In this document: positions 1 through 64,000 of the stretch, piece after piece | Layout: every line of letters begins with the position of its first letter | Position numbering within the stretch: position 1 is the first letter of the stretch | Translations under genes and position numbers: made by a program | Virus record (IMG/VR): IMGVR_UViG_3300014050_000006 | Location: 32,001 to 96,000 of that record | Length of the DNA stretch: 64,000 bases | Direction: 5' to 3' (one strand) | Origin: a virus | The notes under the pieces: model-generated | Seen by the model: the letters and a program-made list of their open reading frames with translations, nothing else | What the model was told of the DNA's origin: nothing | The model's database searches: none

Positions 1-726
1 TAAAACAAAAGTTCCTGGAAAATCAGAAATATTATTAGCTATAGGATTAACGATATTAAAATTATTGTACCAATATTGATTTCCAAATGTTGTATAATAA
101 TAATCTTTAACAAAAGCTACAGTGTAAGTATTTTCATCATAAAAATTATCTCTTAATTTTACGATACCAGAATATATTCCATCATAAGAATTAGATCTAT
201 ATGCAATTGGTGAGTTTATTGTACTAGATACAGGTTGTAACACAACTTCTAATGGATTTATATTATTTCTATTTAGATAACCAGTTAAAACACCAGATAA
301 AGGATATTTAACATTATCAGAAGAATTTATAGTTAAATTTTCATTGATTGGGATTACTTCTCTACCATATGCATCATAAAAAGTTTGTCCATTGACAAAA
401 ATTCCAGTATGGTATCCACTTGCATTATAAGATCCAGAAGAATTTGTAAAACCAATATCTATAAATTCTGCAATTCCAGTTATTTTTGCGTAAAGATCAC
501 CAGAATAATTAGAATAATATAAAGTATCTACTCCAGTTAAAATTAAAGATTCTTGATTAGGTATATTAAAATCATAATTTGCAAACAAAGTAATATTTTT
601 TACCTTAATCTTATTAATAGGAAATGTTACAAAAGAATTCTTATTATTATTAAGTTCTTTTAGCGTATCTGGATCAATAGGAGCGCTCCTAAATCCTGTC
701 ATAAATATTCTTGCGTATTTAGCCAT
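1..726 (-). CDS. Partial hypothetical virion/tail-associated protein (runs off left edge)
   Basis: ATG at 726 (MAKYARIFMTGFGSAPID...), frame open to the window edge. Preceded by the GTGTAA motif and AGG-N4-AGG leader; rich in S/T-G. Not in the ORF track because it is truncated. Confidence 0.75.
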   Translation of the reverse strand, partial: MAKYARIFMTGFRSAPIDPDTLKELNNNKNSFVTFPINKIKVKNITLFANYDFNIPNQESLILTGVDTLYYSNYSGDLYAKITGIAEFIDIGFTNSSGSYNASGYHTGIFVNGQTFYDAYGREVIPINENLTINSSDNVKYPLSGVLTGYLNRNNINPLEVVLQPVSSTINSPIAYRSNSYDGIYSGIVKLRDNFYDENTYTVAFVKDYYYTTFGNQYWYNNFNIVNPIANNISDFPGTFVL

Positions 727-748
727 TTTCCTTATACCTTCATATATA

Positions 749-754
749 TTACAC
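749..754 (-). promoter_or_regulatory. GTGTAA late-promoter-like motif
   Basis: One of 11 exact copies found just upstream of gene starts. Confidence 0.6.
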
Positions 755-1579
755 TATATATTCGATTAAATTTTTGTATATATTAATATTTATATTCTTA
801 ATATTAAATAAAACTTTTTGTTGGATATCATAATCATTTTTAGTTTTAGCTAAATGAATATAAAAATTGTTTTTTTCATTTATATTTTTTATAATATATT
901 TAGAATTCAAATTATGATATTCTGCATAAAATTTAAGAAATAATTGTTCAGGAATAACAGGCATACAAAAAGAATATTTTATATTTTTTAAATATTTCAT
1001 ATCATATTTTTTTCTTAAAAACTCATATATTAAAATAGATTTTTCAGCATAATCTTTAGCTATTTTTGGATCTTTAAAACCTAAAATACCACAATTATAA
1101 GATTTTTCATTTTCTGCGCCAAATCTTAATTCATTATTTAAAAAAAGTTTATCAATTAAAAAATCCCATTCTGGTATTATTTTTAAAGGAATAATATCTT
1201 TGAAAACATACATTAATTTTATATACCATTTATTTTCTTTCAATATTTCTTGATTTTGATAAATTAAATCATTTTTTATTAAATTTTTAGTTACATCTTC
1301 CAATAAAAAAGTATCTAAATCTATAATTATTTGTTTTTTTTCATTTTTTAAAACTTGCATTTTACAGCAACTCCAATAATAATCATAATAATGATTATGC
1401 TCTATTTCGTTAAAAGAATCATAATTTAGTCCAATATTTTTACAAATATTTATATATTCTTTTGTTGAATAAAGATTAATTTTAAAATCTTGTTTTTTTA
1501 AACAAAGAAAAGATAAAACTTGGGGTATTAAATATTTTTGATTATTTGATAATGGTAAAAAAGTATGAGTAAACTCCAT
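749..1579 (-). CDS. Putative GT-A fold nucleotide-sugar transferase (DUF6734-like)
   Basis: IIIDLDTFL (DxD after a hydrophobic strand), YNCGILG and late PEQ motifs typical of GT-A/GT8-like enzymes. Confidence 0.5.
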   Translation of the reverse strand: MEFTHTFLPLSNNQKYLIPQVLSFLCLKKQDFKINLYSTKEYINICKNIGLNYDSFNEIEHNHYYDYYWSCCKMQVLKNEKKQIIIDLDTFLLEDVTKNLIKNDLIYQNQEILKENKWYIKLMYVFKDIIPLKIIPEWDFLIDKLFLNNELRFGAENEKSYNCGILGFKDPKIAKDYAEKSILIYEFLRKKYDMKYLKNIKYSFCMPVIPEQLFLKFYAEYHNLNSKYIIKNINEKNNFYIHLAKTKNDYDIQQKVLFNIKNININIYKNLIEYIV

Positions 1580-3087
1580 TATTCGTTTATTTCTTTAATT
1601 TTATTAATAGTTTCTTGTATTTTTATATCTTTTAAATTTTGCAAATTTAAATGATCCATATTTTGAATATCTTCTATTGGAATATCTAATAGTGAACTTA
1701 ATAAGTCTAAATTAACAACTGCTGAAACGCTATATGGATCACTACTACTACTACTGCTGCTTGGACAATCTTTAATATTATATACATAATATTCATAATG
1801 AAAATTTCTGGGATATGGTCTAGTGACTATGCAGGGACAATCAACTGTTTTAGTACCAAGTGCTTGACATGGACCAAGTTCTGGAGTCCCTTCTGAATAA
1901 TGTGGTGGACATTGACTTGGATCTTCAACTATTGCAGAACATGGAGGTTCGATTGGATCGAATATATGAATATTCGTACACGAACCAAGAGTTTGATCAC
2001 GACATGGTGGATTCCAATTGCAAGCCCAAGTTGTTGATTTTCTGCAAACACCCTCATCTGGTACTGGTTCTGATGGTTGAGGTCTACATTCTGCGCATCT
2101 TTTGTCTCTATTACAAACAAGATAACAGAAACAACAACCATTCCTACATCTAGGATCAGGATGCCATTCACAATCATCACAACATTGTTCATTTTGCCTA
2201 CAAACATCACATGGAACTTTTCCACCAGGACAAGTATTACAATCAGGTGGTGGTGCGCTAGGTGGTGGTGGTGGAGGAGAAGGAGGAGGTGGAGGAGGTG
2301 AAGGAGAAGGACTTGGCGAAGGAGAAGGACTTGGCGAAGGAGAAGGACTTGGAGAAGGAGAAGGACTAGGTCCAGGAATCGATGAAGAACTAGATGAAGA
2401 ACTAGATGAAGAAGGAGGTGGAGGAGGTGGTGGAGGTGGTGGAGGAGGTGGTGGCGGTGGCGGGGGAGCTGGAGAAGGGGAGGGACCTGGAGATGATGAT
2501 GAAGAACTACCTGAAGAAGAAGAAGAAGAAGAAGAACTGCCTGAAGAAGAGCTACTTGATGAAGAAGATTTATCGCAACTCCAACATGGAATTCCAATTC
2601 CAAGATTAATTTTATTTAAAGTATAACCCAATGGACATGTTACTTCTATTGAAAAAAATCCAAAATCTTCACATTTTAAACTTGATGAAGATGATGAAGA
2701 TAATGGATCACATTTATAACAATTTAAATCGTTGATTCTTATAGGAGTAATTTGAAAATTAGTTCCACAATTAATATTTGGATCAGAAGAATAAAAATAA
2801 TCTTCACAGGTTGGTTTAACTGGTAAATCCCAAACGTATATATTAATGAAACTAGTTGAAACTCTATTTTCTCTATCATAAAAATAAATATATTGAGGAT
2901 GCCAGCCTAATTGAGGAATATATCCTGTTATACGATTATCCTTAGTTAATCCAAGAGTATTATGAGATAATATACTATTTGTATATATAAAATCCCCAAA
3001 ACTTTGTACTTGATAATCTATATAATAATTAGAATAAGTACTTATTACATCATTTTTACTATATAGAATATCATCTAAACTTTTCAT
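1579..3087 (-). CDS. Ser/Pro-rich, Cys-rich putative virion adhesin with conserved C-terminal domain
   Basis: Poly-Ser, poly-Pro and (SP)n linker, many Cys. C-terminal ~55 aa is paralogous to that of 13506..16826. Confidence 0.7.
   Translation of the reverse strand: MKSLDDILYSKNDVISTYSNYYIDYQVQSFGDFIYTNSILSHNTLGLTKDNRITGYIPQLGWHPQYIYFYDRENRVSTSFINIYVWDLPVKPTCEDYFYSSDPNINCGTNFQITPIRINDLNCYKCDPLSSSSSSSLKCEDFGFFSIEVTCPLGYTLNKINLGIGIPCWSCDKSSSSSSSSSGSSSSSSSSSGSSSSSSPGPSPSPAPPPPPPPPPPPPPPPPPPSSSSSSSSSSSIPGPSPSPSPSPSPSPSPSPSPSPSPSPPPPPPSPPPPPPSAPPPDCNTCPGGKVPCDVCRQNEQCCDDCEWHPDPRCRNGCCFCYLVCNRDKRCAECRPQPSEPVPDEGVCRKSTTWACNWNPPCRDQTLGSCTNIHIFDPIEPPCSAIVEDPSQCPPHYSEGTPELGPCQALGTKTVDCPCIVTRPYPRNFHYEYYVYNIKDCPSSSSSSSDPYSVSAVVNLDLLSSLLDIPIEDIQNMDHLNLQNLKDIKIQETINKIKEINE
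2245..2570. repeat. Low-complexity coding microsatellite (GGA/GGT/GAA triplets, 18-bp GGAGAAGGACTTGGCGAA units)
   Basis: Directly visible; encodes the S-run / P-run / (SP)n linker on the minus strand. Confidence 0.9.
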
Positions 3088-3119
3088 TAATATATTATAT
3101 TGTTTTTATGTCATTATGT

Positions 3120-6100
3120 TTAAGATAAATAATCATAATATCCTATTCTAAATCTATTAATTTCTTCGGTTATTATTTGTGTATCAGCTTTTTTCTCTGT
3201 TTCTGGTTCTCCACTAGCTACCCCAGTTCCACCACCATCAAGACCACTTGGTATTGGATCACAAGAAAAATTAAATACTTGATAATCTATAAAACCAGTT
3301 CCACAAACTATTCCACTACCAGTAGGATTTCGAAGACACATTGTTGTTCCAGTTCCAGATTTTAAATTTCCACTAGATAATTGATTTAATAGATCTTCTA
3401 AATTTTCTTCTTTTTCTACTTTTTTATTTTCTAATTCAGATGAAATTGGTATTTCTCTTGTTGCAGTATATTTTACATTTTCAAGTGAGTCATATGGGAT
3501 ATTTGTTGGTGCACTTGAATTTGGACTTTTAATATAAGTATTAATCGGTTGTAAATTTTGAGAGTTTGTAATTCCTGTCCAATTTATATAATCATCTGAA
3601 ATCTCAAGTTTAATAATTTTAGGCACAAGATAATTGTAAAATTGTAATCTAGATTCTAAATTTAATTTTATGTCATGACTACCAAATTTTCCACTTCTTA
3701 ATGAAATTAAATTAATAATACTGTTTCCGCTTTCATCAAATCCACCATCTATTCCAGTTAATAATGGTCCATATTCATATTGTATATTTTTATTATATTT
3801 TAATGGTTTCCAACTATATAAACCAGAAGATGCAAATTTATAATTAATATTATCAATTAAATCTTGTTTTGTTCTAAAATAATTATATCCAGTTATTTTT
3901 GTAGAATAAATAAATTCTGTAGTATATTCTTTCACAGGTGGTCTAACGCCATACAATGATGTAATTACTTTTTCATAATCAAATGGATATTGTTTAAATA
4001 TTATTTTATCTCCATCATAAAAACTATTCACAGCAATTTGACCAGAATAATAATTAAAATTATATTTTAATTTAACATTTAATGGGTTTAAATCATCTAA
4101 GAAAAATACTCCAGAATAAATTGAATCTCCACTATTAGGAGTTGGAGGAAGGCTTAAATTAAAATTAATTGCTCCAACTAAATCTTGTCCACAATTATCT
4201 TTACAATAACAACACAAAGTATTTAAATTTTCATCTATTGCAACTCTATATGTATTTACGCTTGGAGATGGATAGAAATTTAAGTATTCAGAAAAAATAA
4301 CTGGTGGTAAATATTTTTTTGGTATATCTATATAAGTCTCATTGGCCTTTAGTCTTTTTTGAGCTTCTTGACAAATTGTGCAAAATGCAGTACTACATGC
4401 CGCAGCTTTACCTTTAACAACAGTAATCGTTGGAATACAAATACTTGAATATTTTCCACTTATTTCTTTATAAAATAAAGATGGACTATCTACTGTACCA
4501 CTAAGAGATCTTTCAAAATCAATATTAAATGCTAAAGGATTTTCATTATTTAAATTATTAAATCCAGATCCAGAAATCAATTCTTTTGGACCCATTTCAT
4601 ATGTTGCCCAAATTTTATCTTGATTTTCTATATAAATTTCTTTTAATTTTTCTCCTGTTATAAAATTAACTTCTAAAGAAAGTAAATGAATATTTTGATT
4701 TTTGCCATTTAAACTATTCTCTGTATATAAGAAATCATTTTCATTTCCAGAAAGTATAGTTGTATAAATTCCAGGTTCTAGGAAATATAAAAATCCAGTC
4801 TGTGTACCAGTTATATAATTTCCATTTTGTAAATATTTATTATTACTATTAAATATTGAAAAGTTATATTCACCTAAATTATAAGTTAAATTATCATTTA
4901 TACTTTTGTATTGAAACAAACATGGAAGAGCTATATTTTTATTATTAGACAATAATGGTGGATCAATTATAACTTTATTTTTTATAAATTTATATTTATC
5001 ATTGATAGAAGAACTTGTGTTAGCGTAATACGAACTATCATAATTTATAAAATTATCTACTTTAAAGTTTTGTAATATTCTTTTTTGAGAAAGATATTCG
5101 TTAATATTATCTATAATTCCAATTGGTTTTGTTTGATCTAAAATTTCTATATTCAATATAGTAGGATTTTTTGGTATATTTTGAAAATATCCTGTTCGTA
5201 AAATAACAGAATTTAATTCAATATCGCAATCTTCTATATTATCTTCCTCAAAACCATAAAGATTAAGATCTAATAAAAGAATATGCTGTTCTCCACTTGG
5301 TGGTAAAAATTGTTGATAATAAGTATCAATTGAATTTTGTCTATATGTCTTAGGTTTATAATTAATATAATTATTTTTATCAAATGCAATTTCTGTATCA
5401 ACTTTTGGTAAACCAAATAAACCAGTATTATATTCATAAGGTTCTTTTCCAAGAAATAATCCAGTATAAATTTCTCCTAAATATCCTCTCAATGGTATGA
5501 AAGAAATATCATTTAATATATTATAACCATTTAAATTAACATAAGCAGCACCAGAAACAGGAAGATTAATATATTTTTCTATATATTGATTTCTATTAAG
5601 TTGACCAGTTATATAATTAAATATTCCTGTATCAAAAAATGGCTTTAATCTTTTATTAGTTGTTTGTATTCCATTCAGTAAAAATAAACTAGTATTAAAT
5701 TCAAATTTACTTTGATCATTTTCTTCTGAAAAAAAAGATATTTGTCCGTAACTATTATCACCCCATCCTGTTATAGTACCATTTTTTAACAAAACTACAC
5801 TGAAATTACCTCCAGCGCTAATTCCACTAGCATTATTTCCTATATTTTCTGGAACATTAATTTGCCCAGTATGATTATATCCCCATCCAGTGACTCTTCC
5901 ATTATTTAATAAAGCTAATGAATGATAAATGCCAGCGCTTATTCCAGTAGCATCATTTCCTATACCAGAAGGAATAGTAATTTGGCCAAGGGTATTATCT
6001 CCCCATCCAGTAACTCTTCCATCGTTTAATAATGCTAGACTAAAATTACCTCCAGCACTTACATCAACAGCATTATTTCCTATATCTATCGGAACATTAG

Positions 6101-6554
6101 TTTGATTAAAAGTATTATCTCCCCAAGCAACAATACTGCCATCATTTAATAATGCAAGAGAATGCCTATATCCAGCACTTATTTTTGTAGCATTATTAAT
6201 TATGCTAATTGGAATATCAATTTGTCCAGAATTATTATATCCAAATCCAGTAACATTTCCATTATTTAATATAATTAAAGAATGTCCATATCCAGCATCT
6301 ATTTTAATTCCACTTGTATTTGTTGGTATATTTATTTGACCATAATCACTGAATCCCCATCCAGTAACTGTTCCATTTTTTAATAATCCAAGATTATGAT
6401 TAAATCCAGCAGAAATTCCAGTTACTTGAACTAATTTTAATGCATCATATATTTGATTATAAGTGTCATCTCCCCATCCAGTTATCTTATTAGTATTTAA
6501 TAATGCTAATGTATGACGAAGTCCTGCACTTATTGATTTTACATTAGTTATCAT
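3120..6554 (-). CDS. RCC1/BLIP-II beta-propeller repeat tail-associated protein
   Basis: About seven ~39-aa repeats ISAGxxHSLALLNxGxVTGWGxNxxGQ in the N-terminal ~275 aa; long unknown C-terminal region with Cys clusters. Confidence 0.85.
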   Translation of the reverse strand: MITNVKSISAGLRHTLALLNTNKITGWGDDTYNQIYDALKLVQVTGISAGFNHNLGLLKNGTVTGWGFSDYGQINIPTNTSGIKIDAGYGHSLIILNNGNVTGFGYNNSGQIDIPISIINNATKISAGYRHSLALLNDGSIVAWGDNTFNQTNVPIDIGNNAVDVSAGGNFSLALLNDGRVTGWGDNTLGQITIPSGIGNDATGISAGIYHSLALLNNGRVTGWGYNHTGQINVPENIGNNASGISAGGNFSVVLLKNGTITGWGDNSYGQISFFSEENDQSKFEFNTSLFLLNGIQTTNKRLKPFFDTGIFNYITGQLNRNQYIEKYINLPVSGAAYVNLNGYNILNDISFIPLRGYLGEIYTGLFLGKEPYEYNTGLFGLPKVDTEIAFDKNNYINYKPKTYRQNSIDTYYQQFLPPSGEQHILLLDLNLYGFEEDNIEDCDIELNSVILRTGYFQNIPKNPTILNIEILDQTKPIGIIDNINEYLSQKRILQNFKVDNFINYDSSYYANTSSSINDKYKFIKNKVIIDPPLLSNNKNIALPCLFQYKSINDNLTYNLGEYNFSIFNSNNKYLQNGNYITGTQTGFLYFLEPGIYTTILSGNENDFLYTENSLNGKNQNIHLLSLEVNFITGEKLKEIYIENQDKIWATYEMGPKELISGSGFNNLNNENPLAFNIDFERSLSGTVDSPSLFYKEISGKYSSICIPTITVVKGKAAACSTAFCTICQEAQKRLKANETYIDIPKKYLPPVIFSEYLNFYPSPSVNTYRVAIDENLNTLCCYCKDNCGQDLVGAINFNLSLPPTPNSGDSIYSGVFFLDDLNPLNVKLKYNFNYYSGQIAVNSFYDGDKIIFKQYPFDYEKVITSLYGVRPPVKEYTTEFIYSTKITGYNYFRTKQDLIDNINYKFASSGLYSWKPLKYNKNIQYEYGPLLTGIDGGFDESGNSIINLISLRSGKFGSHDIKLNLESRLQFYNYLVPKIIKLEISDDYINWTGITNSQNLQPINTYIKSPNSSAPTNIPYDSLENVKYTATREIPISSELENKKVEKEENLEDLLNQLSSGNLKSGTGTTMCLRNPTGSGIVCGTGFIDYQVFNFSCDPIPSGLDGGGTGVASGEPETEKKADTQIITEEINRFRIGYYDYLS

Positions 6555-7915
6555 TATATTTTCCTTTGTATAGTATATGAAGTATCAGTATAAAAACTTT
6601 TTTCATATTTTATATTAGATATTTTATCAAAAGATATAAAATCATTAGTTTTTATATCTCCACTAGTTATAGTCAATAATGGATTACTAAAATTATTATT
6701 TATAATTTTTAATGGATTATAATAAATTTCTAAAACTCCACTATAAATATTTCCTTCGCCAGTAGTTAAATTTATTTTTTCGACACAGCCTTCACAACCA
6801 GAAAGTTGATATCCATGTTGATAATAACTTTTAAGATTTGAATCAAAATTATCTAAACTTCCAGAGTCTTGAAATGAAAGATCTCCAATTAAATAGTACA
6901 GAGTATGAAGATTAGACCAATCATTTGAATAGATTGGATTTTTTGTATATCTTAATTCATTTCCAAAATAATTTAATATAAAATTTGAATCAATTAAAGC
7001 TCCATTACCACCTGTTGATTTGATTAAATTAATAGTTAAAGTATCTTTTCTTCTATATAAAGAAGAACTGAATGAAGTATTATTACCTGGAGTAGATATT
7101 ATTCCATAAATTCCAGTAGTTAATAATGCATAAGAATTTCCCGTTGGTAAAAATTTTCCATCTAAAAGATTATCTGGAAGATAATATTTATTTCCATCAT
7201 GATATGCGCCAAAGCAAAAAAGTTTTATATTGTGTTTTAAATAATATTCAGTTGAAGTTAATTTAATTGGCGCACCAAAAAATTCTCCACTTTCGTTACC
7301 ATAATAAAGAGTATTTGTTTCTTTATAAGATTTTGGTATAGAAACAGTAACGTATCTATCAACTCCAGCTGTACCACTTATCGATACATATTTTTCTAAT
7401 TTTTTGTTACCATATTCATCAATATAAATATTTAATGGATTGCCACTGTTTGAAATTCCTGTTTGAACAAATTGATATGTTTTGCCTTTTTCAAAATAAA
7501 GATTTGGCGCTTCAAGATTATTAATATAATAACAATGATAATCTTTTATTATCGCTTCATCTCCAACTTTAATTATAGATGTATTAGTTATTTGAGGATA
7601 TATAATAGAATTTTCTGGTATTGGATAATCATCTGCATTTATTGAGAAATCATCTTTTATCCATGTATTATTATCCATTACAATTCCACTATAATTTCCT
7701 CCAGTTGTACCTTGATAGAATATGGTTATTGATTCATAACTAAAAGCTGCAAATTGATTTGGATCAAATACATAACTAATTTTATTAATTGGCGATGATT
7801 TAAATAAATAATATCCATTAGCTGTTTTTAATCCAGTTAAACTAGATCCCAGATCATAATTTACATTAGATATATTTTTATACCCAACATTTACATTATA
7901 GATTTTATCTACCAT
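6554..7915 (-). CDS. Virion protein with degenerate cupredoxin-like domain
   Basis: Segment PNLYFEKGKTYQF..SNSGNPL...TLYY...G.PI resembles phage plastocyanin-like modules but lacks the metal ligands. Confidence 0.5.
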   Translation of the reverse strand: MVDKIYNVNVGYKNISNVNYDLGSSLTGLKTANGYYLFKSSPINKISYVFDPNQFAAFSYESITIFYQGTTGGNYSGIVMDNNTWIKDDFSINADDYPIPENSIIYPQITNTSIIKVGDEAIIKDYHCYYINNLEAPNLYFEKGKTYQFVQTGISNSGNPLNIYIDEYGNKKLEKYVSISGTAGVDRYVTVSIPKSYKETNTLYYGNESGEFFGAPIKLTSTEYYLKHNIKLFCFGAYHDGNKYYLPDNLLDGKFLPTGNSYALLTTGIYGIISTPGNNTSFSSSLYRRKDTLTINLIKSTGGNGALIDSNFILNYFGNELRYTKNPIYSNDWSNLHTLYYLIGDLSFQDSGSLDNFDSNLKSYYQHGYQLSGCEGCVEKINLTTGEGNIYSGVLEIYYNPLKIINNNFSNPLLTITSGDIKTNDFISFDKISNIKYEKSFYTDTSYTIQRKI

Positions 7916-7937
7916 TTTCCTTGTTCCTATTAATAAA

Positions 7938-7943
7938 TTACAC
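7938..7943 (-). promoter_or_regulatory. GTGTAA late-promoter-like motif
   Basis: 22 nt upstream of the ATG at 7915. Confidence 0.65.
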
Positions 7944-10900
7944 TATAAATTAAGATCAGCACAAACAGTGTTTTTTACTAAATTATATAAAGCAAGATGT
8001 TCTTCATTAGATAATACTTTAGAAAAAGCCCCTGCAAAACTATAATATCCTTGACTTTTTGTACCATCATTATTTATAAAGTCTGTAGTTCCGTTTATAA
8101 AACCACTATGCATATCACATGGATAACCTAAATAACCAGTATAACATAATACTGGCAAGTTAACTCCTCCAGAAGCTGTATTAACCAAATTATATCCATT
8201 TTTATAAATATTTAAAGAACCACTTCCAGAATATGAAGCAATTGGTAAATAATTTACATTATAAGAAATCATATCATATTGATTTGTTGTATTTAATATT
8301 GGAGAAGAAGTATAACTAATTGATTTATCATTTGGAGGATTCCATTGTCCACCATATTGAATTTCATTACTATAATAATAAGCATTTGGCTGTAACCAAA
8401 TTGATCTATCACTTCCAGCACGAGAAGATTGTAACCACCAAGCTCCAAAATTTTGTTTATCAGTTTTTGCTAACATTGAAATTGTAAAATTTCCATTGAA
8501 TAATGGCAAAACTGGATGAGATATTGTTGCTTTTCCACTACTTGACCATACATAATTTCCAACATATCCACTTCTTAAAAATATTCCACTTGATGTCCAA
8601 GAAGCTTGTCCACTATTTAATAGTGTTCCATCGTATCCAGTTTTTAATCCATAAATTTTTGTTCCTGCAACTGAATTGTATCCAGAATTTAATAAATAAA
8701 CATTAATAACATTATTCCATAAATTAAGATTTTTTAATCCAGTTATAAAACTATTTATTTTATTTTGAACTGAAAAGTCAGATATATTACTTCTAATAAA
8801 GTATTTTCTAGCATCTTTATCAAAATCAGCTAATCCTAATCTTTCTAATGGATTATATTTAATGAATCCTATATTAATAGGATAATTTACTTTATATATG
8901 TATTTTTTATTTGGATTATAACATATTAATTTTAAAGTTTTTTCGCAAATAACATCATTTTCTTTTATTTGAACTTTAACATTATATGTTCCTTCGTCTT
9001 GTAAATAGCCTTGGATATATTTTCCATTTGGATTATAATAAATATTATTTGGTAAATTAGATACAGATAGTATTTGTGGATTTCTTACTTTTATTACTTG
9101 AAAACTTTTTTGAATAGAGCTTGAATAATAATGATCCGTTTCGGGTTGATAAGCAGTAATAAAACCACTGCCAGTATTATTTATAATTAATTTATTTGAA
9201 CCAGAAATTGAAATAACTCCAGTATTAGAACTTGTATATTCTATACCAGACTCATTATGATTACTAGTACCATTTAAAGTATAGCTAAAACCAGAATTAT
9301 TATTAATATTAAAAACTGGAATATTTTCTAGATTTATCTGAGAATAAGCTTTATCTACTGTAAGTGATATTGTACCTGTAGCAGGATATAAAAAAGAAGA
9401 TTCACTTGCTATTCCAGTAAGAATAGTAGTACCAATTTCAACCGCTGTAATATTATTTTTATTAATTGAAAGTAAATTAGATCCATTATAATATTCTATA
9501 ACATTTCCTTGATCTGAAAATAAAGGTAATGTTAGATTCTCTTTATATCTTAAAAATAAAGGTGAAGGTAAATTAAAATTTTGTGTTGGATTTGGTAATG
9601 AAAAATTTTCTGTTGATAATGGATCTGAAGTTTGATTGTTTTTAAGAACTGTTAGATAACTTACTCCAGTTACTGGATTATAATTAACAGTACCTTGATT
9701 TATTCCAGTTATTATAACATTTCCAGTTTTATTTAAAAAAAGTCGAAAACCAGCAATTGATGCGATAGATTGATCACTAGTAGTATATTCTAATGTTTGA
9801 CCTTCGGGTGTACCTACAGGTAAATCAATTGTTGTATAAGGATATCCAGTTAAATAAGTATTGAAATTACTTGTACTTTGATTAGCTTTATTTATCGTTA
9901 TAAAAATACCAGTATTTGAATCTGCTGGTTCATAAATATTATTTCCATTTTGTTTAGCATAAATATATCCACTACCTGCATAAGTTATTGTAACATAACC
10001 ACTACCTGCATAATCGTAAATTAATGGTTTGACAGAATAATAAGAAACTTGAAGTCCAGCATCACTAGTAATTCCTGGATTAAATGGAGCGTCTCCATAA
10101 GTTTTATTTAAAGTTATATTTGGTACTATTAAATTTTGCTGTAAACCAGTAATATTTATATTTACAAATGTAGATTTTGGATTATAATTTCCACTTTTGG
10201 GAGCAGTAATAATTATATTTGCATTACCACGGTTTCCAACAATATGGACTAACCCATTTTGATCTACTGTTGCCACTCCAGTATTAGTTGTTGAATAAAT
10301 TAATTGATTATTTGTATCAACTGAAGCATTTAAATTAAAATCTGGACTATAAATACCTGTTGAAAATGCATAACTTGGTATAGAAATGTCTTGGTCGAAT
10401 AAGCTATAAATAATATTTAATTTTACTATAGTAGGATTAGTATAGCATATATTTGGGCTATCAGGGTTGGATAAAGTTTTTAAAATGCCTCCATGATTTC
10501 CTTTTGAATAACCTATTAAACCATAACTGCGTGCACCAGAAGGATTAGACATTTCTACTATATTATTAGTAATATTTAAATGGTTTGGACCAAGATTTAA
10601 AATACTATCATCAATAATAAGCCATTGAATTGGTTCATCAGGTATGTAATAAGGAGCAAATCCAGGTCTTTGATATGGTAATTTTCTTTTAAAATGAGTT
10701 GGTAATTGATATGTTTCTCCTATTTTTAAACGGATGGAACCCGATTGTCGATATTGAATAGGATATTCTCCAAAAGTTGATGTATAATAACCTGATAAAG
10801 GATCATAACCAACATAATCTCTATGATAACCATCAAACCGATACGTATATTGTTCTCCGTCTACAGGAAGAATATTTTTAGTTCTTGAAAGTATAATATT

Positions 10901-11320
10901 ATTAGTAATAAAATCATATTTTATCCCAGTTCTCAATTTATATTCATTTAATGAATCATTTCTTGTAGTATTTTCATTAAAACCATTAGGAAAACCAGTT
11001 AATGGATAAAGTTGCCATTCAAGAATTTTTTTATAATCGAAATATTTTTCTCCATCTAAATTAACTACCATTTTTGGTGGTACAAATTTTGAAGGATTAG
11101 GAAAATATCTATCTATAAATTGTTGTGGTAACTTTAATATACTAGCTATATTACTATCATTATAACGAAATTTTTTCCCCCAATAGTAAGTACTAAAATA
11201 AGAATTTAAATTTGGATGTGTGCGAAGATCATCATCAATTACAAGCCCACTTACATATTTCCATTTATCATAAGCAGAACTATTTCCTGTACGAATATAA
11301 GTAGTAATATAATCACCCAT
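7943..11320 (-). CDS. Ig-like (Big_2-type) repeat and C-terminal LamG-like tail adhesin
   Basis: Repeated YxSSNxxVATV/IxxxGxxxITAxQ Ig-like units; C-terminal LamG-like ending (FSKVLSNEEHLALYN). Confidence 0.7.
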   Translation of the reverse strand: MGDYITTYIRTGNSSAYDKWKYVSGLVIDDDLRTHPNLNSYFSTYYWGKKFRYNDSNIASILKLPQQFIDRYFPNPSKFVPPKMVVNLDGEKYFDYKKILEWQLYPLTGFPNGFNENTTRNDSLNEYKLRTGIKYDFITNNIILSRTKNILPVDGEQYTYRFDGYHRDYVGYDPLSGYYTSTFGEYPIQYRQSGSIRLKIGETYQLPTHFKRKLPYQRPGFAPYYIPDEPIQWLIIDDSILNLGPNHLNITNNIVEMSNPSGARSYGLIGYSKGNHGGILKTLSNPDSPNICYTNPTIVKLNIIYSLFDQDISIPSYAFSTGIYSPDFNLNASVDTNNQLIYSTTNTGVATVDQNGLVHIVGNRGNANIIITAPKSGNYNPKSTFVNINITGLQQNLIVPNITLNKTYGDAPFNPGITSDAGLQVSYYSVKPLIYDYAGSGYVTITYAGSGYIYAKQNGNNIYEPADSNTGIFITINKANQSTSNFNTYLTGYPYTTIDLPVGTPEGQTLEYTTSDQSIASIAGFRLFLNKTGNVIITGINQGTVNYNPVTGVSYLTVLKNNQTSDPLSTENFSLPNPTQNFNLPSPLFLRYKENLTLPLFSDQGNVIEYYNGSNLLSINKNNITAVEIGTTILTGIASESSFLYPATGTISLTVDKAYSQINLENIPVFNINNNSGFSYTLNGTSNHNESGIEYTSSNTGVISISGSNKLIINNTGSGFITAYQPETDHYYSSSIQKSFQVIKVRNPQILSVSNLPNNIYYNPNGKYIQGYLQDEGTYNVKVQIKENDVICEKTLKLICYNPNKKYIYKVNYPINIGFIKYNPLERLGLADFDKDARKYFIRSNISDFSVQNKINSFITGLKNLNLWNNVINVYLLNSGYNSVAGTKIYGLKTGYDGTLLNSGQASWTSSGIFLRSGYVGNYVWSSSGKATISHPVLPLFNGNFTISMLAKTDKQNFGAWWLQSSRAGSDRSIWLQPNAYYYSNEIQYGGQWNPPNDKSISYTSSPILNTTNQYDMISYNVNYLPIASYSGSGSLNIYKNGYNLVNTASGGVNLPVLCYTGYLGYPCDMHSGFINGTTDFINNDGTKSQGYYSFAGAFSKVLSNEEHLALYNLVKNTVCADLNL

Positions 11321-11326
11321 AAATCT

Positions 11327-11476
11327 TTACCCGTTATAAAATCCACTTACGATAGCATTTAAATCTATAAATATTTTATCATTACTACCCGTTGGTAATT
11401 TATATTCTAAACCAGTAATAAAAGATGGTAATCCATGACAAGATATATCATTAAATTCAAAATAATCATTACTCAT
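11327..11476 (-). CDS. Small 49-aa hypothetical protein (MSNDYFEFNDISCHG...)
   Basis: Translated by hand. Has an AGG-N4-AGG leader and upstream GTGTAA; in frame with the downstream 1125-aa ORF. Confidence 0.65.
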   Translation of the reverse strand: MSNDYFEFNDISCHGLPSFITGLEYKLPTGSNDKIFIDLNAIVSGFYNG

Positions 11477-11498
11477 ATTTTACCTTTATCCTTTAGTA

Positions 11499-11518
11499 TA
11501 GAATCTTTATAGATTCTA
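11499..11518. repeat. Perfect inverted repeat TAGAATCT-N4-AGATTCTA in 5' leader
   Basis: 8-bp arms between the GTGTAA motif (11525-11530) and the 49-aa ORF; possible operator or RNA hairpin. Confidence 0.5.
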
Positions 11519-11546
11519 ACTAATTTACACTAGAATATGATATATT

Positions 11547-11972
11547 TTAAAGGAAAAATATGGCCCACGAATCACCATCAGCTGCAACAGAAAAATGGCG
11601 ATATACAAATTTATTAGAAATTGTATGTTTAAAAAATTCTTGAAAAGCTTGATCATTTTTAGGTATTCTAAAAATTTGACCTGAAACAGGAGTTGTTTTA
11701 TATTCATTTTCTATAGATTCTAAATCTACTTTAATTTGTGGATTTTGCTCTAAGAAATGTAAAACAAAATTTTTTGTACTTTCAAGGTTATCTCTTGCAT
11801 ACATTTGAATTGCTGATCTACAAGAACAATTTGGATTTTTACTATATGTTTCTATTTTGTCTACTATTGATGGAGCAAATTCTTTAAAAGACTTGATAAA
11901 TAATACATCGTTTCGTATCAACCATAAAACTACTTGATCAAAATAGCTATTAAAAATTGGATTATCTTTCAT
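11547..11972 (-). CDS. Hypothetical non-structural protein with CxC motif
   Basis: 141-aa ORF with NPNCSC; has its own sigma70-like promoter. Confidence 0.7.
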   Translation of the reverse strand: MKDNPIFNSYFDQVVLWLIRNDVLFIKSFKEFAPSIVDKIETYSKNPNCSCRSAIQMYARDNLESTKNFVLHFLEQNPQIKVDLESIENEYKTTPVSGQIFRIPKNDQAFQEFFKHTISNKFVYRHFSVAADGDSWAIFFL

Positions 11973-11979
11973 ATATAGT

Positions 11980-12007
11980 ATTATATATAGATATTTTAAA
12001 AAGTCTA
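11980..12007 (-). promoter_or_regulatory. Sigma70-like promoter TAGACT-N16-TATAAT
   Basis: -10 box lies 7 nt from the ATG at 11972 (leaderless-type); same TAGACW -35 as two other sites. Confidence 0.55.
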
Positions 12008-12010
12008 AAA

Positions 12011-13519
12011 TTAATAATTATTAATATCAATTCCAGAATAATAAGAGTAAGATTTGCCAAATGCATAAGTTTTTAATTCTAAATTTATTAAATTATTCAT
12101 ATGTTTTATATTTTTTAAATTAATACTTTTATAATATGCTCTCCCTAAACTATTAGCATTATAAATATCATTGTATATTTTTATTCCATTACAATATATC
12201 TTAAATATATCATATATTGGATTACAATTATTATTTTTTATAGATATATAAATTTGTGCAGAAAATTGATTCAAATTATTAAAATAACCAGTTTTTATCT
12301 CAAAATAAGGAACTATTCCACAGCAATCAGAGCATGTATAATATTGATCGCAATAACAATTTGTGCCAGATATATTATATTCATTTATTGCATAATATTC
12401 TTGAAATTGATTCCAAGGTCTTTCATATATATAAGCTGCGCCTTTTCTGTATTCGGCATCATATACGCCTATTAAAAGTTTATTATAATTACTATCAACA
12501 ACAAAATTATTTCCAAAATTTTCACTTGAATAAAAATTTGGATTTTTTATATTTATATTTTCATACCAATTATTTCCATTTTTTCTATAATTATGTATTG
12601 TCCCATTATGATTATTTTCTGAAGCAAAAATAAAATTTCCACTTTCATTTATGAATAAACATTTTCCTAAATGATTTGTATTTCCAGTTATTAAATATTC
12701 ATTTTCCCAAGAAGTATTATTTTTTTTATAAATATAAACTGCGCCAGAATTTGAAAAACTATTTGGTTCACCAGCTAAGATATAATTTCCAGTTTGATTT
12801 ATATAAAAATTTTCTCCGAAAAGAGAATTATAATGACTACCAGTTAATTTTTGAGATTGAACCCAATTATTATTATCTCCAGTATAAATAAATATTGCGC
12901 CAGTATTATTATTCAAAAAAGAACCAATTAAAATTACATCTCCACTATTAATTGCTACTTTAGCGCCATAAAAAGTTCTATATCTATTACCCGAAAGAAT
13001 CACTCCATCATTTTCAGTAAAAGTGGTCGCAAGATTCCAATTATTTGCATTTCCAGTATATAAATATGCTTTACCACTAGAAGAATTTTCGATATTCGTA
13101 CCAATTACTATTTTATCTCCTTTTTTATTTAAAGCTATATTATATCCAAAAGATTCTTTACCAGAAATATTTCCACTAATTTCATAAGATTTATTCCAAT
13201 TTTTACCATCTCCAGTAAAAATATAAACTATTCCATCTAAACGATTTTTTCCTGGTGAACTTACTGCTAATATATTTCCATCATCATTTGATGCAATTGA
13301 AAAACCAAAATTTTCATACGCATGTGGATTGTATGAATTAATTTTACATAATTCATTCCAATTCCATTCTGTATCGTATTGTTTATAAACATAAACTATG
13401 CCAGTATTATTATAAACAGGCGCGCTTACAAAAACAAGATTTTCATCAGTAACTGCAATACCTTGTCCAAAAAAAATTCCACTTAAAGTTTTATCAAAAT
13501 TTAATTTATTTGTTTTCAT
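12011..13519 (-). CDS. FG-GAP (integrin alpha-like) beta-propeller protein
   Basis: Repeats FGxSIAxNxxGxxLAVxxP...GxVYIF. Confidence 0.8.
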   Translation of the reverse strand: MKTNKLNFDKTLSGIFFGQGIAVTDENLVFVSAPVYNNTGIVYVYKQYDTEWNWNELCKINSYNPHAYENFGFSIASNDDGNILAVSSPGKNRLDGIVYIFTGDGKNWNKSYEISGNISGKESFGYNIALNKKGDKIVIGTNIENSSSGKAYLYTGNANNWNLATTFTENDGVILSGNRYRTFYGAKVAINSGDVILIGSFLNNNTGAIFIYTGDNNNWVQSQKLTGSHYNSLFGENFYINQTGNYILAGEPNSFSNSGAVYIYKKNNTSWENEYLITGNTNHLGKCLFINESGNFIFASENNHNGTIHNYRKNGNNWYENINIKNPNFYSSENFGNNFVVDSNYNKLLIGVYDAEYRKGAAYIYERPWNQFQEYYAINEYNISGTNCYCDQYYTCSDCCGIVPYFEIKTGYFNNLNQFSAQIYISIKNNNCNPIYDIFKIYCNGIKIYNDIYNANSLGRAYYKSINLKNIKHMNNLINLELKTYAFGKSYSYYSGIDINNY

Positions 13520-16500
13520 TTATATTTTTAATTTGTTTAATTGTTTCTTCAGTTTTTTCTTCTACTAAATTTTCTAAATTTAGATAATCCATATTTTTGA
13601 TATCTTGAATTGGTATTTCTAATAATGAACTTAATAAGTCTAAATTAATAACTGCTGAAACAGTATAGCTACTACTACTAGAATCACCACGACATGCACA
13701 TTTATTACATGTAAGCGTGGTTCCAGCATTGGCGCATTCAGGACCTTCAACTGGAACAGAAAAATATTTTCTATATGGTTGTTGTCCAGGAGGACAATCG
13801 CATTCAGTATTTAAAACAAATGGATAGCCCATATCTGCACAATCACAAAATCTTACACATTTTTCGCATTTATATGATTCAAGAGCGCAAAAGCCATAAT
13901 TAGGTTTTGGCACTACAATGCTTTCACAACTCCAAGAAAATACATCTGTTCTTGAATTACCATATTTTTCTTCACATATAAATGGATCACAATAACTTGA
14001 TGATCCAACGCCTCCATCATAATCAGCACACGCATTACATGGGCCTGGACCTGGACCTGGAGGTGGACCTGGAGGTGGAGCAGGAGAAGGGGAAGGAGAA
14101 GGAGAAGGACTTGGTCCTGGAGAAGAGGAAGAACTAGAAGAAGAAATTATAACAACAACAAGATTTTCGCAAGTTGTTCCATAAGTATTTGATGCGCAAA
14201 TTTGTATATTAAAATTTCCAGGAATTAATGGTGTTCCAGAAATAACGCATCCATTTGATACTAATCCAGGAGGTAAATTTTTTACACTACAAGAATCATA
14301 AAGTCCAGAAGCAGTAATAGTATAATCAATTAATGTTTCTATATCTTGTGCAACATATAATGGACTTGTGATAATTGGAAGTGGTATTGGACAATATGGT
14401 AATTTTTTTAAGCTTTGCATTAAATTTATTGGCGCATTTACAACTGGAGAAATATTATTATCTCCAAAAATTCCATTTCCAATTTGAGAAGCTTTTGCAT
14501 ATAAAGTTTTTAATTCTTTTTCATTATAAAAAAAGTTTTTCTTATCAATTTCATCATTTAGTTCTTTATCTAAATAAATAAAATTAAATGAAATATTCTG
14601 ATTAGAAGAATATGTAGCTATTTTATTCAAAAAACCTGAATATTTTATTTCTATTGGATTTGTAAAATATGGATCTAATAAATCACAATCATTTGCATCA
14701 GATTCTATATAAGGAAAATTATTAGTAATAATATTTATTATTTTCTTTTTATTGTAATTTGAATTCCATGATAAATTATAAATTGCATAATCTATTGCAT
14801 CATTTAAAGCAACGCCTTCTTTTGTCTTTTCTAAAGGTTCTAATACTTTAGTTGAATTTATAAAATCTGTAAAATTAGTAGTAAATTGTAAACCTGTAAT
14901 ATTTAGACTATCAAGAAAATATACGTTTGCAATTTCATTAAATTTTGAATTTTTATTTAAAAAATCTTTAAATAGAATAGAATTAGATTTGAATAAAGCC
15001 AATCCAGATCTGTTGCTATAAGATAAGTCTATAATATTTGCAAGTTGTATCCCTGAGTTACATAAACTTGGAAAAGAGATATTAGTATCATTATAAATAC
15101 TTTTTACTTTAATTTGATAATTTCCAGAATTAAATAAGCCAGAATATGTTTTTATAGTTGCATTATTATAAGATAAAAAATTACTTTCATAAATTGGTAA
15201 ATATCCACTTATTTCTCCACTTTTATAAAGAATAAATTTATGTTTTGTATTATAAGGAGATGAAAAATTTTCTTCACCTTTCAAATTAATTAAAAAATTA
15301 CTTGAATTTTTTGTTGGACAAAGTAGATCTACGGGTTTATTTCCAAAAATTAAATTTTGAGATGGAGAAGTATCAGAATATTGAATATTAGAATCTGAAA
15401 ATATATAAACTGCTCCTTTATTATCGTAACCATCTCCAATTGCACCTATAACAGCTATATTACCAGCATTATTTAAATCTATACTAAAACCAAAATTATC
15501 TCCATAATCAAAATCACCATCACCTGTTATTTTTTTATTTAATATCCAAGAGCCATTATTTTCAAAAAGATAAACTGCTCCAGCTAAATTTCCGTTTTCA
15601 TTATTCTGGTTATAAGAACTAACTAAACTTACATTTCCTTCTCCATTTAAAGTCACTTTATTTCCAAAATTTTCGTACCCTTGGGCTTCTCCTGTGAATT
15701 TTTTAGATAAAATATAATTTAAATTATTTCCAGTAAATAAATATGCTGCACCAGATCCCAAATCGCTATTTAATGATCCAATTAAAAGTTTATCTCCAGA
15801 ATTATTTAAATCTAAATCAATACCAAAATTTATAACTTTATTATCTCCAGTAATTTGTTTTAATATATAATTTAAAGTTCCAGCACTAAATTCATCTGGT
15901 GTTCCTTGCGCTAATCCAATTTTCCATCCAGTAAAAGGTAAAATATTTATATCTGAACTATCATTATAAAATTCAGGAGAGTCATTAGCTTCTAATTCCC
16001 ATCTATTATTTAATAAAGAAAAATAAATCCAACTATTTAAAGATTCGTGTTTATATCCAGTAGTAGCAAATGTTGAAAAAGGCGATATGTTTTGATATAT
16101 ATATTTTCCATTTATATCTTCTGAATTATCAGTCAATTCAAATCCATTCAGAGAAATTTCTTGTGGAATTTTCCAATCTAATACATAAACTTTTCCAGAG
16201 TTTTGATTTTCATATGGAGCACCAAAAGCTAAAATATTTCCAGATTCATTTAAACTTATACTATTAGGATAATTAATGGTATTTGGCGTTCCAGTAATTA
16301 TAGAATTTAATTTCCAATCAGATATATCTTTTTTATATATGTAAACTTGTCCAGAATTTAAATTCCCTCGTGAACCCACAGCAATAATATCACCCGAATA
16401 ATTAATATCTAAACTTTGACCAAAATATTCATAATTTCTATTAATACCTGTTAATTCTTGAAACAAAGACCAATTAGTATTATTTTTTACATAAATATAT

Positions 16501-16826
16501 GCTGAACCATTTAATATTTTTTCATTTAAACCTGTTTTAGCTGGTGAGCTAGCAACTATAATATTACCAAGCCCATTTAATTTAGCGCTATATCCAAAAA
16601 GTCCTATATTTGAATCATCTATATTTTGTCCAGTTAATTTTTGAGTTAAAAACCAGCCTTTATTATTTTGATTTAACCCTCCACTTTCATAAACATAAAC
16701 TCCAGAACCATAAGTTCCAACAATTAAAGTATTTCCAAAAGAATCTAGCGATGAATTAAAACCAAATTTTTGCGTTAATGTATTATTTTCGCTAAATTTT
16801 TGATTAAAATATATTGGTAATCCCAT
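13506..16826 (-). CDS. Multidomain adhesin: FG-GAP propeller + vWA (MIDAS) + putative Ig (He_PIG-like) + Pro-rich + Cys-rich + conserved C-terminus
   Basis: FG-GAP repeats; IIDLSYS (DxSxS) and ALNDAI...LSW...KIINIIT; LPPGL...ISGTP...ASNTYG; then SSSSPGPSPSP and a Cys-rich tail. Confidence 0.8.
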   Translation of the reverse strand: MGLPIYFNQKFSENNTLTQKFGFNSSLDSFGNTLIVGTYGSGVYVYESGGLNQNNKGWFLTQKLTGQNIDDSNIGLFGYSAKLNGLGNIIVASSPAKTGLNEKILNGSAYIYVKNNTNWSLFQELTGINRNYEYFGQSLDINYSGDIIAVGSRGNLNSGQVYIYKKDISDWKLNSIITGTPNTINYPNSISLNESGNILAFGAPYENQNSGKVYVLDWKIPQEISLNGFELTDNSEDINGKYIYQNISPFSTFATTGYKHESLNSWIYFSLLNNRWELEANDSPEFYNDSSDINILPFTGWKIGLAQGTPDEFSAGTLNYILKQITGDNKVINFGIDLDLNNSGDKLLIGSLNSDLGSGAAYLFTGNNLNYILSKKFTGEAQGYENFGNKVTLNGEGNVSLVSSYNQNNENGNLAGAVYLFENNGSWILNKKITGDGDFDYGDNFGFSIDLNNAGNIAVIGAIGDGYDNKGAVYIFSDSNIQYSDTSPSQNLIFGNKPVDLLCPTKNSSNFLINLKGEENFSSPYNTKHKFILYKSGEISGYLPIYESNFLSYNNATIKTYSGLFNSGNYQIKVKSIYNDTNISFPSLCNSGIQLANIIDLSYSNRSGLALFKSNSILFKDFLNKNSKFNEIANVYFLDSLNITGLQFTTNFTDFINSTKVLEPLEKTKEGVALNDAIDYAIYNLSWNSNYNKKKIINIITNNFPYIESDANDCDLLDPYFTNPIEIKYSGFLNKIATYSSNQNISFNFIYLDKELNDEIDKKNFFYNEKELKTLYAKASQIGNGIFGDNNISPVVNAPINLMQSLKKLPYCPIPLPIITSPLYVAQDIETLIDYTITASGLYDSCSVKNLPPGLVSNGCVISGTPLIPGNFNIQICASNTYGTTCENLVVVIISSSSSSSSPGPSPSPSPSPSPAPPPGPPPGPGPGPCNACADYDGGVGSSSYCDPFICEEKYGNSRTDVFSWSCESIVVPKPNYGFCALESYKCEKCVRFCDCADMGYPFVLNTECDCPPGQQPYRKYFSVPVEGPECANAGTTLTCNKCACRGDSSSSSYTVSAVINLDLLSSLLEIPIQDIKNMDYLNLENLVEEKTEETIKQIKNINENK

Positions 16827-16851
16827 AATTAAACCTTTTGCCTATAATATT

Positions 16852-16857
16852 TTACAC
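16852..16857 (-). promoter_or_regulatory. GTGTAA late-promoter-like motif
   Basis: Intergenic, 25 nt upstream of the ATG at 16826. Confidence 0.65.
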
Positions 16858-16865
16858 GTTTAATC

Positions 16866-18962
16866 TCATAAAATATTAAATTTAATATTATTAAAATTGT
16901 CAATAATATTATCTTCATGAGAAATTATTTTTTGTGAAAAAGATGAAATATAATTATTAGTAAAATAAAAACCAGTAGCAACTGTATAATCTATAAAACT
17001 ATGCTCCCAAATTCCTAAATTTTCACAAGATCCTTCAGAAAAAATACCACTAAAATATCCACTTCCACTTATAGTATTTCCAAGATGAGATATTCTAGTT
17101 CTTATTCCAGTTCCATAAGAATTTCCAGTCAAGTAATCTAAATTTTCTAAATAAGTAAATCCAGTTTCGTTTCCAGTTACAGAAATAATTAAAAATTTTG
17201 GTATATTTTTATCATTAATAATTTGACCATTTTTTGAAGTATACAATTGAAGATCATTAACCGCTTTTCCAGTAGCTAAAAAATAAAAAAATGGAGTATC
17301 TGGTGAACATTCATCAATAAATAAATCAAAATAATTAGTACCAGAAATCAATGCTATTCCAGAATAAAAAGTTTTGTCTTCTTTCACTTTGCAATCTAAC
17401 AAACCAGAATATCCAGTTATTATTTTTGATGCATCTGAAAGAAAAATATAACCAGAAATTCCAGTTGTTATTTTATTGAAAAAATAATGACCACCTTCAA
17501 AAAACCTAAAAAAATCAGTATTTACAATTCCAGTAGAACTATATCCAGTTCCATATCCAGTTGATAATAAATAATATGGAGCACTTATAATTTGTTGATT
17601 TTCTAAAGAGCCAAGATGTTTTCCACTAAAAACTTTTGAATAATATTGTCCAGTATTTAAATATACGCCAGTTATGTCTCCAGAATATGTAGATGTTACA
17701 AAACTTACAACATTACCAACTCTACCAGTTATTTGTATAGGATTGCCATCTTGATCTACGCTATATCCAGTTGCTATAAAATTTCCAGTATTGTAGAATA
17801 AAGGTCCGCCACCTATATATGGAACATATCCAGAAACATGAACTGAAATTTCTCCCGAAGCAGGTATATCTAAATAAACATAACCTGTACCTAATCCCGT
17901 TCCAGTTAATGAATATTTTAATTCTACATCTCCAGTAGCATAAATAAATTCTTTTGCTAAAATTCCACTAACAAAAGAAATTTGATTAGAATTATAGTAA
18001 GAATTATAACCTGTAATTAAAATTGGATCATATATAGTTTGTTCTACAAAACCAGATCCAGTAATAATTCCTGATATAGTTTTATTTAAGAATCCCGTAC
18101 CAATTATATCTCCAGTAAAAAATCCAGTTGTTCCACTTATGTAAGTCAATTCTATATTTAAATAAGAACCACTGCTTGAACCATATTCAGTAATAAATTC
18201 TAGAGTTTGATTGTTTAAGATATTTTGATTTCCTGATGGAGAAAAAGAAAATTTATAAAAAGTTAATGGTATATATTCATTTTGAACATTTAAATTAAAA
18301 TTTATATCACCATAGTTTGTATTTGCAATAATTGGTAAAGTAGTTGTATTATTGTTGTTAATTAGATTTATACCAGAATCTGTTAGTATATAAAAATAAC
18401 CAGTATCATTAAAAGACAAAGGAAAACCAGATAAAGTATATTGAGGCACCCCATTTATATACGCATCAAAAATTTTTACATTTAAATTAGGTTTTGTATT
18501 AATAAATCTTCCAGTTATTATATTTACTATTTCATTTGTATTATCATTCTTGTATCTTTTATTTAAAATAGATGCTTGTAAAGTTGTTGCTTCTCCTTGT
18601 ATTGAAAAATCAAAATCTATAGTTAATCCAGAAGGACTGACGAAAAAATAATTATAATCATGATTAGTGAAAAAATCACTTTGTTTAAAAAAGAATTTAG
18701 GAGAGTTGTTAAAATAAAGAGTATCTTTTGAATCTATTATATTATTTTGTAAAGTAAATGGTTCATTAATTTTATATGAACCAAGTAATTTATTGTAAGG
18801 ATCATATATTTCGCCACTTTTTATAGTAAAAATATAATTCCATTCTCCACTTAAACCAAAAGAACCAGATCCAGTTGTATTATCTATAGATAAAGTCCAA
18901 TTGGTTGAAAAATTACCAGTTTGATTTAAAAAATTTCTATAAACTAAAGAGCTTGTTATCAT
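16866..18962 (-). CDS. S/T-G-rich tail/baseplate structural protein
   Basis: 698-aa beta-rich ORF in the tail cluster; about 52 TG/SG dipeptides by hand count. Confidence 0.6.
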   Translation of the reverse strand: MITSSLVYRNFLNQTGNFSTNWTLSIDNTTGSGSFGLSGEWNYIFTIKSGEIYDPYNKLLGSYKINEPFTLQNNIIDSKDTLYFNNSPKFFFKQSDFFTNHDYNYFFVSPSGLTIDFDFSIQGEATTLQASILNKRYKNDNTNEIVNIITGRFINTKPNLNVKIFDAYINGVPQYTLSGFPLSFNDTGYFYILTDSGINLINNNNTTTLPIIANTNYGDINFNLNVQNEYIPLTFYKFSFSPSGNQNILNNQTLEFITEYGSSSGSYLNIELTYISGTTGFFTGDIIGTGFLNKTISGIITGSGFVEQTIYDPILITGYNSYYNSNQISFVSGILAKEFIYATGDVELKYSLTGTGLGTGYVYLDIPASGEISVHVSGYVPYIGGGPLFYNTGNFIATGYSVDQDGNPIQITGRVGNVVSFVTSTYSGDITGVYLNTGQYYSKVFSGKHLGSLENQQIISAPYYLLSTGYGTGYSSTGIVNTDFFRFFEGGHYFFNKITTGISGYIFLSDASKIITGYSGLLDCKVKEDKTFYSGIALISGTNYFDLFIDECSPDTPFFYFLATGKAVNDLQLYTSKNGQIINDKNIPKFLIISVTGNETGFTYLENLDYLTGNSYGTGIRTRISHLGNTISGSGYFSGIFSEGSCENLGIWEHSFIDYTVATGFYFTNNYISSFSQKIISHEDNIIDNFNNIKFNIL

Positions 18963-21900
18963 TAAACCCCCTTGGACATTCTATCGTAACTCCTACTGTT
19001 TTGGAATTTTAATAAATCAGCAGATATCCCCTTTATTGTTTTTGTGCTGTATTGCAAAGTTGTAGATATTCCTTGTTCTGAAATTTGTATATTAAAGCCT
19101 TCTAAACCTTTTTTAATTTCTGCAGCATAATCTTCCATTTCTGGTAATCCTTTGATTTCTAGGCTCAAACTATCGTCTGGATTAAGATTAGAAAAAACAT
19201 TTCCAGTATAAGCATTATGTATTCCAGTTATATAAGCTGTATTAGGTACACATCCATAACCTCCACCTTTTCCACTAAAAGCATGAAAATCATCATCTGT
19301 AAATTTATTATATGCAACATCAAAATTTCTAACATCAGCAGCACAAGACATATTAGTATCTATTCCAGTTTGAATTTTTGGTAAAGTTACTGCTTGATTA
19401 AAAGATTGAGTGGCGTACACTCTATATGCTGGTACTCTAAAACCTTCATTTTGTAAACCTTGGTCACAACTAGTAGCTTTATCTCCTTTAGATTCAGTAG
19501 CCTTTAGAAGATCTTTCTCAATTAATTTATCACTATTTTTTGGAACAAAAGTATGTGGAGGAGTGATTATTAAAGGTAATTTTAAACTTTTAAATTCAAT
19601 TTCATGACAATTACTGTTCAACAATCCAATTGGAGTTAATGGAGAATATTTACCACCAACTCTTCTTAACATTTTTCTATTAACTGTAGCAAGAGTATCA
19701 GTTGGATGTTTTTCTTTTGTTTTGTCAAATTCATCAGCAAAAGCAGGTTTAACATCAAATATTCCAGTATTTACAGCAAAAATTTTAATTTGTTTCATTA
19801 TTCCACTTTTATATGCTTCAGTTTGACCATAACCAAAAGCAAATTCTAAAAAGTTAGAACCTGGAGGAACACCCCCATTACCAAATAATCTCCATTCTAA
19901 TTGACCTATGTTTTTATTTATATAATCATTATAAGTTTCTTGAAAATATTGTGGTTCTGGAAGCCATTTTGGTTGCCGTTCTAAAATAACAGCTGTTTGT
20001 TCAAATCTAGGTATATGTTGATCTGCCTTTTTAATAGAAAACATGCCATTTCCACCATCTGCATCTCTATATCTTTGAGGAGTATCTGATAATTGTACAA
20101 TATCTAAATTATTAACTTTTGCTTGTACTATGTTAAATCCTTGAGTTGAACCTGGAATAGAGCTATTAACTTGTCCTTTGGATCCTTTTACTGGATCTGC
20201 TACTCTAATATTAGAAAGATTTCCAGTTCCAATCACACATCCTAAATATCCACTTTTATAATATTTATATTTTGTTAAAGGATGCGCTCCAATTCCATCT
20301 TTTTTAGAATAAATATTTGCTGTTCCATCTGCAGATTCAATATTCGTATTAGATTTAACAAATTCTTCATTTCCTGTAATACCACATAATCTAAAAAGAT
20401 GTTCTCTAATATAAAATTTTCCAAGAAAATCATAGAGTTCATCTTCCATATCGTATCTTTTTTGCAATGAATCTTCATTTACTTTTGCTACAACAAAAAA
20501 ACCACTATTTGCAATAAAATTTAATCCATCAAATGGTTCCATACTTTTTACTAAATCATTCCATGCAGCATTAGCTATTTTTTGATATTTAGTTCTCTCT
20601 CGATCTGCTTTTGATAAATTGCAATCTATAACAGCTAATATTGACATGTCTCCCATTTCTGGAATTAATTTTGGATTTGTTTTTTCAGTATCTTCATCTC
20701 CTGGAAGTTGTCCAAATGAGGAGGAAGAGGAAGATGATGATGCATCTATTTCTCCAAAATCAACAAGATAATTCATTGCTTTTTTTGATGTAGTTATATC
20801 ATAAATTTTTCTCATCCAAAATAAATCTCTTAATAATGGATTATAAGCTCTTAATACTGCTCCAAGACAATCAGTATTAGCATTAATTCTTGCACCATTA
20901 GGAGTTGATCTTGTTCTATTTCCTAAATAATCTGCCCCATATAATGCAGAAAGTACAAAAGTTGTAGCTTTAGAACAATCTGAATTTTTTCTTTCGCCTC
21001 CTCTTTCATACCAAGATATTACGCCCCTTTGAACTGTATTCTCTGAAGATACTTCGTGTTCATAAGATATTAATTTAGTTGTCTTATATTTACCTATAAT
21101 TTCACCAACTGGAACTTGAATTTCTTTTGAAGAAATATCAATGAATTTAATTACTTTATTTACTATATCATAATACCAATTAAGCCCGAAATCATTTGCC
21201 CAACGAGTTAAAACTTCTCTTAATGTTCCAAAATGATCTCTATAAAATTTTGTATATTTAACACTATTTGAAGATATTCCTTGCGGAGCTTCTATTGTAA
21301 TTTCAGAGTTACCTTGTTTTGGTTTGAATTCATTGATTGCTTCTATTAAATCTTTAAAAGAATAAGCTACTTCAAATATTGTAGTATAAGCTAATTCTTT
21401 ACAACGATTATCATATTTATCTTCTGGACAACTTGGACATGGATCGCAGGGATCAACATTAAATGCTTCTTGATGATCTATCAAATTATCTTTATTTTCA
21501 TCGCAAGGATGAAATAATCTTCCAAGAATCCAAAAATTATTTGTTTTCTTTAATCTAAATTGTTCATCAGTAACCGAAGATGTACCACTACTACTACTGC
21601 TGCTGCTACTGATAGGAGATGGTATTCCAAGATATTCTGCAAATGTTTTTCCATTCATTTTAGTATTATCTTCTTCAAATTTTTTAGTCCATCCGTGTTT
21701 GCTATTTAATCCAATATATATTTTATCTAAAATAAAACTTGGATCTATAAAATAAACTTGTAAAATATTTCCTTGAGACGAATATGTATTTTTATACTTA
21801 TATGGATACATATCTCCAAGATCTAAATTTCCAATTTTGACTTTTACAGAAGTTTGAAAATTAATTATAGGTTTTTGATATACACCATTATCACTTACAA

Positions 21901-22027
21901 CATTTATTTGTAATTCACTTGGTTTTTCACTAAAACTTGGATTAAAATTACAATAGTATATTCTACCGCCCATATATCGATCTGAGCCGTTTAATGTTAT
22001 AGATTCTATTTTCTTTTTACTAGGCAT
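18962..22027 (-). CDS. Putative tail hub/tail-tip protein
   Basis: Position after the distal tail genes; GTLREVLTRWANDFGLNWYYD resembles a hub-type motif; Ser runs and PCDPCPSCP cluster. Confidence 0.5.
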   Translation of the reverse strand: MPSKKKIESITLNGSDRYMGGRIYYCNFNPSFSEKPSELQINVVSDNGVYQKPIINFQTSVKVKIGNLDLGDMYPYKYKNTYSSQGNILQVYFIDPSFILDKIYIGLNSKHGWTKKFEEDNTKMNGKTFAEYLGIPSPISSSSSSSSGTSSVTDEQFRLKKTNNFWILGRLFHPCDENKDNLIDHQEAFNVDPCDPCPSCPEDKYDNRCKELAYTTIFEVAYSFKDLIEAINEFKPKQGNSEITIEAPQGISSNSVKYTKFYRDHFGTLREVLTRWANDFGLNWYYDIVNKVIKFIDISSKEIQVPVGEIIGKYKTTKLISYEHEVSSENTVQRGVISWYERGGERKNSDCSKATTFVLSALYGADYLGNRTRSTPNGARINANTDCLGAVLRAYNPLLRDLFWMRKIYDITTSKKAMNYLVDFGEIDASSSSSSSSFGQLPGDEDTEKTNPKLIPEMGDMSILAVIDCNLSKADRERTKYQKIANAAWNDLVKSMEPFDGLNFIANSGFFVVAKVNEDSLQKRYDMEDELYDFLGKFYIREHLFRLCGITGNEEFVKSNTNIESADGTANIYSKKDGIGAHPLTKYKYYKSGYLGCVIGTGNLSNIRVADPVKGSKGQVNSSIPGSTQGFNIVQAKVNNLDIVQLSDTPQRYRDADGGNGMFSIKKADQHIPRFEQTAVILERQPKWLPEPQYFQETYNDYINKNIGQLEWRLFGNGGVPPGSNFLEFAFGYGQTEAYKSGIMKQIKIFAVNTGIFDVKPAFADEFDKTKEKHPTDTLATVNRKMLRRVGGKYSPLTPIGLLNSNCHEIEFKSLKLPLIITPPHTFVPKNSDKLIEKDLLKATESKGDKATSCDQGLQNEGFRVPAYRVYATQSFNQAVTLPKIQTGIDTNMSCAADVRNFDVAYNKFTDDDFHAFSGKGGGYGCVPNTAYITGIHNAYTGNVFSNLNPDDSLSLEIKGLPEMEDYAAEIKKGLEGFNIQISEQGISTTLQYSTKTIKGISADLLKFQNSRSYDRMSKGV

Positions 22028-25000
22028 TGAAATAATTATCCGTATTATTATATATAGTTACAGTTGATTTGTCATAAAAAGTTGGATTATAAAATTTATC
22101 ATTTTCAGATATTTCATAATAACTATCAGACCTTAGCTTAATACCATTAAGCCAAATTAATTCGCTATTTTTGCTAAATCTAGGTAAATCAAAAGTATAC
22201 ATATTACCAGTAAATCTAATATAATCAACCAATACATTGAATCCATGAATTAATCCTGTAACAGGAATATTTCCAGTAATAAAGTCAATATTTGGTGAAT
22301 TAAAATTATACTGATATCCACTTATTAACTTTTGACCATTTAAATATAAGAAGTCTTTAGAATTTAAAATATCAGAATTTTGACCAGTATAATTTAAAAA
22401 TATTTCACCAGTTTTAATAAAATCTGCTTCTAAATTATCAGTAAATTCATAGAATGAAATTGGTGATCCTAAATTAATATTTGATATAATATAATTTTGA
22501 CCAGTAATTTGAGCTACTCCATTTAAATTAACTAAATAATTCAATCCAGTTGTATTAAATCTAAAGTCTTTTGAGGCTTTACTCATGAATAATGAATTAT
22601 TTAAACTAATATCTAAACCACTATTAATTTGGAAAAGATAAATTTCTATAATATCTTTTTCATCTAAGTATTGATTAATAAGCAAAATGTCTACGCCAAG
22701 TTCTTGCAAGAATTGAATATTCTTTGTAAGATAATAATTTTTAGTATATTGTAAATTACTATTTTTTGTTGCAATCAAAGCATTATTTTGATCAAATATA
22801 GTTTTAGATTGTAAAGTATGATAGCCAGAATCTAAATATAAAGTTTCTAATCCATCGACACTAGTTCCATTATTAGTATAACTAAATTCATAAATATAAT
22901 TTCCAGTTTTTGAAATATCATAAATTCCAGAAGAAAAGCCAGTTTGATAAGTTTGATTTGTTAAAATTAATTTTTGAGAACTAGAAGATGAAGTAACTAA
23001 ATCTATTCCAGTTAATACATTACCAGTAATAACTCCAATAATTCCAGAAACAAGATAAAGTGGAAATCCTGTTCCACAAAAATCTGGTATATCTTTATAC
23101 CAACCAGTATTATATCCAGTTACTCCAGAGAATAATACTTGATTTTCATAACCAGAGATTTGACTTATTATAGTTGTTATTGTTTCTGTTATTATAGTTG
23201 GCCTTTCTACTTCTATGTTATAAATAAAATTAACATTACCAGAAACTAAATTTTTAACTTGTTGACCAGTAATATATTCATAATATGTTCCAAATTGAGA
23301 ACTATTATATTGTTTGACTCCGCTAACTATTTTTGGATAAAATCCTGTTTGCGTACCCCAGCCAGTTAATATTTCATTTTGTAGTAAAGCATTTAAAAAG
23401 CCTCCACCTCCTCCTATTTGTTTCACTCCAGTTAAATAATTTCCACTACTTGAATAAGATCCAGTACTTCCCCAACCACTTATTGTATTATCATTAAATA
23501 ACACTAGTCCAGCAACCAAACCAGCTTCTATATCAGATACTCCAGTTAGTAAATTTAATTTATTATTATTCCAATTTCCACTCCAAATTGTAGAAGTATT
23601 ATAAGGATCAATTTGATAAAATTGATTATTTCCCCAGCCAGTAATAGTTCCATCGTTTTTTAGTGCATAAACATGAGCACTTCCTGCTGATATTTTATTT
23701 ATTCCTGTTAATTGTGCAACTACAGTTTCTTCAAAAATACCAGTAAATGTATTAGAATAATCAGTATTGTATACATAATCTAATTGAACATATTTTGGTT
23801 TAATAGTGATATCACCATAATAGCCATTTTCTACAACTCCTGACCATCCAGTTAAAGGTAAAATTCCGCTACCAGTAGAGTCATTATAATAAAGAATTAA
23901 ATCTAAAAATCCATCATAAACTGACCATTTATTTGTAATATTTACTGGATCTATTCTTATTTCATAAGAGGAATTTATATTTCTATATACGATTTGTCCT
24001 GGAACAAAAGTATTATCATATGTATATAATATATTTACTCCTGTATCTAAGCTATTTTCAATCACTACTTGATATGGAATATTTAAATCATTATTTGTTG
24101 GTACGCTTGTATTACCACTTATTTTAATAATATCAGATAAACCACTATAATCTAAAACCCAGCCAGTTGTATCGTTGTATAAGGAAAGACCAAAATTTTC
24201 AAGATCATTAGAATATTTATATGCTGGTTTAGAGTTGTATTGCCCAGTATAGTTTAAAGTTAATCCAGAAAGATAGTTCCAATCACTATATATGCCAGTA
24301 ATTTGTATTTTTAAAGGATATCCTAAAATTTTATCATTTATTCCAGCTACTTGTCCATAATTATTATATCCCCAGCTAAGAACACTTCCATCATTTTTAA
24401 GAAAAACAGAAAAATATAAACCTAAATCAATTTGAGCAATATCTGTTAATTGACCAAGTGGAGTATCATTATAATTTCCAGTAAAAAGACTAGAAAATAT
24501 GTCATTATATTCGGTTGTTCCATAAATTGCACCCAGATAATTCCAACCCCAACCAGTAACAGTTCCATCATTTTTTAATGCTAAACAACTATTATTTTTA
24601 CATGCAATATCTTTAATATCAGTTAATTGTCCAACTAATGAACCTGTCCAATCTCCAACATAAGATTGATCTCCATATAATTGACCTAAACCATTATATC
24701 CCCAACCAGTTATTGTACCATCATTTAATAAAACTATTGATGTTTTAGAAGAAGTTTGACCAACTTGAAATATTTGTGTTTTTTTAATTTTATTTTTTAA
24801 TGATAAAAATTTAGAAGTATCTAATTGAGTAGAAACTCCACTATTTCCAGTAAGATCTAAACTATAATTACTTCCAGTTATACTACCATAAATTATTCCA
24901 GTATTATCTAAAAATGTATTATCAAAATAACCAGTTACATCAACATAACTATCAAAAATATGAGTAACATTTGTTGGATAATTTTCATATCCATAAAATT

Positions 25001-25736
25001 CACTATTTTTTTGGAATGTATAATAATGATTTAAATTAAATGCAAATTGATCTATAATTTTATTTAATTGAAAGTTTGTTATGTTATCTTTTATTAAAAT
25101 AAAATCTCTTATATATCCACTATAATTTGGAAAATTAGAAAATCTACCGCTACCTAAAACTATCGAACCAGTAACATTAGGAGTCGAATTGTTGTCAATT
25201 TCAAAAGCTTCTGTATAAAAATCATCATAAGCTGCATTGTAATAATTAACGAAAATGTTATTTTCATATCCTCTAAAACAAACAATTCCTTTTGTGTCAA
25301 GATGATAAACTGGAGAAAGATATTTTAAGTTTTTATTTGAATCATAATATTCTATAATCAAATTATTATAATCATTAATACAAACATTAAAACCATAATA
25401 TTGACCATCATTTCCAGTATTTAAATTAGAAAATAAAACGCATGGACCATTTCCTGTTTTTTCGTAATTAACTATGAATGTATAAGAATTTAATTCTAAA
25501 TCTTTTAAAGATATATCAACTCTATTGGTTGTATCAAAAAATAAATATCCAGATTTTATGTTTAAATTTGTGTTTAAATTTGATCCAACATAAACACCAG
25601 TATAATTTATATACTCTGTATTATTATAAATATAATTATTACCACTAAAATTTTCACTATCGAAAAAATAATGAACTAAATAATTTTCAGATTCAACGCT
25701 TAAGTTATTTAAAAAATATTGAGTACTTTTTTTCAT
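22020..25736 (-). CDS. Tail protein with N-terminal LamG-like domain and RCC1/BLIP-II repeats
   Basis: N-terminal LamG-like region (IVLGSG...YSGYIRDFIL); repeats ALKNDGTVTGWGxNxxGQ. Confidence 0.75.
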   Translation of the reverse strand: MKKSTQYFLNNLSVESENYLVHYFFDSENFSGNNYIYNNTEYINYTGVYVGSNLNTNLNIKSGYLFFDTTNRVDISLKDLELNSYTFIVNYEKTGNGPCVLFSNLNTGNDGQYYGFNVCINDYNNLIIEYYDSNKNLKYLSPVYHLDTKGIVCFRGYENNIFVNYYNAAYDDFYTEAFEIDNNSTPNVTGSIVLGSGRFSNFPNYSGYIRDFILIKDNITNFQLNKIIDQFAFNLNHYYTFQKNSEFYGYENYPTNVTHIFDSYVDVTGYFDNTFLDNTGIIYGSITGSNYSLDLTGNSGVSTQLDTSKFLSLKNKIKKTQIFQVGQTSSKTSIVLLNDGTITGWGYNGLGQLYGDQSYVGDWTGSLVGQLTDIKDIACKNNSCLALKNDGTVTGWGWNYLGAIYGTTEYNDIFSSLFTGNYNDTPLGQLTDIAQIDLGLYFSVFLKNDGSVLSWGYNNYGQVAGINDKILGYPLKIQITGIYSDWNYLSGLTLNYTGQYNSKPAYKYSNDLENFGLSLYNDTTGWVLDYSGLSDIIKISGNTSVPTNNDLNIPYQVVIENSLDTGVNILYTYDNTFVPGQIVYRNINSSYEIRIDPVNITNKWSVYDGFLDLILYYNDSTGSGILPLTGWSGVVENGYYGDITIKPKYVQLDYVYNTDYSNTFTGIFEETVVAQLTGINKISAGSAHVYALKNDGTITGWGNNQFYQIDPYNTSTIWSGNWNNNKLNLLTGVSDIEAGLVAGLVLFNDNTISGWGSTGSYSSSGNYLTGVKQIGGGGGFLNALLQNEILTGWGTQTGFYPKIVSGVKQYNSSQFGTYYEYITGQQVKNLVSGNVNFIYNIEVERPTIITETITTIISQISGYENQVLFSGVTGYNTGWYKDIPDFCGTGFPLYLVSGIIGVITGNVLTGIDLVTSSSSSQKLILTNQTYQTGFSSGIYDISKTGNYIYEFSYTNNGTSVDGLETLYLDSGYHTLQSKTIFDQNNALIATKNSNLQYTKNYYLTKNIQFLQELGVDILLINQYLDEKDIIEIYLFQINSGLDISLNNSLFMSKASKDFRFNTTGLNYLVNLNGVAQITGQNYIISNINLGSPISFYEFTDNLEADFIKTGEIFLNYTGQNSDILNSKDFLYLNGQKLISGYQYNFNSPNIDFITGNIPVTGLIHGFNVLVDYIRFTGNMYTFDLPRFSKNSELIWLNGIKLRSDSYYEISENDKFYNPTFYDKSTVTIYNNTDNYFNA

Positions 25737-27274
25737 GTCAAATCCTTAAATGTAGAATCATTTCCAACTTTTTGTATTACATAAGAAAATGATTTATTTT
25801 GAGCATCGATTCCATATTCATCTTTTAATAATAAAGTTTTACTTAAATTTGCTAAATCTCCACTTTTTTCTACATTTTGAACAAATGCTATTTGAGGAGC
25901 CGAATTAGTATATTTACCTTGAATAGAAATATTTATAATTGAATTATTTGCATAATCTAAATTTTCTAAATAATATACTCCTTTTCCACTTAAAATTGGC
26001 GCAAAACTATTTTGTGGGAATCCAGCTTGATAATCAACATTTAAGCTTAAATCATAAAGCTGAACTCCTTGAGTTCCACCAATAACAGAAGGAGACTGTA
26101 TATAACTTTCAGAATAAGTAGAAACTTGAGTAGCGATTCCGTTGCCTTCACTACTTGATTCTAGAAAAAGTTCTTCTGAGAGAGGATTATAATCTTTTAT
26201 TATTTTAGAAATATTTTTAGATAAATCAGTCGCTGTTCCATCGGCAGATCTTATAATTGTTGATGGTCTTGATTCAGAATTAAAAACAGCATTTGTAGTT
26301 TTATTCAAAAAATCAAAATTAAAACTTAATGTATTATTGACTTTATTTCCATTTTGAGTTATTGTTAAATCGTTTGAATAAGTTGTATTTATTTCCATTA
26401 CTTTTTGTACATTATCATAACTTGCAGTATTTGATATTACTTTAAAATATGAAGGAACTGAAAAAGGATTAGTTTTTATTAAACCTTTTAAATCGTTTTC
26501 TGTTGTATTTATTCCTCCATTGGCTACAGATATTACATTTATTGTTGCTAATCCATCTATTCCAGATTGAATTTGTGCAGAATGTTTTATTATACCTTTT
26601 TTACTCAAATCTTTCTGTAATAAATTTGCTGTAAAATTTTGTTGTATATTATAGCTTCCATTAGTAATATCTGCTGTTTCAGAAGAACTATTAAATACAA
26701 TATTAGAAAAATTTCCATTTTTAGAAATTTTTGAATAATTCAATCTCCAATTTTGTACTTGACCAGTTAATAATTGAGCAAAACTCTTTGCATTATTTAC
26801 AGCGCTAGATCCATCAATACTTACTGCGGTTACATTTATGTTTCTATTTATACTTATTGTTCCATCAAGATTTTCAGTAACACTTATTTCATTTTTTACA
26901 TCAGTAAGATTATTTTGATTATCATCCATAAAACTATAGCATTCACATTCTACAGTATATGGAACATGACCAATCCAATTAGATTCATTTAAAGTAATAT
27001 TTGAAAGTGTGCAAGGTCCATTATTCAATTGAGAAAAACTATTTAAAAATGAATTGATTCCAATTACTGCTTGATTAGGAATATCTTGTTCAACTCCTTG
27101 AGGAAGATATTCGCCTTCTATTGTAAAAATCACTTTATTTGCGTACTGAGTTGGTCCATTAAATATAGGTTCTATCCTTTTTGTAGCAAAAGTTGTTATT
27201 TTCTTATTATTTAAAGATGACCCCTCTAATAATGATGAGCTTAAAGCAGAATAAGGTAAAGATAGATTGCTCAT
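25733..27274 (-). CDS. Putative distal tail protein
   Basis: Second gene after the tape measure; beta-rich and appears paralogous to 27274..28959. Confidence 0.45.
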   Translation of the reverse strand: MSNLSLPYSALSSSLLEGSSLNNKKITTFATKRIEPIFNGPTQYANKVIFTIEGEYLPQGVEQDIPNQAVIGINSFLNSFSQLNNGPCTLSNITLNESNWIGHVPYTVECECYSFMDDNQNNLTDVKNEISVTENLDGTISINRNINVTAVSIDGSSAVNNAKSFAQLLTGQVQNWRLNYSKISKNGNFSNIVFNSSSETADITNGSYNIQQNFTANLLQKDLSKKGIIKHSAQIQSGIDGLATINVISVANGGINTTENDLKGLIKTNPFSVPSYFKVISNTASYDNVQKVMEINTTYSNDLTITQNGNKVNNTLSFNFDFLNKTTNAVFNSESRPSTIIRSADGTATDLSKNISKIIKDYNPLSEELFLESSSEGNGIATQVSTYSESYIQSPSVIGGTQGVQLYDLSLNVDYQAGFPQNSFAPILSGKGVYYLENLDYANNSIINISIQGKYTNSAPQIAFVQNVEKSGDLANLSKTLLLKDEYGIDAQNKSFSYVIQKVGNDSTFKDLT

Positions 27275-28959
27275 TATATTTTTACCTCTGATGGTTGTTG
27301 GGCTTGTAAAGCTATGTTATTTCTTTCTCTATATCCACCAAAATTTAACCAAGTTGCACTACCTTGAAAAGTTCTACCTATCAAATCTGATGAAATATTT
27401 ATTGATTTAATAATCCCATCTTTATAATTATCTTTAATTAATCCTATGAATGTTTTAATGTAAGCTTTAATATCAGAACTATTTTTAAATAAAGCTTGGA
27501 CCTTTAAATTCGATTCTGTTGGTCTTGATTGACTACTTTCTTGAATTAATTCTTCTCCTGGAGTAAGACCACCAATAACAATAAATTGATTTGCTAAATG
27601 AACTGGTGATTGATTTGTCAATTCTGCAGAACCATAAATCATAGTTTGATTAGAAGTATTAAAATTTGGCCTGCTTTCATAAGTTAAACTAAAATTAACT
27701 GATCCTTCACTAATATTATATGAAACATCGCCATTTGTAATATAAGTTTTATATTTTGCTTGTGTTATATCGTTTTTCATATCAGTAAAATTTTTTGCAC
27801 TTGAAAATTTATTTTTATAATTGCTATCAAAATATTTTTTTGCATTATTTAATTTATTATTTTTATTAAAATCTATTTCTTTATCTGTAGGACTTCCTAT
27901 ACCAGTTATAGTGCCTCTAATAATTTTTCTTTTTGAATTTTCTTTTTTAAGATCTTCTATTGTAGTTATAATTTCAACCCGAACTTGATTAACATATTCT
28001 GGTTCATTAGTGATAGAAACGCTAGATTGAGCTGTACCAGATGCTTCATCTACGGTTATTTGACTATTAGAAACTAAAAATATATTTCTATATCCAATTG
28101 GTAAATTTCCATAACTTAATATATAATAATTAGTAACAAATTGTGTGCATCTTCCTAATGCTCCACTAGCTTCAGACAAAGCTTTAGGAATTAAATCTTG
28201 TATTGTATATGTATCTTTTTCTATTTTAATTTGAGTATTTTCACTTGCGATAATTGCTCCGTTATTTTGTATATTGTAATTATTAGATCTTAAAATTGCA
28301 AATCCACCACTGCTTTCTCTGAATTTATTTTTTACTTCTATATATGTATAGGTTGCAGTTTTTTCATCATAAACATTTGAAGCTGTTGTCCTTGATGCAG
28401 TTAATGAAAATATATTGATTTGACCTAATATAGCACGAGCAATATTATTTGCTGCTCCTTCAGTAAAACTATTAGCATTAGGAGCAAAAGTTAATCCAAC
28501 TGAAGTAGTTAGAGTTTCACCTTCTAAATCTTGTTCTTTAATTTGAGTTATTTTAATATCTTCTAAATCTCTTAGTTGTGATGTAGTAATTCCATATTGA
28601 GTTAGACCAGATGAACTTACTGTTTCGTATATTTCAAATGTGATTGAAAAATCTTTGCTTTGTACATCTTGATTATTTGTTTGATCAAAATCAATACTAG
28701 TTATTTTTACTCCAGTATAAGATACTAGATTTGCAAAATTAAGAGTACAGTTTTTTGCTGATTTATTATCTTCAATCGCATTAATTTGATTCCAAATTTG
28801 TGAATATCCATTTTGGTTATTTAATGACAAAAGTTTTCCTTTTACAGTAATCTCTTGTACCATTTTTAATAAAAAATTAGCTTGGTTTTTTTCTATCTTT
28901 TTAGTAGCACTAGTTATTTGTGGGTAATCTAAAGATATATTAAATACTGGATTTGCCAT
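27274..28959 (-). CDS. Putative distal tail protein
   Basis: Immediately downstream of the tape measure; beta-rich with an ITVKGKL-type motif. Confidence 0.5.
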   Translation of the reverse strand: MANPVFNISLDYPQITSATKKIEKNQANFLLKMVQEITVKGKLLSLNNQNGYSQIWNQINAIEDNKSAKNCTLNFANLVSYTGVKITSIDFDQTNNQDVQSKDFSITFEIYETVSSSGLTQYGITTSQLRDLEDIKITQIKEQDLEGETLTTSVGLTFAPNANSFTEGAANNIARAILGQINIFSLTASRTTASNVYDEKTATYTYIEVKNKFRESSGGFAILRSNNYNIQNNGAIIASENTQIKIEKDTYTIQDLIPKALSEASGALGRCTQFVTNYYILSYGNLPIGYRNIFLVSNSQITVDEASGTAQSSVSITNEPEYVNQVRVEIITTIEDLKKENSKRKIIRGTITGIGSPTDKEIDFNKNNKLNNAKKYFDSNYKNKFSSAKNFTDMKNDITQAKYKTYITNGDVSYNISEGSVNFSLTYESRPNFNTSNQTMIYGSAELTNQSPVHLANQFIVIGGLTPGEELIQESSQSRPTESNLKVQALFKNSSDIKAYIKTFIGLIKDNYKDGIIKSINISSDLIGRTFQGSATWLNFGGYRERNNIALQAQQPSEVKI

Positions 28960-28962
28960 ATT

Positions 28963-31900
28963 TTATGCTGCCATCTTTGTCCTCATTGATTGAGGGGGAG
29001 TGACAGTTCCTTTTGCCATGTTTCTAGATTTTTCCTCTACAATTTTTAATAACCCTTCTCCAAATTTCTTTACTTCTGCTTCTATCATTTTTTGAAGTTC
29101 TGCTTTATCGTTAGCTGCTGCTTGAGCAATATTAATATTAGGAGCGACTGATATATTATTGGTTGTTTCTGTTGGTTTTTCTTTATTTGCTTGAGTTGTT
29201 GTTTCTTGAGTAGGAGTTTGTTCTTTTTGTTTTTTTCTGTTTTTAATTTCTTCAATTTGTCTTTTAAAATCAGTTTCTTGTTGAGCTTGTTGTTCTTTAC
29301 TTGGACCACCAAATAAAGTTGGAGCCATATTATACATAGCATTTCCCATTGTGCTTGCTACATTTTCCCCATTTCCAACTGGAATTTGACTAATTCCATA
29401 ACCTACAGCTGCTCCGCCAGCTGCTGCAGCAGTATAAGGATTAAATAATGCTCTTCCTATCGCTGGTGCTGCTGTACCGATTCCTCTTCCAGCACCAGCA
29501 ACTACATTTTTCCCTACATTAACTGTCCCTCCAACAACTTTTGTTCCTACATTAGCTGCTCCTGCTCCAAAAGCGCCCCCAATAGCACTACTAATTAATC
29601 CACCACCCACTCCTCCACCAGCTAATAATGTATTTAACCAATCTGGTTGGGTTCCTGGGACTTGAGTTCCAGTTGCTGCTGCAAGTGCTGTATTAAAAGT
29701 TGCAGTTTTTGCATTTTCTGCTCCAGCGCTTGCTTGTCCTAATGCAGTTGTTAAAGTTTTAACTGCTTCTGTATTAGCTTTTTGTGCAGCACTTTGCTCT
29801 TGAACAAACGTTCCCATTTTAGTATAATCTGGTAAATCTTTTCCAGTATAAGCTTTTTCAAATGCAGCATTTCCAAGATCTTCAAAATTTATGTTTTTTG
29901 TAATTTCTTTGAATTTTGCAACATCTCCACCAGCTGCAGATATAGCCTCTATTTGAGCATTGTATTGTTCTTCAGCTTTATTTTGATATGCCTTTTTTCC
30001 TGATTTTATTAATTCTGGATTTGTTTGTTTTAATGTATCAAGAGATACCCCACTTTGAGTCAACATATCTATCATATTAGCCGAAGCCATATCTTGAAAA
30101 ACTTGTGCTCCTGGACCAATTTGTTTCGCACGACTATATATAGCTGTTTGTTCTGCTAATACAGCTTTTAAGCTTTTTTCATTTCTATCTTGAACACTTG
30201 ATTTTGTTACAATATTTTCTGCTCCTGCATAATTTTTTACAATTCCTCCTCCAGTTCCTGCTCCTTGTCCTGCTATAGCTTTTGCTCTTTTTACTTCTAC
30301 TTCTAATGATTTAAATAAAGCTTGAGTAAGTTCATTTGCTGCTTTTGGACTTTGCGAAATTGCACCATTTAATGCATTTATAGCGTCTGTACTTATTCCA
30401 GCACTTTCATACATCATTTTTAATACAGAAATAACATCATTTGTACTACCAGAAACATTTGATAAGTTTTCAGCAAGAGCAGCTAAATCTTGTGGAGTTT
30501 CAGATAACGGGGCTAATAGATTTCCAGCAATTCCTTCAATATCTTGTTTAGTACCTAACACATCTTGAGTTCCTTGTCCTTGCATCATGCTTTTTCCAAT
30601 TCCACCTAAACCTGGGACAGCAGATAATATTTGCCCAACTTGACCTTTAAAACCCATTTGTTTTCTTGCATCTAATTGTTTTTGATAAATATCTCTTGTT
30701 AATTCTTTTTGTGCTTGTTGTACTGCTCCTCCTCTTTGCTCTTTACTTAGTGTTGCTTGAATTTCTTTTGGTGAAGATAAATTTTTCATGATTGCATCTT
30801 GTATTTCTTTTCCAAGTGGAGTCATGCCTTCTAATATTGCTTTTTTCAAATCTTTAATTTTAGTTGGATCTGGTTCACTTTTTTCTAATTCTGCTACATA
30901 ATCATTAATTGCTGGAGTTAAAGAACTAATTACTCCTTCTAATTTACTTGATTTATCTCTCATTTGATCTAAACTTTTATCTAATTTATCTATTTCTGTT
31001 GTATATGGTTTATTTGCTGATGCAGATAATCCAGCAATACCTTGTACTGCTAACATACTTCCTGCAATAGCTCCACCATATTTTTTACCACCTACACCAT
31101 ATCCAGAAGCTACGGTACTCATTATACCTAAAGTTTGAGATAATCCTTTTGTTACTTTATTTGTTTCTGTACCAAATTGATTTACTAGTCCTTCGGCTAC
31201 AGAAAGACCAATAGACAAAGCTATCATTTTGTCTGTTAAACTTTTAGTAGCTTGTTCAAGATTTTGCGTTTCTAAAACTGGTTGTTTTCCTGCATTCTCA
31301 ACTTTTTTTCTATATGCTGGATCTTGCCAATTTGGTGCAAAATTTGGTATATGTCCTCTTGATCTATTAATTCCTTGTTTTAATCCTGCGGGTTCATCTT
31401 TTGTATTATAGACTCCAAGACCAAAAGGATTATTTCTATTAATTAAAGATGAATCAGATCCAACTCTAATTTGACTTGGATCTACTCCAGCAGCTTGTTC
31501 TCTTTGCATGGCTTCTTGCAGAGCTGAAAAATTAGGTATATAACCCAAAGATTTATTTTTTCCTTTTCTAATTAAAAATTGAAATCTTTTCTTTTCTTCA
31601 TTAGTTAATTTATCTTTTCTTCTTAAAGCATTTAATTCTGTTTCTTCATTATATGCTTTTGATTCTTTAATATATTCTGATCCTAAGACTTGCTTAACTT
31701 TATTGTTTACATATCCTAAATCTAATATTTTTTGTGCAGTACTATCTCTTTGATCTTGTTTTGCATTAACTTTTGCTTCGTATGTAGCAGCTGGCATATT
31801 ATTAAACAATTTTCTAAGTTCTGTATTTGGATTTTCAAAGTCTATTGGTGCATTTTGCGCTCTTCCTTCTGACATACTGGACGTAGCAAGATTTACAGCG

Positions 31901-34101
31901 GATTCAAATACTGCTCCAGCAATACTACCAAATGATCCTGCATTTGATAATTGTTTAATATCTGTAATAGGTTTTGGAATTGGTCCACCTTGAAATAATT
32001 TTTTAGCAAAATTATTTGTAAATCTTACTATATTATCACCTAATTGTTTAATTAAATCTATATCTGAAGGTTTTCTTACATTTGCTGCATTATAACCAGA
32101 TATTGGGAATCCAATTCTTACTTTTTTATCCCCATATTTAGCATTACCATAACCAGTTCCAGCTCTTCCAGTTTTTATTGGAAAAATCATTCCAACTTTA
32201 TTTTGATATCCTCCATCAATTTGAGTATATTTTTTTCTTTCATCTGCAAAATTAGGAATAAATCCATTTGATGCATAAGGATTAAATCCAGCAGAACGTT
32301 CAAATTGTTTTTTATAATTTTTTCCAGCTTCACTATTTTCTGGTGGAATGATTGCTGGACCACTAGCTCCAGGAAATTGAACAACAGATTCTGCTGTATT
32401 ATAATACATTCCATTAGTTTTTTTAACTGCTCCTGGAGTGTATCCACCAGCATATGCTCCCATAATTTCTTGTGCTGCTGCAACTGAAAAATTAGGAATA
32501 TATCCACCAGCTTTTGTTTTTACTCTTGGAATTGGTAATGCTGCGGCTGCTGGTGCTACTTTAGCAGATATACTTGCACCAACTGCTCTTGCTGCATTTT
32601 GAGATTGTATTATTTTTAATATTTGATTTTCTACTTGAAGTAAAGAGCTTTCTTTTGAAATAATAGCTTGAATTAAACTTGGATTTTGAGCAAGAATAGT
32701 ATTAACTCTTTCTTGGGCTGCTGCAATTTTATCAGCAGAACTAGCAACTCCAATTAAACTTTTAAGAGCTTCGGCACTAAATTTAGTTAGTCCACCAAAA
32801 ATTTTAATAAAAGCTGCGCCTACTACTGCAAGTCCTGGACCACTTATATAACTACCAATTCCAGATAAAATTCCTGTAGCAATTTGAGTTCCAATGCCTT
32901 GACTTTCTTTTGGTTTGTTAAATTCTTCTAATAGAACATTAAGTCCACCTAACCCACCTTTAATTGTTGGAGCAATTGTTATTTCACCAACTTTAGCTGC
33001 AGCTTCTTTTAAATTGACAAAAGTTTTATTTGTTAAAGCTGAAAGAGTTTGATTTAATGCTTCATTTCTTTTAATTGCTTGATCAGTTGCACTTCTTGAA
33101 ACTCCTAAAGCGCTATTATAAACATTATATTCTTTTCCTAAATCTGCTAATGCTGCTCGCAAAATATTAATTTGGAATACGCCACCAACATCTTCCGCAA
33201 TTGAAGCTTGTTGAGCTTGAGTTAGTTTTCCAAATGTTTTTGCTAAATTATCTAATACTTGCATTGCTGGCAAAACATTTCCTTGTAAATCTCTAACAGC
33301 AACACCAACCGCTTCTAGTGCATCAAGAGTATCTGCTCTTTGAATTCTAGTAAAAATAGTTTTGAATGAATTACCAATTACTGCTCCACCTCTAGCAGTT
33401 GTTTGTTGAGCAGAAGTAACAAGCGCAATTAATTGATCCAAATCAACTCCAACGTCTTGAGCAGTACTACCAACTCGACTAATAGCTTCTGCCAAGTCAC
33501 CAGTACTAACAGCAAAACTTGCGTCAACATTTGCTAATTTATTAATAATTTGAGTGGAAGTTGTTCCAGCGCGAGCAAATGTATTTACTGCTGCAGTTAA
33601 AGTTTCTACGCTTCTTGCTGCGTCTAATCCAGAAAGACGACTTAATATTAATGCATCATTTGTTCTTTTTAATGTTTCAGCTACTCCTAAACCTTGACGA
33701 GCAAATTCTGTTGCAGCTTTTGCAACTTCATCAAAACTTTGACCAGTACTTTTTGCTATGCTAAATAAGCTACTACCAAATTTTCCAAGATCTTTTGTAG
33801 ATGCATTTAAAACTACATTAATATCTGCTAAACTTTTTTCAACTTCTATAGTTGATTTTACTATTTCAGAAAACGCTTTTTGAACAGTATATATTGCTCC
33901 TGCTGATGCACCGAAGGCTAAAACACGAGCATTAGATGCTTCTAATGATTTTTGAAATTCTGATACTTTACCAGTAATTCTGCCTAAAGGCTGTGATAAA
34001 CTATCTTTTAGATTTAAATTAATCGTTTTAGCGGATATTTTACCTAATTTAGCCTCTAACGGCCTTGTATCTCCATCCACCGAAATGATAATATCACTCA
34101 T
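28963..34101 (-). CDS. Tail tape measure protein (TP901-family core) with inserted domains
   Basis: 1712 aa, Ala/Gly-rich and helical; core motifs AATEFARQG, LAEAISRVGS, GAVIGNSFKTIFTRI; follows tail tube and chaperones. Confidence 0.92.
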   Translation of the reverse strand: MSDIIISVDGDTRPLEAKLGKISAKTINLNLKDSLSQPLGRITGKVSEFQKSLEASNARVLAFGASAGAIYTVQKAFSEIVKSTIEVEKSLADINVVLNASTKDLGKFGSSLFSIAKSTGQSFDEVAKAATEFARQGLGVAETLKRTNDALILSRLSGLDAARSVETLTAAVNTFARAGTTSTQIINKLANVDASFAVSTGDLAEAISRVGSTAQDVGVDLDQLIALVTSAQQTTARGGAVIGNSFKTIFTRIQRADTLDALEAVGVAVRDLQGNVLPAMQVLDNLAKTFGKLTQAQQASIAEDVGGVFQINILRAALADLGKEYNVYNSALGVSRSATDQAIKRNEALNQTLSALTNKTFVNLKEAAAKVGEITIAPTIKGGLGGLNVLLEEFNKPKESQGIGTQIATGILSGIGSYISGPGLAVVGAAFIKIFGGLTKFSAEALKSLIGVASSADKIAAAQERVNTILAQNPSLIQAIISKESSLLQVENQILKIIQSQNAARAVGASISAKVAPAAAALPIPRVKTKAGGYIPNFSVAAAQEIMGAYAGGYTPGAVKKTNGMYYNTAESVVQFPGASGPAIIPPENSEAGKNYKKQFERSAGFNPYASNGFIPNFADERKKYTQIDGGYQNKVGMIFPIKTGRAGTGYGNAKYGDKKVRIGFPISGYNAANVRKPSDIDLIKQLGDNIVRFTNNFAKKLFQGGPIPKPITDIKQLSNAGSFGSIAGAVFESAVNLATSSMSEGRAQNAPIDFENPNTELRKLFNNMPAATYEAKVNAKQDQRDSTAQKILDLGYVNNKVKQVLGSEYIKESKAYNEETELNALRRKDKLTNEEKKRFQFLIRKGKNKSLGYIPNFSALQEAMQREQAAGVDPSQIRVGSDSSLINRNNPFGLGVYNTKDEPAGLKQGINRSRGHIPNFAPNWQDPAYRKKVENAGKQPVLETQNLEQATKSLTDKMIALSIGLSVAEGLVNQFGTETNKVTKGLSQTLGIMSTVASGYGVGGKKYGGAIAGSMLAVQGIAGLSASANKPYTTEIDKLDKSLDQMRDKSSKLEGVISSLTPAINDYVAELEKSEPDPTKIKDLKKAILEGMTPLGKEIQDAIMKNLSSPKEIQATLSKEQRGGAVQQAQKELTRDIYQKQLDARKQMGFKGQVGQILSAVPGLGGIGKSMMQGQGTQDVLGTKQDIEGIAGNLLAPLSETPQDLAALAENLSNVSGSTNDVISVLKMMYESAGISTDAINALNGAISQSPKAANELTQALFKSLEVEVKRAKAIAGQGAGTGGGIVKNYAGAENIVTKSSVQDRNEKSLKAVLAEQTAIYSRAKQIGPGAQVFQDMASANMIDMLTQSGVSLDTLKQTNPELIKSGKKAYQNKAEEQYNAQIEAISAAGGDVAKFKEITKNINFEDLGNAAFEKAYTGKDLPDYTKMGTFVQEQSAAQKANTEAVKTLTTALGQASAGAENAKTATFNTALAAATGTQVPGTQPDWLNTLLAGGGVGGGLISSAIGGAFGAGAANVGTKVVGGTVNVGKNVVAGAGRGIGTAAPAIGRALFNPYTAAAAGGAAVGYGISQIPVGNGENVASTMGNAMYNMAPTLFGGPSKEQQAQQETDFKRQIEEIKNRKKQKEQTPTQETTTQANKEKPTETTNNISVAPNINIAQAAANDKAELQKMIEAEVKKFGEGLLKIVEEKSRNMAKGTVTPPQSMRTKMAA

Positions 34102-34127
34102 AGAATAACCTTTTTCCTATGATATTA

Positions 34128-34133
34128 TTACAC
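34128..34133 (-). promoter_or_regulatory. GTGTAA late-promoter-like motif
   Basis: Intergenic, upstream of the tape measure gene. Confidence 0.65.
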
Positions 34134-34141
34134 TTATATTT

Positions 34142-35134
34142 TTATATTTTAGATAATTTCGCTAATTCTTGTATGCCTAATTTTCCACCTTGAGCTTTTG
34201 CCATATCATTCATATCATTTTTGACATCTTGTTTAAGATATTCCATATCCTCTTTATTTGCGCCCATAACAAAACTCATGCCTTTACCAGAACTATTAGG
34301 GTTTTTAGATTTAAAATTAACAAGAGCATTATACCATTCTAATAATTTATCAGGATTATTTTTTGTTGCATGATCTAATTTTCTAGCTTCTTGCATAGAT
34401 AATATATTAGAGAAATACTTGCCATAAGTAAATATGCTATTTTGATAATAAGTTAAATTATATATTGGTTTTCCAAATAAATAATAGCAATTTTCATCTG
34501 ATACATTAATTATATTTTGAAATGAACTAGATAAAGCCAAAGCTTTAATATGATTAATATGGAATTTTTCTATTACTTTATTATGCAAAACTATATATTG
34601 ATAGTATGAATTGCTATCTACATCTTCATTATAAAAATCAAATAATTTTTCTTTTAAATCTTTATCTTTATAAAATGAATTTAATATATAAAAATACTCT
34701 AATTTATTTTGAGCATACATTTCGGCGTATATTCCAAGCAAATCTTTCTTTTCATCTTCTAAAATTTTAACTTCTTTTTTTAATTCATTTATTTCTTTTT
34801 TAGCTTTATCCATGTGGGATTTCAAGAACAAATCCGCATAGCTTTTTTCTAATTTATTTAATTTTTCTTTTTTATATTTTAATTCATCATTTTGAGTTTT
34901 TGTCCAATAATCTTGATCTATTAAAAACTTTTCTTTTTCTGCTAATGTAGGTAAGCCTTTTTTCTTGGCTATTTCATATTGCTCAAAAAAATACTCTTCA
35001 AACTCGCCAGAAGTAAATTCGCCAAAATGCTTTATGTATATATATGTTTTATTATCTTTATCTAAAAGCTTAGAATTACCATTGCAAATCTCAAAGAATA
35101 AAAGTTTTAATTTTTTCTCTGTTAAATCTATCAA
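34142..35134 (-). CDS. Putative tail assembly chaperone
   Basis: Charged helical protein directly before the tape measure; similar coiled-coil layout to 35131..35892. Confidence 0.5.
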   Translation of the reverse strand: MIDLTEKKLKLLFFEICNGNSKLLDKDNKTYIYIKHFGEFTSGEFEEYFFEQYEIAKKKGLPTLAEKEKFLIDQDYWTKTQNDELKYKKEKLNKLEKSYADLFLKSHMDKAKKEINELKKEVKILEDEKKDLLGIYAEMYAQNKLEYFYILNSFYKDKDLKEKLFDFYNEDVDSNSYYQYIVLHNKVIEKFHINHIKALALSSSFQNIINVSDENCYYLFGKPIYNLTYYQNSIFTYGKYFSNILSMQEARKLDHATKNNPDKLLEWYNALVNFKSKNPNSSGKGMSFVMGANKEDMEYLKQDVKNDMNDMAKAQGGKLGIQELAKLSKI

Positions 35135-35892
35135 GATTCATTTTCCTTATTAACAAAGTCTTCTACATTCTTGAATTCTTCTTCTGTTGTAGCTTTACCA
35201 GCATACCAGAAACTAACAAAATATGCAAATTTAGTTAAAACTCTTTTTAAGAATTTATCATTGCCTTCTTCAATTTCATCATATTTAACTATTTTTTGTT
35301 CATAAGAACCTTCACCAAAAAGAGGAGAATATACTTCGCCATCTTTTCTATAACATAATTGTAGAATCCACCACATTAACATTTTGTTTTTTGCTCTGTT
35401 TTCTGCTGTTTGTTCAAAAATATTATTCTTATTATTCTCTACTTCCATTAATTCTAATCTCAAAGATTTAAGCATAGCTTCAAGATTTTCTTTTTCTTTT
35501 TTCTCTTCTTCTGAAATTTCTAGAGATTCTTCTTTTTTATTTAAAATATCAAGTTTAGCTTGAGTTTCGGCTAATGCTTCGAGTATATTTTTGATTCTTT
35601 CTAATTCATTTTCTGTAAAAATTCCACCATCCTTTTCATACTTTTTAATCATTAATGTTTTAGTTAACATTCCAGCTTTAATAGCTTCTGCTAATTTTAC
35701 GCCATAAAAAAGTTCTGCATCATCAAAAAGAACTCTATTTGGCTTTTTAATAGCAAACTCTACAGGCTTTTCTTCTTTAACTGTTTTAATTGTTTTGATT
35801 ACTTCGCCTTGATCATTTTTTGATTCTTCGATTTGTTCTTTTTCTACAACCTCTACTTCGTTGAATTTATATAAAAATTTAAGTGGTATCAT
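35131..35892 (-). CDS. Putative tail assembly chaperone
   Basis: Acidic coiled-coil protein between tail tube and tape measure. Confidence 0.5.
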   Translation of the reverse strand: MIPLKFLYKFNEVEVVEKEQIEESKNDQGEVIKTIKTVKEEKPVEFAIKKPNRVLFDDAELFYGVKLAEAIKAGMLTKTLMIKKYEKDGGIFTENELERIKNILEALAETQAKLDILNKKEESLEISEEEKKEKENLEAMLKSLRLELMEVENNKNNIFEQTAENRAKNKMLMWWILQLCYRKDGEVYSPLFGEGSYEQKIVKYDEIEEGNDKFLKRVLTKFAYFVSFWYAGKATTEEEFKNVEDFVNKENES

Positions 35893-36149
35893 ATTTGTTC
35901 TCCTGTTTTTTCATCAAAAAAAGATTTAACTTTTTTAAAATTAAGTTTACCAGCTATTGTTCTGACGAAATCTTCTTTTCTTTTGATATCCCATGTTTTA
36001 TATATGGATATAAATTTATCACTAGTTAATGTTTCTAGTTTTGGACTATAGATTTTATATTCCTGAGAAAGGGCTCTTTGTATAGATTGTAAATTTAAAT
36101 TAGCCTCAATTATACTTTGAGCTGGAAAATTGAATGATACTTTTTTCAT
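35889..36149 (-). CDS. Hypothetical protein
   Basis: 86-aa ORF with ATGA-type overlaps on both sides. Confidence 0.65.
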   Translation of the reverse strand: MKKVSFNFPAQSIIEANLNLQSIQRALSQEYKIYSPKLETLTSDKFISIYKTWDIKRKEDFVRTIAGKLNFKKVKSFFDEKTGEQI

Positions 36150-36361
36150 AAAGAAATTTTAAATTGTTCAATATCTTGCTCGATTTCTCTAATTGTATCA
36201 TTGCCATAATCTAAAATCCTTTTGCGGATTTGATTATATTTTTCTTGTGAAATAGAAGGATTTTCTCTAGCGAGATCTTCTAGAATTATAAAATAATTTT
36301 TAAATAAAGAAGTAATTTTTCTTCTAACTTGAAATGATAGATAGTCTTTTTCCTTTGACAT
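36146..36361 (-). CDS. Hypothetical protein (start revised to ATG at 36361)
   Basis: The track's TTG start overlaps the promoter; the ATG at 36361 follows an AGG-N4-AGG leader. Confidence 0.65.
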   Translation of the reverse strand: MSKEKDYLSFQVRRKITSLFKNYFIILEDLARENPSISQEKYNQIRKRILDYGNDTIREIEQDIEQFKISL

Positions 36362-36382
36362 AACACCTTTAACCTTTAAATT

Positions 36383-36411
36383 ATTATACAACAAACCAGA
36401 CGGAAAGTCTA
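36383..36411 (-). promoter_or_regulatory. Sigma70-like promoter TAGACT-N17-TATAAT
   Basis: Near-consensus hexamers with 17-nt spacer in the intergenic gap. Confidence 0.65.
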
Positions 36412-36438
36412 GTTTATTGTAATAATAATTAGAAACCT

Positions 36439-37254
36439 TTAAGCAGGAATACTAATACTAGCAGCAGATTTGACAGGAGCTTCTAGCGTGATAGATGCTA
36501 CTTGAATGTCGTCTAAGCTTGTATTAGATGTGAAGTTTGCAATCTTTGCATCAGCAACAGTGTAAGTTAAACTTCCGCAAGCAATACTAACTGCATTTTT
36601 AGTATTATTTGCAAATTTTGGATTTGCGCTATCTCTCAAAATGATTTCTGCTTCTACTGTTACTTTAGGTGGTCCAGAAATAATATTTGCAATTGGAGTT
36701 AATGATCCTAGTTTGTTGACATATTCGCGTGGAATATCAAGAGTATATGTGAATGATCTACATTCATAAGCTGTTCCACCAAGAGTTACTGTAATTTCAT
36801 CTGGACGAATAACATTAATGTCATTAGCGCTACCTGCTGGATAAGTTGGATTACCAGCTGTATAAGTAGCGTCAAGAGCTTGAACGCTAACTGTTACAGT
36901 TGGTACGTTACCTACTGAACCTTCAACTGCATAAGAACTAATTAATCCACTTGGAATTGTAAGTGCGCCTGCGCCACTCAATATATATTGTTTACCAGCT
37001 ACATCAGCTAGTAAAGTGTCAAAATTATTTAAACCTAAAGTTGTATGATTATTAATTCCAGTAGCAAGAATATAAGAGAAATTTAATGTTGCAGTTGGTG
37101 GTTCTACTTGGATATTATCAATTGCATAAAGATTACCGAATTCGAAAATATCTTGACGACTAATGCTAAAATCAACGTCTGCGCTTTGGACTAGATTAAT
37201 TTCTGTTCCACCTGCGGTTAGTTTTTGTGCTGGATAGTATGTTACATTTCCCAT
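36439..37254 (-). CDS. Tail tube (major tail) protein
   Basis: 271 aa, beta-rich with an internal duplication; strong AGGAG RBS; high-expression codon usage; lies between neck and chaperone genes. Confidence 0.7.
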   Translation of the reverse strand: MGNVTYYPAQKLTAGGTEINLVQSADVDFSISRQDIFEFGNLYAIDNIQVEPPTATLNFSYILATGINNHTTLGLNNFDTLLADVAGKQYILSGAGALTIPSGLISSYAVEGSVGNVPTVTVSVQALDATYTAGNPTYPAGSANDINVIRPDEITVTLGGTAYECRSFTYTLDIPREYVNKLGSLTPIANIISGPPKVTVEAEIILRDSANPKFANNTKNAVSIACGSLTYTVADAKIANFTSNTSLDDIQVASITLEAPVKSAASISIPA

Positions 37255-37313
37255 ATATTTTTTCTCCTATAAATTCATCTAAAATTACATTAAATTATCT
37301 CACTTGAGAACTT

Positions 37314-38165
37314 TTAATTCAAATTTCCTCTAACTTTCCTTAGAGTAAAATCAATAAAAGCGGGGTATAGCACGTTTTTATAATTAACGCTATTAAATCC
37401 TACATTTGGGACTTTGCTTACCCTAACTTCTTCAATATAAAGCTTATCGGTGCTATTTATCTTATTACTTACTATATTATTATAGTTATAATAGCCACTT
37501 GTAAAATTGCCTAAATTGTCTAGCCCTAAATCACTAGATTCTACTGTATATATAAAATTATTGCTAGTATCTCTTAATATGGAGCAAACAGCATCTAAAT
37601 TATATAAATTATCAGCTAAAACAATAACTCTTATATTTAACATTGAGTTTTTAACTCCACCAAAAGCAAAAGGCTCATTCATGCCACCATTATTTTTAAT
37701 AAAAATTGAGGGTATAGTTTCAACATTATCAGCTAAACCAGTTAAACTTTGGGCTATTTTTGGCCTTATTTTATATTGAGTTTCAAATAATATCTCTTCT
37801 TCTGGCTTATTGGTCAAATATATATTAAAATCTTTAACAGCATATCTACCACTTAAATTGCCACCAGCAGAACCACTAAAATAAACTTGACCTCTATAAT
37901 GATTAATTCCTACTAAATTACTAGTATTAACAGGAGTAAATGTATTATTAACATAAACTCCAGACATAATATTAGCACCACTAATTGAACTATCAGCGAT
38001 TATTTGTCTAAATGGCAAAGCATAGGTATTATAAGAATAATAAGTACTTTCGATAGGATATACTTGACCACTATAATTAGTAAAAGCTTCTCCCTTAGAA
38101 CACAATTTATTGTCAATAAATAGCATCATGCTAGAAGTAACTAAATTATCAAATTGGATTTTCAC
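37314..38165 (-). CDS. Putative tail terminator/completion protein
   Basis: Directly before the tail tube; PSIFI...IRVIVLAD...LDAVCSILRD pattern. Confidence 0.55.
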   Translation of the reverse strand: MKIQFDNLVTSSMMLFIDNKLCSKGEAFTNYSGQVYPIESTYYSYNTYALPFRQIIADSSISGANIMSGVYVNNTFTPVNTSNLVGINHYRGQVYFSGSAGGNLSGRYAVKDFNIYLTNKPEEEILFETQYKIRPKIAQSLTGLADNVETIPSIFIKNNGGMNEPFAFGGVKNSMLNIRVIVLADNLYNLDAVCSILRDTSNNFIYTVESSDLGLDNLGNFTSGYYNYNNIVSNKINSTDKLYIEEVRVSKVPNVGFNSVNYKNVLYPAFIDFTLRKVRGNLN

Positions 38166-38752
38166 TTAATCTTCTTTACACTTTTTAAGAAATTACTAAC
38201 TATTTCTGACATATATTTAGTTGGTTTGAAAGCACCAGATCTAACATTTTCTTCTGATTGAACACCTGTTCCAGATCTACCTTTAGAAAATCTTTTATTA
38301 ATATAATTACTAAAACCAGATATACCTTTTTCTATATTAATTAACCAGCTATTTCCAGGTTCCCAAGGCATAGGAGTTAAACCATCTAATTCTTTTTGTG
38401 TTGGATATGATACTTTGTAATTTATAATTATTTTTGATTTGCCGATTTCTGTTTTTAATTTTTTAATTTGAAATGCATTTTTTAAGAAACTTGCTACTGG
38501 AGCGATTGGATTAGAGCCTCTTTCAAAACCTATAAAACTAAAAAGATTTCCTTGACCATTTAATGTGCCAGATTCATTACTTGCTTCTGGACCATTTTGA
38601 ATTTCTTTTGTAACTGGATGTTCTTCAAATTGTTCTATGAAATTATTTTTTGCTTCTTCTACGCCATTTTGAACTTTTTTATCAACTAGATTCTCTAACT
38701 TTTTTAAATTTTTGATCTTCTCTCGAACAGAAGTATAGTCTACGCTGCCCAT
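38162..38752 (-). CDS. Putative neck/tail completion protein
   Basis: Position in the neck cluster; basic 196-aa protein. Confidence 0.45.
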   Translation of the reverse strand: MGSVDYTSVREKIKNLKKLENLVDKKVQNGVEEAKNNFIEQFEEHPVTKEIQNGPEASNESGTLNGQGNLFSFIGFERGSNPIAPVASFLKNAFQIKKLKTEIGKSKIIINYKVSYPTQKELDGLTPMPWEPGNSWLINIEKGISGFSNYINKRFSKGRSGTGVQSEENVRSGAFKPTKYMSEIVSNFLKSVKKIK

Positions 38753-38753
38753 A

Positions 38754-39197
38754 TTATTTTGTTTCTTCTAAATAAAATAAATAATATTTTAATCCTTGAT
38801 AATTTTTAACTATATCTGTACTAACTACATTAAAACTTTTATCATCAAAAGTAATCTTTTCTGTTTTACCATTTAAAATATAATCTCTAGCGTCTTTTTG
38901 AACTTTAATAGAAACAAGCGGATTATTAGTTTTAATTTGAACTTGTTCAACAAGATCTGGTCTTCTTTCATTTTCGTATGCTATAATTGCATAAAAATCA
39001 GAGCTTCTTAATTCATATTCAAATTGTTGTTCTACAGAATTAGTTTCATATCCAAGAACTTGAGGATTTTCTACAGAGACTGATATTTTTTTGACTGGAG
39101 CTTTATGAACTGTTAATAATCTTTTGAATGTATCAAAATGAGTATTGACATCTTTATGAAATCCAGCGATATCTCCAGCAGATAAAAATGAAGCCAT
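38754..39197 (-). CDS. Putative head-closure (stopper) protein
   Basis: 147 aa, beta-rich C-terminus, canonical gene order. Confidence 0.5.
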   Translation of the reverse strand: MASFLSAGDIAGFHKDVNTHFDTFKRLLTVHKAPVKKISVSVENPQVLGYETNSVEQQFEYELRSSDFYAIIAYENERRPDLVEQVQIKTNNPLVSIKVQKDARDYILNGKTEKITFDDKSFNVVSTDIVKNYQGLKYYLFYLEETK

Positions 39198-39198
39198 A

Positions 39199-39723
39199 TT
39201 ATAAATTTTCTAGATTCCTCATGTAGCTGGTATAAGTATAAGGTCTTGTTGGATCTTGATAAATATCATCTCCAGCAACTTGAAGAGGTTTTGCTTCATT
39301 AAGATTATAATTTTTAGTTAATATTTGTAGTTCGTCATTGATTTGTCTTCTTAATTCTGCATAAGTTTTTGCTAATTCATTTTTATTTACTTTTCTAGAA
39401 GAAAATCCATTTTCATTAATTTCTATTGTACTATCTGTGCTAGCTGCACCAAGAGCATTTCTAAAAAGTCTTTCATAATAATGAATACTATAAAGCATTT
39501 TAAATATACTTTTTTCAATATCTCCAAAAGTATCATCAAGTCCTTCTGGTACAGTTACTTCGTAAGTGTCCTCGCTTATATAAAATTTCTTATTAATTAA
39601 AATATTAAGATCGCCAATATTAGTTCTTAACCAAAAAGCAATACTAGCATGACTAAGATCATTTGGTTCACCTAATTCACGATATATTTCATCTGCAATA
39701 TCTACAATTTTATTAGTGGTCAT
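39199..39723 (-). CDS. Putative head-tail adaptor
   Basis: 174 aa helical protein, first gene of the neck cluster. Confidence 0.55.
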   Translation of the reverse strand: MTTNKIVDIADEIYRELGEPNDLSHASIAFWLRTNIGDLNILINKKFYISEDTYEVTVPEGLDDTFGDIEKSIFKMLYSIHYYERLFRNALGAASTDSTIEINENGFSSRKVNKNELAKTYAELRRQINDELQILTKNYNLNEAKPLQVAGDDIYQDPTRPYTYTSYMRNLENL

Positions 39724-39733
39724 ATAATAGATA

Positions 39734-39739
39734 TTACAC
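39734..39739 (-). promoter_or_regulatory. GTGTAA late-promoter-like motif
   Basis: 10 nt upstream of the adaptor ATG. Confidence 0.65.
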
Positions 39740-39786
39740 TATATAATATAGTTTATACATTATATCAATAATAAAATATTTAAGTT

Positions 39787-40011
39787 ATTTACCTTGACCC
39801 ACAGAGGACCAACTTTTCCATTAATTTCTTAAAGGGTTGGACTATATCTTTAGCTTTTTAAGCTATTGGGCGCTCTTGCTGGTTATTAAGAGAAACCATT
39901 TTCTCTCCAGTAGTCTCTACACCTTTTAAGGGATGGCCCTTAACTTGGCTCGGTATTATCATCAGCATTATCTGTTAAGACTTCACCGAGTTCACCCAAA
40001 CACAGGCAAAT
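39787..40011 (-). ncRNA. Group I ribozyme/intron core (IA-like, ORF-less, intergenic, apparently permuted at L1)
   Basis: Minus-strand elements: P3 UUGGGUG/CGCCCAA; P4 CUCGGU/ACCGAG; P6a UUAAGGG/CCCUUAA; R element GUAGAGACUA; P7.1-type insert; P8 UAGCUU/AAGCUA; S element AAGAUAUAGUCC; P9 with GAAA tetraloop; P9.0 AAC/GUU; omega-G at 39810. Confidence 0.9.
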
Positions 40012-40044
40012 TTTTATTTATTAATTATATAATCTCCTTTCTTG

Positions 40045-40989
40045 TTATAGATTAACTTTATGGGATGCATTCATGTAATGCGCATTTTCTAGATCAACAA
40101 AATGAATCATACTATCAATAATGTTATCTTTTTCTATAAGAACTCCTGCGCGGTAAATATGACCTTTTCTATTATTCATCATGAGACCTCCTTCAGTATG
40201 ATCTAACCACCAATTAACTGTAATCCATTGTTCTGAATTTTCATCATAATATTCATAAATTTCATTTTTTCTTCTTTCATCTACAAATCTTATCCATCTT
40301 ACATCAATAAAAACTTTTTGATTATGAGCAAGATTTTTTTTATCAAAAATGTTAGAAGTATTAATATTAAAATTATAATTTGGCTCTAGTTGCTCTCTTC
40401 CAATATCTGGCTCAATAGTAGAATATATTTGATTTTCATTTGCTTTTTTAACAGTTGTATTATCTATTGGATAATACGAGTAATATCCGTTATATACTGC
40501 GAAAGGTGTATTATCGTATGAATATGATTGATCAATAATACTAATATAATCTGAATAAATATATGCTATTTCAGCATAATCTGCAATTAAAATCCATTCA
40601 TTAATAAATTCTTGAGCTGGATTTCCTGCATTTATATAATACCCATTATTTGATGAAATAAGATACTGATCATTAGGATTTAATCTTGTATATGTACCAT
40701 TTACATTTCCTTCCGAAAAACCTTGAATAACTATTTGATTAACAAAATTAAGGAATCTCTCTTTTTTCAATCTTTGTGCTTTTTGAGTTCCTAAAAATTC
40801 AAAAGAATTTGTTGTTTTATTATAATTATAAATATGCCTTGCTACAAAAGAATATCGTGATGCAGGAGGACTAAGCTCAAACAATACTGGGTTATCATAC
40901 TCTACTTTAGTATATCTAAAATTATTAAATTCCGTTGGATTTATTTTTTTTCTTCGAGAACTAATAATACCTGCTTGAGATGCTATCAT
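40045..40989 (-). CDS. Hypothetical virion-associated protein
   Basis: 314-aa ORF containing a copy of the IxIxG..NGxY..W module; no homing-endonuclease motif seen. Confidence 0.7.
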   Translation of the reverse strand: MIASQAGIISSRRKKINPTEFNNFRYTKVEYDNPVLFELSPPASRYSFVARHIYNYNKTTNSFEFLGTQKAQRLKKERFLNFVNQIVIQGFSEGNVNGTYTRLNPNDQYLISSNNGYYINAGNPAQEFINEWILIADYAEIAYIYSDYISIIDQSYSYDNTPFAVYNGYYSYYPIDNTTVKKANENQIYSTIEPDIGREQLEPNYNFNINTSNIFDKKNLAHNQKVFIDVRWIRFVDERRKNEIYEYYDENSEQWITVNWWLDHTEGGLMMNNRKGHIYRAGVLIEKDNIIDSMIHFVDLENAHYMNASHKVNL

Positions 40990-41897
40990 GGCCCTGTATT
41001 TCCGTACATTATATAACCATTATTTCCAGTATGAAGAATAGATATTGCAGCAAATCTTCCTGCTGTTCTATATTGACTTGCGTATTCATTTATATTTATT
41101 CCAGTAATTAAAATTTGTCCCACGCCAACTTGTATAATTGTTGTATTAAAACCTAAAGGATTGCCAGCCGTTATTGTACCTGTAATTTCAGCTGCTGAAT
41201 TTGCCATGATCATTCTACTACTATAATTTCCAGAAATATTAAAATTAGATGAAACATTAATTATTTCTGGAGTAACATTAATTAAATTAGAATTATTTAA
41301 ATCAATTCCAGAATTAAATATGCCCGTGCTTGTAAAAGTTTTAGATCCACTAATAGTTTGTGTTCCAGAAGTATAAAGTATTCCGCTTGGTAAAGTTACA
41401 GAACCTCCAGCAGCTTCACCACTAAGTAATACTCCCGTGCCATTTACAGTTGGCCTTATTGAAAATGATGAATTACCACTTACTATAATATTTCCGCTAA
41501 CATATAATTTTGTTGTCCCTGTATTTGGAAGTCCACCAAGACCCAATGAATTTCCAGTTAATACAAAATCATTTCTATTAAAAGCGCCCATAATAACAGT
41601 ATTATCATCAAAAGCTTCTATAATTGGAAGACCAGCTATATCATTAACACTGAAAAGAGATCCAGAAAGATTATCTGTTACAGAAAATAAACGACCATTT
41701 GTGCCATCTATAGAAAATCTATCTAATCCAGTAGCATTAGAAACATAACTAGTCAAATTTAATCCACCATAATTATCATAACTCATTCTATTAACAAAGG
41801 CGCCGCCAGTGAAATTAGTATTAAATGAACTACCGCCAGCTGTTCCTGTGGTAAATTCCATTATTCCTGAGTTTGGATTAATTAATATATTAGCCAT
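40986..41897 (-). CDS. Short fibre protein
   Basis: Shares RPTVNGTGVLLSGE and YTxGxQTISGxKTF with the 1505-aa fibre; also has GRLFSVTDNLSGSLFSVNDIAGLP, a common phage fibre segment. Confidence 0.7.
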   Translation of the reverse strand: MANILINPNSGIMEFTTGTAGGSSFNTNFTGGAFVNRMSYDNYGGLNLTSYVSNATGLDRFSIDGTNGRLFSVTDNLSGSLFSVNDIAGLPIIEAFDDNTVIMGAFNRNDFVLTGNSLGLGGLPNTGTTKLYVSGNIIVSGNSSFSIRPTVNGTGVLLSGEAAGGSVTLPSGILYTSGTQTISGSKTFTSTGIFNSGIDLNNSNLINVTPEIINVSSNFNISGNYSSRMIMANSAAEITGTITAGNPLGFNTTIIQVGVGQILITGININEYASQYRTAGRFAAISILHTGNNGYIMYGNTGP

Positions 41898-41907
41898 ATA
41901 GATTAAA

Positions 41908-41913
41908 TTACAC
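41908..41913 (-). promoter_or_regulatory. GTGTAA late-promoter-like motif
   Basis: 10 nt upstream of the ATG at 41897. Confidence 0.65.
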
Positions 41914-42639
41914 TTATGTTAAAAGAAGTCTTCCTTTAAGATTATTATAATTTTGTAATACTTCTAAATCTGTTAAAGCTCGATTATATATTGATTTATA
42001 TAAAAATTTTATATTAGTTGATGTGCCATTTAATGTTGAATTAAATGTTATATAATCTGCAGATGAAGGAGCAATTAAAGTTTTGCCAGATGGACTTTGC
42101 CCTGCTAAAATTCCATTTTTATATACTTTTCCAACTCCAGAAGTTGAATCAAAAGATATTGTTAGAAATAGTCTTTCTGGTATTCTAAAAACGGTATTTG
42201 GTATAAGTAAATCTAAAGTTCCACCACTTTCTGTAGCCCAAAAATAAAATGAAGAAGTTAATGGATTTGCATCAAAACCTGATCTAAACCCTCTAGTTGC
42301 ATAAGATTCGCAAAGCATAAAAGCACTTGTAAATGGTCCAGTAATAGATAAAATATCAATTAAAATATTAATAGTAAAATTATTTGTTAATCCAAGACTT
42401 GTCCATGTTCCTGCAGTAAATACAAATCCACCACCAGAAACTACTGAATTTAATGAACCTCCATAGTCTGATGAATATGTCATTAATGTAGAATATATAT
42501 TTGCGTATAAATTTTTTGTTAAAATATTGTATATAGGAAATGGATTACCAGAACTACTTGGAATAGATATTTTACTATTAGCACTTACTTCTAATACTAA
42601 TCCATTTGTAATTAAATCTGGTCCACCAGCGCAACTCAT
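41914..42639 (-). CDS. LamG/concanavalin A-like lectin protein
   Basis: GPDLITNGLVL start and IYNRALTDLEVLQNYN end. Confidence 0.8.
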   Translation of the reverse strand: MSCAGGPDLITNGLVLEVSANSKISIPSSSGNPFPIYNILTKNLYANIYSTLMTYSSDYGGSLNSVVSGGGFVFTAGTWTSLGLTNNFTINILIDILSITGPFTSAFMLCESYATRGFRSGFDANPLTSSFYFWATESGGTLDLLIPNTVFRIPERLFLTISFDSTSGVGKVYKNGILAGQSPSGKTLIAPSSADYITFNSTLNGTSTNIKFLYKSIYNRALTDLEVLQNYNNLKGRLLLT

Positions 42640-43316
42640 AAATTAAATCTTCCTTTAAGAGCATTATAATTTTGCAGCATTTCAATATCGCCTAATTGTC
42701 TATTATATCTTGCAACATAATAAATATAACCATTTCCATATCTTCCTAGACCATCATCAACTCCAAGATACCAAGGTTGAGCAGTTGGATTTTGAGTTCT
42801 TGTAATAGAATTAGTATTTGTATTTCGTAATATACCATCTAAATAAATTTTATGAATATTACTACCATTTGTAGAAAAACTATACATATGAGGTATAGTA
42901 ATATCTGATATAGTATATGATCCAACTAAATTATACGATGGAGTTTGGTCATAAATATAATATTCAAAATTTTTTGTATTTGGTACAGGATGTATTATAT
43001 GTCCATTTTGTCTTCTAGATGATGAAATCCATCCATCTACATTCCAATTTGTAGTAGCAGATTTTGCCCAAACAATAATAGTTTCACTATATGGATGAAC
43101 AAAATTACTCATATCAACATAATCATTAATTCCATCAAAATATATACTTCCACGTTTATCAGAATTAAAAACTGCACCATTAGTTAAAGTTCCATTTTTA
43201 TTATTATTTAAATCACGCCAAGTTGTTCCACTGCCACTATAACTTTTTGTATTAGCTGCATCAAGACATAAAATAAGGCCATTTGTTATTATTTTAGGAG
43301 AATGATGAAAGCTCAT
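42636..43316 (-). CDS. LamG/concanavalin A-like lectin protein
   Basis: PKIITNGLILCLDAANTKSYSGSGTTWRDL, FDGINDYV and YNRQL..EMLQNYNA. Confidence 0.85.
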   Translation of the reverse strand: MSFHHSPKIITNGLILCLDAANTKSYSGSGTTWRDLNNNKNGTLTNGAVFNSDKRGSIYFDGINDYVDMSNFVHPYSETIIVWAKSATTNWNVDGWISSSRRQNGHIIHPVPNTKNFEYYIYDQTPSYNLVGSYTISDITIPHMYSFSTNGSNIHKIYLDGILRNTNTNSITRTQNPTAQPWYLGVDDGLGRYGNGYIYYVARYNRQLGDIEMLQNYNALKGRFNL

Positions 43317-44120
43317 TTAGTATATTTTCCATTTGTTATTAAGATAGTTTTCTAATTTTGCTTTTTCTAATGATGAAAGAATTTTATTATATATAATAAT
43401 TTCACAAAGATCATTTTTAAAATAATAAGATGATGAACTATATCCTCTACCAATTTCACCATCTCCTGTTCCCCATCCATTAGAACCATCTCCTGCTGTT
43501 CCAGCAGATTGAATACTATTAATAAATAACTTTGTTCTATCTGCCATATTTGCGCCAGCTGTTCCATCATATTCAACATATCCTAAAGTAATTGTATCAT
43601 CTGTTACTGTAGTATTAGAAGATATAGAATTTGGATTTCCTATAGCGCTCATAACTAATGATCCATTAGATCTATAACCTAAATACCAACTAGCGCTACT
43701 TTCAGATGCTGGCATTTTTCTTAAGATTCCACCACCTCCATAAGTATTATCTCTTCCAGTTAAATCTGGTATTGAAACTATAAAAATTGAAAATTTATTT
43801 GTTGTATTTGTAACAAGTAAAGCTGAACTCAATCCTGTATAATAATCGTCTATCCCATCAAATCTTATTGTATTTTTATTATTTCTAACTGATCTTTTGA
43901 ATACTGCTCTAAGACTTGCATTACTTTGAGTAGCATGATAATTATTTCCACTCTTATCTTGCCATCTTCCTACCGCAGTTCCATCAGAAACTACTTGATT
44001 ACCACCAGTATTACTATCAAATAATGTAGAAGTATCATTACCATCTAACCAAAGACTTAAATTACTTATAGTTTTTGGAAAAACACTTTTATCTGGCGTG
44101 GTTCCATATACTGTGGCCAT
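43317..44120 (-). CDS. LamG-like lectin protein
   Basis: LSLWLDG, WQDKSGNNYHATQ, FDGIDDY and EIIIYNKILS..ENYLNNKW. Confidence 0.8.
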   Translation of the reverse strand: MATVYGTTPDKSVFPKTISNLSLWLDGNDTSTLFDSNTGGNQVVSDGTAVGRWQDKSGNNYHATQSNASLRAVFKRSVRNNKNTIRFDGIDDYYTGLSSALLVTNTTNKFSIFIVSIPDLTGRDNTYGGGGILRKMPASESSASWYLGYRSNGSLVMSAIGNPNSISSNTTVTDDTITLGYVEYDGTAGANMADRTKLFINSIQSAGTAGDGSNGWGTGDGEIGRGYSSSSYYFKNDLCEIIIYNKILSSLEKAKLENYLNNKWKIY

Positions 44121-44121
44121 A

Positions 44122-47100
44122 TTAAAACTCCACAGTTAATTTTGGAATATCTTTTCTTTCTGCTGTAAAGCTCCAATAAAATTCATATTCATTTTTATCA
44201 AACCAGCCCCGATTTATTCCTACTACAAAATTATTTTGATTTACATTAACTTCTTTTACGAATAATACTTTATCGTGATTAATGTTTGTGAGTTGAACAT
44301 TTACTTTATCTTCGTTTACTAATGCAGAAATATAATCTGGCAAGTTTACTTTAACTGAATCGGCGCTGATTTTATTTTTATCTGTTAATCTAATTCCATG
44401 ATAAGGAGACTCTAAACTTCCATATTGGAGTTTTTTGCCAATTATTGTTGGATGATCTATTAAGAATGATTTAGAGGCTGCAGAAAGATGACCAGTGATT
44501 GTTGTGTTGCCGCTTACTGTTAGATTGCCTACAATGTTTGTATTATCAAAAACATTAAGAATACCAGAGGCATTTATATTAATATTAGCGCCAGTTAATG
44601 TCAAGTCACGAAGAATACCAGAGTTTGTTTGTTGGGGACCAATTACTAGACCAGAATTAATCCATCCAAGTAATCCAAATTCGCCAGAATTTGTGCCAGT
44701 TGAATTAAATACTCGAAATTGTTGAGCGTTAGTTCCGTTACGTTGAGATAAGATTCCAGCGCCATCTCTTTCTATAAAAATATCTGCAGTAGAAGCACTA
44801 TTTGTTGATATTGATGAAGTAAATCCTATAGTTGTAAATAATGGACCAGAAGTAGATCCTAGATATCTTTTTAATTGTAAATAATTTACATTGCTTTGGG
44901 CGTTTCTAAATGTTAGTGAATTATAATCTGTATTATATGGTATTTGCAATTGTCCACCTTGGACTGTTCCATCGCCCATAGAATATAGATTTATATTTGC
45001 ACCAGATATAACAACATCTCTTAAAATACCAGAGTTTGTTTTTTGAGATGCAAGAATTAATTGATTATTTTGCCAACCTAATAATCCAAATTCGCCAGAG
45101 TTTGTGCCTGTTGAGTTATAGACTCTAAACTGTTGAGCATTGGTTCCATTTCGTTGAGCAAGAATTCCTGCTGAATCACGATATAAATATAAATCTGGAG
45201 TTGACGCTGCATTTCCAACATTATTTGACCATGCATAATAGCCATCTGCTCTAACTTGAGGATATCCATATAATGGTACGAAAAATTGAGCTGCTCCATT
45301 TGGCCCAATGGCAACATTTCCATAACCACCATTTGTTGCATTTCCTTGAAGAGATAAAACATTCGTTCCTGCTGCTATAATATTTGTACCACCTGCCGCA
45401 TTTTTACCAACTCTTAAAGCTCCATCCCCAATGTATACTTCTCCAGTTGTTGTTATATTGATATTTGATCCAGTTATTGTAACATTTCTTAATGTTCCAG
45501 ATTGTGTGGCTTGAGGTCCTATAATTAAATTATTTCCAGCATCCCATCCAAAAAGTCCAAATTCACCAGTATTGGTGCCAGTAATATTATAAACCCTAAA
45601 TTGTTGAGGATTAGTTCCATTGCGTAAAGCAAGAATACCCGAAAGATCTTTCGCTAAAATTAAGTCTTGTGATCCAATATCACTTCCAGCACTCGCTGCG
45701 CTCCATCCAATTGCAGTAGCATTTCTAACTGTAAAAGCATTATTAGATAATATTGCATGAGCATTTCCACCTTGAGTTGCCCCAAAATATAAAGTACTAT
45801 TTGTTCTTCCTATATTTAAAGAGCTAGCTGTATTATGTATAGATGGAATACTTGTACTATAATTTGTTTTATGCGTTAAAGCAATTTGGCTTGTATTATT
45901 TTTCTTTAATTCTAATAAATAACTTGTATCTCCAACTGTATTAGTAACTTTACTATTTGTATCAGTTATATCTATTACTAATCCACTATATGGAATATTT
46001 GCATCATTCCAAGTTCCAGTAATATATAATGCAGGATTTGTTCCTGTGGGTTGAACATTAATAACTACGCCAGAATTAAAAGTCTTTAATCCATTTATTG
46101 TTTGATTGCCTGTAGTAAATACTATATTACTATTTGAAGAATTAATATAACCACTAAGATTATTAATATTTGTTTGTAAAGTTGATCCAGTAGAAGCAAG
46201 ATTTGTAATAGTTGCATAATTAGATGTTAGAGTGCCACTAAGTGAATCTATATTGCTATTTAACGTACTTCCAGTCGAAGCAAGATTACTAATGGTTGCG
46301 TAATTGGATGTTAGTGTACCACTAAGCGAACCTATCTTGCTATCTAACGTACTTCCAGTGTTTGCTAAATTTGATGAAACTGTATTTATATTAGTTTGTA
46401 ATGTAGATCCTGTACTTGCTAAATTTGTTATTGTACTAAAAGTATTATTAACATAACCACTATAGCCACTAAGATCATGATAACCCATTACCTCATCAAG
46501 AGTAGAAATATCTGTTAATCTTGTGCCTTGACCAAAATGCCAGCTCTTTGTTATATTATCAAAACCAAAAATAACTCCACTGTCATTTGTGCCTGTTAAT
46601 CCAATTCCAGTAACAAAGAAAATTCCCCCATCGGTTAATCCACCAGTTAGATTTAAAAGTAAATATGGACTTGCTATATTATTATTTGTTGTATTTAAAA
46701 TTGTTTCTGTGCCAGTAACATAAAGATTATTAATATAAACTTTATCTCTAAAAGTTTTTATTCCGCCTACACTTTGATCGCCATATAACAAAACTGCAGA
46801 ACCACTAAGTGAATTTATATTGTAATTTAATGTACTACCAGTTAACTCTAAATTATTTATTGTAGCATAATTAGAAAGATCTATTCCAGTAATAAATCCA
46901 CTTGGGTTTGAATTAGGATAAAAGCTTCCAGTTTGACCTGTAGTAATGTATGCTGTAAGATTTATACCAGTTAATAAAGGATTTCCACTTACGGTTGGAA
47001 TAACTCCAAAACTAATTTCATTTCCAGAAATTACAAAAAGATTTTCTTGAGTTGCGTCTCCAATTATAATATTTTCAACAAAGTTTTTATCTCCAGAAAT

Positions 47101-48639
47101 AGTTTGGTTTCCAGTTGTATAAACAATAGTTGCTGGTAAAGCAGCAACTTCACCACTTAAAAGAACGCCAGTACCATTTACAGTTGGACGATTATTAAAT
47201 TGACCATTAGATTTTGTAACGTAATCTCCAGTAAGAGTACCACTCAGCGAATTAATATTATTAATTAAAGTTGAACCAGTAGTTGCTAAATTGCTAATCG
47301 TAGCATAAGTTGATGTTAGTGTTCCACTTAATGAATTTATCTCAAAATTTAAAGTAGAGCCAGTTAAAGCAAGATTAGATATTGTTGCATAAGTTAAACT
47401 AGCTGTAGATGAAGTAATATAAGAACTAAGATCAACTCCAGTTATAAAACCACTAGGATTTGATTTAAGATAATAATTATTCGTTAGTGTTCCGCTTAAA
47501 TTATTAATATTTTCATTAAGTGTAGATCCTGTATTTTGTAATTGAATATCTGTTGCGTATGAAGCGTCAAGATTTCCAGTAAATCCTGTAAATAATCCAC
47601 TTAAAAAAATTATTGAATTATTTAAATTAGTTCCAGAAGAATTTAATGCGCCACTTAATGAATTTATTTTATCATTTAAATTTGAACCAGTAGAATTCAA
47701 ATTATTAATAGTTGCATAAATATTAGAAACAGAAGATGAAGTTAAATAATTACCAGTAAGGGTTCCGCTCAAAGAGTTAATATTATTGATTAAAGTATTT
47801 CCAGTAGAAGCTAAATTATTTATTGTAGCATAAGTATTAACTGCAGAATTTATTGTAAGATAATTTCCAGTTAATGTTCCACTTAATAAAGTTATTTTAT
47901 TTTCTAAATTTACGCCAGTTAAATTTAAATTAGATGAAACTGTATTTATATTACTTTGAAGAGTTGATCCAGTAGAAGCTAAGTTATTAGAAATTGACAA
48001 ATCTTGAGCATTTACGTAACCACTTAAATTATCTATTTTTGTATTTAATGTTGAACCAGTATTAGCAAGTTGAGTGTCTGTTGCATATGTTGCATCAAGA
48101 TTTCCAGTAAATCCAGTAAAAGTAGAGTTCAGAGAATTTATATTAGAAGTTAAAGTGGAACCTGTCGCGGCTAGATTTGATATTGTTGCATATGTGGAAG
48201 TTAATGTTCCACTCAATAAAGTTATTTTATTATTTAAATTTGAACCAGTTGAATTTAATTGAGCATCTGTAGCATAAGTATTATCTAAATTTCCAGTATA
48301 TCCAGTAAACAATCCGCTTAAATTATTTATTGAATTACTTAAAGATGAACCAGTACTATTTAAATTAGTTGTTAATGTGTTTACTGCTGATTGAAAATAT
48401 CCACTATTACCAGAAACAAAAATTGTATTAAGTCCAGTTGTATAAATAATATTACCATCTGTGCCAGTTATTATTATATTTTCTGCTGATAGATTATTAA
48501 TGGTAGTTGGATTACCTTTTTCTCCTCTTGGTCCTTGAGGACCAGGAATTGAAATATTAGTAGCTAAAGCTTGAGTTGGTGATGTTACATCAACGCTAAT
48601 CGTGCTAGGCAAATTAACATCTACATTAATATCTGCCAT
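44122..48639 (-). CDS. Long fibre protein with repeat shaft and C-terminal chaperone-like domain
   Basis: Short collagen GPQGPRGEKG; many NLASTGSTL..INSLSG repeats; three GILAQRNGTNAQQFRV..GEFGLLGW repeats; KSFLIDHP...LQYGSLESP C-terminus. Confidence 0.85.
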   Translation of the reverse strand: MADINVDVNLPSTISVDVTSPTQALATNISIPGPQGPRGEKGNPTTINNLSAENIIITGTDGNIIYTTGLNTIFVSGNSGYFQSAVNTLTTNLNSTGSSLSNSINNLSGLFTGYTGNLDNTYATDAQLNSTGSNLNNKITLLSGTLTSTYATISNLAATGSTLTSNINSLNSTFTGFTGNLDATYATDTQLANTGSTLNTKIDNLSGYVNAQDLSISNNLASTGSTLQSNINTVSSNLNLTGVNLENKITLLSGTLTGNYLTINSAVNTYATINNLASTGNTLINNINSLSGTLTGNYLTSSSVSNIYATINNLNSTGSNLNDKINSLSGALNSSGTNLNNSIIFLSGLFTGFTGNLDASYATDIQLQNTGSTLNENINNLSGTLTNNYYLKSNPSGFITGVDLSSYITSSTASLTYATISNLALTGSTLNFEINSLSGTLTSTYATISNLATTGSTLINNINSLSGTLTGDYVTKSNGQFNNRPTVNGTGVLLSGEVAALPATIVYTTGNQTISGDKNFVENIIIGDATQENLFVISGNEISFGVIPTVSGNPLLTGINLTAYITTGQTGSFYPNSNPSGFITGIDLSNYATINNLELTGSTLNYNINSLSGSAVLLYGDQSVGGIKTFRDKVYINNLYVTGTETILNTTNNNIASPYLLLNLTGGLTDGGIFFVTGIGLTGTNDSGVIFGFDNITKSWHFGQGTRLTDISTLDEVMGYHDLSGYSGYVNNTFSTITNLASTGSTLQTNINTVSSNLANTGSTLDSKIGSLSGTLTSNYATISNLASTGSTLNSNIDSLSGTLTSNYATITNLASTGSTLQTNINNLSGYINSSNSNIVFTTGNQTINGLKTFNSGVVINVQPTGTNPALYITGTWNDANIPYSGLVIDITDTNSKVTNTVGDTSYLLELKKNNTSQIALTHKTNYSTSIPSIHNTASSLNIGRTNSTLYFGATQGGNAHAILSNNAFTVRNATAIGWSAASAGSDIGSQDLILAKDLSGILALRNGTNPQQFRVYNITGTNTGEFGLFGWDAGNNLIIGPQATQSGTLRNVTITGSNINITTTGEVYIGDGALRVGKNAAGGTNIIAAGTNVLSLQGNATNGGYGNVAIGPNGAAQFFVPLYGYPQVRADGYYAWSNNVGNAASTPDLYLYRDSAGILAQRNGTNAQQFRVYNSTGTNSGEFGLLGWQNNQLILASQKTNSGILRDVVISGANINLYSMGDGTVQGGQLQIPYNTDYNSLTFRNAQSNVNYLQLKRYLGSTSGPLFTTIGFTSSISTNSASTADIFIERDGAGILSQRNGTNAQQFRVFNSTGTNSGEFGLLGWINSGLVIGPQQTNSGILRDLTLTGANININASGILNVFDNTNIVGNLTVSGNTTITGHLSAASKSFLIDHPTIIGKKLQYGSLESPYHGIRLTDKNKISADSVKVNLPDYISALVNEDKVNVQLTNINHDKVLFVKEVNVNQNNFVVGINRGWFDKNEYEFYWSFTAERKDIPKLTVEF

Positions 48640-48643
48640 AATT

Positions 48644-48991
48644 TTATCTCGTTACTTCTGGTAAAATTGAAAATTTTCCTCGCATTAATTTTATACTATT
48701 TCCAGTTTCTATTCCAGATGGATATCTTTCAATGTCATAAATATGATCACTAACTGGAAGATCCTGTGAGATGTATGAATTAATATTAATTGAAATTATA
48801 CCACTTGAACCATTTCCAGAAATAGTTGGATTTAAATCTAATAAAACTCCTGTAGAGCCATAACTTGCGCGAACTTGACCACGCACACCATAACCACTTA
48901 AATTAATTGCTGTTCCGTTACTATCTTTTAAATTTAATGTTAATTGTAAATAGTCGCCTTGATACCCAGTAATATTATAAGATGTTGCCAT
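48644..48991 (-). CDS. BppU N-terminal-like fibre adaptor (start revised to ATG at 48991)
   Basis: YQGDYLQLTLNLKDSNGTAINLSGY...GQVR...YDIE...LMRGKFSILPEVTR; GTGTAA motif 8 nt upstream of the ATG. Confidence 0.65.
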   Translation of the reverse strand: MATSYNITGYQGDYLQLTLNLKDSNGTAINLSGYGVRGQVRASYGSTGVLLDLNPTISGNGSSGIISININSYISQDLPVSDHIYDIERYPSGIETGNSIKLMRGKFSILPEVTR

Positions 48992-48999
48992 GTAAAATA

Positions 49000-49005
49000 T
49001 TACAC
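49000..49005 (-). promoter_or_regulatory. GTGTAA late-promoter-like motif
   Basis: 8 nt upstream of the ATG at 48991. Confidence 0.65.
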
Positions 49006-49031
49006 GGAACAATTATTTTATCGAAATAAAA

Positions 49032-49385
49032 TTAACGACCTTCTGAAAGAATATCTCTTGCAGCTTTAGAAATATCTTTTTTAGTTGGAAGTGCTCTTGC
49101 AGAATATTGAGAAGCGTGTTTATTAAATTCTTTCTTTAATCTTGTTATAAGAGAACTACGATCATCAATTGGAACTAATCCAATCTTTACTGCGTGAGCT
49201 TGAAGATCACTTTTATTTAGATCATTTAAATATTCAGAATATTTTTCAACATCAAGAGTGCCATATTTACTCTTGCCATCATCTCCCCAAACTTGATTTA
49301 AAGTAAGAGGTTTCTCTACTTTTCCATGAGTTTGATTTAAATTATCTAGTTGACCTTTAGCTTGTTTGTTTGATTTACGTGGCAT
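49032..49385 (-). CDS. Small basic protein with Rho-N/HeH-like motif
   Basis: LNDLNKSDLQAHAVKIGL...RSSLITRL helix-extension-helix pattern; follows the major capsid gene. Confidence 0.5.
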   Translation of the reverse strand: MPRKSNKQAKGQLDNLNQTHGKVEKPLTLNQVWGDDGKSKYGTLDVEKYSEYLNDLNKSDLQAHAVKIGLVPIDDRSSLITRLKKEFNKHASQYSARALPTKKDISKAARDILSEGR

Positions 49386-49402
49386 AATATTCTCCTTGTA
49401 TT

Positions 49403-49431
49403 ATTATATGTTAATAAATATTATATGTCTA
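49403..49431 (-). promoter_or_regulatory. Sigma70-like promoter TAGACA-N17-TATAAT
   Basis: Directly after the capsid terminator and before the AAGGAG RBS of 49032..49385. Confidence 0.65.
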
Positions 49432-49433
49432 AT

Positions 49434-49472
49434 AAAAAAGAAAAACCCAAGGGGATTAACCCTTGGGCTTTT
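49434..49472 (-). terminator. Rho-independent terminator after major capsid gene
   Basis: Minus strand GCCCAAGGG-TTAATC-CCCTTGGGT followed by TTTTCTTTTTT. Confidence 0.85.
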
Positions 49473-49493
49473 CAATTTTCTAATATTTAAATA

Positions 49494-50609
49494 TTAGTCG
49501 TTGGCTACGATTAGTCCTGCAACTGCACGACCATCGAGACATACGCGGCCTTCTTCGAGGGATCCATAGAATCCAACTTTGTCAGCGCGAGTTACGAATT
49601 GATCGTCTGGAAGAGCAGTGAATGTTCCACCAGTTTCGCTGTTGCGAGCAACTGGACGAACAAATGCATCTTTGGTTAGATCAAGACCAACTAGAATTTC
49701 GTCACCGTCTGTGGTATTAGCTTCTGAGAAGTTTGTTGAACCTTCTTCAGTGCCACCGTAGAAACTATTGAATAGGGTGTTGTATTTTCTGCCAACACCA
49801 AATTCATTCATATCATGGATAGCAATTCCATAGATCTCTTGGATACCAGCGTTACGGAAGATTTCTTCACGAACACCAGCTGGAAGATCGGTGCTAGTAT
49901 TTGTTACTTGATTGTAAGCAAATGCACGGATATCACCTTTGATCTCTGGACTTACGAATAGATCGGTTAGACCATAAGAACTATCAGTTGAACCACCAGC
50001 ATAAGAGCTATTGATTCTCTTTACGAGGGTGATTAGATTATTCAAGCCACCAAGGGTTAATGCACCACCAGTGATTCTTGTGATATGAGCGTTAGTTGGA
50101 ACGCCAGTTGGAGCAGTGATAGCTGAAGAACGAGCTTCTGCTAGTGCTCTTAGAACTACTGCCCAAGCGTTACGTTCTTGTTTAACAAGAACTTCGTTGG
50201 TCATACGCTCTACAGCTTTGCTAACAACATCAAGACGACCACGGCGAACATATCTTTTTAGCATTGAAACTGCGCTATCTAAACGATAGGTGGCAACTTT
50301 CAATTCACTGAAACCTTCAACGTTAGAAGTTGGAAGACCACCTGCTACGTTTTGGCTCCATACAGTTGTATATCCTTCACCTTCACCAACCCATAGGTCG
50401 AGAGGAATAGAAGGATTATCATCTTCATCATAAGGAAGATCACTGTAAACTGCACTAGCAGTACCAGCTTGCATTAGAACTTTGCTAACGACTGGGCCGA
50501 TGAAGGCTGCGAATGCTTGAGTGGCTTCTCTGGCTACGTTAGCATCTCTGCTGCCCATAGCTTTGATTAGCTCAACTTGTTCTGGGGTATTTTTTAATTT
50601 TAATTTCAT
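49494..50609 (-). CDS. Major capsid protein (HK97 fold, inferred)
   Basis: 371 aa; follows protease/scaffold and decoration genes; strong AAGGAG RBS, biased codons, followed by a terminator. Confidence 0.8.
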   Translation of the reverse strand: MKLKLKNTPEQVELIKAMGSRDANVAREATQAFAAFIGPVVSKVLMQAGTASAVYSDLPYDEDDNPSIPLDLWVGEGEGYTTVWSQNVAGGLPTSNVEGFSELKVATYRLDSAVSMLKRYVRRGRLDVVSKAVERMTNEVLVKQERNAWAVVLRALAEARSSAITAPTGVPTNAHITRITGGALTLGGLNNLITLVKRINSSYAGGSTDSSYGLTDLFVSPEIKGDIRAFAYNQVTNTSTDLPAGVREEIFRNAGIQEIYGIAIHDMNEFGVGRKYNTLFNSFYGGTEEGSTNFSEANTTDGDEILVGLDLTKDAFVRPVARNSETGGTFTALPDDQFVTRADKVGFYGSLEEGRVCLDGRAVAGLIVAND

Positions 50610-50633
50610 GTTAAATTTTCTCCTTTACTGAAA

Positions 50634-51179
50634 TTAGAGTTCGATCTTGAGAAGAGCTACTCCGTTGGAGTCTCTATCACCAAGAAGCTTTCCTACTTTT
50701 GTACCACCAGTGTTTGTGGTTGACAAATCACCAGCTGTACTAGCATGTAGGTAAACGTTATCACCAGCTGAACCAGCAGCTAGTCCACTATAAAGAACTA
50801 CGCCACGAGTTAGAACTGGAACTGCTTGACCGCTGATAACTACGCCCATTTCAGCAGCTTTGCGAGGATTGTAAACTAGTTTCTCGCCATTTTCGTCAGT
50901 TTCACGAATGTCGAGTAGGGTCAATCCAATAACTTTATCACCAGAAACAGCAGCAGCTACTTTTGGTACTACGCCATAACGTTGTGATACAGTGTTGGTG
51001 TAAGAAGCGCCAGGATTGCCTAGCATTTCTACTGGATTGGTTGAATCGGCTTGGAAGCCAGCGCCTGCGATTTTAACTGCAGCGCCTTTACGAACAAGAG
51101 TACTATCTCCGCTATAAGCGAAGAAATTAATAACATCATGCTCGTTATATTGTGTTAATGGTCTTAGATTGTGTGCCAT
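50634..51179 (-). CDS. Capsid decoration/cement protein
   Basis: 181 aa, Ala/Gly/Val-rich, between scaffold and capsid genes; AGDNVYL...GDLS...VGKLL beta-tulip-like pattern. Confidence 0.65.
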   Translation of the reverse strand: MAHNLRPLTQYNEHDVINFFAYSGDSTLVRKGAAVKIAGAGFQADSTNPVEMLGNPGASYTNTVSQRYGVVPKVAAAVSGDKVIGLTLLDIRETDENGEKLVYNPRKAAEMGVVISGQAVPVLTRGVVLYSGLAAGSAGDNVYLHASTAGDLSTTNTGGTKVGKLLGDRDSNGVALLKIEL

Positions 51180-51196
51180 ATATTTTTCTCCTTATT

Positions 51197-52738
51197 TTAT
51201 TTTCTGAATTCAAATCCGTCCAAGCTGAAAGCTTTAGCGTACTTTTCTTGTACGGTTGGCTCTGCAGCAGGGGCTGAATTTGGTATTTCAACGGAAGCTT
51301 TGGTTCCATTGTCAACAGCTTGTTCTACAACCTCTTGGGTTGTAGGAACTTGTGCTACTTCTTCGGAAGCTTTGACTTCTTCGGAAATTGTTGAAGCTTT
51401 CATTTCTTGCTCTTTTTTCATCTTTTCTTCGTTCATTTTGTCTTGAGCAGCTTTTTTAGCAGCTTTGTTCTTTTCTTTCATTAGAACAGACATTTTATTT
51501 TTATAAGCAGAAAAGGCTTCTTCATTTAAATCTTTAATATCAGCAGCTAGAACTTGACGATCTTCATCACTAAGTTCAAACTCTTCATCAAGAGATGCCA
51601 TTCTGAGGGTGAATGCTTCTTGTTTGGCTTTTGCTTCTTGTTCAGCTTGAATAGCAGATAGTTTTTCATTTACTTCTGCTAGTTGCTTTTTAAGAGTTTC
51701 TTGTTCAGCGAATGCAGCTTCGTATTTTTCAGTTGCAGCTTTAACAGCATTATCTTTTTCAGCTTTTTCTGCTACGAATTGATCGCTAACTTTTTTAATT
51801 TCCTCTGCAATAAAATCAACAACAGAACTAGCTGTTACTTGACTAAGCAAAGAATCTGTAATTTCTTCAATTTTGGTTATTTTCATATATATCCTCTCTA
51901 ATTTTACATTTAAATCAGGTTCTTGGGAAATATTATTTTCATTAATAATCTCAATAGAAGATTTATTCTCTTGAATATCTAGAGCTTTTTCTTCTGTTTG
52001 GACTGCTACTCCTTGCACATCGGCTGCAGGATTTAATGTTAATCCCACTCCTAATGGGACAACTTTACCCAAGACTTGTCTATAAACGTACTTATTATTT
52101 GAAATTTTACCACTTCCACCAAAGCTTTTTAATGAACTTTCCATCTTTTCTATCTCTTTTTCGTCAGTTATAAATTGACCATTTTCAATATTCTTTTCGT
52201 TGCCATCAAGAATAACTATATTATATTCATTAAATCCAAGTTCCCAACTAGCACTTATACTCATATAATTATTACTAGTAGGATCATTACTTTCTTCGAT
52301 TTGATCTGCTAATTCTTTATTAACAACTTTCCAGATAACACCACCAAGAGTGATATTAAATGGTTGTTTCATTGTTTTTACTTCTTCTGCACTTAAGCTT
52401 TCGTTACTTCCGAACTTGCTAAAACTAGCAGATAATATACAACCAATAACTTGATTTCTATTGTGTTCTACATTAATTGGCTTATTAACAAAATTTTTAG
52501 TAATCTTTGCAGCAGTTTCACCATCAATAACATCACCATTTTTATTAACTCTATTGACTACGCAAGCATCAAAAGCAACAGGAAGAAGATCTATATTATC
52601 TTCTGTATTAATTTCTGGTAAGAATTTCTTTAATTTTTCGAGTGAAGCAACCGAAAGATATTTATCCTTCTCTTCGCTAACAACTGGTCTAATTTTAATA
52701 TTAGCAAATGTAGTCAAGAATTTTGTTTTATTTTTCAT
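51197..52738 (-). CDS. Prohead protease fused to scaffolding domain
   Basis: N-terminal NKNGD...KPINVEH...SASWE...NPAAD protease-like motifs; C-terminal Glu/Ala/Lys coiled coil. Confidence 0.75.
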   Translation of the reverse strand: MKNKTKFLTTFANIKIRPVVSEEKDKYLSVASLEKLKKFLPEINTEDNIDLLPVAFDACVVNRVNKNGDVIDGETAAKITKNFVNKPINVEHNRNQVIGCILSASFSKFGSNESLSAEEVKTMKQPFNITLGGVIWKVVNKELADQIEESNDPTSNNYMSISASWELGFNEYNIVILDGNEKNIENGQFITDEKEIEKMESSLKSFGGSGKISNNKYVYRQVLGKVVPLGVGLTLNPAADVQGVAVQTEEKALDIQENKSSIEIINENNISQEPDLNVKLERIYMKITKIEEITDSLLSQVTASSVVDFIAEEIKKVSDQFVAEKAEKDNAVKAATEKYEAAFAEQETLKKQLAEVNEKLSAIQAEQEAKAKQEAFTLRMASLDEEFELSDEDRQVLAADIKDLNEEAFSAYKNKMSVLMKEKNKAAKKAAQDKMNEEKMKKEQEMKASTISEEVKASEEVAQVPTTQEVVEQAVDNGTKASVEIPNSAPAAEPTVQEKYAKAFSLDGFEFRK

Positions 52739-53322
52739 ATTTCAAATTTTCCGTTCCCAAATATTACACCATCTTCTTCATCATCGAGATATAATTCATC
52801 AGCAGACATGAAATCAAAATCTTCAAGATTATATTGTTTGATATCTAAATCTGCCATTTCAAAATCTTCATCAGAAGGATCAATAGATGCTTCAATAATA
52901 ATTTCAGTTTTAGCTTTTGCTATATCACTATCAGCTTTGCGATAAGCATCTTTAACTGGTTTACCGCTTACCATTCTAAGAAACATATTAACTCTAGCCA
53001 TAGCCCATTGTCCACGAGTTTTTCCAGGACGATGAGAAGAAGAAAATGCTCCAGCTCCACGGCGATATACTTTTTTTAATTGACCAAGTGTTACCTTTTT
53101 CTTATTTTTACTATTATGTTCTTTAACTTTGTTTTTTAAAGCTTCGATTACTTTTTTGGAAAATTCAATACCTTTATCGCTTTTTGTTCCTGCACTTCCA
53201 GGTTTATTACGAGATGATCCTTTGCGTTTTTCAGATGGTTTTGCTGGAGTTTGGGCTGCAGATTTTGGACCTTTTCTGGCAGCATTTAATTCAAAGCCAT
53301 ATTGTTCAGAATTATAATTCAT
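52735..53322 (-). CDS. Basic protein with DUF5824-like motif (start revised to ATG at 53322)
   Basis: LKKVYRRGAGAFSSSHRPGKTRGQWAMARVNMF; basic N-terminus and acidic C-terminus. Confidence 0.55.
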   Translation of the reverse strand: MNYNSEQYGFELNAARKGPKSAAQTPAKPSEKRKGSSRNKPGSAGTKSDKGIEFSKKVIEALKNKVKEHNSKNKKKVTLGQLKKVYRRGAGAFSSSHRPGKTRGQWAMARVNMFLRMVSGKPVKDAYRKADSDIAKAKTEIIIEASIDPSDEDFEMADLDIKQYNLEDFDFMSADELYLDDEEDGVIFGNGKFEI

Positions 53323-53371
53323 TCTATATATAATATACACTTATAGAGGAGAGATTTTTAATTAATTTTAA

Positions 53372-53521
53372 TTATTTGTTATATAATTCTTTGGTAACGT
53401 CATCCGCAGAGCCCATAGTAGGAGTCTCTGGATATTTTGTAGGTAATTCTCTGCTATCTAAATTTGGTTCAGAACAACTAATTAATAAAAATAAAGGCAA
53501 TATTAATATTAACTTTTTCAT
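53372..53521 (-). CDS. Small 49-aa lipoprotein (not in ORF track)
   Basis: MKKLILILPLFLLIS-C lipoprotein signal; GTGTAA motif 8 nt upstream. Confidence 0.7.
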   Translation of the reverse strand: MKKLILILPLFLLISCSEPNLDSRELPTKYPETPTMGSADDVTKELYNK

Positions 53522-53529
53522 AATAACTA

Positions 53530-54156
53530 TTACACGTTTAATGAATTTTCTATTAAATTAGCTTCTGCATCTCGTCTACGAGTCATTCCCTTTTCTATAC
53601 TTCCACCAAACCAGATTCTTTTCATATTTCTTATTTGATTAGCTATAAATGTTAATGCTTTTTGATCATAAACTGATACTAATTTCATGCCATCTCGTAT
53701 TAATTTCATTTCACGGCGGCGATCACCTTCTAAACTATTACCTCGATTAAATACAAGACTAACTAATCCACCTTTTGCATCTTCTGGAAGATTATCAAAA
53801 TTAGGAAAAGTTTCACGCGTTAAATTATAAAATTTAGTTACTGTTTTATTATTAAATACTTTTAGTGCAAGCTCCCAAGGAATAGAAATATCTTTTAATC
53901 CTCTAATAAGATCTTTTGCTGCGATTCCTTTTATTCCAACTACTTTATATAATCTATCAAAATCTTTTTGATTTAATTCTTTCCAGTCATTTGTGAATTC
54001 TGCTTTATTAACATATCCAAGATCATAACCAACACCAATTGTAACTCCACTTTGCTCTCCTGGCCAAGTTGGATTTTTTAAAAATTTATTATAATAATTT
54101 TCGCCACCACCAACTTCAAATTCAAGAATAAGATCAAGAGATTTTTTATTTAACAT
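53530..54156 (-). CDS. Endolysin, lysozyme superfamily (GH24/pesticin-like muramidase)
   Basis: LILEFE, GVTIGVGYDLG, LVSLVFNRG and GMTRRRDAEANL. Confidence 0.85.
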   Translation of the reverse strand: MLNKKSLDLILEFEVGGGENYYNKFLKNPTWPGEQSGVTIGVGYDLGYVNKAEFTNDWKELNQKDFDRLYKVVGIKGIAAKDLIRGLKDISIPWELALKVFNNKTVTKFYNLTRETFPNFDNLPEDAKGGLVSLVFNRGNSLEGDRRREMKLIRDGMKLVSVYDQKALTFIANQIRNMKRIWFGGSIEKGMTRRRDAEANLIENSLNV

Positions 54157-54593
54157 ATTATTTTTCCAATACCAAGATTTTGTTTTTTAATAGAGATTTT
54201 ATTATTTTTTCCACTTATATTTTCTAAAATAGTAATTATCCCTGCTGGTCCTAGAGCTCCATCAATCTGCCAATTAGTTAATGGTATTCTATTTCTATCA
54301 GTTGAATTATTTATCCAACTTATATCATTAGCGAAAAAAATCCATTTATTTCTACGATTAACGTCAAAAGTATCCGTATCATTAAAAAAAATGACAGGAT
54401 TATAATCAAATGTATTTGGAATAAGTACTCCATCATTAACAATAACAGATGGATTTATATAAGCATTTTTAAAAACACCACTATCTCCAATAAATATAAA
54501 TTCTCCATTTATATTAATATTTCCAAATGAATTTCCCCATCCTTGTAATAATATTCTTTTTGGTAAAGTTACCGTTGTTTGTATTTTGCCCAT
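54150..54593 (-). CDS. Hypothetical protein consisting mainly of a module shared with tail adhesins
   Basis: ILLQG..INGEF...NKW...NNSTD..IPLTNW...GIITI. Confidence 0.65.
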   Translation of the reverse strand: MGKIQTTVTLPKRILLQGWGNSFGNININGEFIFIGDSGVFKNAYINPSVIVNDGVLIPNTFDYNPVIFFNDTDTFDVNRRNKWIFFANDISWINNSTDRNRIPLTNWQIDGALGPAGIITILENISGKNNKISIKKQNLGIGKIIC

Positions 54594-54594
54594 T

Positions 54595-55011
54595 TTAATT
54601 ATTTATTTTATCTATTGTTTTATCTATGATATTATCTGCTGGGACTTTTTCTTTTAACCAAGAATTTAAGACTCCAAAATAAACAAGATGTTCACTATCA
54701 ATAAGATAAAGTTCATTACCGAAATTATCTTTATAAGGTTTTATACCAGAGTCTTCTTTTAATTCTATTGCTTTTTCTTTTTTAAATTTAATTTTATACA
54801 TTGATATTAAATTATTATATCTTTCACGCGCTTGAGAAGTAATAACTGCATCATCACCAATAAAAGAAATTAACCCACCATTATCTTTCTCATATTGTTT
54901 TGGAGTAGTTGCGTCATATGAAGATTTATCATCTTCTATTTTATTTGGGGTCACAGTAGCACAACTAACTAAAAATAAATTAAGAACTAATACGCTTGCG
55001 AATTTCTTCAA
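54595..55011 (-). CDS. Lipoprotein, o-spanin-like
   Basis: MKKFASVLVLNLFLVS-C lipobox; overlaps the upstream ORF by 32 nt. Confidence 0.6.
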   Translation of the reverse strand: MKKFASVLVLNLFLVSCATVTPNKIEDDKSSYDATTPKQYEKDNGGLISFIGDDAVITSQARERYNNLISMYKIKFKKEKAIELKEDSGIKPYKDNFGNELYLIDSEHLVYFGVLNSWLKEKVPADNIIDKTIDKINN

Positions 55012-55180
55012 GATTTTTCTCCTTAACAGATTTTTCTATTTCACTTTGATAATTAACTTCTTTTTGAGCTTCTTGACGCTCTTTCATTTCTTTTGTATTC
55101 TTAGCGCCGAATACATTATTAATTGCTGAGAATATTCCAGATACTGCTGAGAGTAAAGCTTGGAGTATTCCAGTTGGCAT
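54980..55180 (-). CDS. i-spanin-like small protein
   Basis: N-terminal hydrophobic segment plus charged coiled coil; overlaps the lipoprotein gene. Confidence 0.5.
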   Translation of the reverse strand: MPTGILQALLSAVSGIFSAINNVFGAKNTKEMKERQEAQKEVNYQSEIEKSVKEKNLEEIRKRISS

Positions 55181-55182
55181 GA

Positions 55183-55632
55183 TTACTCTACGTAACTTGC
55201 TGTAGCATCTTTACATCCAGATGCAATAGCGTTAAGTACCTTAATTGCAAGAGCAGTATTTCCATCAATACGAGCAAATTGTTGAGCGTAAATATCTTTA
55301 ATAACACTAACATAATTTACCCAATGAGTTTTTTCTGATGGAAGATAATCGTTCAAAGCTTTTTGAAGTTGTTCTGGAGTTGGAGCAGTTCCAACTGTTA
55401 GTCCTTCTACAATTGTTGCAACATGGTTAATCATTTTAGCCTTTTCTACGCGATCACTTGCAGAAACAGCTTGATCAAGAACTACTGTACAGGCTAATAC
55501 AACAGCTGGTTTAACATATGGAAGAGCATTTGAAACACTTGTTGCTGGATCAACTTGACCAGTTGGAGTTGTTGCACAAGCACCAAGGAATACGCTCAAA
55601 AGAGCAACTGCTGCTAATTGTAATTTATTCAT
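55183..55632 (-). CDS. Lipoprotein in lysis cassette
   Basis: MNKLQLAAVALLSVFLGA-C lipobox. Confidence 0.75.
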   Translation of the reverse strand: MNKLQLAAVALLSVFLGACATTPTGQVDPATSVSNALPYVKPAVVLACTVVLDQAVSASDRVEKAKMINHVATIVEGLTVGTAPTPEQLQKALNDYLPSEKTHWVNYVSVIKDIYAQQFARIDGNTALAIKVLNAIASGCKDATASYVE

Positions 55633-55913
55633 GTATTTTCTCCATTTGTTCTATCTTTTGCTTCAACTGTTTGAGCTACTGTTCCGCCAGTAACTGCTGC
55701 ATCTTTTACTGTCAATGCGAAAATAATACCAGAAACAACTGCTATTAATTTTGAAATTCCAAGAATATAAACTTCTGCTTGATCTGGAAGAAATGCTACT
55801 AATGAGGGATCACTATGAATTGCTATTGCTGTACAAACTGCTACAACTGTAACTATTCCAGATGAGCTAGATCTCCAATTTGGGCCGAATACTTTAGATA
55901 GCATATTTTTCAT
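55629..55913 (-). CDS. Holin (two TM segments, dual-start MKNM)
   Basis: 94 aa, NWRSS..G then two hydrophobic helices and a KD motif; first gene of the lysis cassette. Confidence 0.7.
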   Translation of the reverse strand: MKNMLSKVFGPNWRSSSSGIVTVVAVCTAIAIHSDPSLVAFLPDQAEVYILGISKLIAVVSGIIFALTVKDAAVTGGTVAQTVEAKDRTNGENT

Positions 55914-55919
55914 ATTAGA

Positions 55920-55925
55920 TTACAC
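55920..55925 (-). promoter_or_regulatory. GTGTAA late-promoter-like motif
   Basis: 6 nt upstream of the holin ATG. Confidence 0.65.
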
Positions 55926-55965
55926 TATATTATATATGGAAATAATTAAATAATCAATTTTAATC

Positions 55966-58155
55966 TTATTGAGTATCTATATAAAAATTATTTAAATCAA
56001 AAGCTATATTACCTGTAACTCCTGGACCATTAATTGAAAAATTAGGAGCAAGAGCATAATCTGGGGCTGGAAGTGCAGTTATAGCTCTATAACCTGTTGA
56101 GATTGTACTTTTTAATATAGAAATATTCATATCAACATAAGGTTTATCTGGCAGTCCATACATACTTAATTCATATACATTTCCACTTGTAATTGGAAAA
56201 CTCGCGCCTAACGAAACTTTTTTTCTATTAACATTATCTGTACCTGGAGAAGTAGAATCTGAATGAATAAAACTTAAATTTGAATCTCCGCTATTAAATC
56301 CTACTCCAATAAGATTTTGTCGATTTGAAGAATATGGATCAAATGTAGAATTTGCTACAAGAATTGTTTGTTTATCCCATAATCCAAAAAATCCTCTACC
56401 GCTTGTGCCTATATTATTTTCACTTATTCCAAATCTAGCTTGAAAGAAAAATCCACCAAGTCCTCCTGTTCCTCTAAAAGTATTTTGATCAACATTATTA
56501 CTAACTCCTGCTTCAATTAATCCACCTGTATGTAAAAATCCAACTCTTGGTAATGATCCTAATACATCTCCTACTTTCATATAAATTGGTCTAGTTATTA
56601 TACCACTAGAAGCTAAATTGATACCAAAACCTGCATTAGTACTCGAAATAGAATTTGATCTTGATTGATAATTGATTATTCTATTTGTTGCAAGATTTGG
56701 TTGAAAAGCTATACTTCTTCCTTCGAGATCTACTTGAGTTAGAATATTCCTTGCTGTCATAGATCTATTATATAAAGCTATTCCTCTAGATGGTTTAATA
56801 TTTTCTCCAGATAAATATGAATTATTTAAATTTAAAGTCCCACTTATAAGATTTAATCCAGAATTATTTATTCTTGCTATAACTTTATCTGCGGTTGTAC
56901 CAGCAATATGAAATTCTATATTAGAGTTAGTTGGAGTAGTTCCAATATCTAAACTCCCTCCTTGTACAAATAAATAACCATCTAGTCCACTTCCATTAGT
57001 AAACCCTGGATCTGCATAACCAGAATTATTTATTCCAAGATTAATATAATTAGATGTATCTGTACCATTATTTGCAGTAATAACAAGGTCTGCAGTTGCT
57101 GTTGTTCCAGTTGCACGATTTTGAATATTTACTTGTATATAAGTATTTCCGCTACCTACTATTGAAAGTGGGTTTGATGGTAAATTTAATGGAGCTATAT
57201 TTGATAGTGAAAATACTCCAGAATCTGCAAAAGTTTTTATTCCACTAATAGTTTGATTTCCAGTATTGTAAACAAGATTAGGCGCGCTAAGTGAATTTGT
57301 TAAAGTGACTACTCCACTTGTTATAGTTATATCTACTCCAGAAAGTGAAAGGTTATCAATATTATTTAAGTCTATAGCATTAAAAATGCCAGTACCAGAG
57401 ACATTTATATTATTAGCAAAAGTTTTTATTCCACTAATTGTTTGATTACCAGTATTATAAATTAAATTATTAGCGTAAAGTTTTTCAAAAGTGCCAGTAT
57501 TGCCATTGATTTCACCACTAAAATCTATTGTTTCTGATTTTAATCTAAAATAACTAGTATCAAAAAGTGCATTTGATCCATTTAAATGAATCTCTGCTTC
57601 TTCTCCAAATAAAGTAAAAGAATTTGAAGTCTGATTAATATTACTAAGCGCTGTGCCTCTTAATCTTAAATTATATGAAGCAATATCTAATCCAAGCGGA
57701 CCATCAATATCATTATATCCACTAATTGCACTTAAAATATTTCCATTAGTAATTTTTATTCCTGTTGCGAAAGTTTTAGTTCCAATAATTGTTTGATTGC
57801 CAGTATTATATACTAAATTATTTGCGAAAACTGTCGTAAAATAACCCGTATATCCACTTAGATTTCCTGTAACTGTTGTATCAATTATTTCATTATATCT
57901 TAAAGTGCCAGCAACTGTAAGATCTCCAGAAACATTTAAATTATTTAAAAATGTTTTATTTCCAGAAATATTTTGGTTTCCTGTTAACAATACTGTTTCA
58001 TTTAAAATAATACTAGATGCAGCGCCAGATGCAGCGCCAGATGCAGCGCCAGATGCAAAAGCAAGTAATAATCCACTTTGAGAACTTATTGAATCAACAA
58101 AAAATCCACTTAAATCGCCTTGATCAATTTGTTTTGTTCTAATATAGTTTGGCAT
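55966..58155 (-). CDS. Fibre-like virion protein
   Basis: Repeated NLVYNTGNQTISGIKTF motifs; IRTKQID N-terminus; 12-bp tandem repeat encoding ASGAASGAAS. Confidence 0.7.
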   Translation of the reverse strand: MPNYIRTKQIDQGDLSGFFVDSISSQSGLLLAFASGAASGAASGAASSIILNETVLLTGNQNISGNKTFLNNLNVSGDLTVAGTLRYNEIIDTTVTGNLSGYTGYFTTVFANNLVYNTGNQTIIGTKTFATGIKITNGNILSAISGYNDIDGPLGLDIASYNLRLRGTALSNINQTSNSFTLFGEEAEIHLNGSNALFDTSYFRLKSETIDFSGEINGNTGTFEKLYANNLIYNTGNQTISGIKTFANNINVSGTGIFNAIDLNNIDNLSLSGVDITITSGVVTLTNSLSAPNLVYNTGNQTISGIKTFADSGVFSLSNIAPLNLPSNPLSIVGSGNTYIQVNIQNRATGTTATADLVITANNGTDTSNYINLGINNSGYADPGFTNGSGLDGYLFVQGGSLDIGTTPTNSNIEFHIAGTTADKVIARINNSGLNLISGTLNLNNSYLSGENIKPSRGIALYNRSMTARNILTQVDLEGRSIAFQPNLATNRIINYQSRSNSISSTNAGFGINLASSGIITRPIYMKVGDVLGSLPRVGFLHTGGLIEAGVSNNVDQNTFRGTGGLGGFFFQARFGISENNIGTSGRGFFGLWDKQTILVANSTFDPYSSNRQNLIGVGFNSGDSNLSFIHSDSTSPGTDNVNRKKVSLGASFPITSGNVYELSMYGLPDKPYVDMNISILKSTISTGYRAITALPAPDYALAPNFSINGPGVTGNIAFDLNNFYIDTQ

Positions 58156-58156
58156 A

Positions 58157-60070
58157 TTATTTTACTTTGCTATGATAAAGAATACTTGCAAGATAACTAT
58201 CTACTTGATGATCATAAGCAATAGAATTAATACTTGCAACTGTTTCTTGATTTTGATCAACTGGTTGTTTGATATAATCTTCTATTTTAGAAACCCAATT
58301 TTCTGGAGTTTCATTTGCTACAATAATTTTACTAATTTGTTCTGCTACTTCTTTTTGATTATAGCTTAATTTTTTGATATTATGTTTTTTACGAAGAGCA
58401 GATGATACTTCTTCTTCTAGTTTTTGAGCAAGAACAAGGTTTTCTTTTACTTTAGAAAGACTAAACTTATCTTCGTTAGCTTTAGATTGTTTTCCTTGAC
58501 CAATTGGCGAAACATTTTTAGTGCTTTGTGGTATTCCAGTTGAACCACTTGGTCTGCCAGCTTGTTGTTGACTTCCACCAATAAGTGGTTGATAAAATCC
58601 TTGGTCTTTAAGATCTTTAAATCTTTGTTGAGCTTCAATTGATTCTTCTGGATTTGGAAGTCTACCAGTTTCAATAGCTTTAATTCCTTCTTCTGGAGTT
58701 AATACGCCAAGTTCTACTAGACGATTATAAATTCTAGAATATTGAACATCATCTTTAAGATCAATATCTTCAAAATTTGGAACTGGATAATTTTTAAATC
58801 CAAGGTCTTTACTAATTCTGCGAATCTCAGGAACAAGAAATTCATTAATAAATGTTTGGCGAGCTTGTTTTAATCTTTCGATAAATACTTGAACCTTAAT
58901 ACTTTGATTAGCAAACTTTTCACTACCAATAAGAATATTATTTAAGCCAATTTGAATGTCTCTATCAACAACTTCATATTTTTGAGGTCCAATCAAAGAA
59001 CCAATATCAGGAATAACAAATTGAGCTTTGGTTGTATAATCTGCGATAAGAACTCTGCCAACACTTTGATTTTCGAAAAGACTTTGCATGGCTTCAAGAT
59101 TTTTTTGATTGATACCACCATTATCTGGAGTATCTCCCATTGTAATAAGAAGTACAGATTGTTGCATTGTACGAGTAACTGCCATATCCATTTTTTTCAT
59201 TTCAGCTTTCCAATTGATATCTTCTAATACTGGAAATCCCATTGGCACTGCAAATGGTTCGTAATCTTGTTTTTTATAAAATGCTGCTGAAATTCTATCT
59301 GCTTCAAGAGGAATCGTTAAAATGCCAATTGTTTTTCCTTTAATTAATTTTTGAGTTTCTGGTGGTAAACTATTTAATACTTCTTTATCTTCATCACTCT
59401 TTGGATTCTTTAATCTTTCTAATTCGTAATCAGTTAATATTTTATAATATTTTCTTTGAGCAAAATTAATAGTTCCAGCGATTTGAATATCTGATGGATT
59501 TAAAATAATATATTTAGATGGTAAATTAACAGCTGCATTTGAACTAGTTAAACCAAATGTTTGAGTAATTTTATTAACATCTTCATCTTTTACTTTTGTA
59601 TCAAATCTATAAATAAAAACATTGCCAGAACGATAATATTCTCTAAAGAATTTATCTTGAATATCTGTTATATTTATTTTTCTAAAAAGTGCTTCAAAGA
59701 AATTTCTTGATTTTGAACTACCACCAGTAAAGTAAATATTACTAGCTGAAAATTCTGTCATTAAATCAATAGTATTTCTGAAAATTGCAAAATTATAATA
59801 TGCTTTTTGACAAAGAATAACTGCATCTCTGATATTAAGATTAGATTCATTTTTAATACCAGTTGAATATCTGAAAGGAATTAATCCATCGTTAATGTTT
59901 TTATATCTATCTGTTCTAATTATGGTACTAGCTGCATTTCTTCTTGTAGATGTATGTGCTGGATCAGAGGCATGAGCAGCATGGCTTTCGTAAGTAGAAG
60001 CTGATGCCATTAAAGGTACGATTTCCTGATTTTTGGTATTTTTTGATTTATTTTTAATTTTTTTAGACAT
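58157..60070 (-). CDS. Portal protein
   Basis: 637 aa directly after the terminase; FRNTIDLMTEF, FREYYRSGNVFIY and AVPMGFPVLEDI pattern. Confidence 0.8.
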   Translation of the reverse strand: MSKKIKNKSKNTKNQEIVPLMASASTYESHAAHASDPAHTSTRRNAASTIIRTDRYKNINDGLIPFRYSTGIKNESNLNIRDAVILCQKAYYNFAIFRNTIDLMTEFSASNIYFTGGSSKSRNFFEALFRKINITDIQDKFFREYYRSGNVFIYRFDTKVKDEDVNKITQTFGLTSSNAAVNLPSKYIILNPSDIQIAGTINFAQRKYYKILTDYELERLKNPKSDEDKEVLNSLPPETQKLIKGKTIGILTIPLEADRISAAFYKKQDYEPFAVPMGFPVLEDINWKAEMKKMDMAVTRTMQQSVLLITMGDTPDNGGINQKNLEAMQSLFENQSVGRVLIADYTTKAQFVIPDIGSLIGPQKYEVVDRDIQIGLNNILIGSEKFANQSIKVQVFIERLKQARQTFINEFLVPEIRRISKDLGFKNYPVPNFEDIDLKDDVQYSRIYNRLVELGVLTPEEGIKAIETGRLPNPEESIEAQQRFKDLKDQGFYQPLIGGSQQQAGRPSGSTGIPQSTKNVSPIGQGKQSKANEDKFSLSKVKENLVLAQKLEEEVSSALRKKHNIKKLSYNQKEVAEQISKIIVANETPENWVSKIEDYIKQPVDQNQETVASINSIAYDHQVDSYLASILYHSKVK

Positions 60071-60082
60071 TTGCGTTGATTA

Positions 60083-60088
60083 TTACAC
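60083..60088 (-). promoter_or_regulatory. GTGTAA late-promoter-like motif
   Basis: 12 nt upstream of the portal ATG. Confidence 0.65.
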
Positions 60089-60090
60089 CT

Positions 60091-61938
60091 TTATTTAATC
60101 ATAATAGGCGAAAAAGTTGGAGTTTCTATATTTTCTGGTTCTTTCATCATATCATTATAGCATTTCAAAGCCCAATTTGCTAACATAAGTGCTGAATAAT
60201 TATCTTTTCTAGCTTTATTAGCAGAAGAACTTCTTTTAAGGTGTTGTGGTAAATCAAAACTTTGAGTACCACGGCTAGTACTAGAATGCTCAACTAAAGC
60301 ACATTGTTTTTTAGTTTGATATATATAATCGTCTTGATTTTCAATAAAATCTAATATAGTCCAATCTTTCTTGTCTTCTCCTCTTATTAAATCTAGATTT
60401 GCTGCTCCTTGATTTAATGCTTTATTAAAGAAAGATTCATATGCTCCAGTTTTACTAGCAAACCATATCTTTTTATAATCAATACAAGCTTGTAAATGTT
60501 CGTTGGCTTTTCTAATAAATGTACTTGTAAATACTTGATTAAAAGCTATTCTTTTATCTTGAATATTATATTTTTTTCTAGCATTTTTAACCATAAGATC
60601 ATAATCTACGCCTTCTAGATCACTATCAAAATCAAATGTTTTAATTTCAAGTTTGTCTTTTTTAAATAGTTCTGATTGATTACAAGCTGACAAGAAAACA
60701 TCTGCTCCTGCATTATCTATAATCATTAAAATGATATTAAAATTACTTAATATATAATATAAATATGCAACGTGATTTTTTAAATTACCAAGGCCAGCAT
60801 AAGTATGAACTAATGTGCCTTGTTTAGTTTCATCATCTATTTCTAAAATAGCCATAGCAAAATAATCTGCATTTGGACTATCACTCATATTAGGGTCAAT
60901 TCCAAGCACATATTTTTTCTTTGGATCTCCTCTTAATAATGTATGAGGTGCTTCTCCTAAAGGTAAAGTGCAATCATCCATTTTTTTTGCATTAAAATAA
61001 CTATCACTACCATCTGTAAATTGAGCACAATATTCTCTCATGAAACTACTATGACTAAATCCGCCAGCTTGAGCTTCTTCAATAATTGTTTTATCAATCA
61101 TTTCTTCTGGAAGAGCTTCATAACTCATTTGACTAACAAAATATGTGGCTTCTTGTTTTTCTTTTGATTCAATCTTTTCACACCATTCTTTATAAGTTTT
61201 GTAAAGATTCTCAAAAGTATAACTTGCGGATGAGAGCGCAATCATTTTACTTGTATTTTCAAATACCATTCTTTCATCTTCTTTCATTAAGCCTTCGCTT
61301 ATTAATTTATCTTCAAATTCTCTGATCTCCATACGTTCTTTCATATTTTGTGGAGCAACCAAGAATGGCATCAATACATTTTTGATAATTTCTTCTGGAA
61401 GCAAAAGAAACTCATCAAGTACTAGAATATTAGCGCGAAATCCTCGAATCTTTTCTCCATTAAGAGGAATCGCTACAATACTTCCACCATTAATTTGCCA
61501 TTCAAATTGATCGTTTCTTTTAGCTTTAGCACCAAAGCATTGAGCTAGAAGTTCTGCACCTTTACTATCTACAATTTTTTCTAAGTTATTAAAAATAAAA
61601 CGTGCAGTTCTGAAAGTTGGTCCAGCAATAAGAATTTTAGTATTAGGTTCAAATACGCATTGAAGAAAACAAAATACTGCAGCCATAAATGACTTACCGC
61701 AACCACGACCAAACACGCACATATTAAAATTTCTATTCATTAAGGCTTTAAGATGTAACTCCTGATATGGAGCTAGTTTAACTCCACTAATAAGTTCTGT
61801 TGTAAATCCAAGATTAGCTCTAAGAAATTTGGCTAAAGAGATTTTAGCTTCTTTATCATTGAGAAATCCTTTAAGCTGAGATAATTCAGCGTTAACATCT
61901 TTTACTTCTCTTAAATATTTATCTGGACAATATATCAT
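60091..61938 (-). CDS. terL: Terminase large subunit
   Basis: LAPYQ adenine-binding motif, Walker A GRGCGKS, Walker B ILVLDE, motif III ALSSA, nuclease LGIDP and KDNYSAL. Confidence 0.93.
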   Translation of the reverse strand: MIYCPDKYLREVKDVNAELSQLKGFLNDKEAKISLAKFLRANLGFTTELISGVKLAPYQELHLKALMNRNFNMCVFGRGCGKSFMAAVFCFLQCVFEPNTKILIAGPTFRTARFIFNNLEKIVDSKGAELLAQCFGAKAKRNDQFEWQINGGSIVAIPLNGEKIRGFRANILVLDEFLLLPEEIIKNVLMPFLVAPQNMKERMEIREFEDKLISEGLMKEDERMVFENTSKMIALSSASYTFENLYKTYKEWCEKIESKEKQEATYFVSQMSYEALPEEMIDKTIIEEAQAGGFSHSSFMREYCAQFTDGSDSYFNAKKMDDCTLPLGEAPHTLLRGDPKKKYVLGIDPNMSDSPNADYFAMAILEIDDETKQGTLVHTYAGLGNLKNHVAYLYYILSNFNIILMIIDNAGADVFLSACNQSELFKKDKLEIKTFDFDSDLEGVDYDLMVKNARKKYNIQDKRIAFNQVFTSTFIRKANEHLQACIDYKKIWFASKTGAYESFFNKALNQGAANLDLIRGEDKKDWTILDFIENQDDYIYQTKKQCALVEHSSTSRGTQSFDLPQHLKRSSSANKARKDNYSALMLANWALKCYNDMMKEPENIETPTFSPIMIK

Positions 61939-62882
61939 AAAAGTTTCATATCATAAGCTAATTGTAGATCTATCTTTTTATAAAAGCATTTACTAGCTAA
62001 AATAGATTCTATAGCTCTTTTCATCTCTTCTCTACCATCAACAAAAAGAAATTGTAAGTTATCAAATTCTTGAAGTAATTGTCTAACATTATGAAATATA
62101 AATTCTGGTGTTGCTTTTATTTTTTTGCTAATATGAGGAAGATATTGAAAACTTAATGCATTTGTAAGCTTTTCCTCTACTATAACAACAAGATAAGCAT
62201 TATCTTTTTTAGCTTTAATAATCTCATTTCTAAATCTTTCTAGATTACCAACGCTCAAAGTGCTAATAAAATCACTTAAGCTTTTTCTTTCTATAAAACA
62301 ACTACAATTATCATTAGAACAAGTATAGTCGCCATAAGGTAAGGTTTTTATTTCAAAAGGTATATTAAATTTAAGCCAGTTTTGTTCTCTGGTATCAACG
62401 TAAATGGTATCATTTGAATTTAATTTATTTTTAAATTGATGAATAATATTGTTTGGATGTATAAATTTGTTTTCTAATCCTATACTAGAGCAAACATCAT
62501 AATAATCATTAAATAATTTATTATAAGAAATAATAGATGGCGCCATAATAGTTCTTAGCTCTACTTGAGAAGGACTATATGTTAATTTTTTATCTTCTTT
62601 TCTTTTGATTAATAATTGTTTTGTATATTCTTGAGCTTTATCTAATGGCTGTTGTTTGAGCCATTTTTTCATATTATTCTTATCATTAAAATCGCTATTA
62701 AAATACTGTTCTTTTGTTTTAAAATTAATAGTATCGCCAGTAAGAAGATCTTTTTTGGGATAATAAGTATGATAGTATTTTTCTTTATTTAAACCATAAC
62801 CACGAAGTGCAAGATGCAAACTTTTTTCATCTTTAAATTCTTTACCATCTACTTTGCAAATAACTGACATAAAATTAACCAT
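61935..62882 (-). CDS. ERCC4/XPF-family nuclease
   Basis: IYVDTREQ, LPYGDY, IERKSLSDF and VVIVEE signature. Confidence 0.88.
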   Translation of the reverse strand: MVNFMSVICKVDGKEFKDEKSLHLALRGYGLNKEKYYHTYYPKKDLLTGDTINFKTKEQYFNSDFNDKNNMKKWLKQQPLDKAQEYTKQLLIKRKEDKKLTYSPSQVELRTIMAPSIISYNKLFNDYYDVCSSIGLENKFIHPNNIIHQFKNKLNSNDTIYVDTREQNWLKFNIPFEIKTLPYGDYTCSNDNCSCFIERKSLSDFISTLSVGNLERFRNEIIKAKKDNAYLVVIVEEKLTNALSFQYLPHISKKIKATPEFIFHNVRQLLQEFDNLQFLFVDGREEMKRAIESILASKCFYKKIDLQLAYDMKLL

Positions 62883-63969
62883 TCAATATTTCGTCTTTTG
62901 AAATTCCTAATATTTTGCACTTGACTTCATCCATAGATGATAATCTATCTATTTCTTTTTCTACAGTTTTCTTTCTCATTTCTGCCATTTTAATTAATTT
63001 AGCACGGCTCTCTTCTTCTTTCCACATTTGAACAAGGTTAATAATTGATGCTGTTTCTTTTACTTGTTTGCTAAGTCTTTCGCTACGCTTTACCTTAAGA
63101 TCATTATTTAATTTTTGTTGACGATTAACGCAATCGTTGTATTCTTTTCTAGCAGTATTACTTGCTTCTACTATAGCCATTGGAATTTTGCCATCTTCTT
63201 GAATTGCAAGATCAATTTGATTTTGAAGGACTCCAATTGTTTGTTGAATATTAGAAGATATTAATACTTCTGTACAAAGAACAATATATTGGTCAACTTC
63301 TTCTTGGGTTAAGTCTGCTTTATTATATGTATATCTTATAAAACTACTCTCAAATAATTCTCTATCACTTTCATTATCATAAAGATTAATTTGGTGAATA
63401 AATCTATGAGTATTCATATAACCAATCAGTGCAATAATTTCTCTTTTTTGAGCATGAGTGATTTTATTTTTATCAATACCATCTAAAACATATTTATTGA
63501 TTTTCGCAATCATTCTTTCTTCACTGCGTGGTGGTTTATAATCTCCAGAAGCTACATCTTCATTTTCTGTATTATTATATTTAATATTAGTTGGAATAAT
63601 TTTCATATATTCCAATACGCTTCTAGTTTCTTGGCATAAATTAGTTAATGCTTCATTTTTAAATAAAATTTTAGCCATTTCTAAACCAGTCATAGTCAAG
63701 CAATTATTACTGATATATTCTTTTTGCTCGTTTGTTAGTTCTATTAAACCTTTAGCTTCATATTCATGGCTTTTCCTTGGTTTGATTTGTCTAGAAGCAA
63801 GAAATTGTTTTACAGCTTTGCCTTCTTTACTTCTACCATCCAGATCATCTCTATCAAAAGCAAGCTTAACTAACTCCGCTAAAGATGGAGGATTATCTGG
63901 ACGATTATTCCATTCTGTTAAGAGTTTTAATTGTTGCTCTTCTGTTAATACGAAAATATCTTCGCTCAT
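62875..63969 (-). CDS. Hypothetical coiled-coil protein, possible small terminase
   Basis: 364 aa with HTH-like N-terminal segments and a C-terminal coiled coil; coupled to the nuclease-terminase operon. Confidence 0.4.
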   Translation of the reverse strand: MSEDIFVLTEEQQLKLLTEWNNRPDNPPSLAELVKLAFDRDDLDGRSKEGKAVKQFLASRQIKPRKSHEYEAKGLIELTNEQKEYISNNCLTMTGLEMAKILFKNEALTNLCQETRSVLEYMKIIPTNIKYNNTENEDVASGDYKPPRSEERMIAKINKYVLDGIDKNKITHAQKREIIALIGYMNTHRFIHQINLYDNESDRELFESSFIRYTYNKADLTQEEVDQYIVLCTEVLISSNIQQTIGVLQNQIDLAIQEDGKIPMAIVEASNTARKEYNDCVNRQQKLNNDLKVKRSERLSKQVKETASIINLVQMWKEEESRAKLIKMAEMRKKTVEKEIDRLSSMDEVKCKILGISKDEILNG

Positions 63970-64000
63970 ATAATATCAATGTCTCCATTATATAAATGTT

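What the first reader, a model, noticed from the sequence alone, without database searches (positions are those of the whole stretch)
31336..32508. Tape measure protein contains cargo domains delimited by four GxIPNF motifs
Seen: G(Y/F/H)IPNF(S/A) occurs four times (about 32488-32508, 32245-32265, 31525-31545 and 31336-31356). The motifs bracket three non-helical inserts of roughly 80, 240 and 60 aa in an otherwise helical tape measure. Established: tape measure proteins are ejected into the host and are often proteolytically processed. Inference: GxIPNF is a processing or recombination boundary that makes the protein a polyprotein delivering interchangeable effectors at infection.
Basis: partly seen in the sequence, partly recalled or inferred. 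Interest (0 to 1): 0.75.

Follow-up and report, generated by a model that had tools for sequence, protein, structure and literature searches.

The report
Tape measure protein with motif-fenced swappable modules
The tail-length "ruler" protein of this uncultured freshwater phage carries three separately folding inserts, each fenced by one nearly invariant short peptide at which related phages swap inserts; the tail may therefore carry changeable ready-made proteins into the host, but cutting and delivery are untested.

Summary
G[YFH]IPNF[SA] occurs four times in the 1712-aa tape measure protein (TMP, 28963-34101, minus strand), at aa 533, 613, 853 and 916. It occurs nowhere else in the 112.8-kb phage record; chance expectation is about 8e-6 per protein.

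AlphaFold places all four motifs in low-confidence linkers between three folded alpha/beta modules: C (73 aa), B (233 aa; pLDDT 91, no known fold) and A (56 aa).

The architecture is shared by hundreds of uncultured-phage TMPs (288 IMG/VR loci). Of 219 non-redundant TMPs, 82% have four motifs and some have up to nine. Extra cassettes in relatives include GNAT acetyltransferases and a 111-aa ParB-like unit.

The recombination-boundary reading is supported. Against close relatives, nucleotide identity falls from about 95% to about 50% at the last codon of motif 2, recovers at motif 3, and falls again after motif 4. Elsewhere, module B is 100% identical between TMPs whose N-termini are 48% identical.

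All synonymous codons are used in the motif, so selection acts on the peptide. What reads the peptide is unknown. My best guess is a proteolytic site, because it resembles the mapped T5 pb2 site ...SFVPR|A. A SurA-type chaperone docking site (WEYIPNV-like) is the main rival.

Earlier notes of this scan describe the same architecture in at least 12 other genomes. I found no published description.

The parts
28963..34101 (-). Tape measure protein gene, 1712 aa (P0001)
   Evidence: Single ORF. TIGR01760 at aa 72-399, 132.7 bits. PF10145 at aa 116-307. PHROG TMP families.
32905..33888 (-). TP901-type TMP core region (aa 72-399)
   Evidence: This is the only part shared with cultured Bacillus and Lactococcus phage TMPs, at about 28% identity.
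32485..32505 (-). Motif 1, GYIPNFS (aa 533-539)
   Evidence: Sits in a pLDDT<50 linker.
32266..32484 (-). Module C (aa 540-612), small alpha/beta domain that forms the N-terminal cap of the array
   Evidence: AF2 pLDDT 67-81. Module family present in most relatives.
32245..32265 (-). Motif 2, GFIPNFA (aa 613-619); recombination breakpoint
   Evidence: Identity to L004 collapses right after its GCA codon.
31546..32244 (-). Module B (aa 620-852): confidently folded domain of unknown fold with invariant G729, F732, E733, D754, K777, K791 and E/D775
   Evidence: AF2 on the module alone gives pLDDT 90.9 and pTM 0.84. No fold match. Found almost only inside long TMPs. Alleles are exchanged between lineages.
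31525..31545 (-). Motif 3, GYIPNFS (aa 853-859); recombination breakpoint
31357..31524 (-). Module A (aa 860-915): most conserved small module and C-terminal cap, with nearly invariant RE, IRVG, NPxGLGVYNTxDEPxGL
31336..31356 (-). Motif 4, GHIPNFA (aa 916-922); recombination breakpoint
28963..31335 (-). C-terminal helical and Gly-rich part of the TMP (aa 923-1712)
   Evidence: The family profile matches coiled-coil chains, including SPP1 TMP gp18 (9occ_M, E 6e-6), over profile positions 959-1562. Helices start right after motif 4 in the model.
34142..36149 (-). Three overlapping genes (330, 253 and 86 aa) between the tube gene and the TMP gene, in the position of tail assembly chaperones
   Evidence: ORFs. 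Conserved in 74, 71 and 43 of 80 related loci. No family match. The chaperone role is inferred from position only.
36439..37254 (-). Tail tube protein
   Evidence: PF18906 Phage_tube_2, 30.6 bits against a cut-off of 27.

Best explanation
The middle of this TMP is a 'beads on a string' array. Three independently folding modules (C, B, A) interrupt the helical ruler. Each module boundary, including the two outer ones, is a flexible linker carrying the same peptide, (A/K)(S/A)xG(F/Y)(I/V)PNF(A/S).

Shown: the DNA that encodes this peptide is the crossover point at which phages of this large uncultured family exchange, insert and delete whole modules. Shown: the peptide itself is kept by selection on the protein, not on the DNA.

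Inferred: because the peptide is independent of whichever module sits next to it and lies in disordered linkers, it is read by one common factor. I take this most likely to be an endopeptidase, of phage or host origin, that cuts at or beside PNF|A/S during tail maturation or after ejection. That cut would free the modules from the ruler, as T5 pb2 is cut at ...SFVPR|A between its rod and its enzyme domain.

Inferred: the modules travel in the tail lumen with the TMP and act in the next host. Module B, with its invariant E...D...(D/E)xK...K set, is probably an enzyme. C and A are constant end caps of the array rather than cargo.
For: Motifs and chance expectation.

Folded modules with all four motifs in pLDDT<50 linkers.

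Conservation: the same four-motif layout appears in over 110 homologues. There are 288 IMG/VR loci. Of 219 non-redundant TMPs, 180 have 4 motifs and 20 have 5-9. Module B lies almost only inside long TMPs.

Peptide-level selection: the four copies differ at synonymous sites. Every Gly, Pro, Asn and Phe codon is used across phages of 28-45% GC.

Breakpoints at the motif: in the window against L004, identity breaks within a codon of motifs 2, 3 and 4. The 111-aa cassette is 90% nt identical between L081 and L083, whose flanks are 52-60% identical, and the similarity starts and stops at the motif DNA. The same cassette sits in different slots.

Allele exchange: module B is 100% identical in TMPs with 48% identical N-termini. 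Of 650 pairs with at least 85% identical N-termini, 385 have B below 60% identical.

Enzyme cargo in relatives: GNAT hits lie inside motif-bounded modules of P0132, P0134 and P0133.

Cleavage precedent: T5 pb2 is cut after R1127 between rod and enzyme domain, and both parts stay in the tail (PMC10038345). The site reads NSFVPR|AEGG on NC_005859. The small residue after PNF (A 67%, S 19%) suits a P1' position.

Delivery precedent: a TMP-fused enzyme that acts in the host is known from P23-45 gp96 (PMC10770324).
Against: No cleavage product, protease or virion proteome is available. No S78, S77, ClpP or Prp family protease was detected in the record, which is only 74% complete. The motif is absent from capsid, portal and every other protein, so the head maturation protease is an unlikely agent. 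The likeness to the T5 site is only F-V-P plus a following Ala, with one residue more between them. In this window no module has a recognisable effector family. B has no known fold. C-B-A is conserved in 82% of relatives, which fits a built-in role in envelope penetration as well as it fits cargo. A strictly invariant G, P and N is stricter than many protease sites.
Confidence: 0.4

Rival explanations
1. The peptide is a docking site for a host periplasmic PPIase-chaperone (SurA-type, or FkpA/PpiD). It mimics the client motif of outer-membrane proteins. The ejected, unfolded TMP would then be held and handed on module by module rather than cut.
For: The phage-display peptide WEYIPNV binds the SurA P1 domain with Kd 1-14 uM (PDB 2PV1; PMC7195389 and PMC11401910). 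It shares Y-I-P-N plus a hydrophobic residue with GYIPNF. The invariant Pro preceded by I/V is a plausible PPIase substrate. HK97 genome injection depends on the chaperone FkpA (as cited in PMC5099701); from my own recollection of the primary study (Cumby et al. 2015), not read here, the TMP determines that dependence. The motif sits in disordered linkers at every module boundary.
Against: The published SurA consensus is Ar-X-Ar-X-Pro. The first aromatic is missing here, since the position before G is S, K, G or A. At site 4 of this lineage the aromatic is often H, R, N, K or T. The host is unknown, so a diderm envelope is not established. Invariant G and N are not explained by the known SurA preference.
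Confidence: 0.2
2. The peptide is a structural element of the assembled tail. It could be a short staple that keeps the three TMP chains in register between modules. It could also be the contact for a conserved phage partner, such as the chaperone-position proteins or the tube lumen.
For: TMPs are trimers in the tube (PMC10038345). The array interrupts the coiled coil, so register-keeping contacts at each boundary make sense. The eight genes upstream of the TMP, including the three in chaperone position, are conserved in 43-74 of 80 loci, so a conserved partner exists. The motif does not depend on its neighbouring modules.
Against: AF2 gives no structure to the motif in the monomer. No co-variation or complex prediction is available. 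Chaperones are generally thought to coat the helical parts of TMPs.
Confidence: 0.15
3. The modules of this window are not cargo effectors. They are the TMP's own working parts for crossing the envelope (cell-wall hydrolysis, pore formation or channel anchoring). The motif only separates functional units.
For: C-B-A is the conserved core in 82% of relatives. Embedded wall-degrading domains are the classical TMP inserts (T5 pb2 metallopeptidase, PMC10038345; several phages, PMC12617516). B has an invariant E/D pair that would also suit a glycosidase.
Against: B has no lysozyme, transglycosylase or peptidase match by sequence or fold. Accessory cassettes in relatives include GNAT, which needs cytoplasmic acetyl-CoA. 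B alleles are exchanged at a rate typical of conflict genes.
Confidence: 0.3
4. The motif has no role as a peptide. It is only a stretch of DNA microhomology that persists because recombination keeps copying it.
For: Breakpoints fall on it. In AT-rich genomes the 21 nt are nearly identical between copies.
Against: All synonymous codons are used while the peptide stays fixed over 28-45% GC and TMP identities below 25%. G, P and N are invariant alignment columns in sequences selected by homology and not by the motif.
Confidence: 0.05

Closest known systems
Phage T5 tape measure protein pb2 (cleaved into pb2* and pb2C)
   Same: A TMP in which a linker separates the helical ruler from an enzyme domain and is cut during tail morphogenesis, with both parts staying in the tail (PMC10038345). 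The site reads SFVPR|A, which shares F-V-P and a following Ala with GFVPNFA.
   Different: T5 has one site and one C-terminal domain. It has no repeated motif, no array and no evidence of cassette exchange. There is no sequence homology to modules C, B or A. The protease is unknown in both cases (PMC12617516).
Polyvalent proteins of phages and conjugative elements (Iyer et al. 2017, PMC5512222)
   Same: Large virion-borne proteins that string together many shuffled enzymatic domains (GNAT, ParB and nucleases among them), thought to be delivered with the DNA and sometimes processed.
   Different: That paper does not mention tape measure proteins (0 occurrences). Polyvalent proteins are head-associated, typically carry MuF or a metallopeptidase, and have no uniform boundary peptide.
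Thermus phage P23-45 gp96, a TMP fused to a virion RNA polymerase (PMC10770324)
   Same: It shows that an enzyme fused to a TMP can be carried in the tail and act in the host cytoplasm.
   Different: It is a single N-terminal fusion, with no motif-fenced array and no module exchange.
Boundary motifs of polymorphic toxins (VENN in CdiA, PxxxxDPxGL in Rhs); cited from my own knowledge, not tested here
   Same: Works alike: a short conserved peptide marks the junction between a constant delivery part and variable payloads. It serves as the recombination point and, in Rhs, also as a self-cleavage site.
   Different: The motif and the proteins are unrelated. Those systems have one junction per protein with the payload at the C-terminus. 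They are bacterial secretion systems and not phage tails.
TMP-related modular effectors of actinobacterial contractile injection systems (Sle1; PMC13277306)
   Same: A TMP-derived carrier with an exchangeable functional module packaged inside a tail-like tube.
   Different: It carries a single C-terminal module with no repeated boundary peptide, and it belongs to a bacterial nanomachine rather than a phage.

Membership tests
TP901-family phage tail tape measure protein | N-terminal core region matching TIGR01760 / PF10145 above the curated cut-off | tested here: met
   TIGR01760 132.7 bits against 28.8. PF10145 100.3 bits against 33.2.
TP901-family phage tail tape measure protein | Gene position between the tube/chaperone genes and the distal tail genes | tested here: met
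   The tube gene (PF18906) is at 36439-37254. Three small overlapping genes follow, then the TMP, then large tail proteins.
TP901-family phage tail tape measure protein | Long helical or coiled-coil stretches outside any inserts | tested here: met
   The family profile matches coiled-coil chains, including SPP1 TMP gp18, over positions 959-1562. Helices flank motif 4. The N-terminal 520 aa were not folded here.
PD-(D/E)XK nuclease superfamily (module B) | Conserved E ... D ... (D/E)xK signature on helix, strand and strand | tested here: met
   E733 lies in a helix, D754 at a strand, E775-x-K777 in a strand and K791 in the next helix. All are invariant, with E/D at 775, in 42 diverse sequences.
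PD-(D/E)XK nuclease superfamily (module B) | Restriction-endonuclease-like alpha-beta-beta-beta-alpha-beta core fold | tested here: inconclusive
   The model is confident (pLDDT 90.9). However, the best VIA Z is 3.4, and Cfr10I reaches only Z 2.5 with rmsd 5.7 over 105 residues. Foldseek finds nothing below E 0.08. A four-strand sheet precedes the helices, which is not the canonical order.
PD-(D/E)XK nuclease superfamily (module B) | Sequence match to a curated nuclease family | tested here: inconclusive
   No Pfam, PHROG or NCBIfam hit in aa 520-940. No PDB sequence hit.
Polyvalent proteins (Iyer et al. 2017) | Several recognisable effector enzyme domains in one virion protein | tested here: not met
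   No known enzyme family is found in this window's TMP. GNAT is found only in distant relatives. ParB-likeness of the 111-aa cassette is weak (E 0.55-1.1; no Pfam hit).
Polyvalent proteins (Iyer et al. 2017) | Mosaic shuffling of domains between related elements | tested here: met
Proteolytically processed TMPs (T5 pb2, lambda gpH) | Demonstrated cleavage of the TMP in virions | not testable with these tools
   No proteomic data are available and there is no cultured member.
Proteolytically processed TMPs (T5 pb2, lambda gpH) | Sequence likeness to the one mapped site (T5 R1127|A) | tested here: inconclusive
   SFVPR|A against GFVPNF|A shares F-V-P and the Ala, with one extra residue.
SurA client motif | Ar-X-Ar-X-Pro consensus | tested here: not met
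   The second aromatic, X and Pro are present, but the first aromatic position is S, K, G or A. The consensus is taken from PMC11401910.
SurA client motif | Likeness to the P1-binding peptide WEYIPNV | tested here: met
   YIPN plus a hydrophobic residue is identical in motifs 1 and 3. Binding itself was not tested.

The most novel reading that the evidence does not exclude
The boundary peptide mimics an outer-membrane-protein client motif (the YIPN core of the SurA P1 ligand WEYIPNV). Each module boundary of the ejected tape measure protein would then recruit the host's periplasmic chaperone. The phage would be borrowing the host's protein-handling line to keep a changeable set of tail-borne enzymes unfolded and to pass them across the envelope.
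Probability: 0.12. Interest if true: 0.85.

Novelty: new variant of a known kind. Interest (0 to 1): 0.68.

Why it matters
TMPs are usually treated as passive rulers that also open the way for DNA. Single enzyme fusions to TMPs are known (T5 pb2, P23-45 gp96).

Here, hundreds of uncultured phages share a rule-based system. A fixed ten-residue peptide fences every module, and modules are exchanged, added or dropped exactly at that peptide. This would make the tail lumen a programmable carrier for proteins that reach the host before any phage gene is expressed. Such a carrier would be a natural place for counter-defence enzymes.

The system also offers a handle on an old open question. According to PMC12617516, only the T5 and lambda TMPs are known to be cut, and it is unknown how cleavage is catalysed. 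A conserved, repeated candidate site makes that question testable.

For engineering, the motif suggests where foreign modules could be placed in a TMP.

Module B is a confidently predicted domain without a known fold and with a catalytic-looking invariant set.

Tried and rejected
- **Cultured phages:** tblastn of aa 501-967 (window 31201-32601) against 50,697 phage records gave no match. The full TMP matches only through its N-terminal core.
- **Prophages:** one scan of 185,579 species genomes found none.
- **PDB by sequence:** nothing for the inserts, either as a single sequence or as a profile.
- **Fold searches:** the three-module model gave best Foldseek E 0.13 and best VIA Z 3.3. Module B alone gave VIA Z 3.4 and Foldseek E 0.08 against PDB and 0.17 against BFVD. 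No family can be named from these results.
- **ESM Atlas:** nothing above chance for B or C.
- **C and A as homologues:** hhalign gives 97% only because of the shared motifs. With the motifs removed the probability is 0.3%. Rejected.
- **Protease in the phage:** PF04586, PF00574, PF03420 and PF04327 are all absent from the 112.8-kb record, which is 74% complete.
- **Host L27/Prp-type site:** the record is a virus only, with no L27. The NLQFF|A site does not resemble the motif.
- **N-glycosylation sequon (N-x-S/T):** rejected, because position +2 after Asn is Ala in 67% of cases.
- **Sortase-like LPXTG, the T4 foldon GYIP and a slippery frameshift site:** considered from the sequence and my own knowledge and set aside. 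The context does not fit, and TAATTTT is not of the X XXY YYZ form.
- **Natural split of the gene at a motif:** the one case (L053) is a frameshift in a poly-A run 30 aa after motif 4, most likely an assembly error.
- **Literature:** no paper holds IPNF together with 'tape measure', or any motif string in a phage context. None links 'tape measure protein' with 'polyprotein' in this sense.
Full report
**What is there**

The window is part of a 112,811-bp IMG/VR virus record, with about 28% G+C and nearly all genes on the minus strand. The ORF 28963-34101 encodes a 1712-aa protein, P0001.

It is a tape measure protein (TMP):
- TIGR01760 matches aa 72-399 at 132.7 bits against a cut-off of 28.8.
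- PF10145 matches aa 116-307.
- Several PHROG TMP families match.
- A tail tube gene (PF18906) lies upstream, followed by three small overlapping genes in the chaperone position.

G[YFH]IPNF[SA] occurs at aa 533, 613, 853 and 916. The window coordinates are 32485-32505, 32245-32265, 31525-31545 and 31336-31356.

The motif occurs nowhere else in six frames of the window or of the whole phage record. From the protein's composition, 8e-6 such motifs are expected.

**Anatomy**

I folded aa 520-960 with a 46-sequence alignment (mean pLDDT 73). The model shows three folded alpha/beta domains:
- Module C, aa 540-612.
- Module B, aa 620-852.
- Module A, aa 860-915.

All four motifs fall in stretches with pLDDT below 50.

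Module B folded alone is very confident (pLDDT 90.9, pTM 0.84), but it matches no solved or predicted viral structure:
- VIA-align against 48,161 chains gives a best Z of 3.4.
- Foldseek gives a best E of 0.08 against PDB and 0.17 against BFVD.

Across 42 diverse relatives, B keeps G729, F732, E733, D754, K777 and K791 invariant, with E or D at 775. On the model these lie helix / strand / strand / helix.

The fold test is inconclusive. Cfr10I reaches only Z 2.5, and the strand order is not canonical. I therefore call B a probable enzyme of unknown fold, not a nuclease.

C and A looked alike by eye. Once the shared motifs are removed, hhalign gives a probability of 0.3%.

**Distribution**

The region has 575 relatives at E <= 0.001 among the candidates scored in the 90%-clustered protein collection and 288 loci in IMG/VR. 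An exhaustive HMMER search with module B found it almost only inside very long TMP-like proteins.

No cultured phage carries the array. One scan of 185,579 species genomes found no prophage with it.

Among 219 non-redundant TMPs of at least 1400 aa:
- 180 have exactly four motifs.
- 15 have three.
- 20 have five to nine.

Modules range from 11 to 374 aa.

Over 581 distinct motif instances the logo is (A/K)(S/A)xG(F/Y)(I/V)PNF(A/S). That set was collected with a pattern that fixes G, P and N. Independent alignments of homologues also show G, P and N as invariant columns.

Site 4 tolerates some variation in certain lineages: GFIPSF, HG[IV]PN[FY]A, GFTPNF and SFVPNF. The core is therefore [IV]PN[FY][AS].

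**Is the motif a recombination boundary? Yes**

*In the window's own lineage.* I compared the window with close relatives L004 and L005. Nucleotide identity along the gene behaves as follows:
- It is 87-98% up to and including motif 2.
- It collapses to 45-65% immediately after the Ala codon of motif 2 and stays low through module B.
- It returns to 80-90% from four codons before motif 3 and stays there through module A.
- It collapses again right after motif 4.
- It recovers about 40 codons later.

*Across the family.* Of 650 TMP pairs whose N-terminal 300 aa are at least 85% identical, 385 have B below 60% identical. Conversely, P0015 and P0016 share a 100% identical B with P0041 while their N-termini are 48% identical.

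*Accessory cassettes.*
- A 111-aa unit with a DGNHR box sits between C and B in P0003, a close relative of the window TMP, and in the distant P0094.
- The same unit sits between B and A in L076, L080, L081 and L082, and in an H-B-G-F array in L083.
- Between L081 and L083 the cassette is 88% aa and 90% nt identical. Every flanking part is 23-53% aa and 52-67% nt identical. The nucleotide similarity begins and ends at the motif DNA.
- A 161-aa cassette likewise occupies different slots in L074 and P0037.
- P0112 has an 'empty slot' of 11 aa between two motifs.

**Is the motif only DNA homology? No**

The four copies in this gene differ at synonymous positions. Over phages of 28-45% G+C, all four Gly codons, all four Pro codons and both Asn and Phe codons are used, while the peptide stays fixed. 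Selection therefore acts on the peptide, and its DNA doubles as microhomology for exchange.

**Are the inserts interchangeable effectors? Only partly**

Clustering of the modules shows C-B-A as the core architecture. C-type and A-type modules act as near-constant first and last units, even in arrays of eight modules.

In this window only B is 'interchangeable', and only for other alleles of B. The variable cassettes are found in relatives:
- GNAT acetyltransferase hits lie inside motif-bounded modules of P0132 (28.9 bits against a cut-off of 20.7). The hits in P0134 and P0133 are weaker.
- The 111-aa cassette gives only weak ParB matches (E 0.55-1.1) and a weak peptidoglycan-binding-like match (E 0.024). 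It has no Pfam hit.
- About thirty further module families have no annotation.

GNAT and ParB are typical of the 'polyvalent proteins' that phages are thought to inject (PMC5512222). That paper never mentions TMPs.

P23-45 gp96 shows that a TMP-fused enzyme can act in the host (PMC10770324).

**What reads the peptide?**

This step is inferred, not shown. The peptide does not depend on its neighbouring modules, it lies in flexible linkers, and it marks every boundary including the outer two. It should therefore be read by one common factor.

*Cleavage (about 0.4).*
- TMP cleavage is established only for T5 and lambda, and its catalyst is unknown (PMC12617516).
- In T5 the cut after R1127 separates the ruler from an enzyme domain, and both parts stay in the tail (PMC10038345).
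- Following a lead from earlier notes of this scan, I read the T5 site on NC_005859. It is NSFVPR|AEGG, which shares F-V-P and the following Ala with GFVPNFA. This is a modest likeness.
- The small residue after PNF suits a P1' position.
- Against cleavage: no S78, S77, ClpP or Prp protease is detectable in the 74%-complete record, and the motif is absent from the head proteins.

*Chaperone docking (about 0.2).*
- The SurA P1 ligand WEYIPNV (Kd 1-14 uM, PDB 2PV1) shares YIPN plus a hydrophobic residue with the motif.
- HK97 injection depends on the periplasmic chaperone FkpA (cited in PMC5099701). From my own recollection of the primary study, not read here, the TMP determines that dependence.
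- The first aromatic of the Ar-X-Ar-X-Pro consensus is missing here, and the host is unknown.

**Comparison and novelty**

The idea works like the boundary motifs of polymorphic toxins (VENN, DPxGL), which I cite from my own knowledge. It also works like polyvalent proteins and like T5 pb2 processing. It is a member of none of these.

What is new is a uniform, repeated boundary peptide inside a TMP, together with demonstrable cassette exchange at that peptide. Full-text searches found no description.

Earlier notes of this scan describe the same architecture in at least 12 other genomes, with similar conclusions. I rate this a new variant of a known kind.

**Limits**

The N-terminal 520 aa and the C-terminal 770 aa were not folded.

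Noticed in passing
window 31381-31398 (aa 902-907): Module A carries a nearly invariant D-E-P-x-G-L; the F-type variant has D-H-P-E-G-I. It recalls the DPxGL boundary and self-cleavage motif of Rhs toxins, as I remember it. The spacing differs by one residue, and no test was made.
   Followed up: no
window 29362-29622 (about aa 1494-1580): A glycine- and alanine-rich hydrophobic stretch near the TMP C-terminus, with runs such as GGGVGGG and AGAGRGIG. It looks like the membrane-inserting, glycine-zipper-like segments described for TMPs.
   Followed up: no
window 32266-32286 (aa 606-612) and about 29430-29444 (aa 1553-1557): A conserved pre-linker, GF(N/D)PYA, precedes motif 2 across the family; P0112 has HGFDPYMA before two motifs. 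FNPY recurs once in the C-terminal part of this TMP.
   Followed up: partly
window 34142-39723 versus 16866-28959: The eight genes upstream of the TMP (neck, tube and chaperone-position genes) are conserved in 43-74 of 80 related loci. The distal tail genes downstream are found in only 6-9 of them. The constant tail shaft module therefore ends at the TMP.
   Followed up: partly
L053:11380-11440: In one relative the TMP reading frame breaks in a run of eleven A about 30 aa after motif 4 and continues in another frame. This is probably an assembly error, possibly slippage.
   Followed up: partly
P0112 aa 865-889: Two boundary motifs are separated by only 11 residues. This is an 'empty slot', as expected after deletion of a cassette by recombination between its flanking motifs.
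   Followed up: no
L076:8780-9112: The first half of the mobile 111-aa cassette weakly resembles the peptidoglycan-binding domain of an L,D-transpeptidase (8da2_A, E 0.024). Its second half weakly resembles the ParB N-terminal domain (E 0.55-1.1).
   Followed up: partly
window 61935-62882: A 315-aa protein with an ERCC4 nuclease domain (PF02732, 40.3 bits) is encoded immediately upstream of the large terminase gene (60091-61938), overlapping its start by 4 nt.
   Followed up: no
window 44122-48639 and 55966-58155: Two large proteins carry the short BppL_N lower-baseplate N-terminal domain (PF18338). One of them lies in the head-gene region.
   Followed up: no

Follow-up and report, generated by a model that had tools for sequence, protein, structure and literature searches.

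A candidate naturally permuted, guide-first group I ribozyme standing alone between gene blocks of a phage genome

To our knowledge, natural group I ribozymes occur almost only as introns that heal an interrupted gene. The locus described here raises the question of what such a ribozyme may be doing when it stands between genes and its guide finds its partner behind the catalytic core. It is located at positions 39787-40011, on the minus strand, of a 64,000-nt stretch of DNA from an uncultured freshwater phage (positions 32,001 to 96,000 of the IMG/VR record IMGVR_UViG_3300014050_000006), which we refer to as the window and whose coordinates are used throughout.

The ribozyme at positions 39787-40011 is a genuine member of group I. 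When positions 39400-40500 were scanned with sensitive Rfam settings, the group I intron model RF00028 matched at 39818-40059 on the minus strand (69.1 bits against a cut-off of 50, E 3e-17). Nothing else in that region rose above noise, and neither a match to the lariat-capping model nor an adjacent c-di-GMP aptamer was found there. An earlier note, made from the letters alone, had claimed an intact group I core on this strand and proposed an Infernal search with Rfam models; the match above cut-off bears this out, all helices that it named fit the sequence, and its coordinates for the guide, helices, omega-G and downstream site agree with the sequence as well. Across the whole 112.8-kb virus record from which the window is taken, no other group I match was found. 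A default-filter scan of the whole 64 kb with gathering thresholds missed the ribozyme because of its speed filters, even though the element scores 19 bits over the cut-off once a 1.1-kb piece is scanned alone. Two default Rfam scans of related loci (60 kb and 42 kb) also gave no match, although they covered a true copy in locus L002, and we therefore relied on scans of small regions and on blastn.

Read along the minus strand, the element begins with its guide (internal guide sequence), AUUUGCCU at 40004-40011, in which G40007 is the wobble G. The catalytic core follows at 39811-39999, where RF00028 and covariation support P3, P4, P5/P5a, P6/P6a, P7, P7.1/P7.2, P8, J8/7, P9 and P9.0. In the sequence, P3 is formed by 39999-39993 with 39872-39866 and P4 by 39990-39985 with 39954-39949. 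P6a occupies 39943-39926, P7 (GAGACUA) 39917-39911, P8 39865-39851 and AAGAUAUAGUCC 39850-39839. The insert of P7.1/P7.2 between P7 and the 3' strand of P3 identifies the element as an IA-type phage ribozyme. P9, with a GAAA loop, and P9.0 (AAC/GUU) lie 5' of omega-G at 39810, which is preceded by the GUU of P9.0 and marks the predicted 3' splice site, with the cut after it. Behind omega-G come a 19-nt linker (39791-39809, the putative fused "exons"), with a hairpin at 39809-39796, and the P1-like substrate strand AGGU/AAAU (AGGUAAAU, 39787-39794). This strand pairs with the guide over 8 bp, placing the predicted 5' splice site between U39791 and A39790, 19 nt beyond omega-G. A conserved AACUUAAAU (39778-39786), kept in relatives, lies 3' of the predicted cut site. 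The minimum-energy fold includes the closing helix between guide and site.

The ribozyme sits in a 321-nt gap between two minus-strand ORFs of 314 aa (40045-40989) and 174 aa (39199-39723). No ORF of 40 aa or more runs along its own strand, the sole ORF listed over it being a 40-aa frame on the opposite strand (39933-40055, plus), and no tRNA was found at or near it. The element is located past the stop codon of the 314-aa fibre-associated gene and ahead of the leader of the next gene, with a promoter-like GTGTAAT motif at 39733-39739 (minus), 16 nt before the start of the 174-aa gene. This upholds the claim that it is ORF-less and interrupts no visible gene or tRNA. Upstream, three concanavalin-like (Laminin_G_3) proteins are followed by a 303-aa fibre-like protein and the 314-aa protein, which had no Pfam or PHROG match and received no function from Atlas. 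Downstream, genes of 174, 147, 196 and 283 aa lead to a tail tube gene (Phage_tube_2, 36439-37254). The 174-aa protein has weak Atlas neighbours, DUF6712 and SU10_adaptor at 0.88, and is a possible head-tail adaptor, which we treat as a lead only.

The 174-aa gene is common to 16 related viral contigs, and the ribozyme is absent from these relatives (15-16 of them). Without it, the upstream gene and the 174-aa gene are mostly separated by ~20-55 nt, with larger gaps in two relatives (~110 nt in L004 and ~240 nt in L011). Both the leader TATATAGTGTAATATCTATTATATG and the GTGTAAT motif ahead of the 174-aa gene are kept in relatives that lack the ribozyme.

The end of the 314-aa gene has a history of its own. 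Homologous C-terminal regions are present in L002, L100 and L078, and similar ends in L126, L140 and L141. The frame after the stop codon (40021-40044, minus) reads QERRLYN before a second stop and resembles the true C-termini of homologues, KRNQLYI (L100), ERRPSTI (L126) and RNNRRNI (L140). The 314-aa gene thus stops 7 codons ahead of its apparent ancestral end, and L002 has a different early stop nearby. An AAGGAG past the stop was considered as a ribosome site or signal and rejected, as it represents leftover Arg-Arg codons of the ancestral C-terminus. Further upstream, the window (40900-41060, minus) and L002 (2931-3090) share near-identical DNA over the fibre-gene 3' end and ~90 nt at the start of the 314-aa gene, while the middle of the 314-aa protein has diverged (55% overall) and the fibre genes measure 303 and 895 aa. 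By its sequence, this pattern is one of mosaic exchange of fibre modules.

The 314-aa protein led us to the L002 copy, whose ribozyme core is ~99% identical to that of the window, against 55% for the flanking protein, and which matches RF00028 at 64.6 bits. Pattern scans of viral and metagenome contigs widened the family to at least 118 loci. Within it, the window belongs to a clade of 13 distinct sequences from at least 12 metagenome samples (the window, L149, L002, L078, L100, L126, L141, L158, L140, L154, L156, L159 and L160). A near-identity search of public phage records gave no match, and a scan of 185,579 species genomes with the clade pattern found no copy. We tested the core structure as 58 pairs written from the window sequence on an alignment of the 13 clade sequences. 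Across these, 93.3% of cells were paired and 28 pairs changed on both sides. None of 500 shuffles reached the observed value, and sliding the structure by 1-3 columns left 31-45%. P7 and AAGAUAUAGUCC were invariant in all 13 sequences. P9.0 was kept in most (76.9% of its cells paired), and a G followed it at the place of omega-G in all 13, allowing for a one-column slip in L158 and L160. Since the fold is kept through 28 doubly changed pairs, it is under selection and not a relic.

We next turned to the pairing of the guide with the downstream site. Taken in the window alone, this 8-bp pairing is not significant and could be chance: on average, every 1.4 kb or so of the window contains an anchored match of at least 8 bp to the guide. 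The pairing carries weight because it is conserved at the homologous place and covaries in relatives. The downstream partner was present directly after the linker hairpin(s) in all 13 clade members. In class A, the guide core UUGCC (40009-40005 in the window) is kept in all copies and pairs with GGU/AA. In class B, GGCCC pairs with GGGU/C, except in L159, where UGCCC pairs with GGGU/A. In class C (L019, L055, L087, L102 and L113), UUGGCC pairs with GGCU/AA.

The clade and these five sister class C sequences gave 17 distinct guide/site combinations, in which the G.U wobble was invariant (17/17). Its neighbours changed in a compensatory manner. The pair on its 3' side (guide-1/site+1) was U-A in 10 and G-C in 7 combinations, that on its 5' side (guide+1/site-1) was C-G in 12 and G-C in 5, and the guide+3 pair was U-A or C-G in 15 of the 17. 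Altogether, 101 of 119 cells were paired, compared to a mean of 82 when partners were shuffled, and none of 20,000 shuffles reached the observed value. The sisters L159 and L154 differ by a guide change from G to U together with a site change from C to A. The four closest copies share an unchanging 5-bp core, and their pairings of 8, 6, 5 and 10 bp differ by extensions that are not compensatory. By our count there were about four independent compensatory events, so the covariation test is sound but not deep. The P1 so formed is short, with 3-4 pairs on the exon side. The covariation check proposed with the original observation thus favours it: the pairing downstream of omega-G, with its U.G wobble, is retained in every clade member and its flanking pairs covary.

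Several sequence features near the site were noted alongside. The segment AACUUAAA(U) after the predicted cut is kept in the window, L149, L002, L078 and L100, with a similar segment in L126, and its complementarity to UUUAAG, the 5' strand of P9, is limited to class A. In three class A copies (L002, L078 and L100), the 7-nt GCCUGUG of the guide recurs in the same sense across the loop and 3' strand of the linker hairpin. The window counterpart of this repeat is CUCUGUG (39800-39806, against 40001-40007 in the guide), and the repeat was not seen in long-linker copies. Two explanations of the 3' flank were rejected. It is not a duplicate of the guide and P3, as the likeness seen in class A is missing in L154, L156, L159 and L160. 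Nor is the site a Shine-Dalgarno sequence masked by the guide, since the GGCU of class C is not of that type and the window site lies 68 nt from the start codon.

The conserved helix could also belong to a catalytically silent, ribozyme-derived RNA, as a closing stem on a 3' stabiliser of the fibre-gene message or on a protein-binding platform. Such a role would suit a helix that is nested and forms in the minimum-energy fold, and a ribozyme that always follows the same kind of gene. However, the parts that only catalysis requires, namely J8/7 (AAGAUAUAGUC), the G-site in P7 and omega-G, are kept in 13 of 13 sequences. The G.U pair also remains fixed while its neighbours change, whereas a plain stem needs no wobble. 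We therefore consider a silent RNA unlikely.

If the element were a conventional intron, its 5' splice site would lie upstream. No conserved upstream 5' splice site was found within 0.9-1.5 kb in the clade of 13, and an anchored upstream match of at least 6 bp was absent in five of them, among which L154 could be searched over 66 nt only. The earlier note had seen no complementary exon immediately upstream of the guide; in the relatives, too, no upstream partner is kept. Two upstream sites can nevertheless be proposed in the window. Infernal aligned a P1 hairpin over the stop codon (40056-40030), but this hairpin has a C-G pair where the U.G belongs and aligns poorly in L002, with several non-standard pairs. 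The other candidate, GCAGGU/A at 40969, lies seven codons into the 314-aa ORF, pairs with the guide over 7 bp and occurs in L002 too. Because the DNA here is near-identical in the window and L002, the second occurrence offers no independent support, and L078, L100 and all of class B lack a homologous site. Neither site restores a reading frame. Splicing that joins the 314-aa and 174-aa ORFs fails, as no G-terminated 3' site works in frame with a U-ending 5' site, and the frames for adding 8 residues to the 314-aa protein or for an AAGGAG mini-ORF are not kept in L002. With both the upstream P1 strand and the interrupted gene of a conventional intron missing, we regard this explanation as quite improbable.

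Canonical members of the same family show what has been rearranged. These interrupt polymerase-type and other genes, have no P2 and carry the guide just 5' of P3; the T4 td intron is an IA-type phage intron of this comparable, canonical kind. The ORF-less canonical phage introns of the DNA-polymerase type (L038, L070, L133, L137 and L145) share the core of the window element, including P7.1/P7.2, the lack of P2 and the position of the guide. They interrupt a gene, and their guide finds its exon partner 9-16 nt upstream in an ordinary P1 hairpin, whereas the partner in the window follows omega-G and no gene is interrupted. The distance from the wobble G to P3 is 12-13 nt in canonical introns (7 nt in L029 and L035) and 8 nt in the window. 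A guide in the canonical place with its partner downstream would make the element a circular permutation of an intron plus its ligated exons, opened in L1. This opening had been proposed in the earlier note, and the kept and covarying downstream pairing, the lack of an upstream partner and the canonical position of the guide support it. We conclude that the element is probably a naturally permuted, guide-first, L1-opened group I ribozyme, standing alone between fibre and head-tail gene blocks.

An intergenic ribozyme without an ORF or homing endonuclease, absent from 15 relatives that share its downstream gene, might also be what remains of a formerly mobile intron that is now decaying and functionless. 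Loss of pairs would be expected in that case, but here compensatory changes maintain the structure across at least 12 metagenomes and three guide classes, leaving this reading a slim chance. It is slimmer still that the released ribozyme, with its free guide and 3' omega-G, acts in trans to cleave or join RNAs with GGU/AA: the guide would be left unpaired once the short P1 dissociates, and engineered group I ribozymes do act in trans, but the conserved partner covaries in cis and a 5-bp guide has hundreds of matches and no specificity.

For the permuted ribozyme, the following mechanism can be proposed. The RNA would fold into a normal IA-type core, and the guide UUGCC, with its wobble G40007, would pair with AGGUAA (39794-39789) behind the hairpin that follows omega-G. 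In a first step, free guanosine or GTP bound in P7 would attack after U39791 and cut the transcript, so that the downstream RNA would begin with an added G (G-AAAUAAC...). In a second, less certain step, the 3'-OH of U39791 would attack behind omega-G. The linker of 19 nt would come free as a circle, and the upstream fibre-gene message would carry the folded ribozyme at its 3' end. Overall, the long late transcript would be divided at one fixed point, separating two gene modules. We judge guanosine-dependent cleavage after U39791 to be the most likely activity, and a reasonably probable one, while release of the 19-nt linker as a circle is offered tentatively.

What bears on the second step is found around omega-G and the linker. 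The permuted order, with the 3' splice site upstream of the 5' splice site, is the same in all 13 homologues, and the near-perfect identity between the window and L002 ends one base past omega-G. The linker is 18-21 nt long in eight copies of two classes and 55-77 nt and structured in five, the lengths for L158 and L160 being shifted by one base for the alignment slip. Its hairpin stems covary (GCUGC/GCGGC, GAAGC/GCUUC, GUGGC/GCCGC and UUGGC/GCCAA). In every copy, a pair between guide-1 and the first base of the linker is possible (G.U in class A and L159, C-G or U.G in class B), with L158 and L160 read one base further 5' than the alignment column. This may hint at a short P10 of 1-3 bp, and the change in L159 touches guide, site and linker together. 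Most of these hints, which are not proof, would fit cleavage alone as well.

The best reading of its role, from sequence context, may be a fixed processing site between transcription or translation units, giving a structured 3' end upstream and a 5' G downstream. A small gene, homologous among the class A copies and the short-linker class B copies (L126 and L141), lies between a fibre gene and the ribozyme; the L140 ribozyme is likewise preceded by a small gene whose C-terminus is similar. The gene downstream varies among homologues. The predicted cut lies 3 nt from the next AUG in L156 and L160, 12 nt in L154 and 14 nt in L159. In the window, it lies 68 nt before the AUG and upstream of the promoter-like motif of the 174-aa gene itself, which counts against this role. 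It is possible, though doubtful, that phages carry a family of permuted group I ribozymes in which both steps go to completion inside the cell, cutting late polycistronic messages at fixed points, adding a 5' G and releasing hairpin circles of 18-77 nt. If so, these ribozymes would form a system that processes mRNA, with a circular RNA as by-product or effector.

The GTGTAAT motif occurs 10 times on the coding strand of the window (minus strand, at 60088, 55925, 53535, 52769, 49005, 41913, 39739, 34133, 7943 and 754) and not once on the other strand. Most copies lie 11-32 nt before start codons, and they are often preceded by TATA(T/A)A. The motif is probably a phage-specific, perhaps late, promoter element, and some genes behind it would have very short leaders or none. 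In L100 and L078, GTGTAAT is found 9-10 nt ahead of the guide, and transcription may there begin with the ribozyme itself. For the window, the earlier note had suggested a TATAAT box as an independent promoter. The box is present at 40029-40024, but it has no matching -35, and its role as an independent promoter is not supported; neither a sigma-70-type promoter nor an intrinsic terminator was predicted on the minus strand at the ribozyme.

The sequencing runs that hold this stretch are freshwater metagenomes, with metatranscriptomes among them. In metatranscriptome X7, small contigs covered 39803-40003, the upstream gene and a far downstream gene; these are low-depth and assembled, and cannot show RNA ends. 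None of these contigs, which cannot prove transcription, lay over 39465-39802 or 40004-40067.

Two other group I-derived RNAs shape the 5' end of an mRNA and do more than excise an intron. GIR1, the lariat-capping ribozyme, no longer has P1 and reacts by branching, not with guanosine. The c-di-GMP-dependent group I ribozyme of Clostridioides difficile is an intron of normal order beside a riboswitch. The window element has neither GIR1 nor riboswitch-coupled features, RF00028 being its only Rfam match. Permuted intron-exon (PIE) constructs were reportedly engineered by Puttaraju and Been in 1992, and are usually split in a peripheral loop so that the intron halves flank a long exon. Unlike these man-made constructs, the window element is broken in L1, which leaves the whole ribozyme in one piece, and its "exon" measures only 18-77 nt in the clade. 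In engineered PIE constructs (reviewed in PMC4344496), the 3' splice site likewise precedes the 5' splice site and the intervening piece is predicted to become circular.

The earlier note knew of no natural phage example, and the literature that we searched likewise yielded no permuted group I ribozyme occurring naturally in a phage or bacterium. The ND5-717 intron of mushroom coral mitochondria was reported as the first natural case of group I back-splicing (Chi et al. 2019, PMC6545197). Its precursor is permuted, as we propose for the window element, and matures by back-splicing. However, ND5-717 is a giant intron that interrupts a gene, carries almost the whole mitochondrial genome in P8 and joins the ND5 exons, whereas the window element is compact and free-standing, with no coding exons to join. 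Bacteria have natural, self-splicing group II ribozymes that are circularly permuted, lack an ORF and have predicted circles of 15-86 nt (Roth et al. 2021, PMC8637638). These share the reversed splice sites and short linker, but belong to another ribozyme class with branching chemistry and different hosts. If our reading is true, the window element would be the group I counterpart of these bacterial ribozymes and a natural precedent for the engineered permuted introns that make circular RNA. Phages would then have turned group I chemistry to another use, such as cutting or 5'-tagging messages or making very small RNA circles.

Two further loci carry group I ribozymes of their own. The record holding L004, from a related phage, contains a second, different one (L019, 1340-1780, minus, 66 bits), again intergenic: the stop codon of a repeat-rich protein, which we guess to be leucine-rich-repeat-like, precedes it and a 271-aa gene follows. 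Its guide, GAAUUGGCC, has a 9-bp partner in GGCUAAUUU, ~150 nt past P9. In the cultured Flavobacterium phage vB_FspM_immuto (MW353175.1, ~144975-145265; L162, 785-1075), whose host is Flavobacterium sp. LMO8, a group I match of 76.9 bits lies behind the tail fibre genes and is partly annotated as the 44-aa hypothetical protein immuto26A_226. The candidate guide-first layout there spans ~145035-145265 and uses a guide/site pair different from those above. A terminator-like hairpin follows this ribozyme, and a rival 9-bp upstream match lies 300 nt away. Its guide GGUCCU can pair with AGGAU/C across a linker of 18 nt by our reading and, judged from these sequences, the ribozyme looks guide-first.
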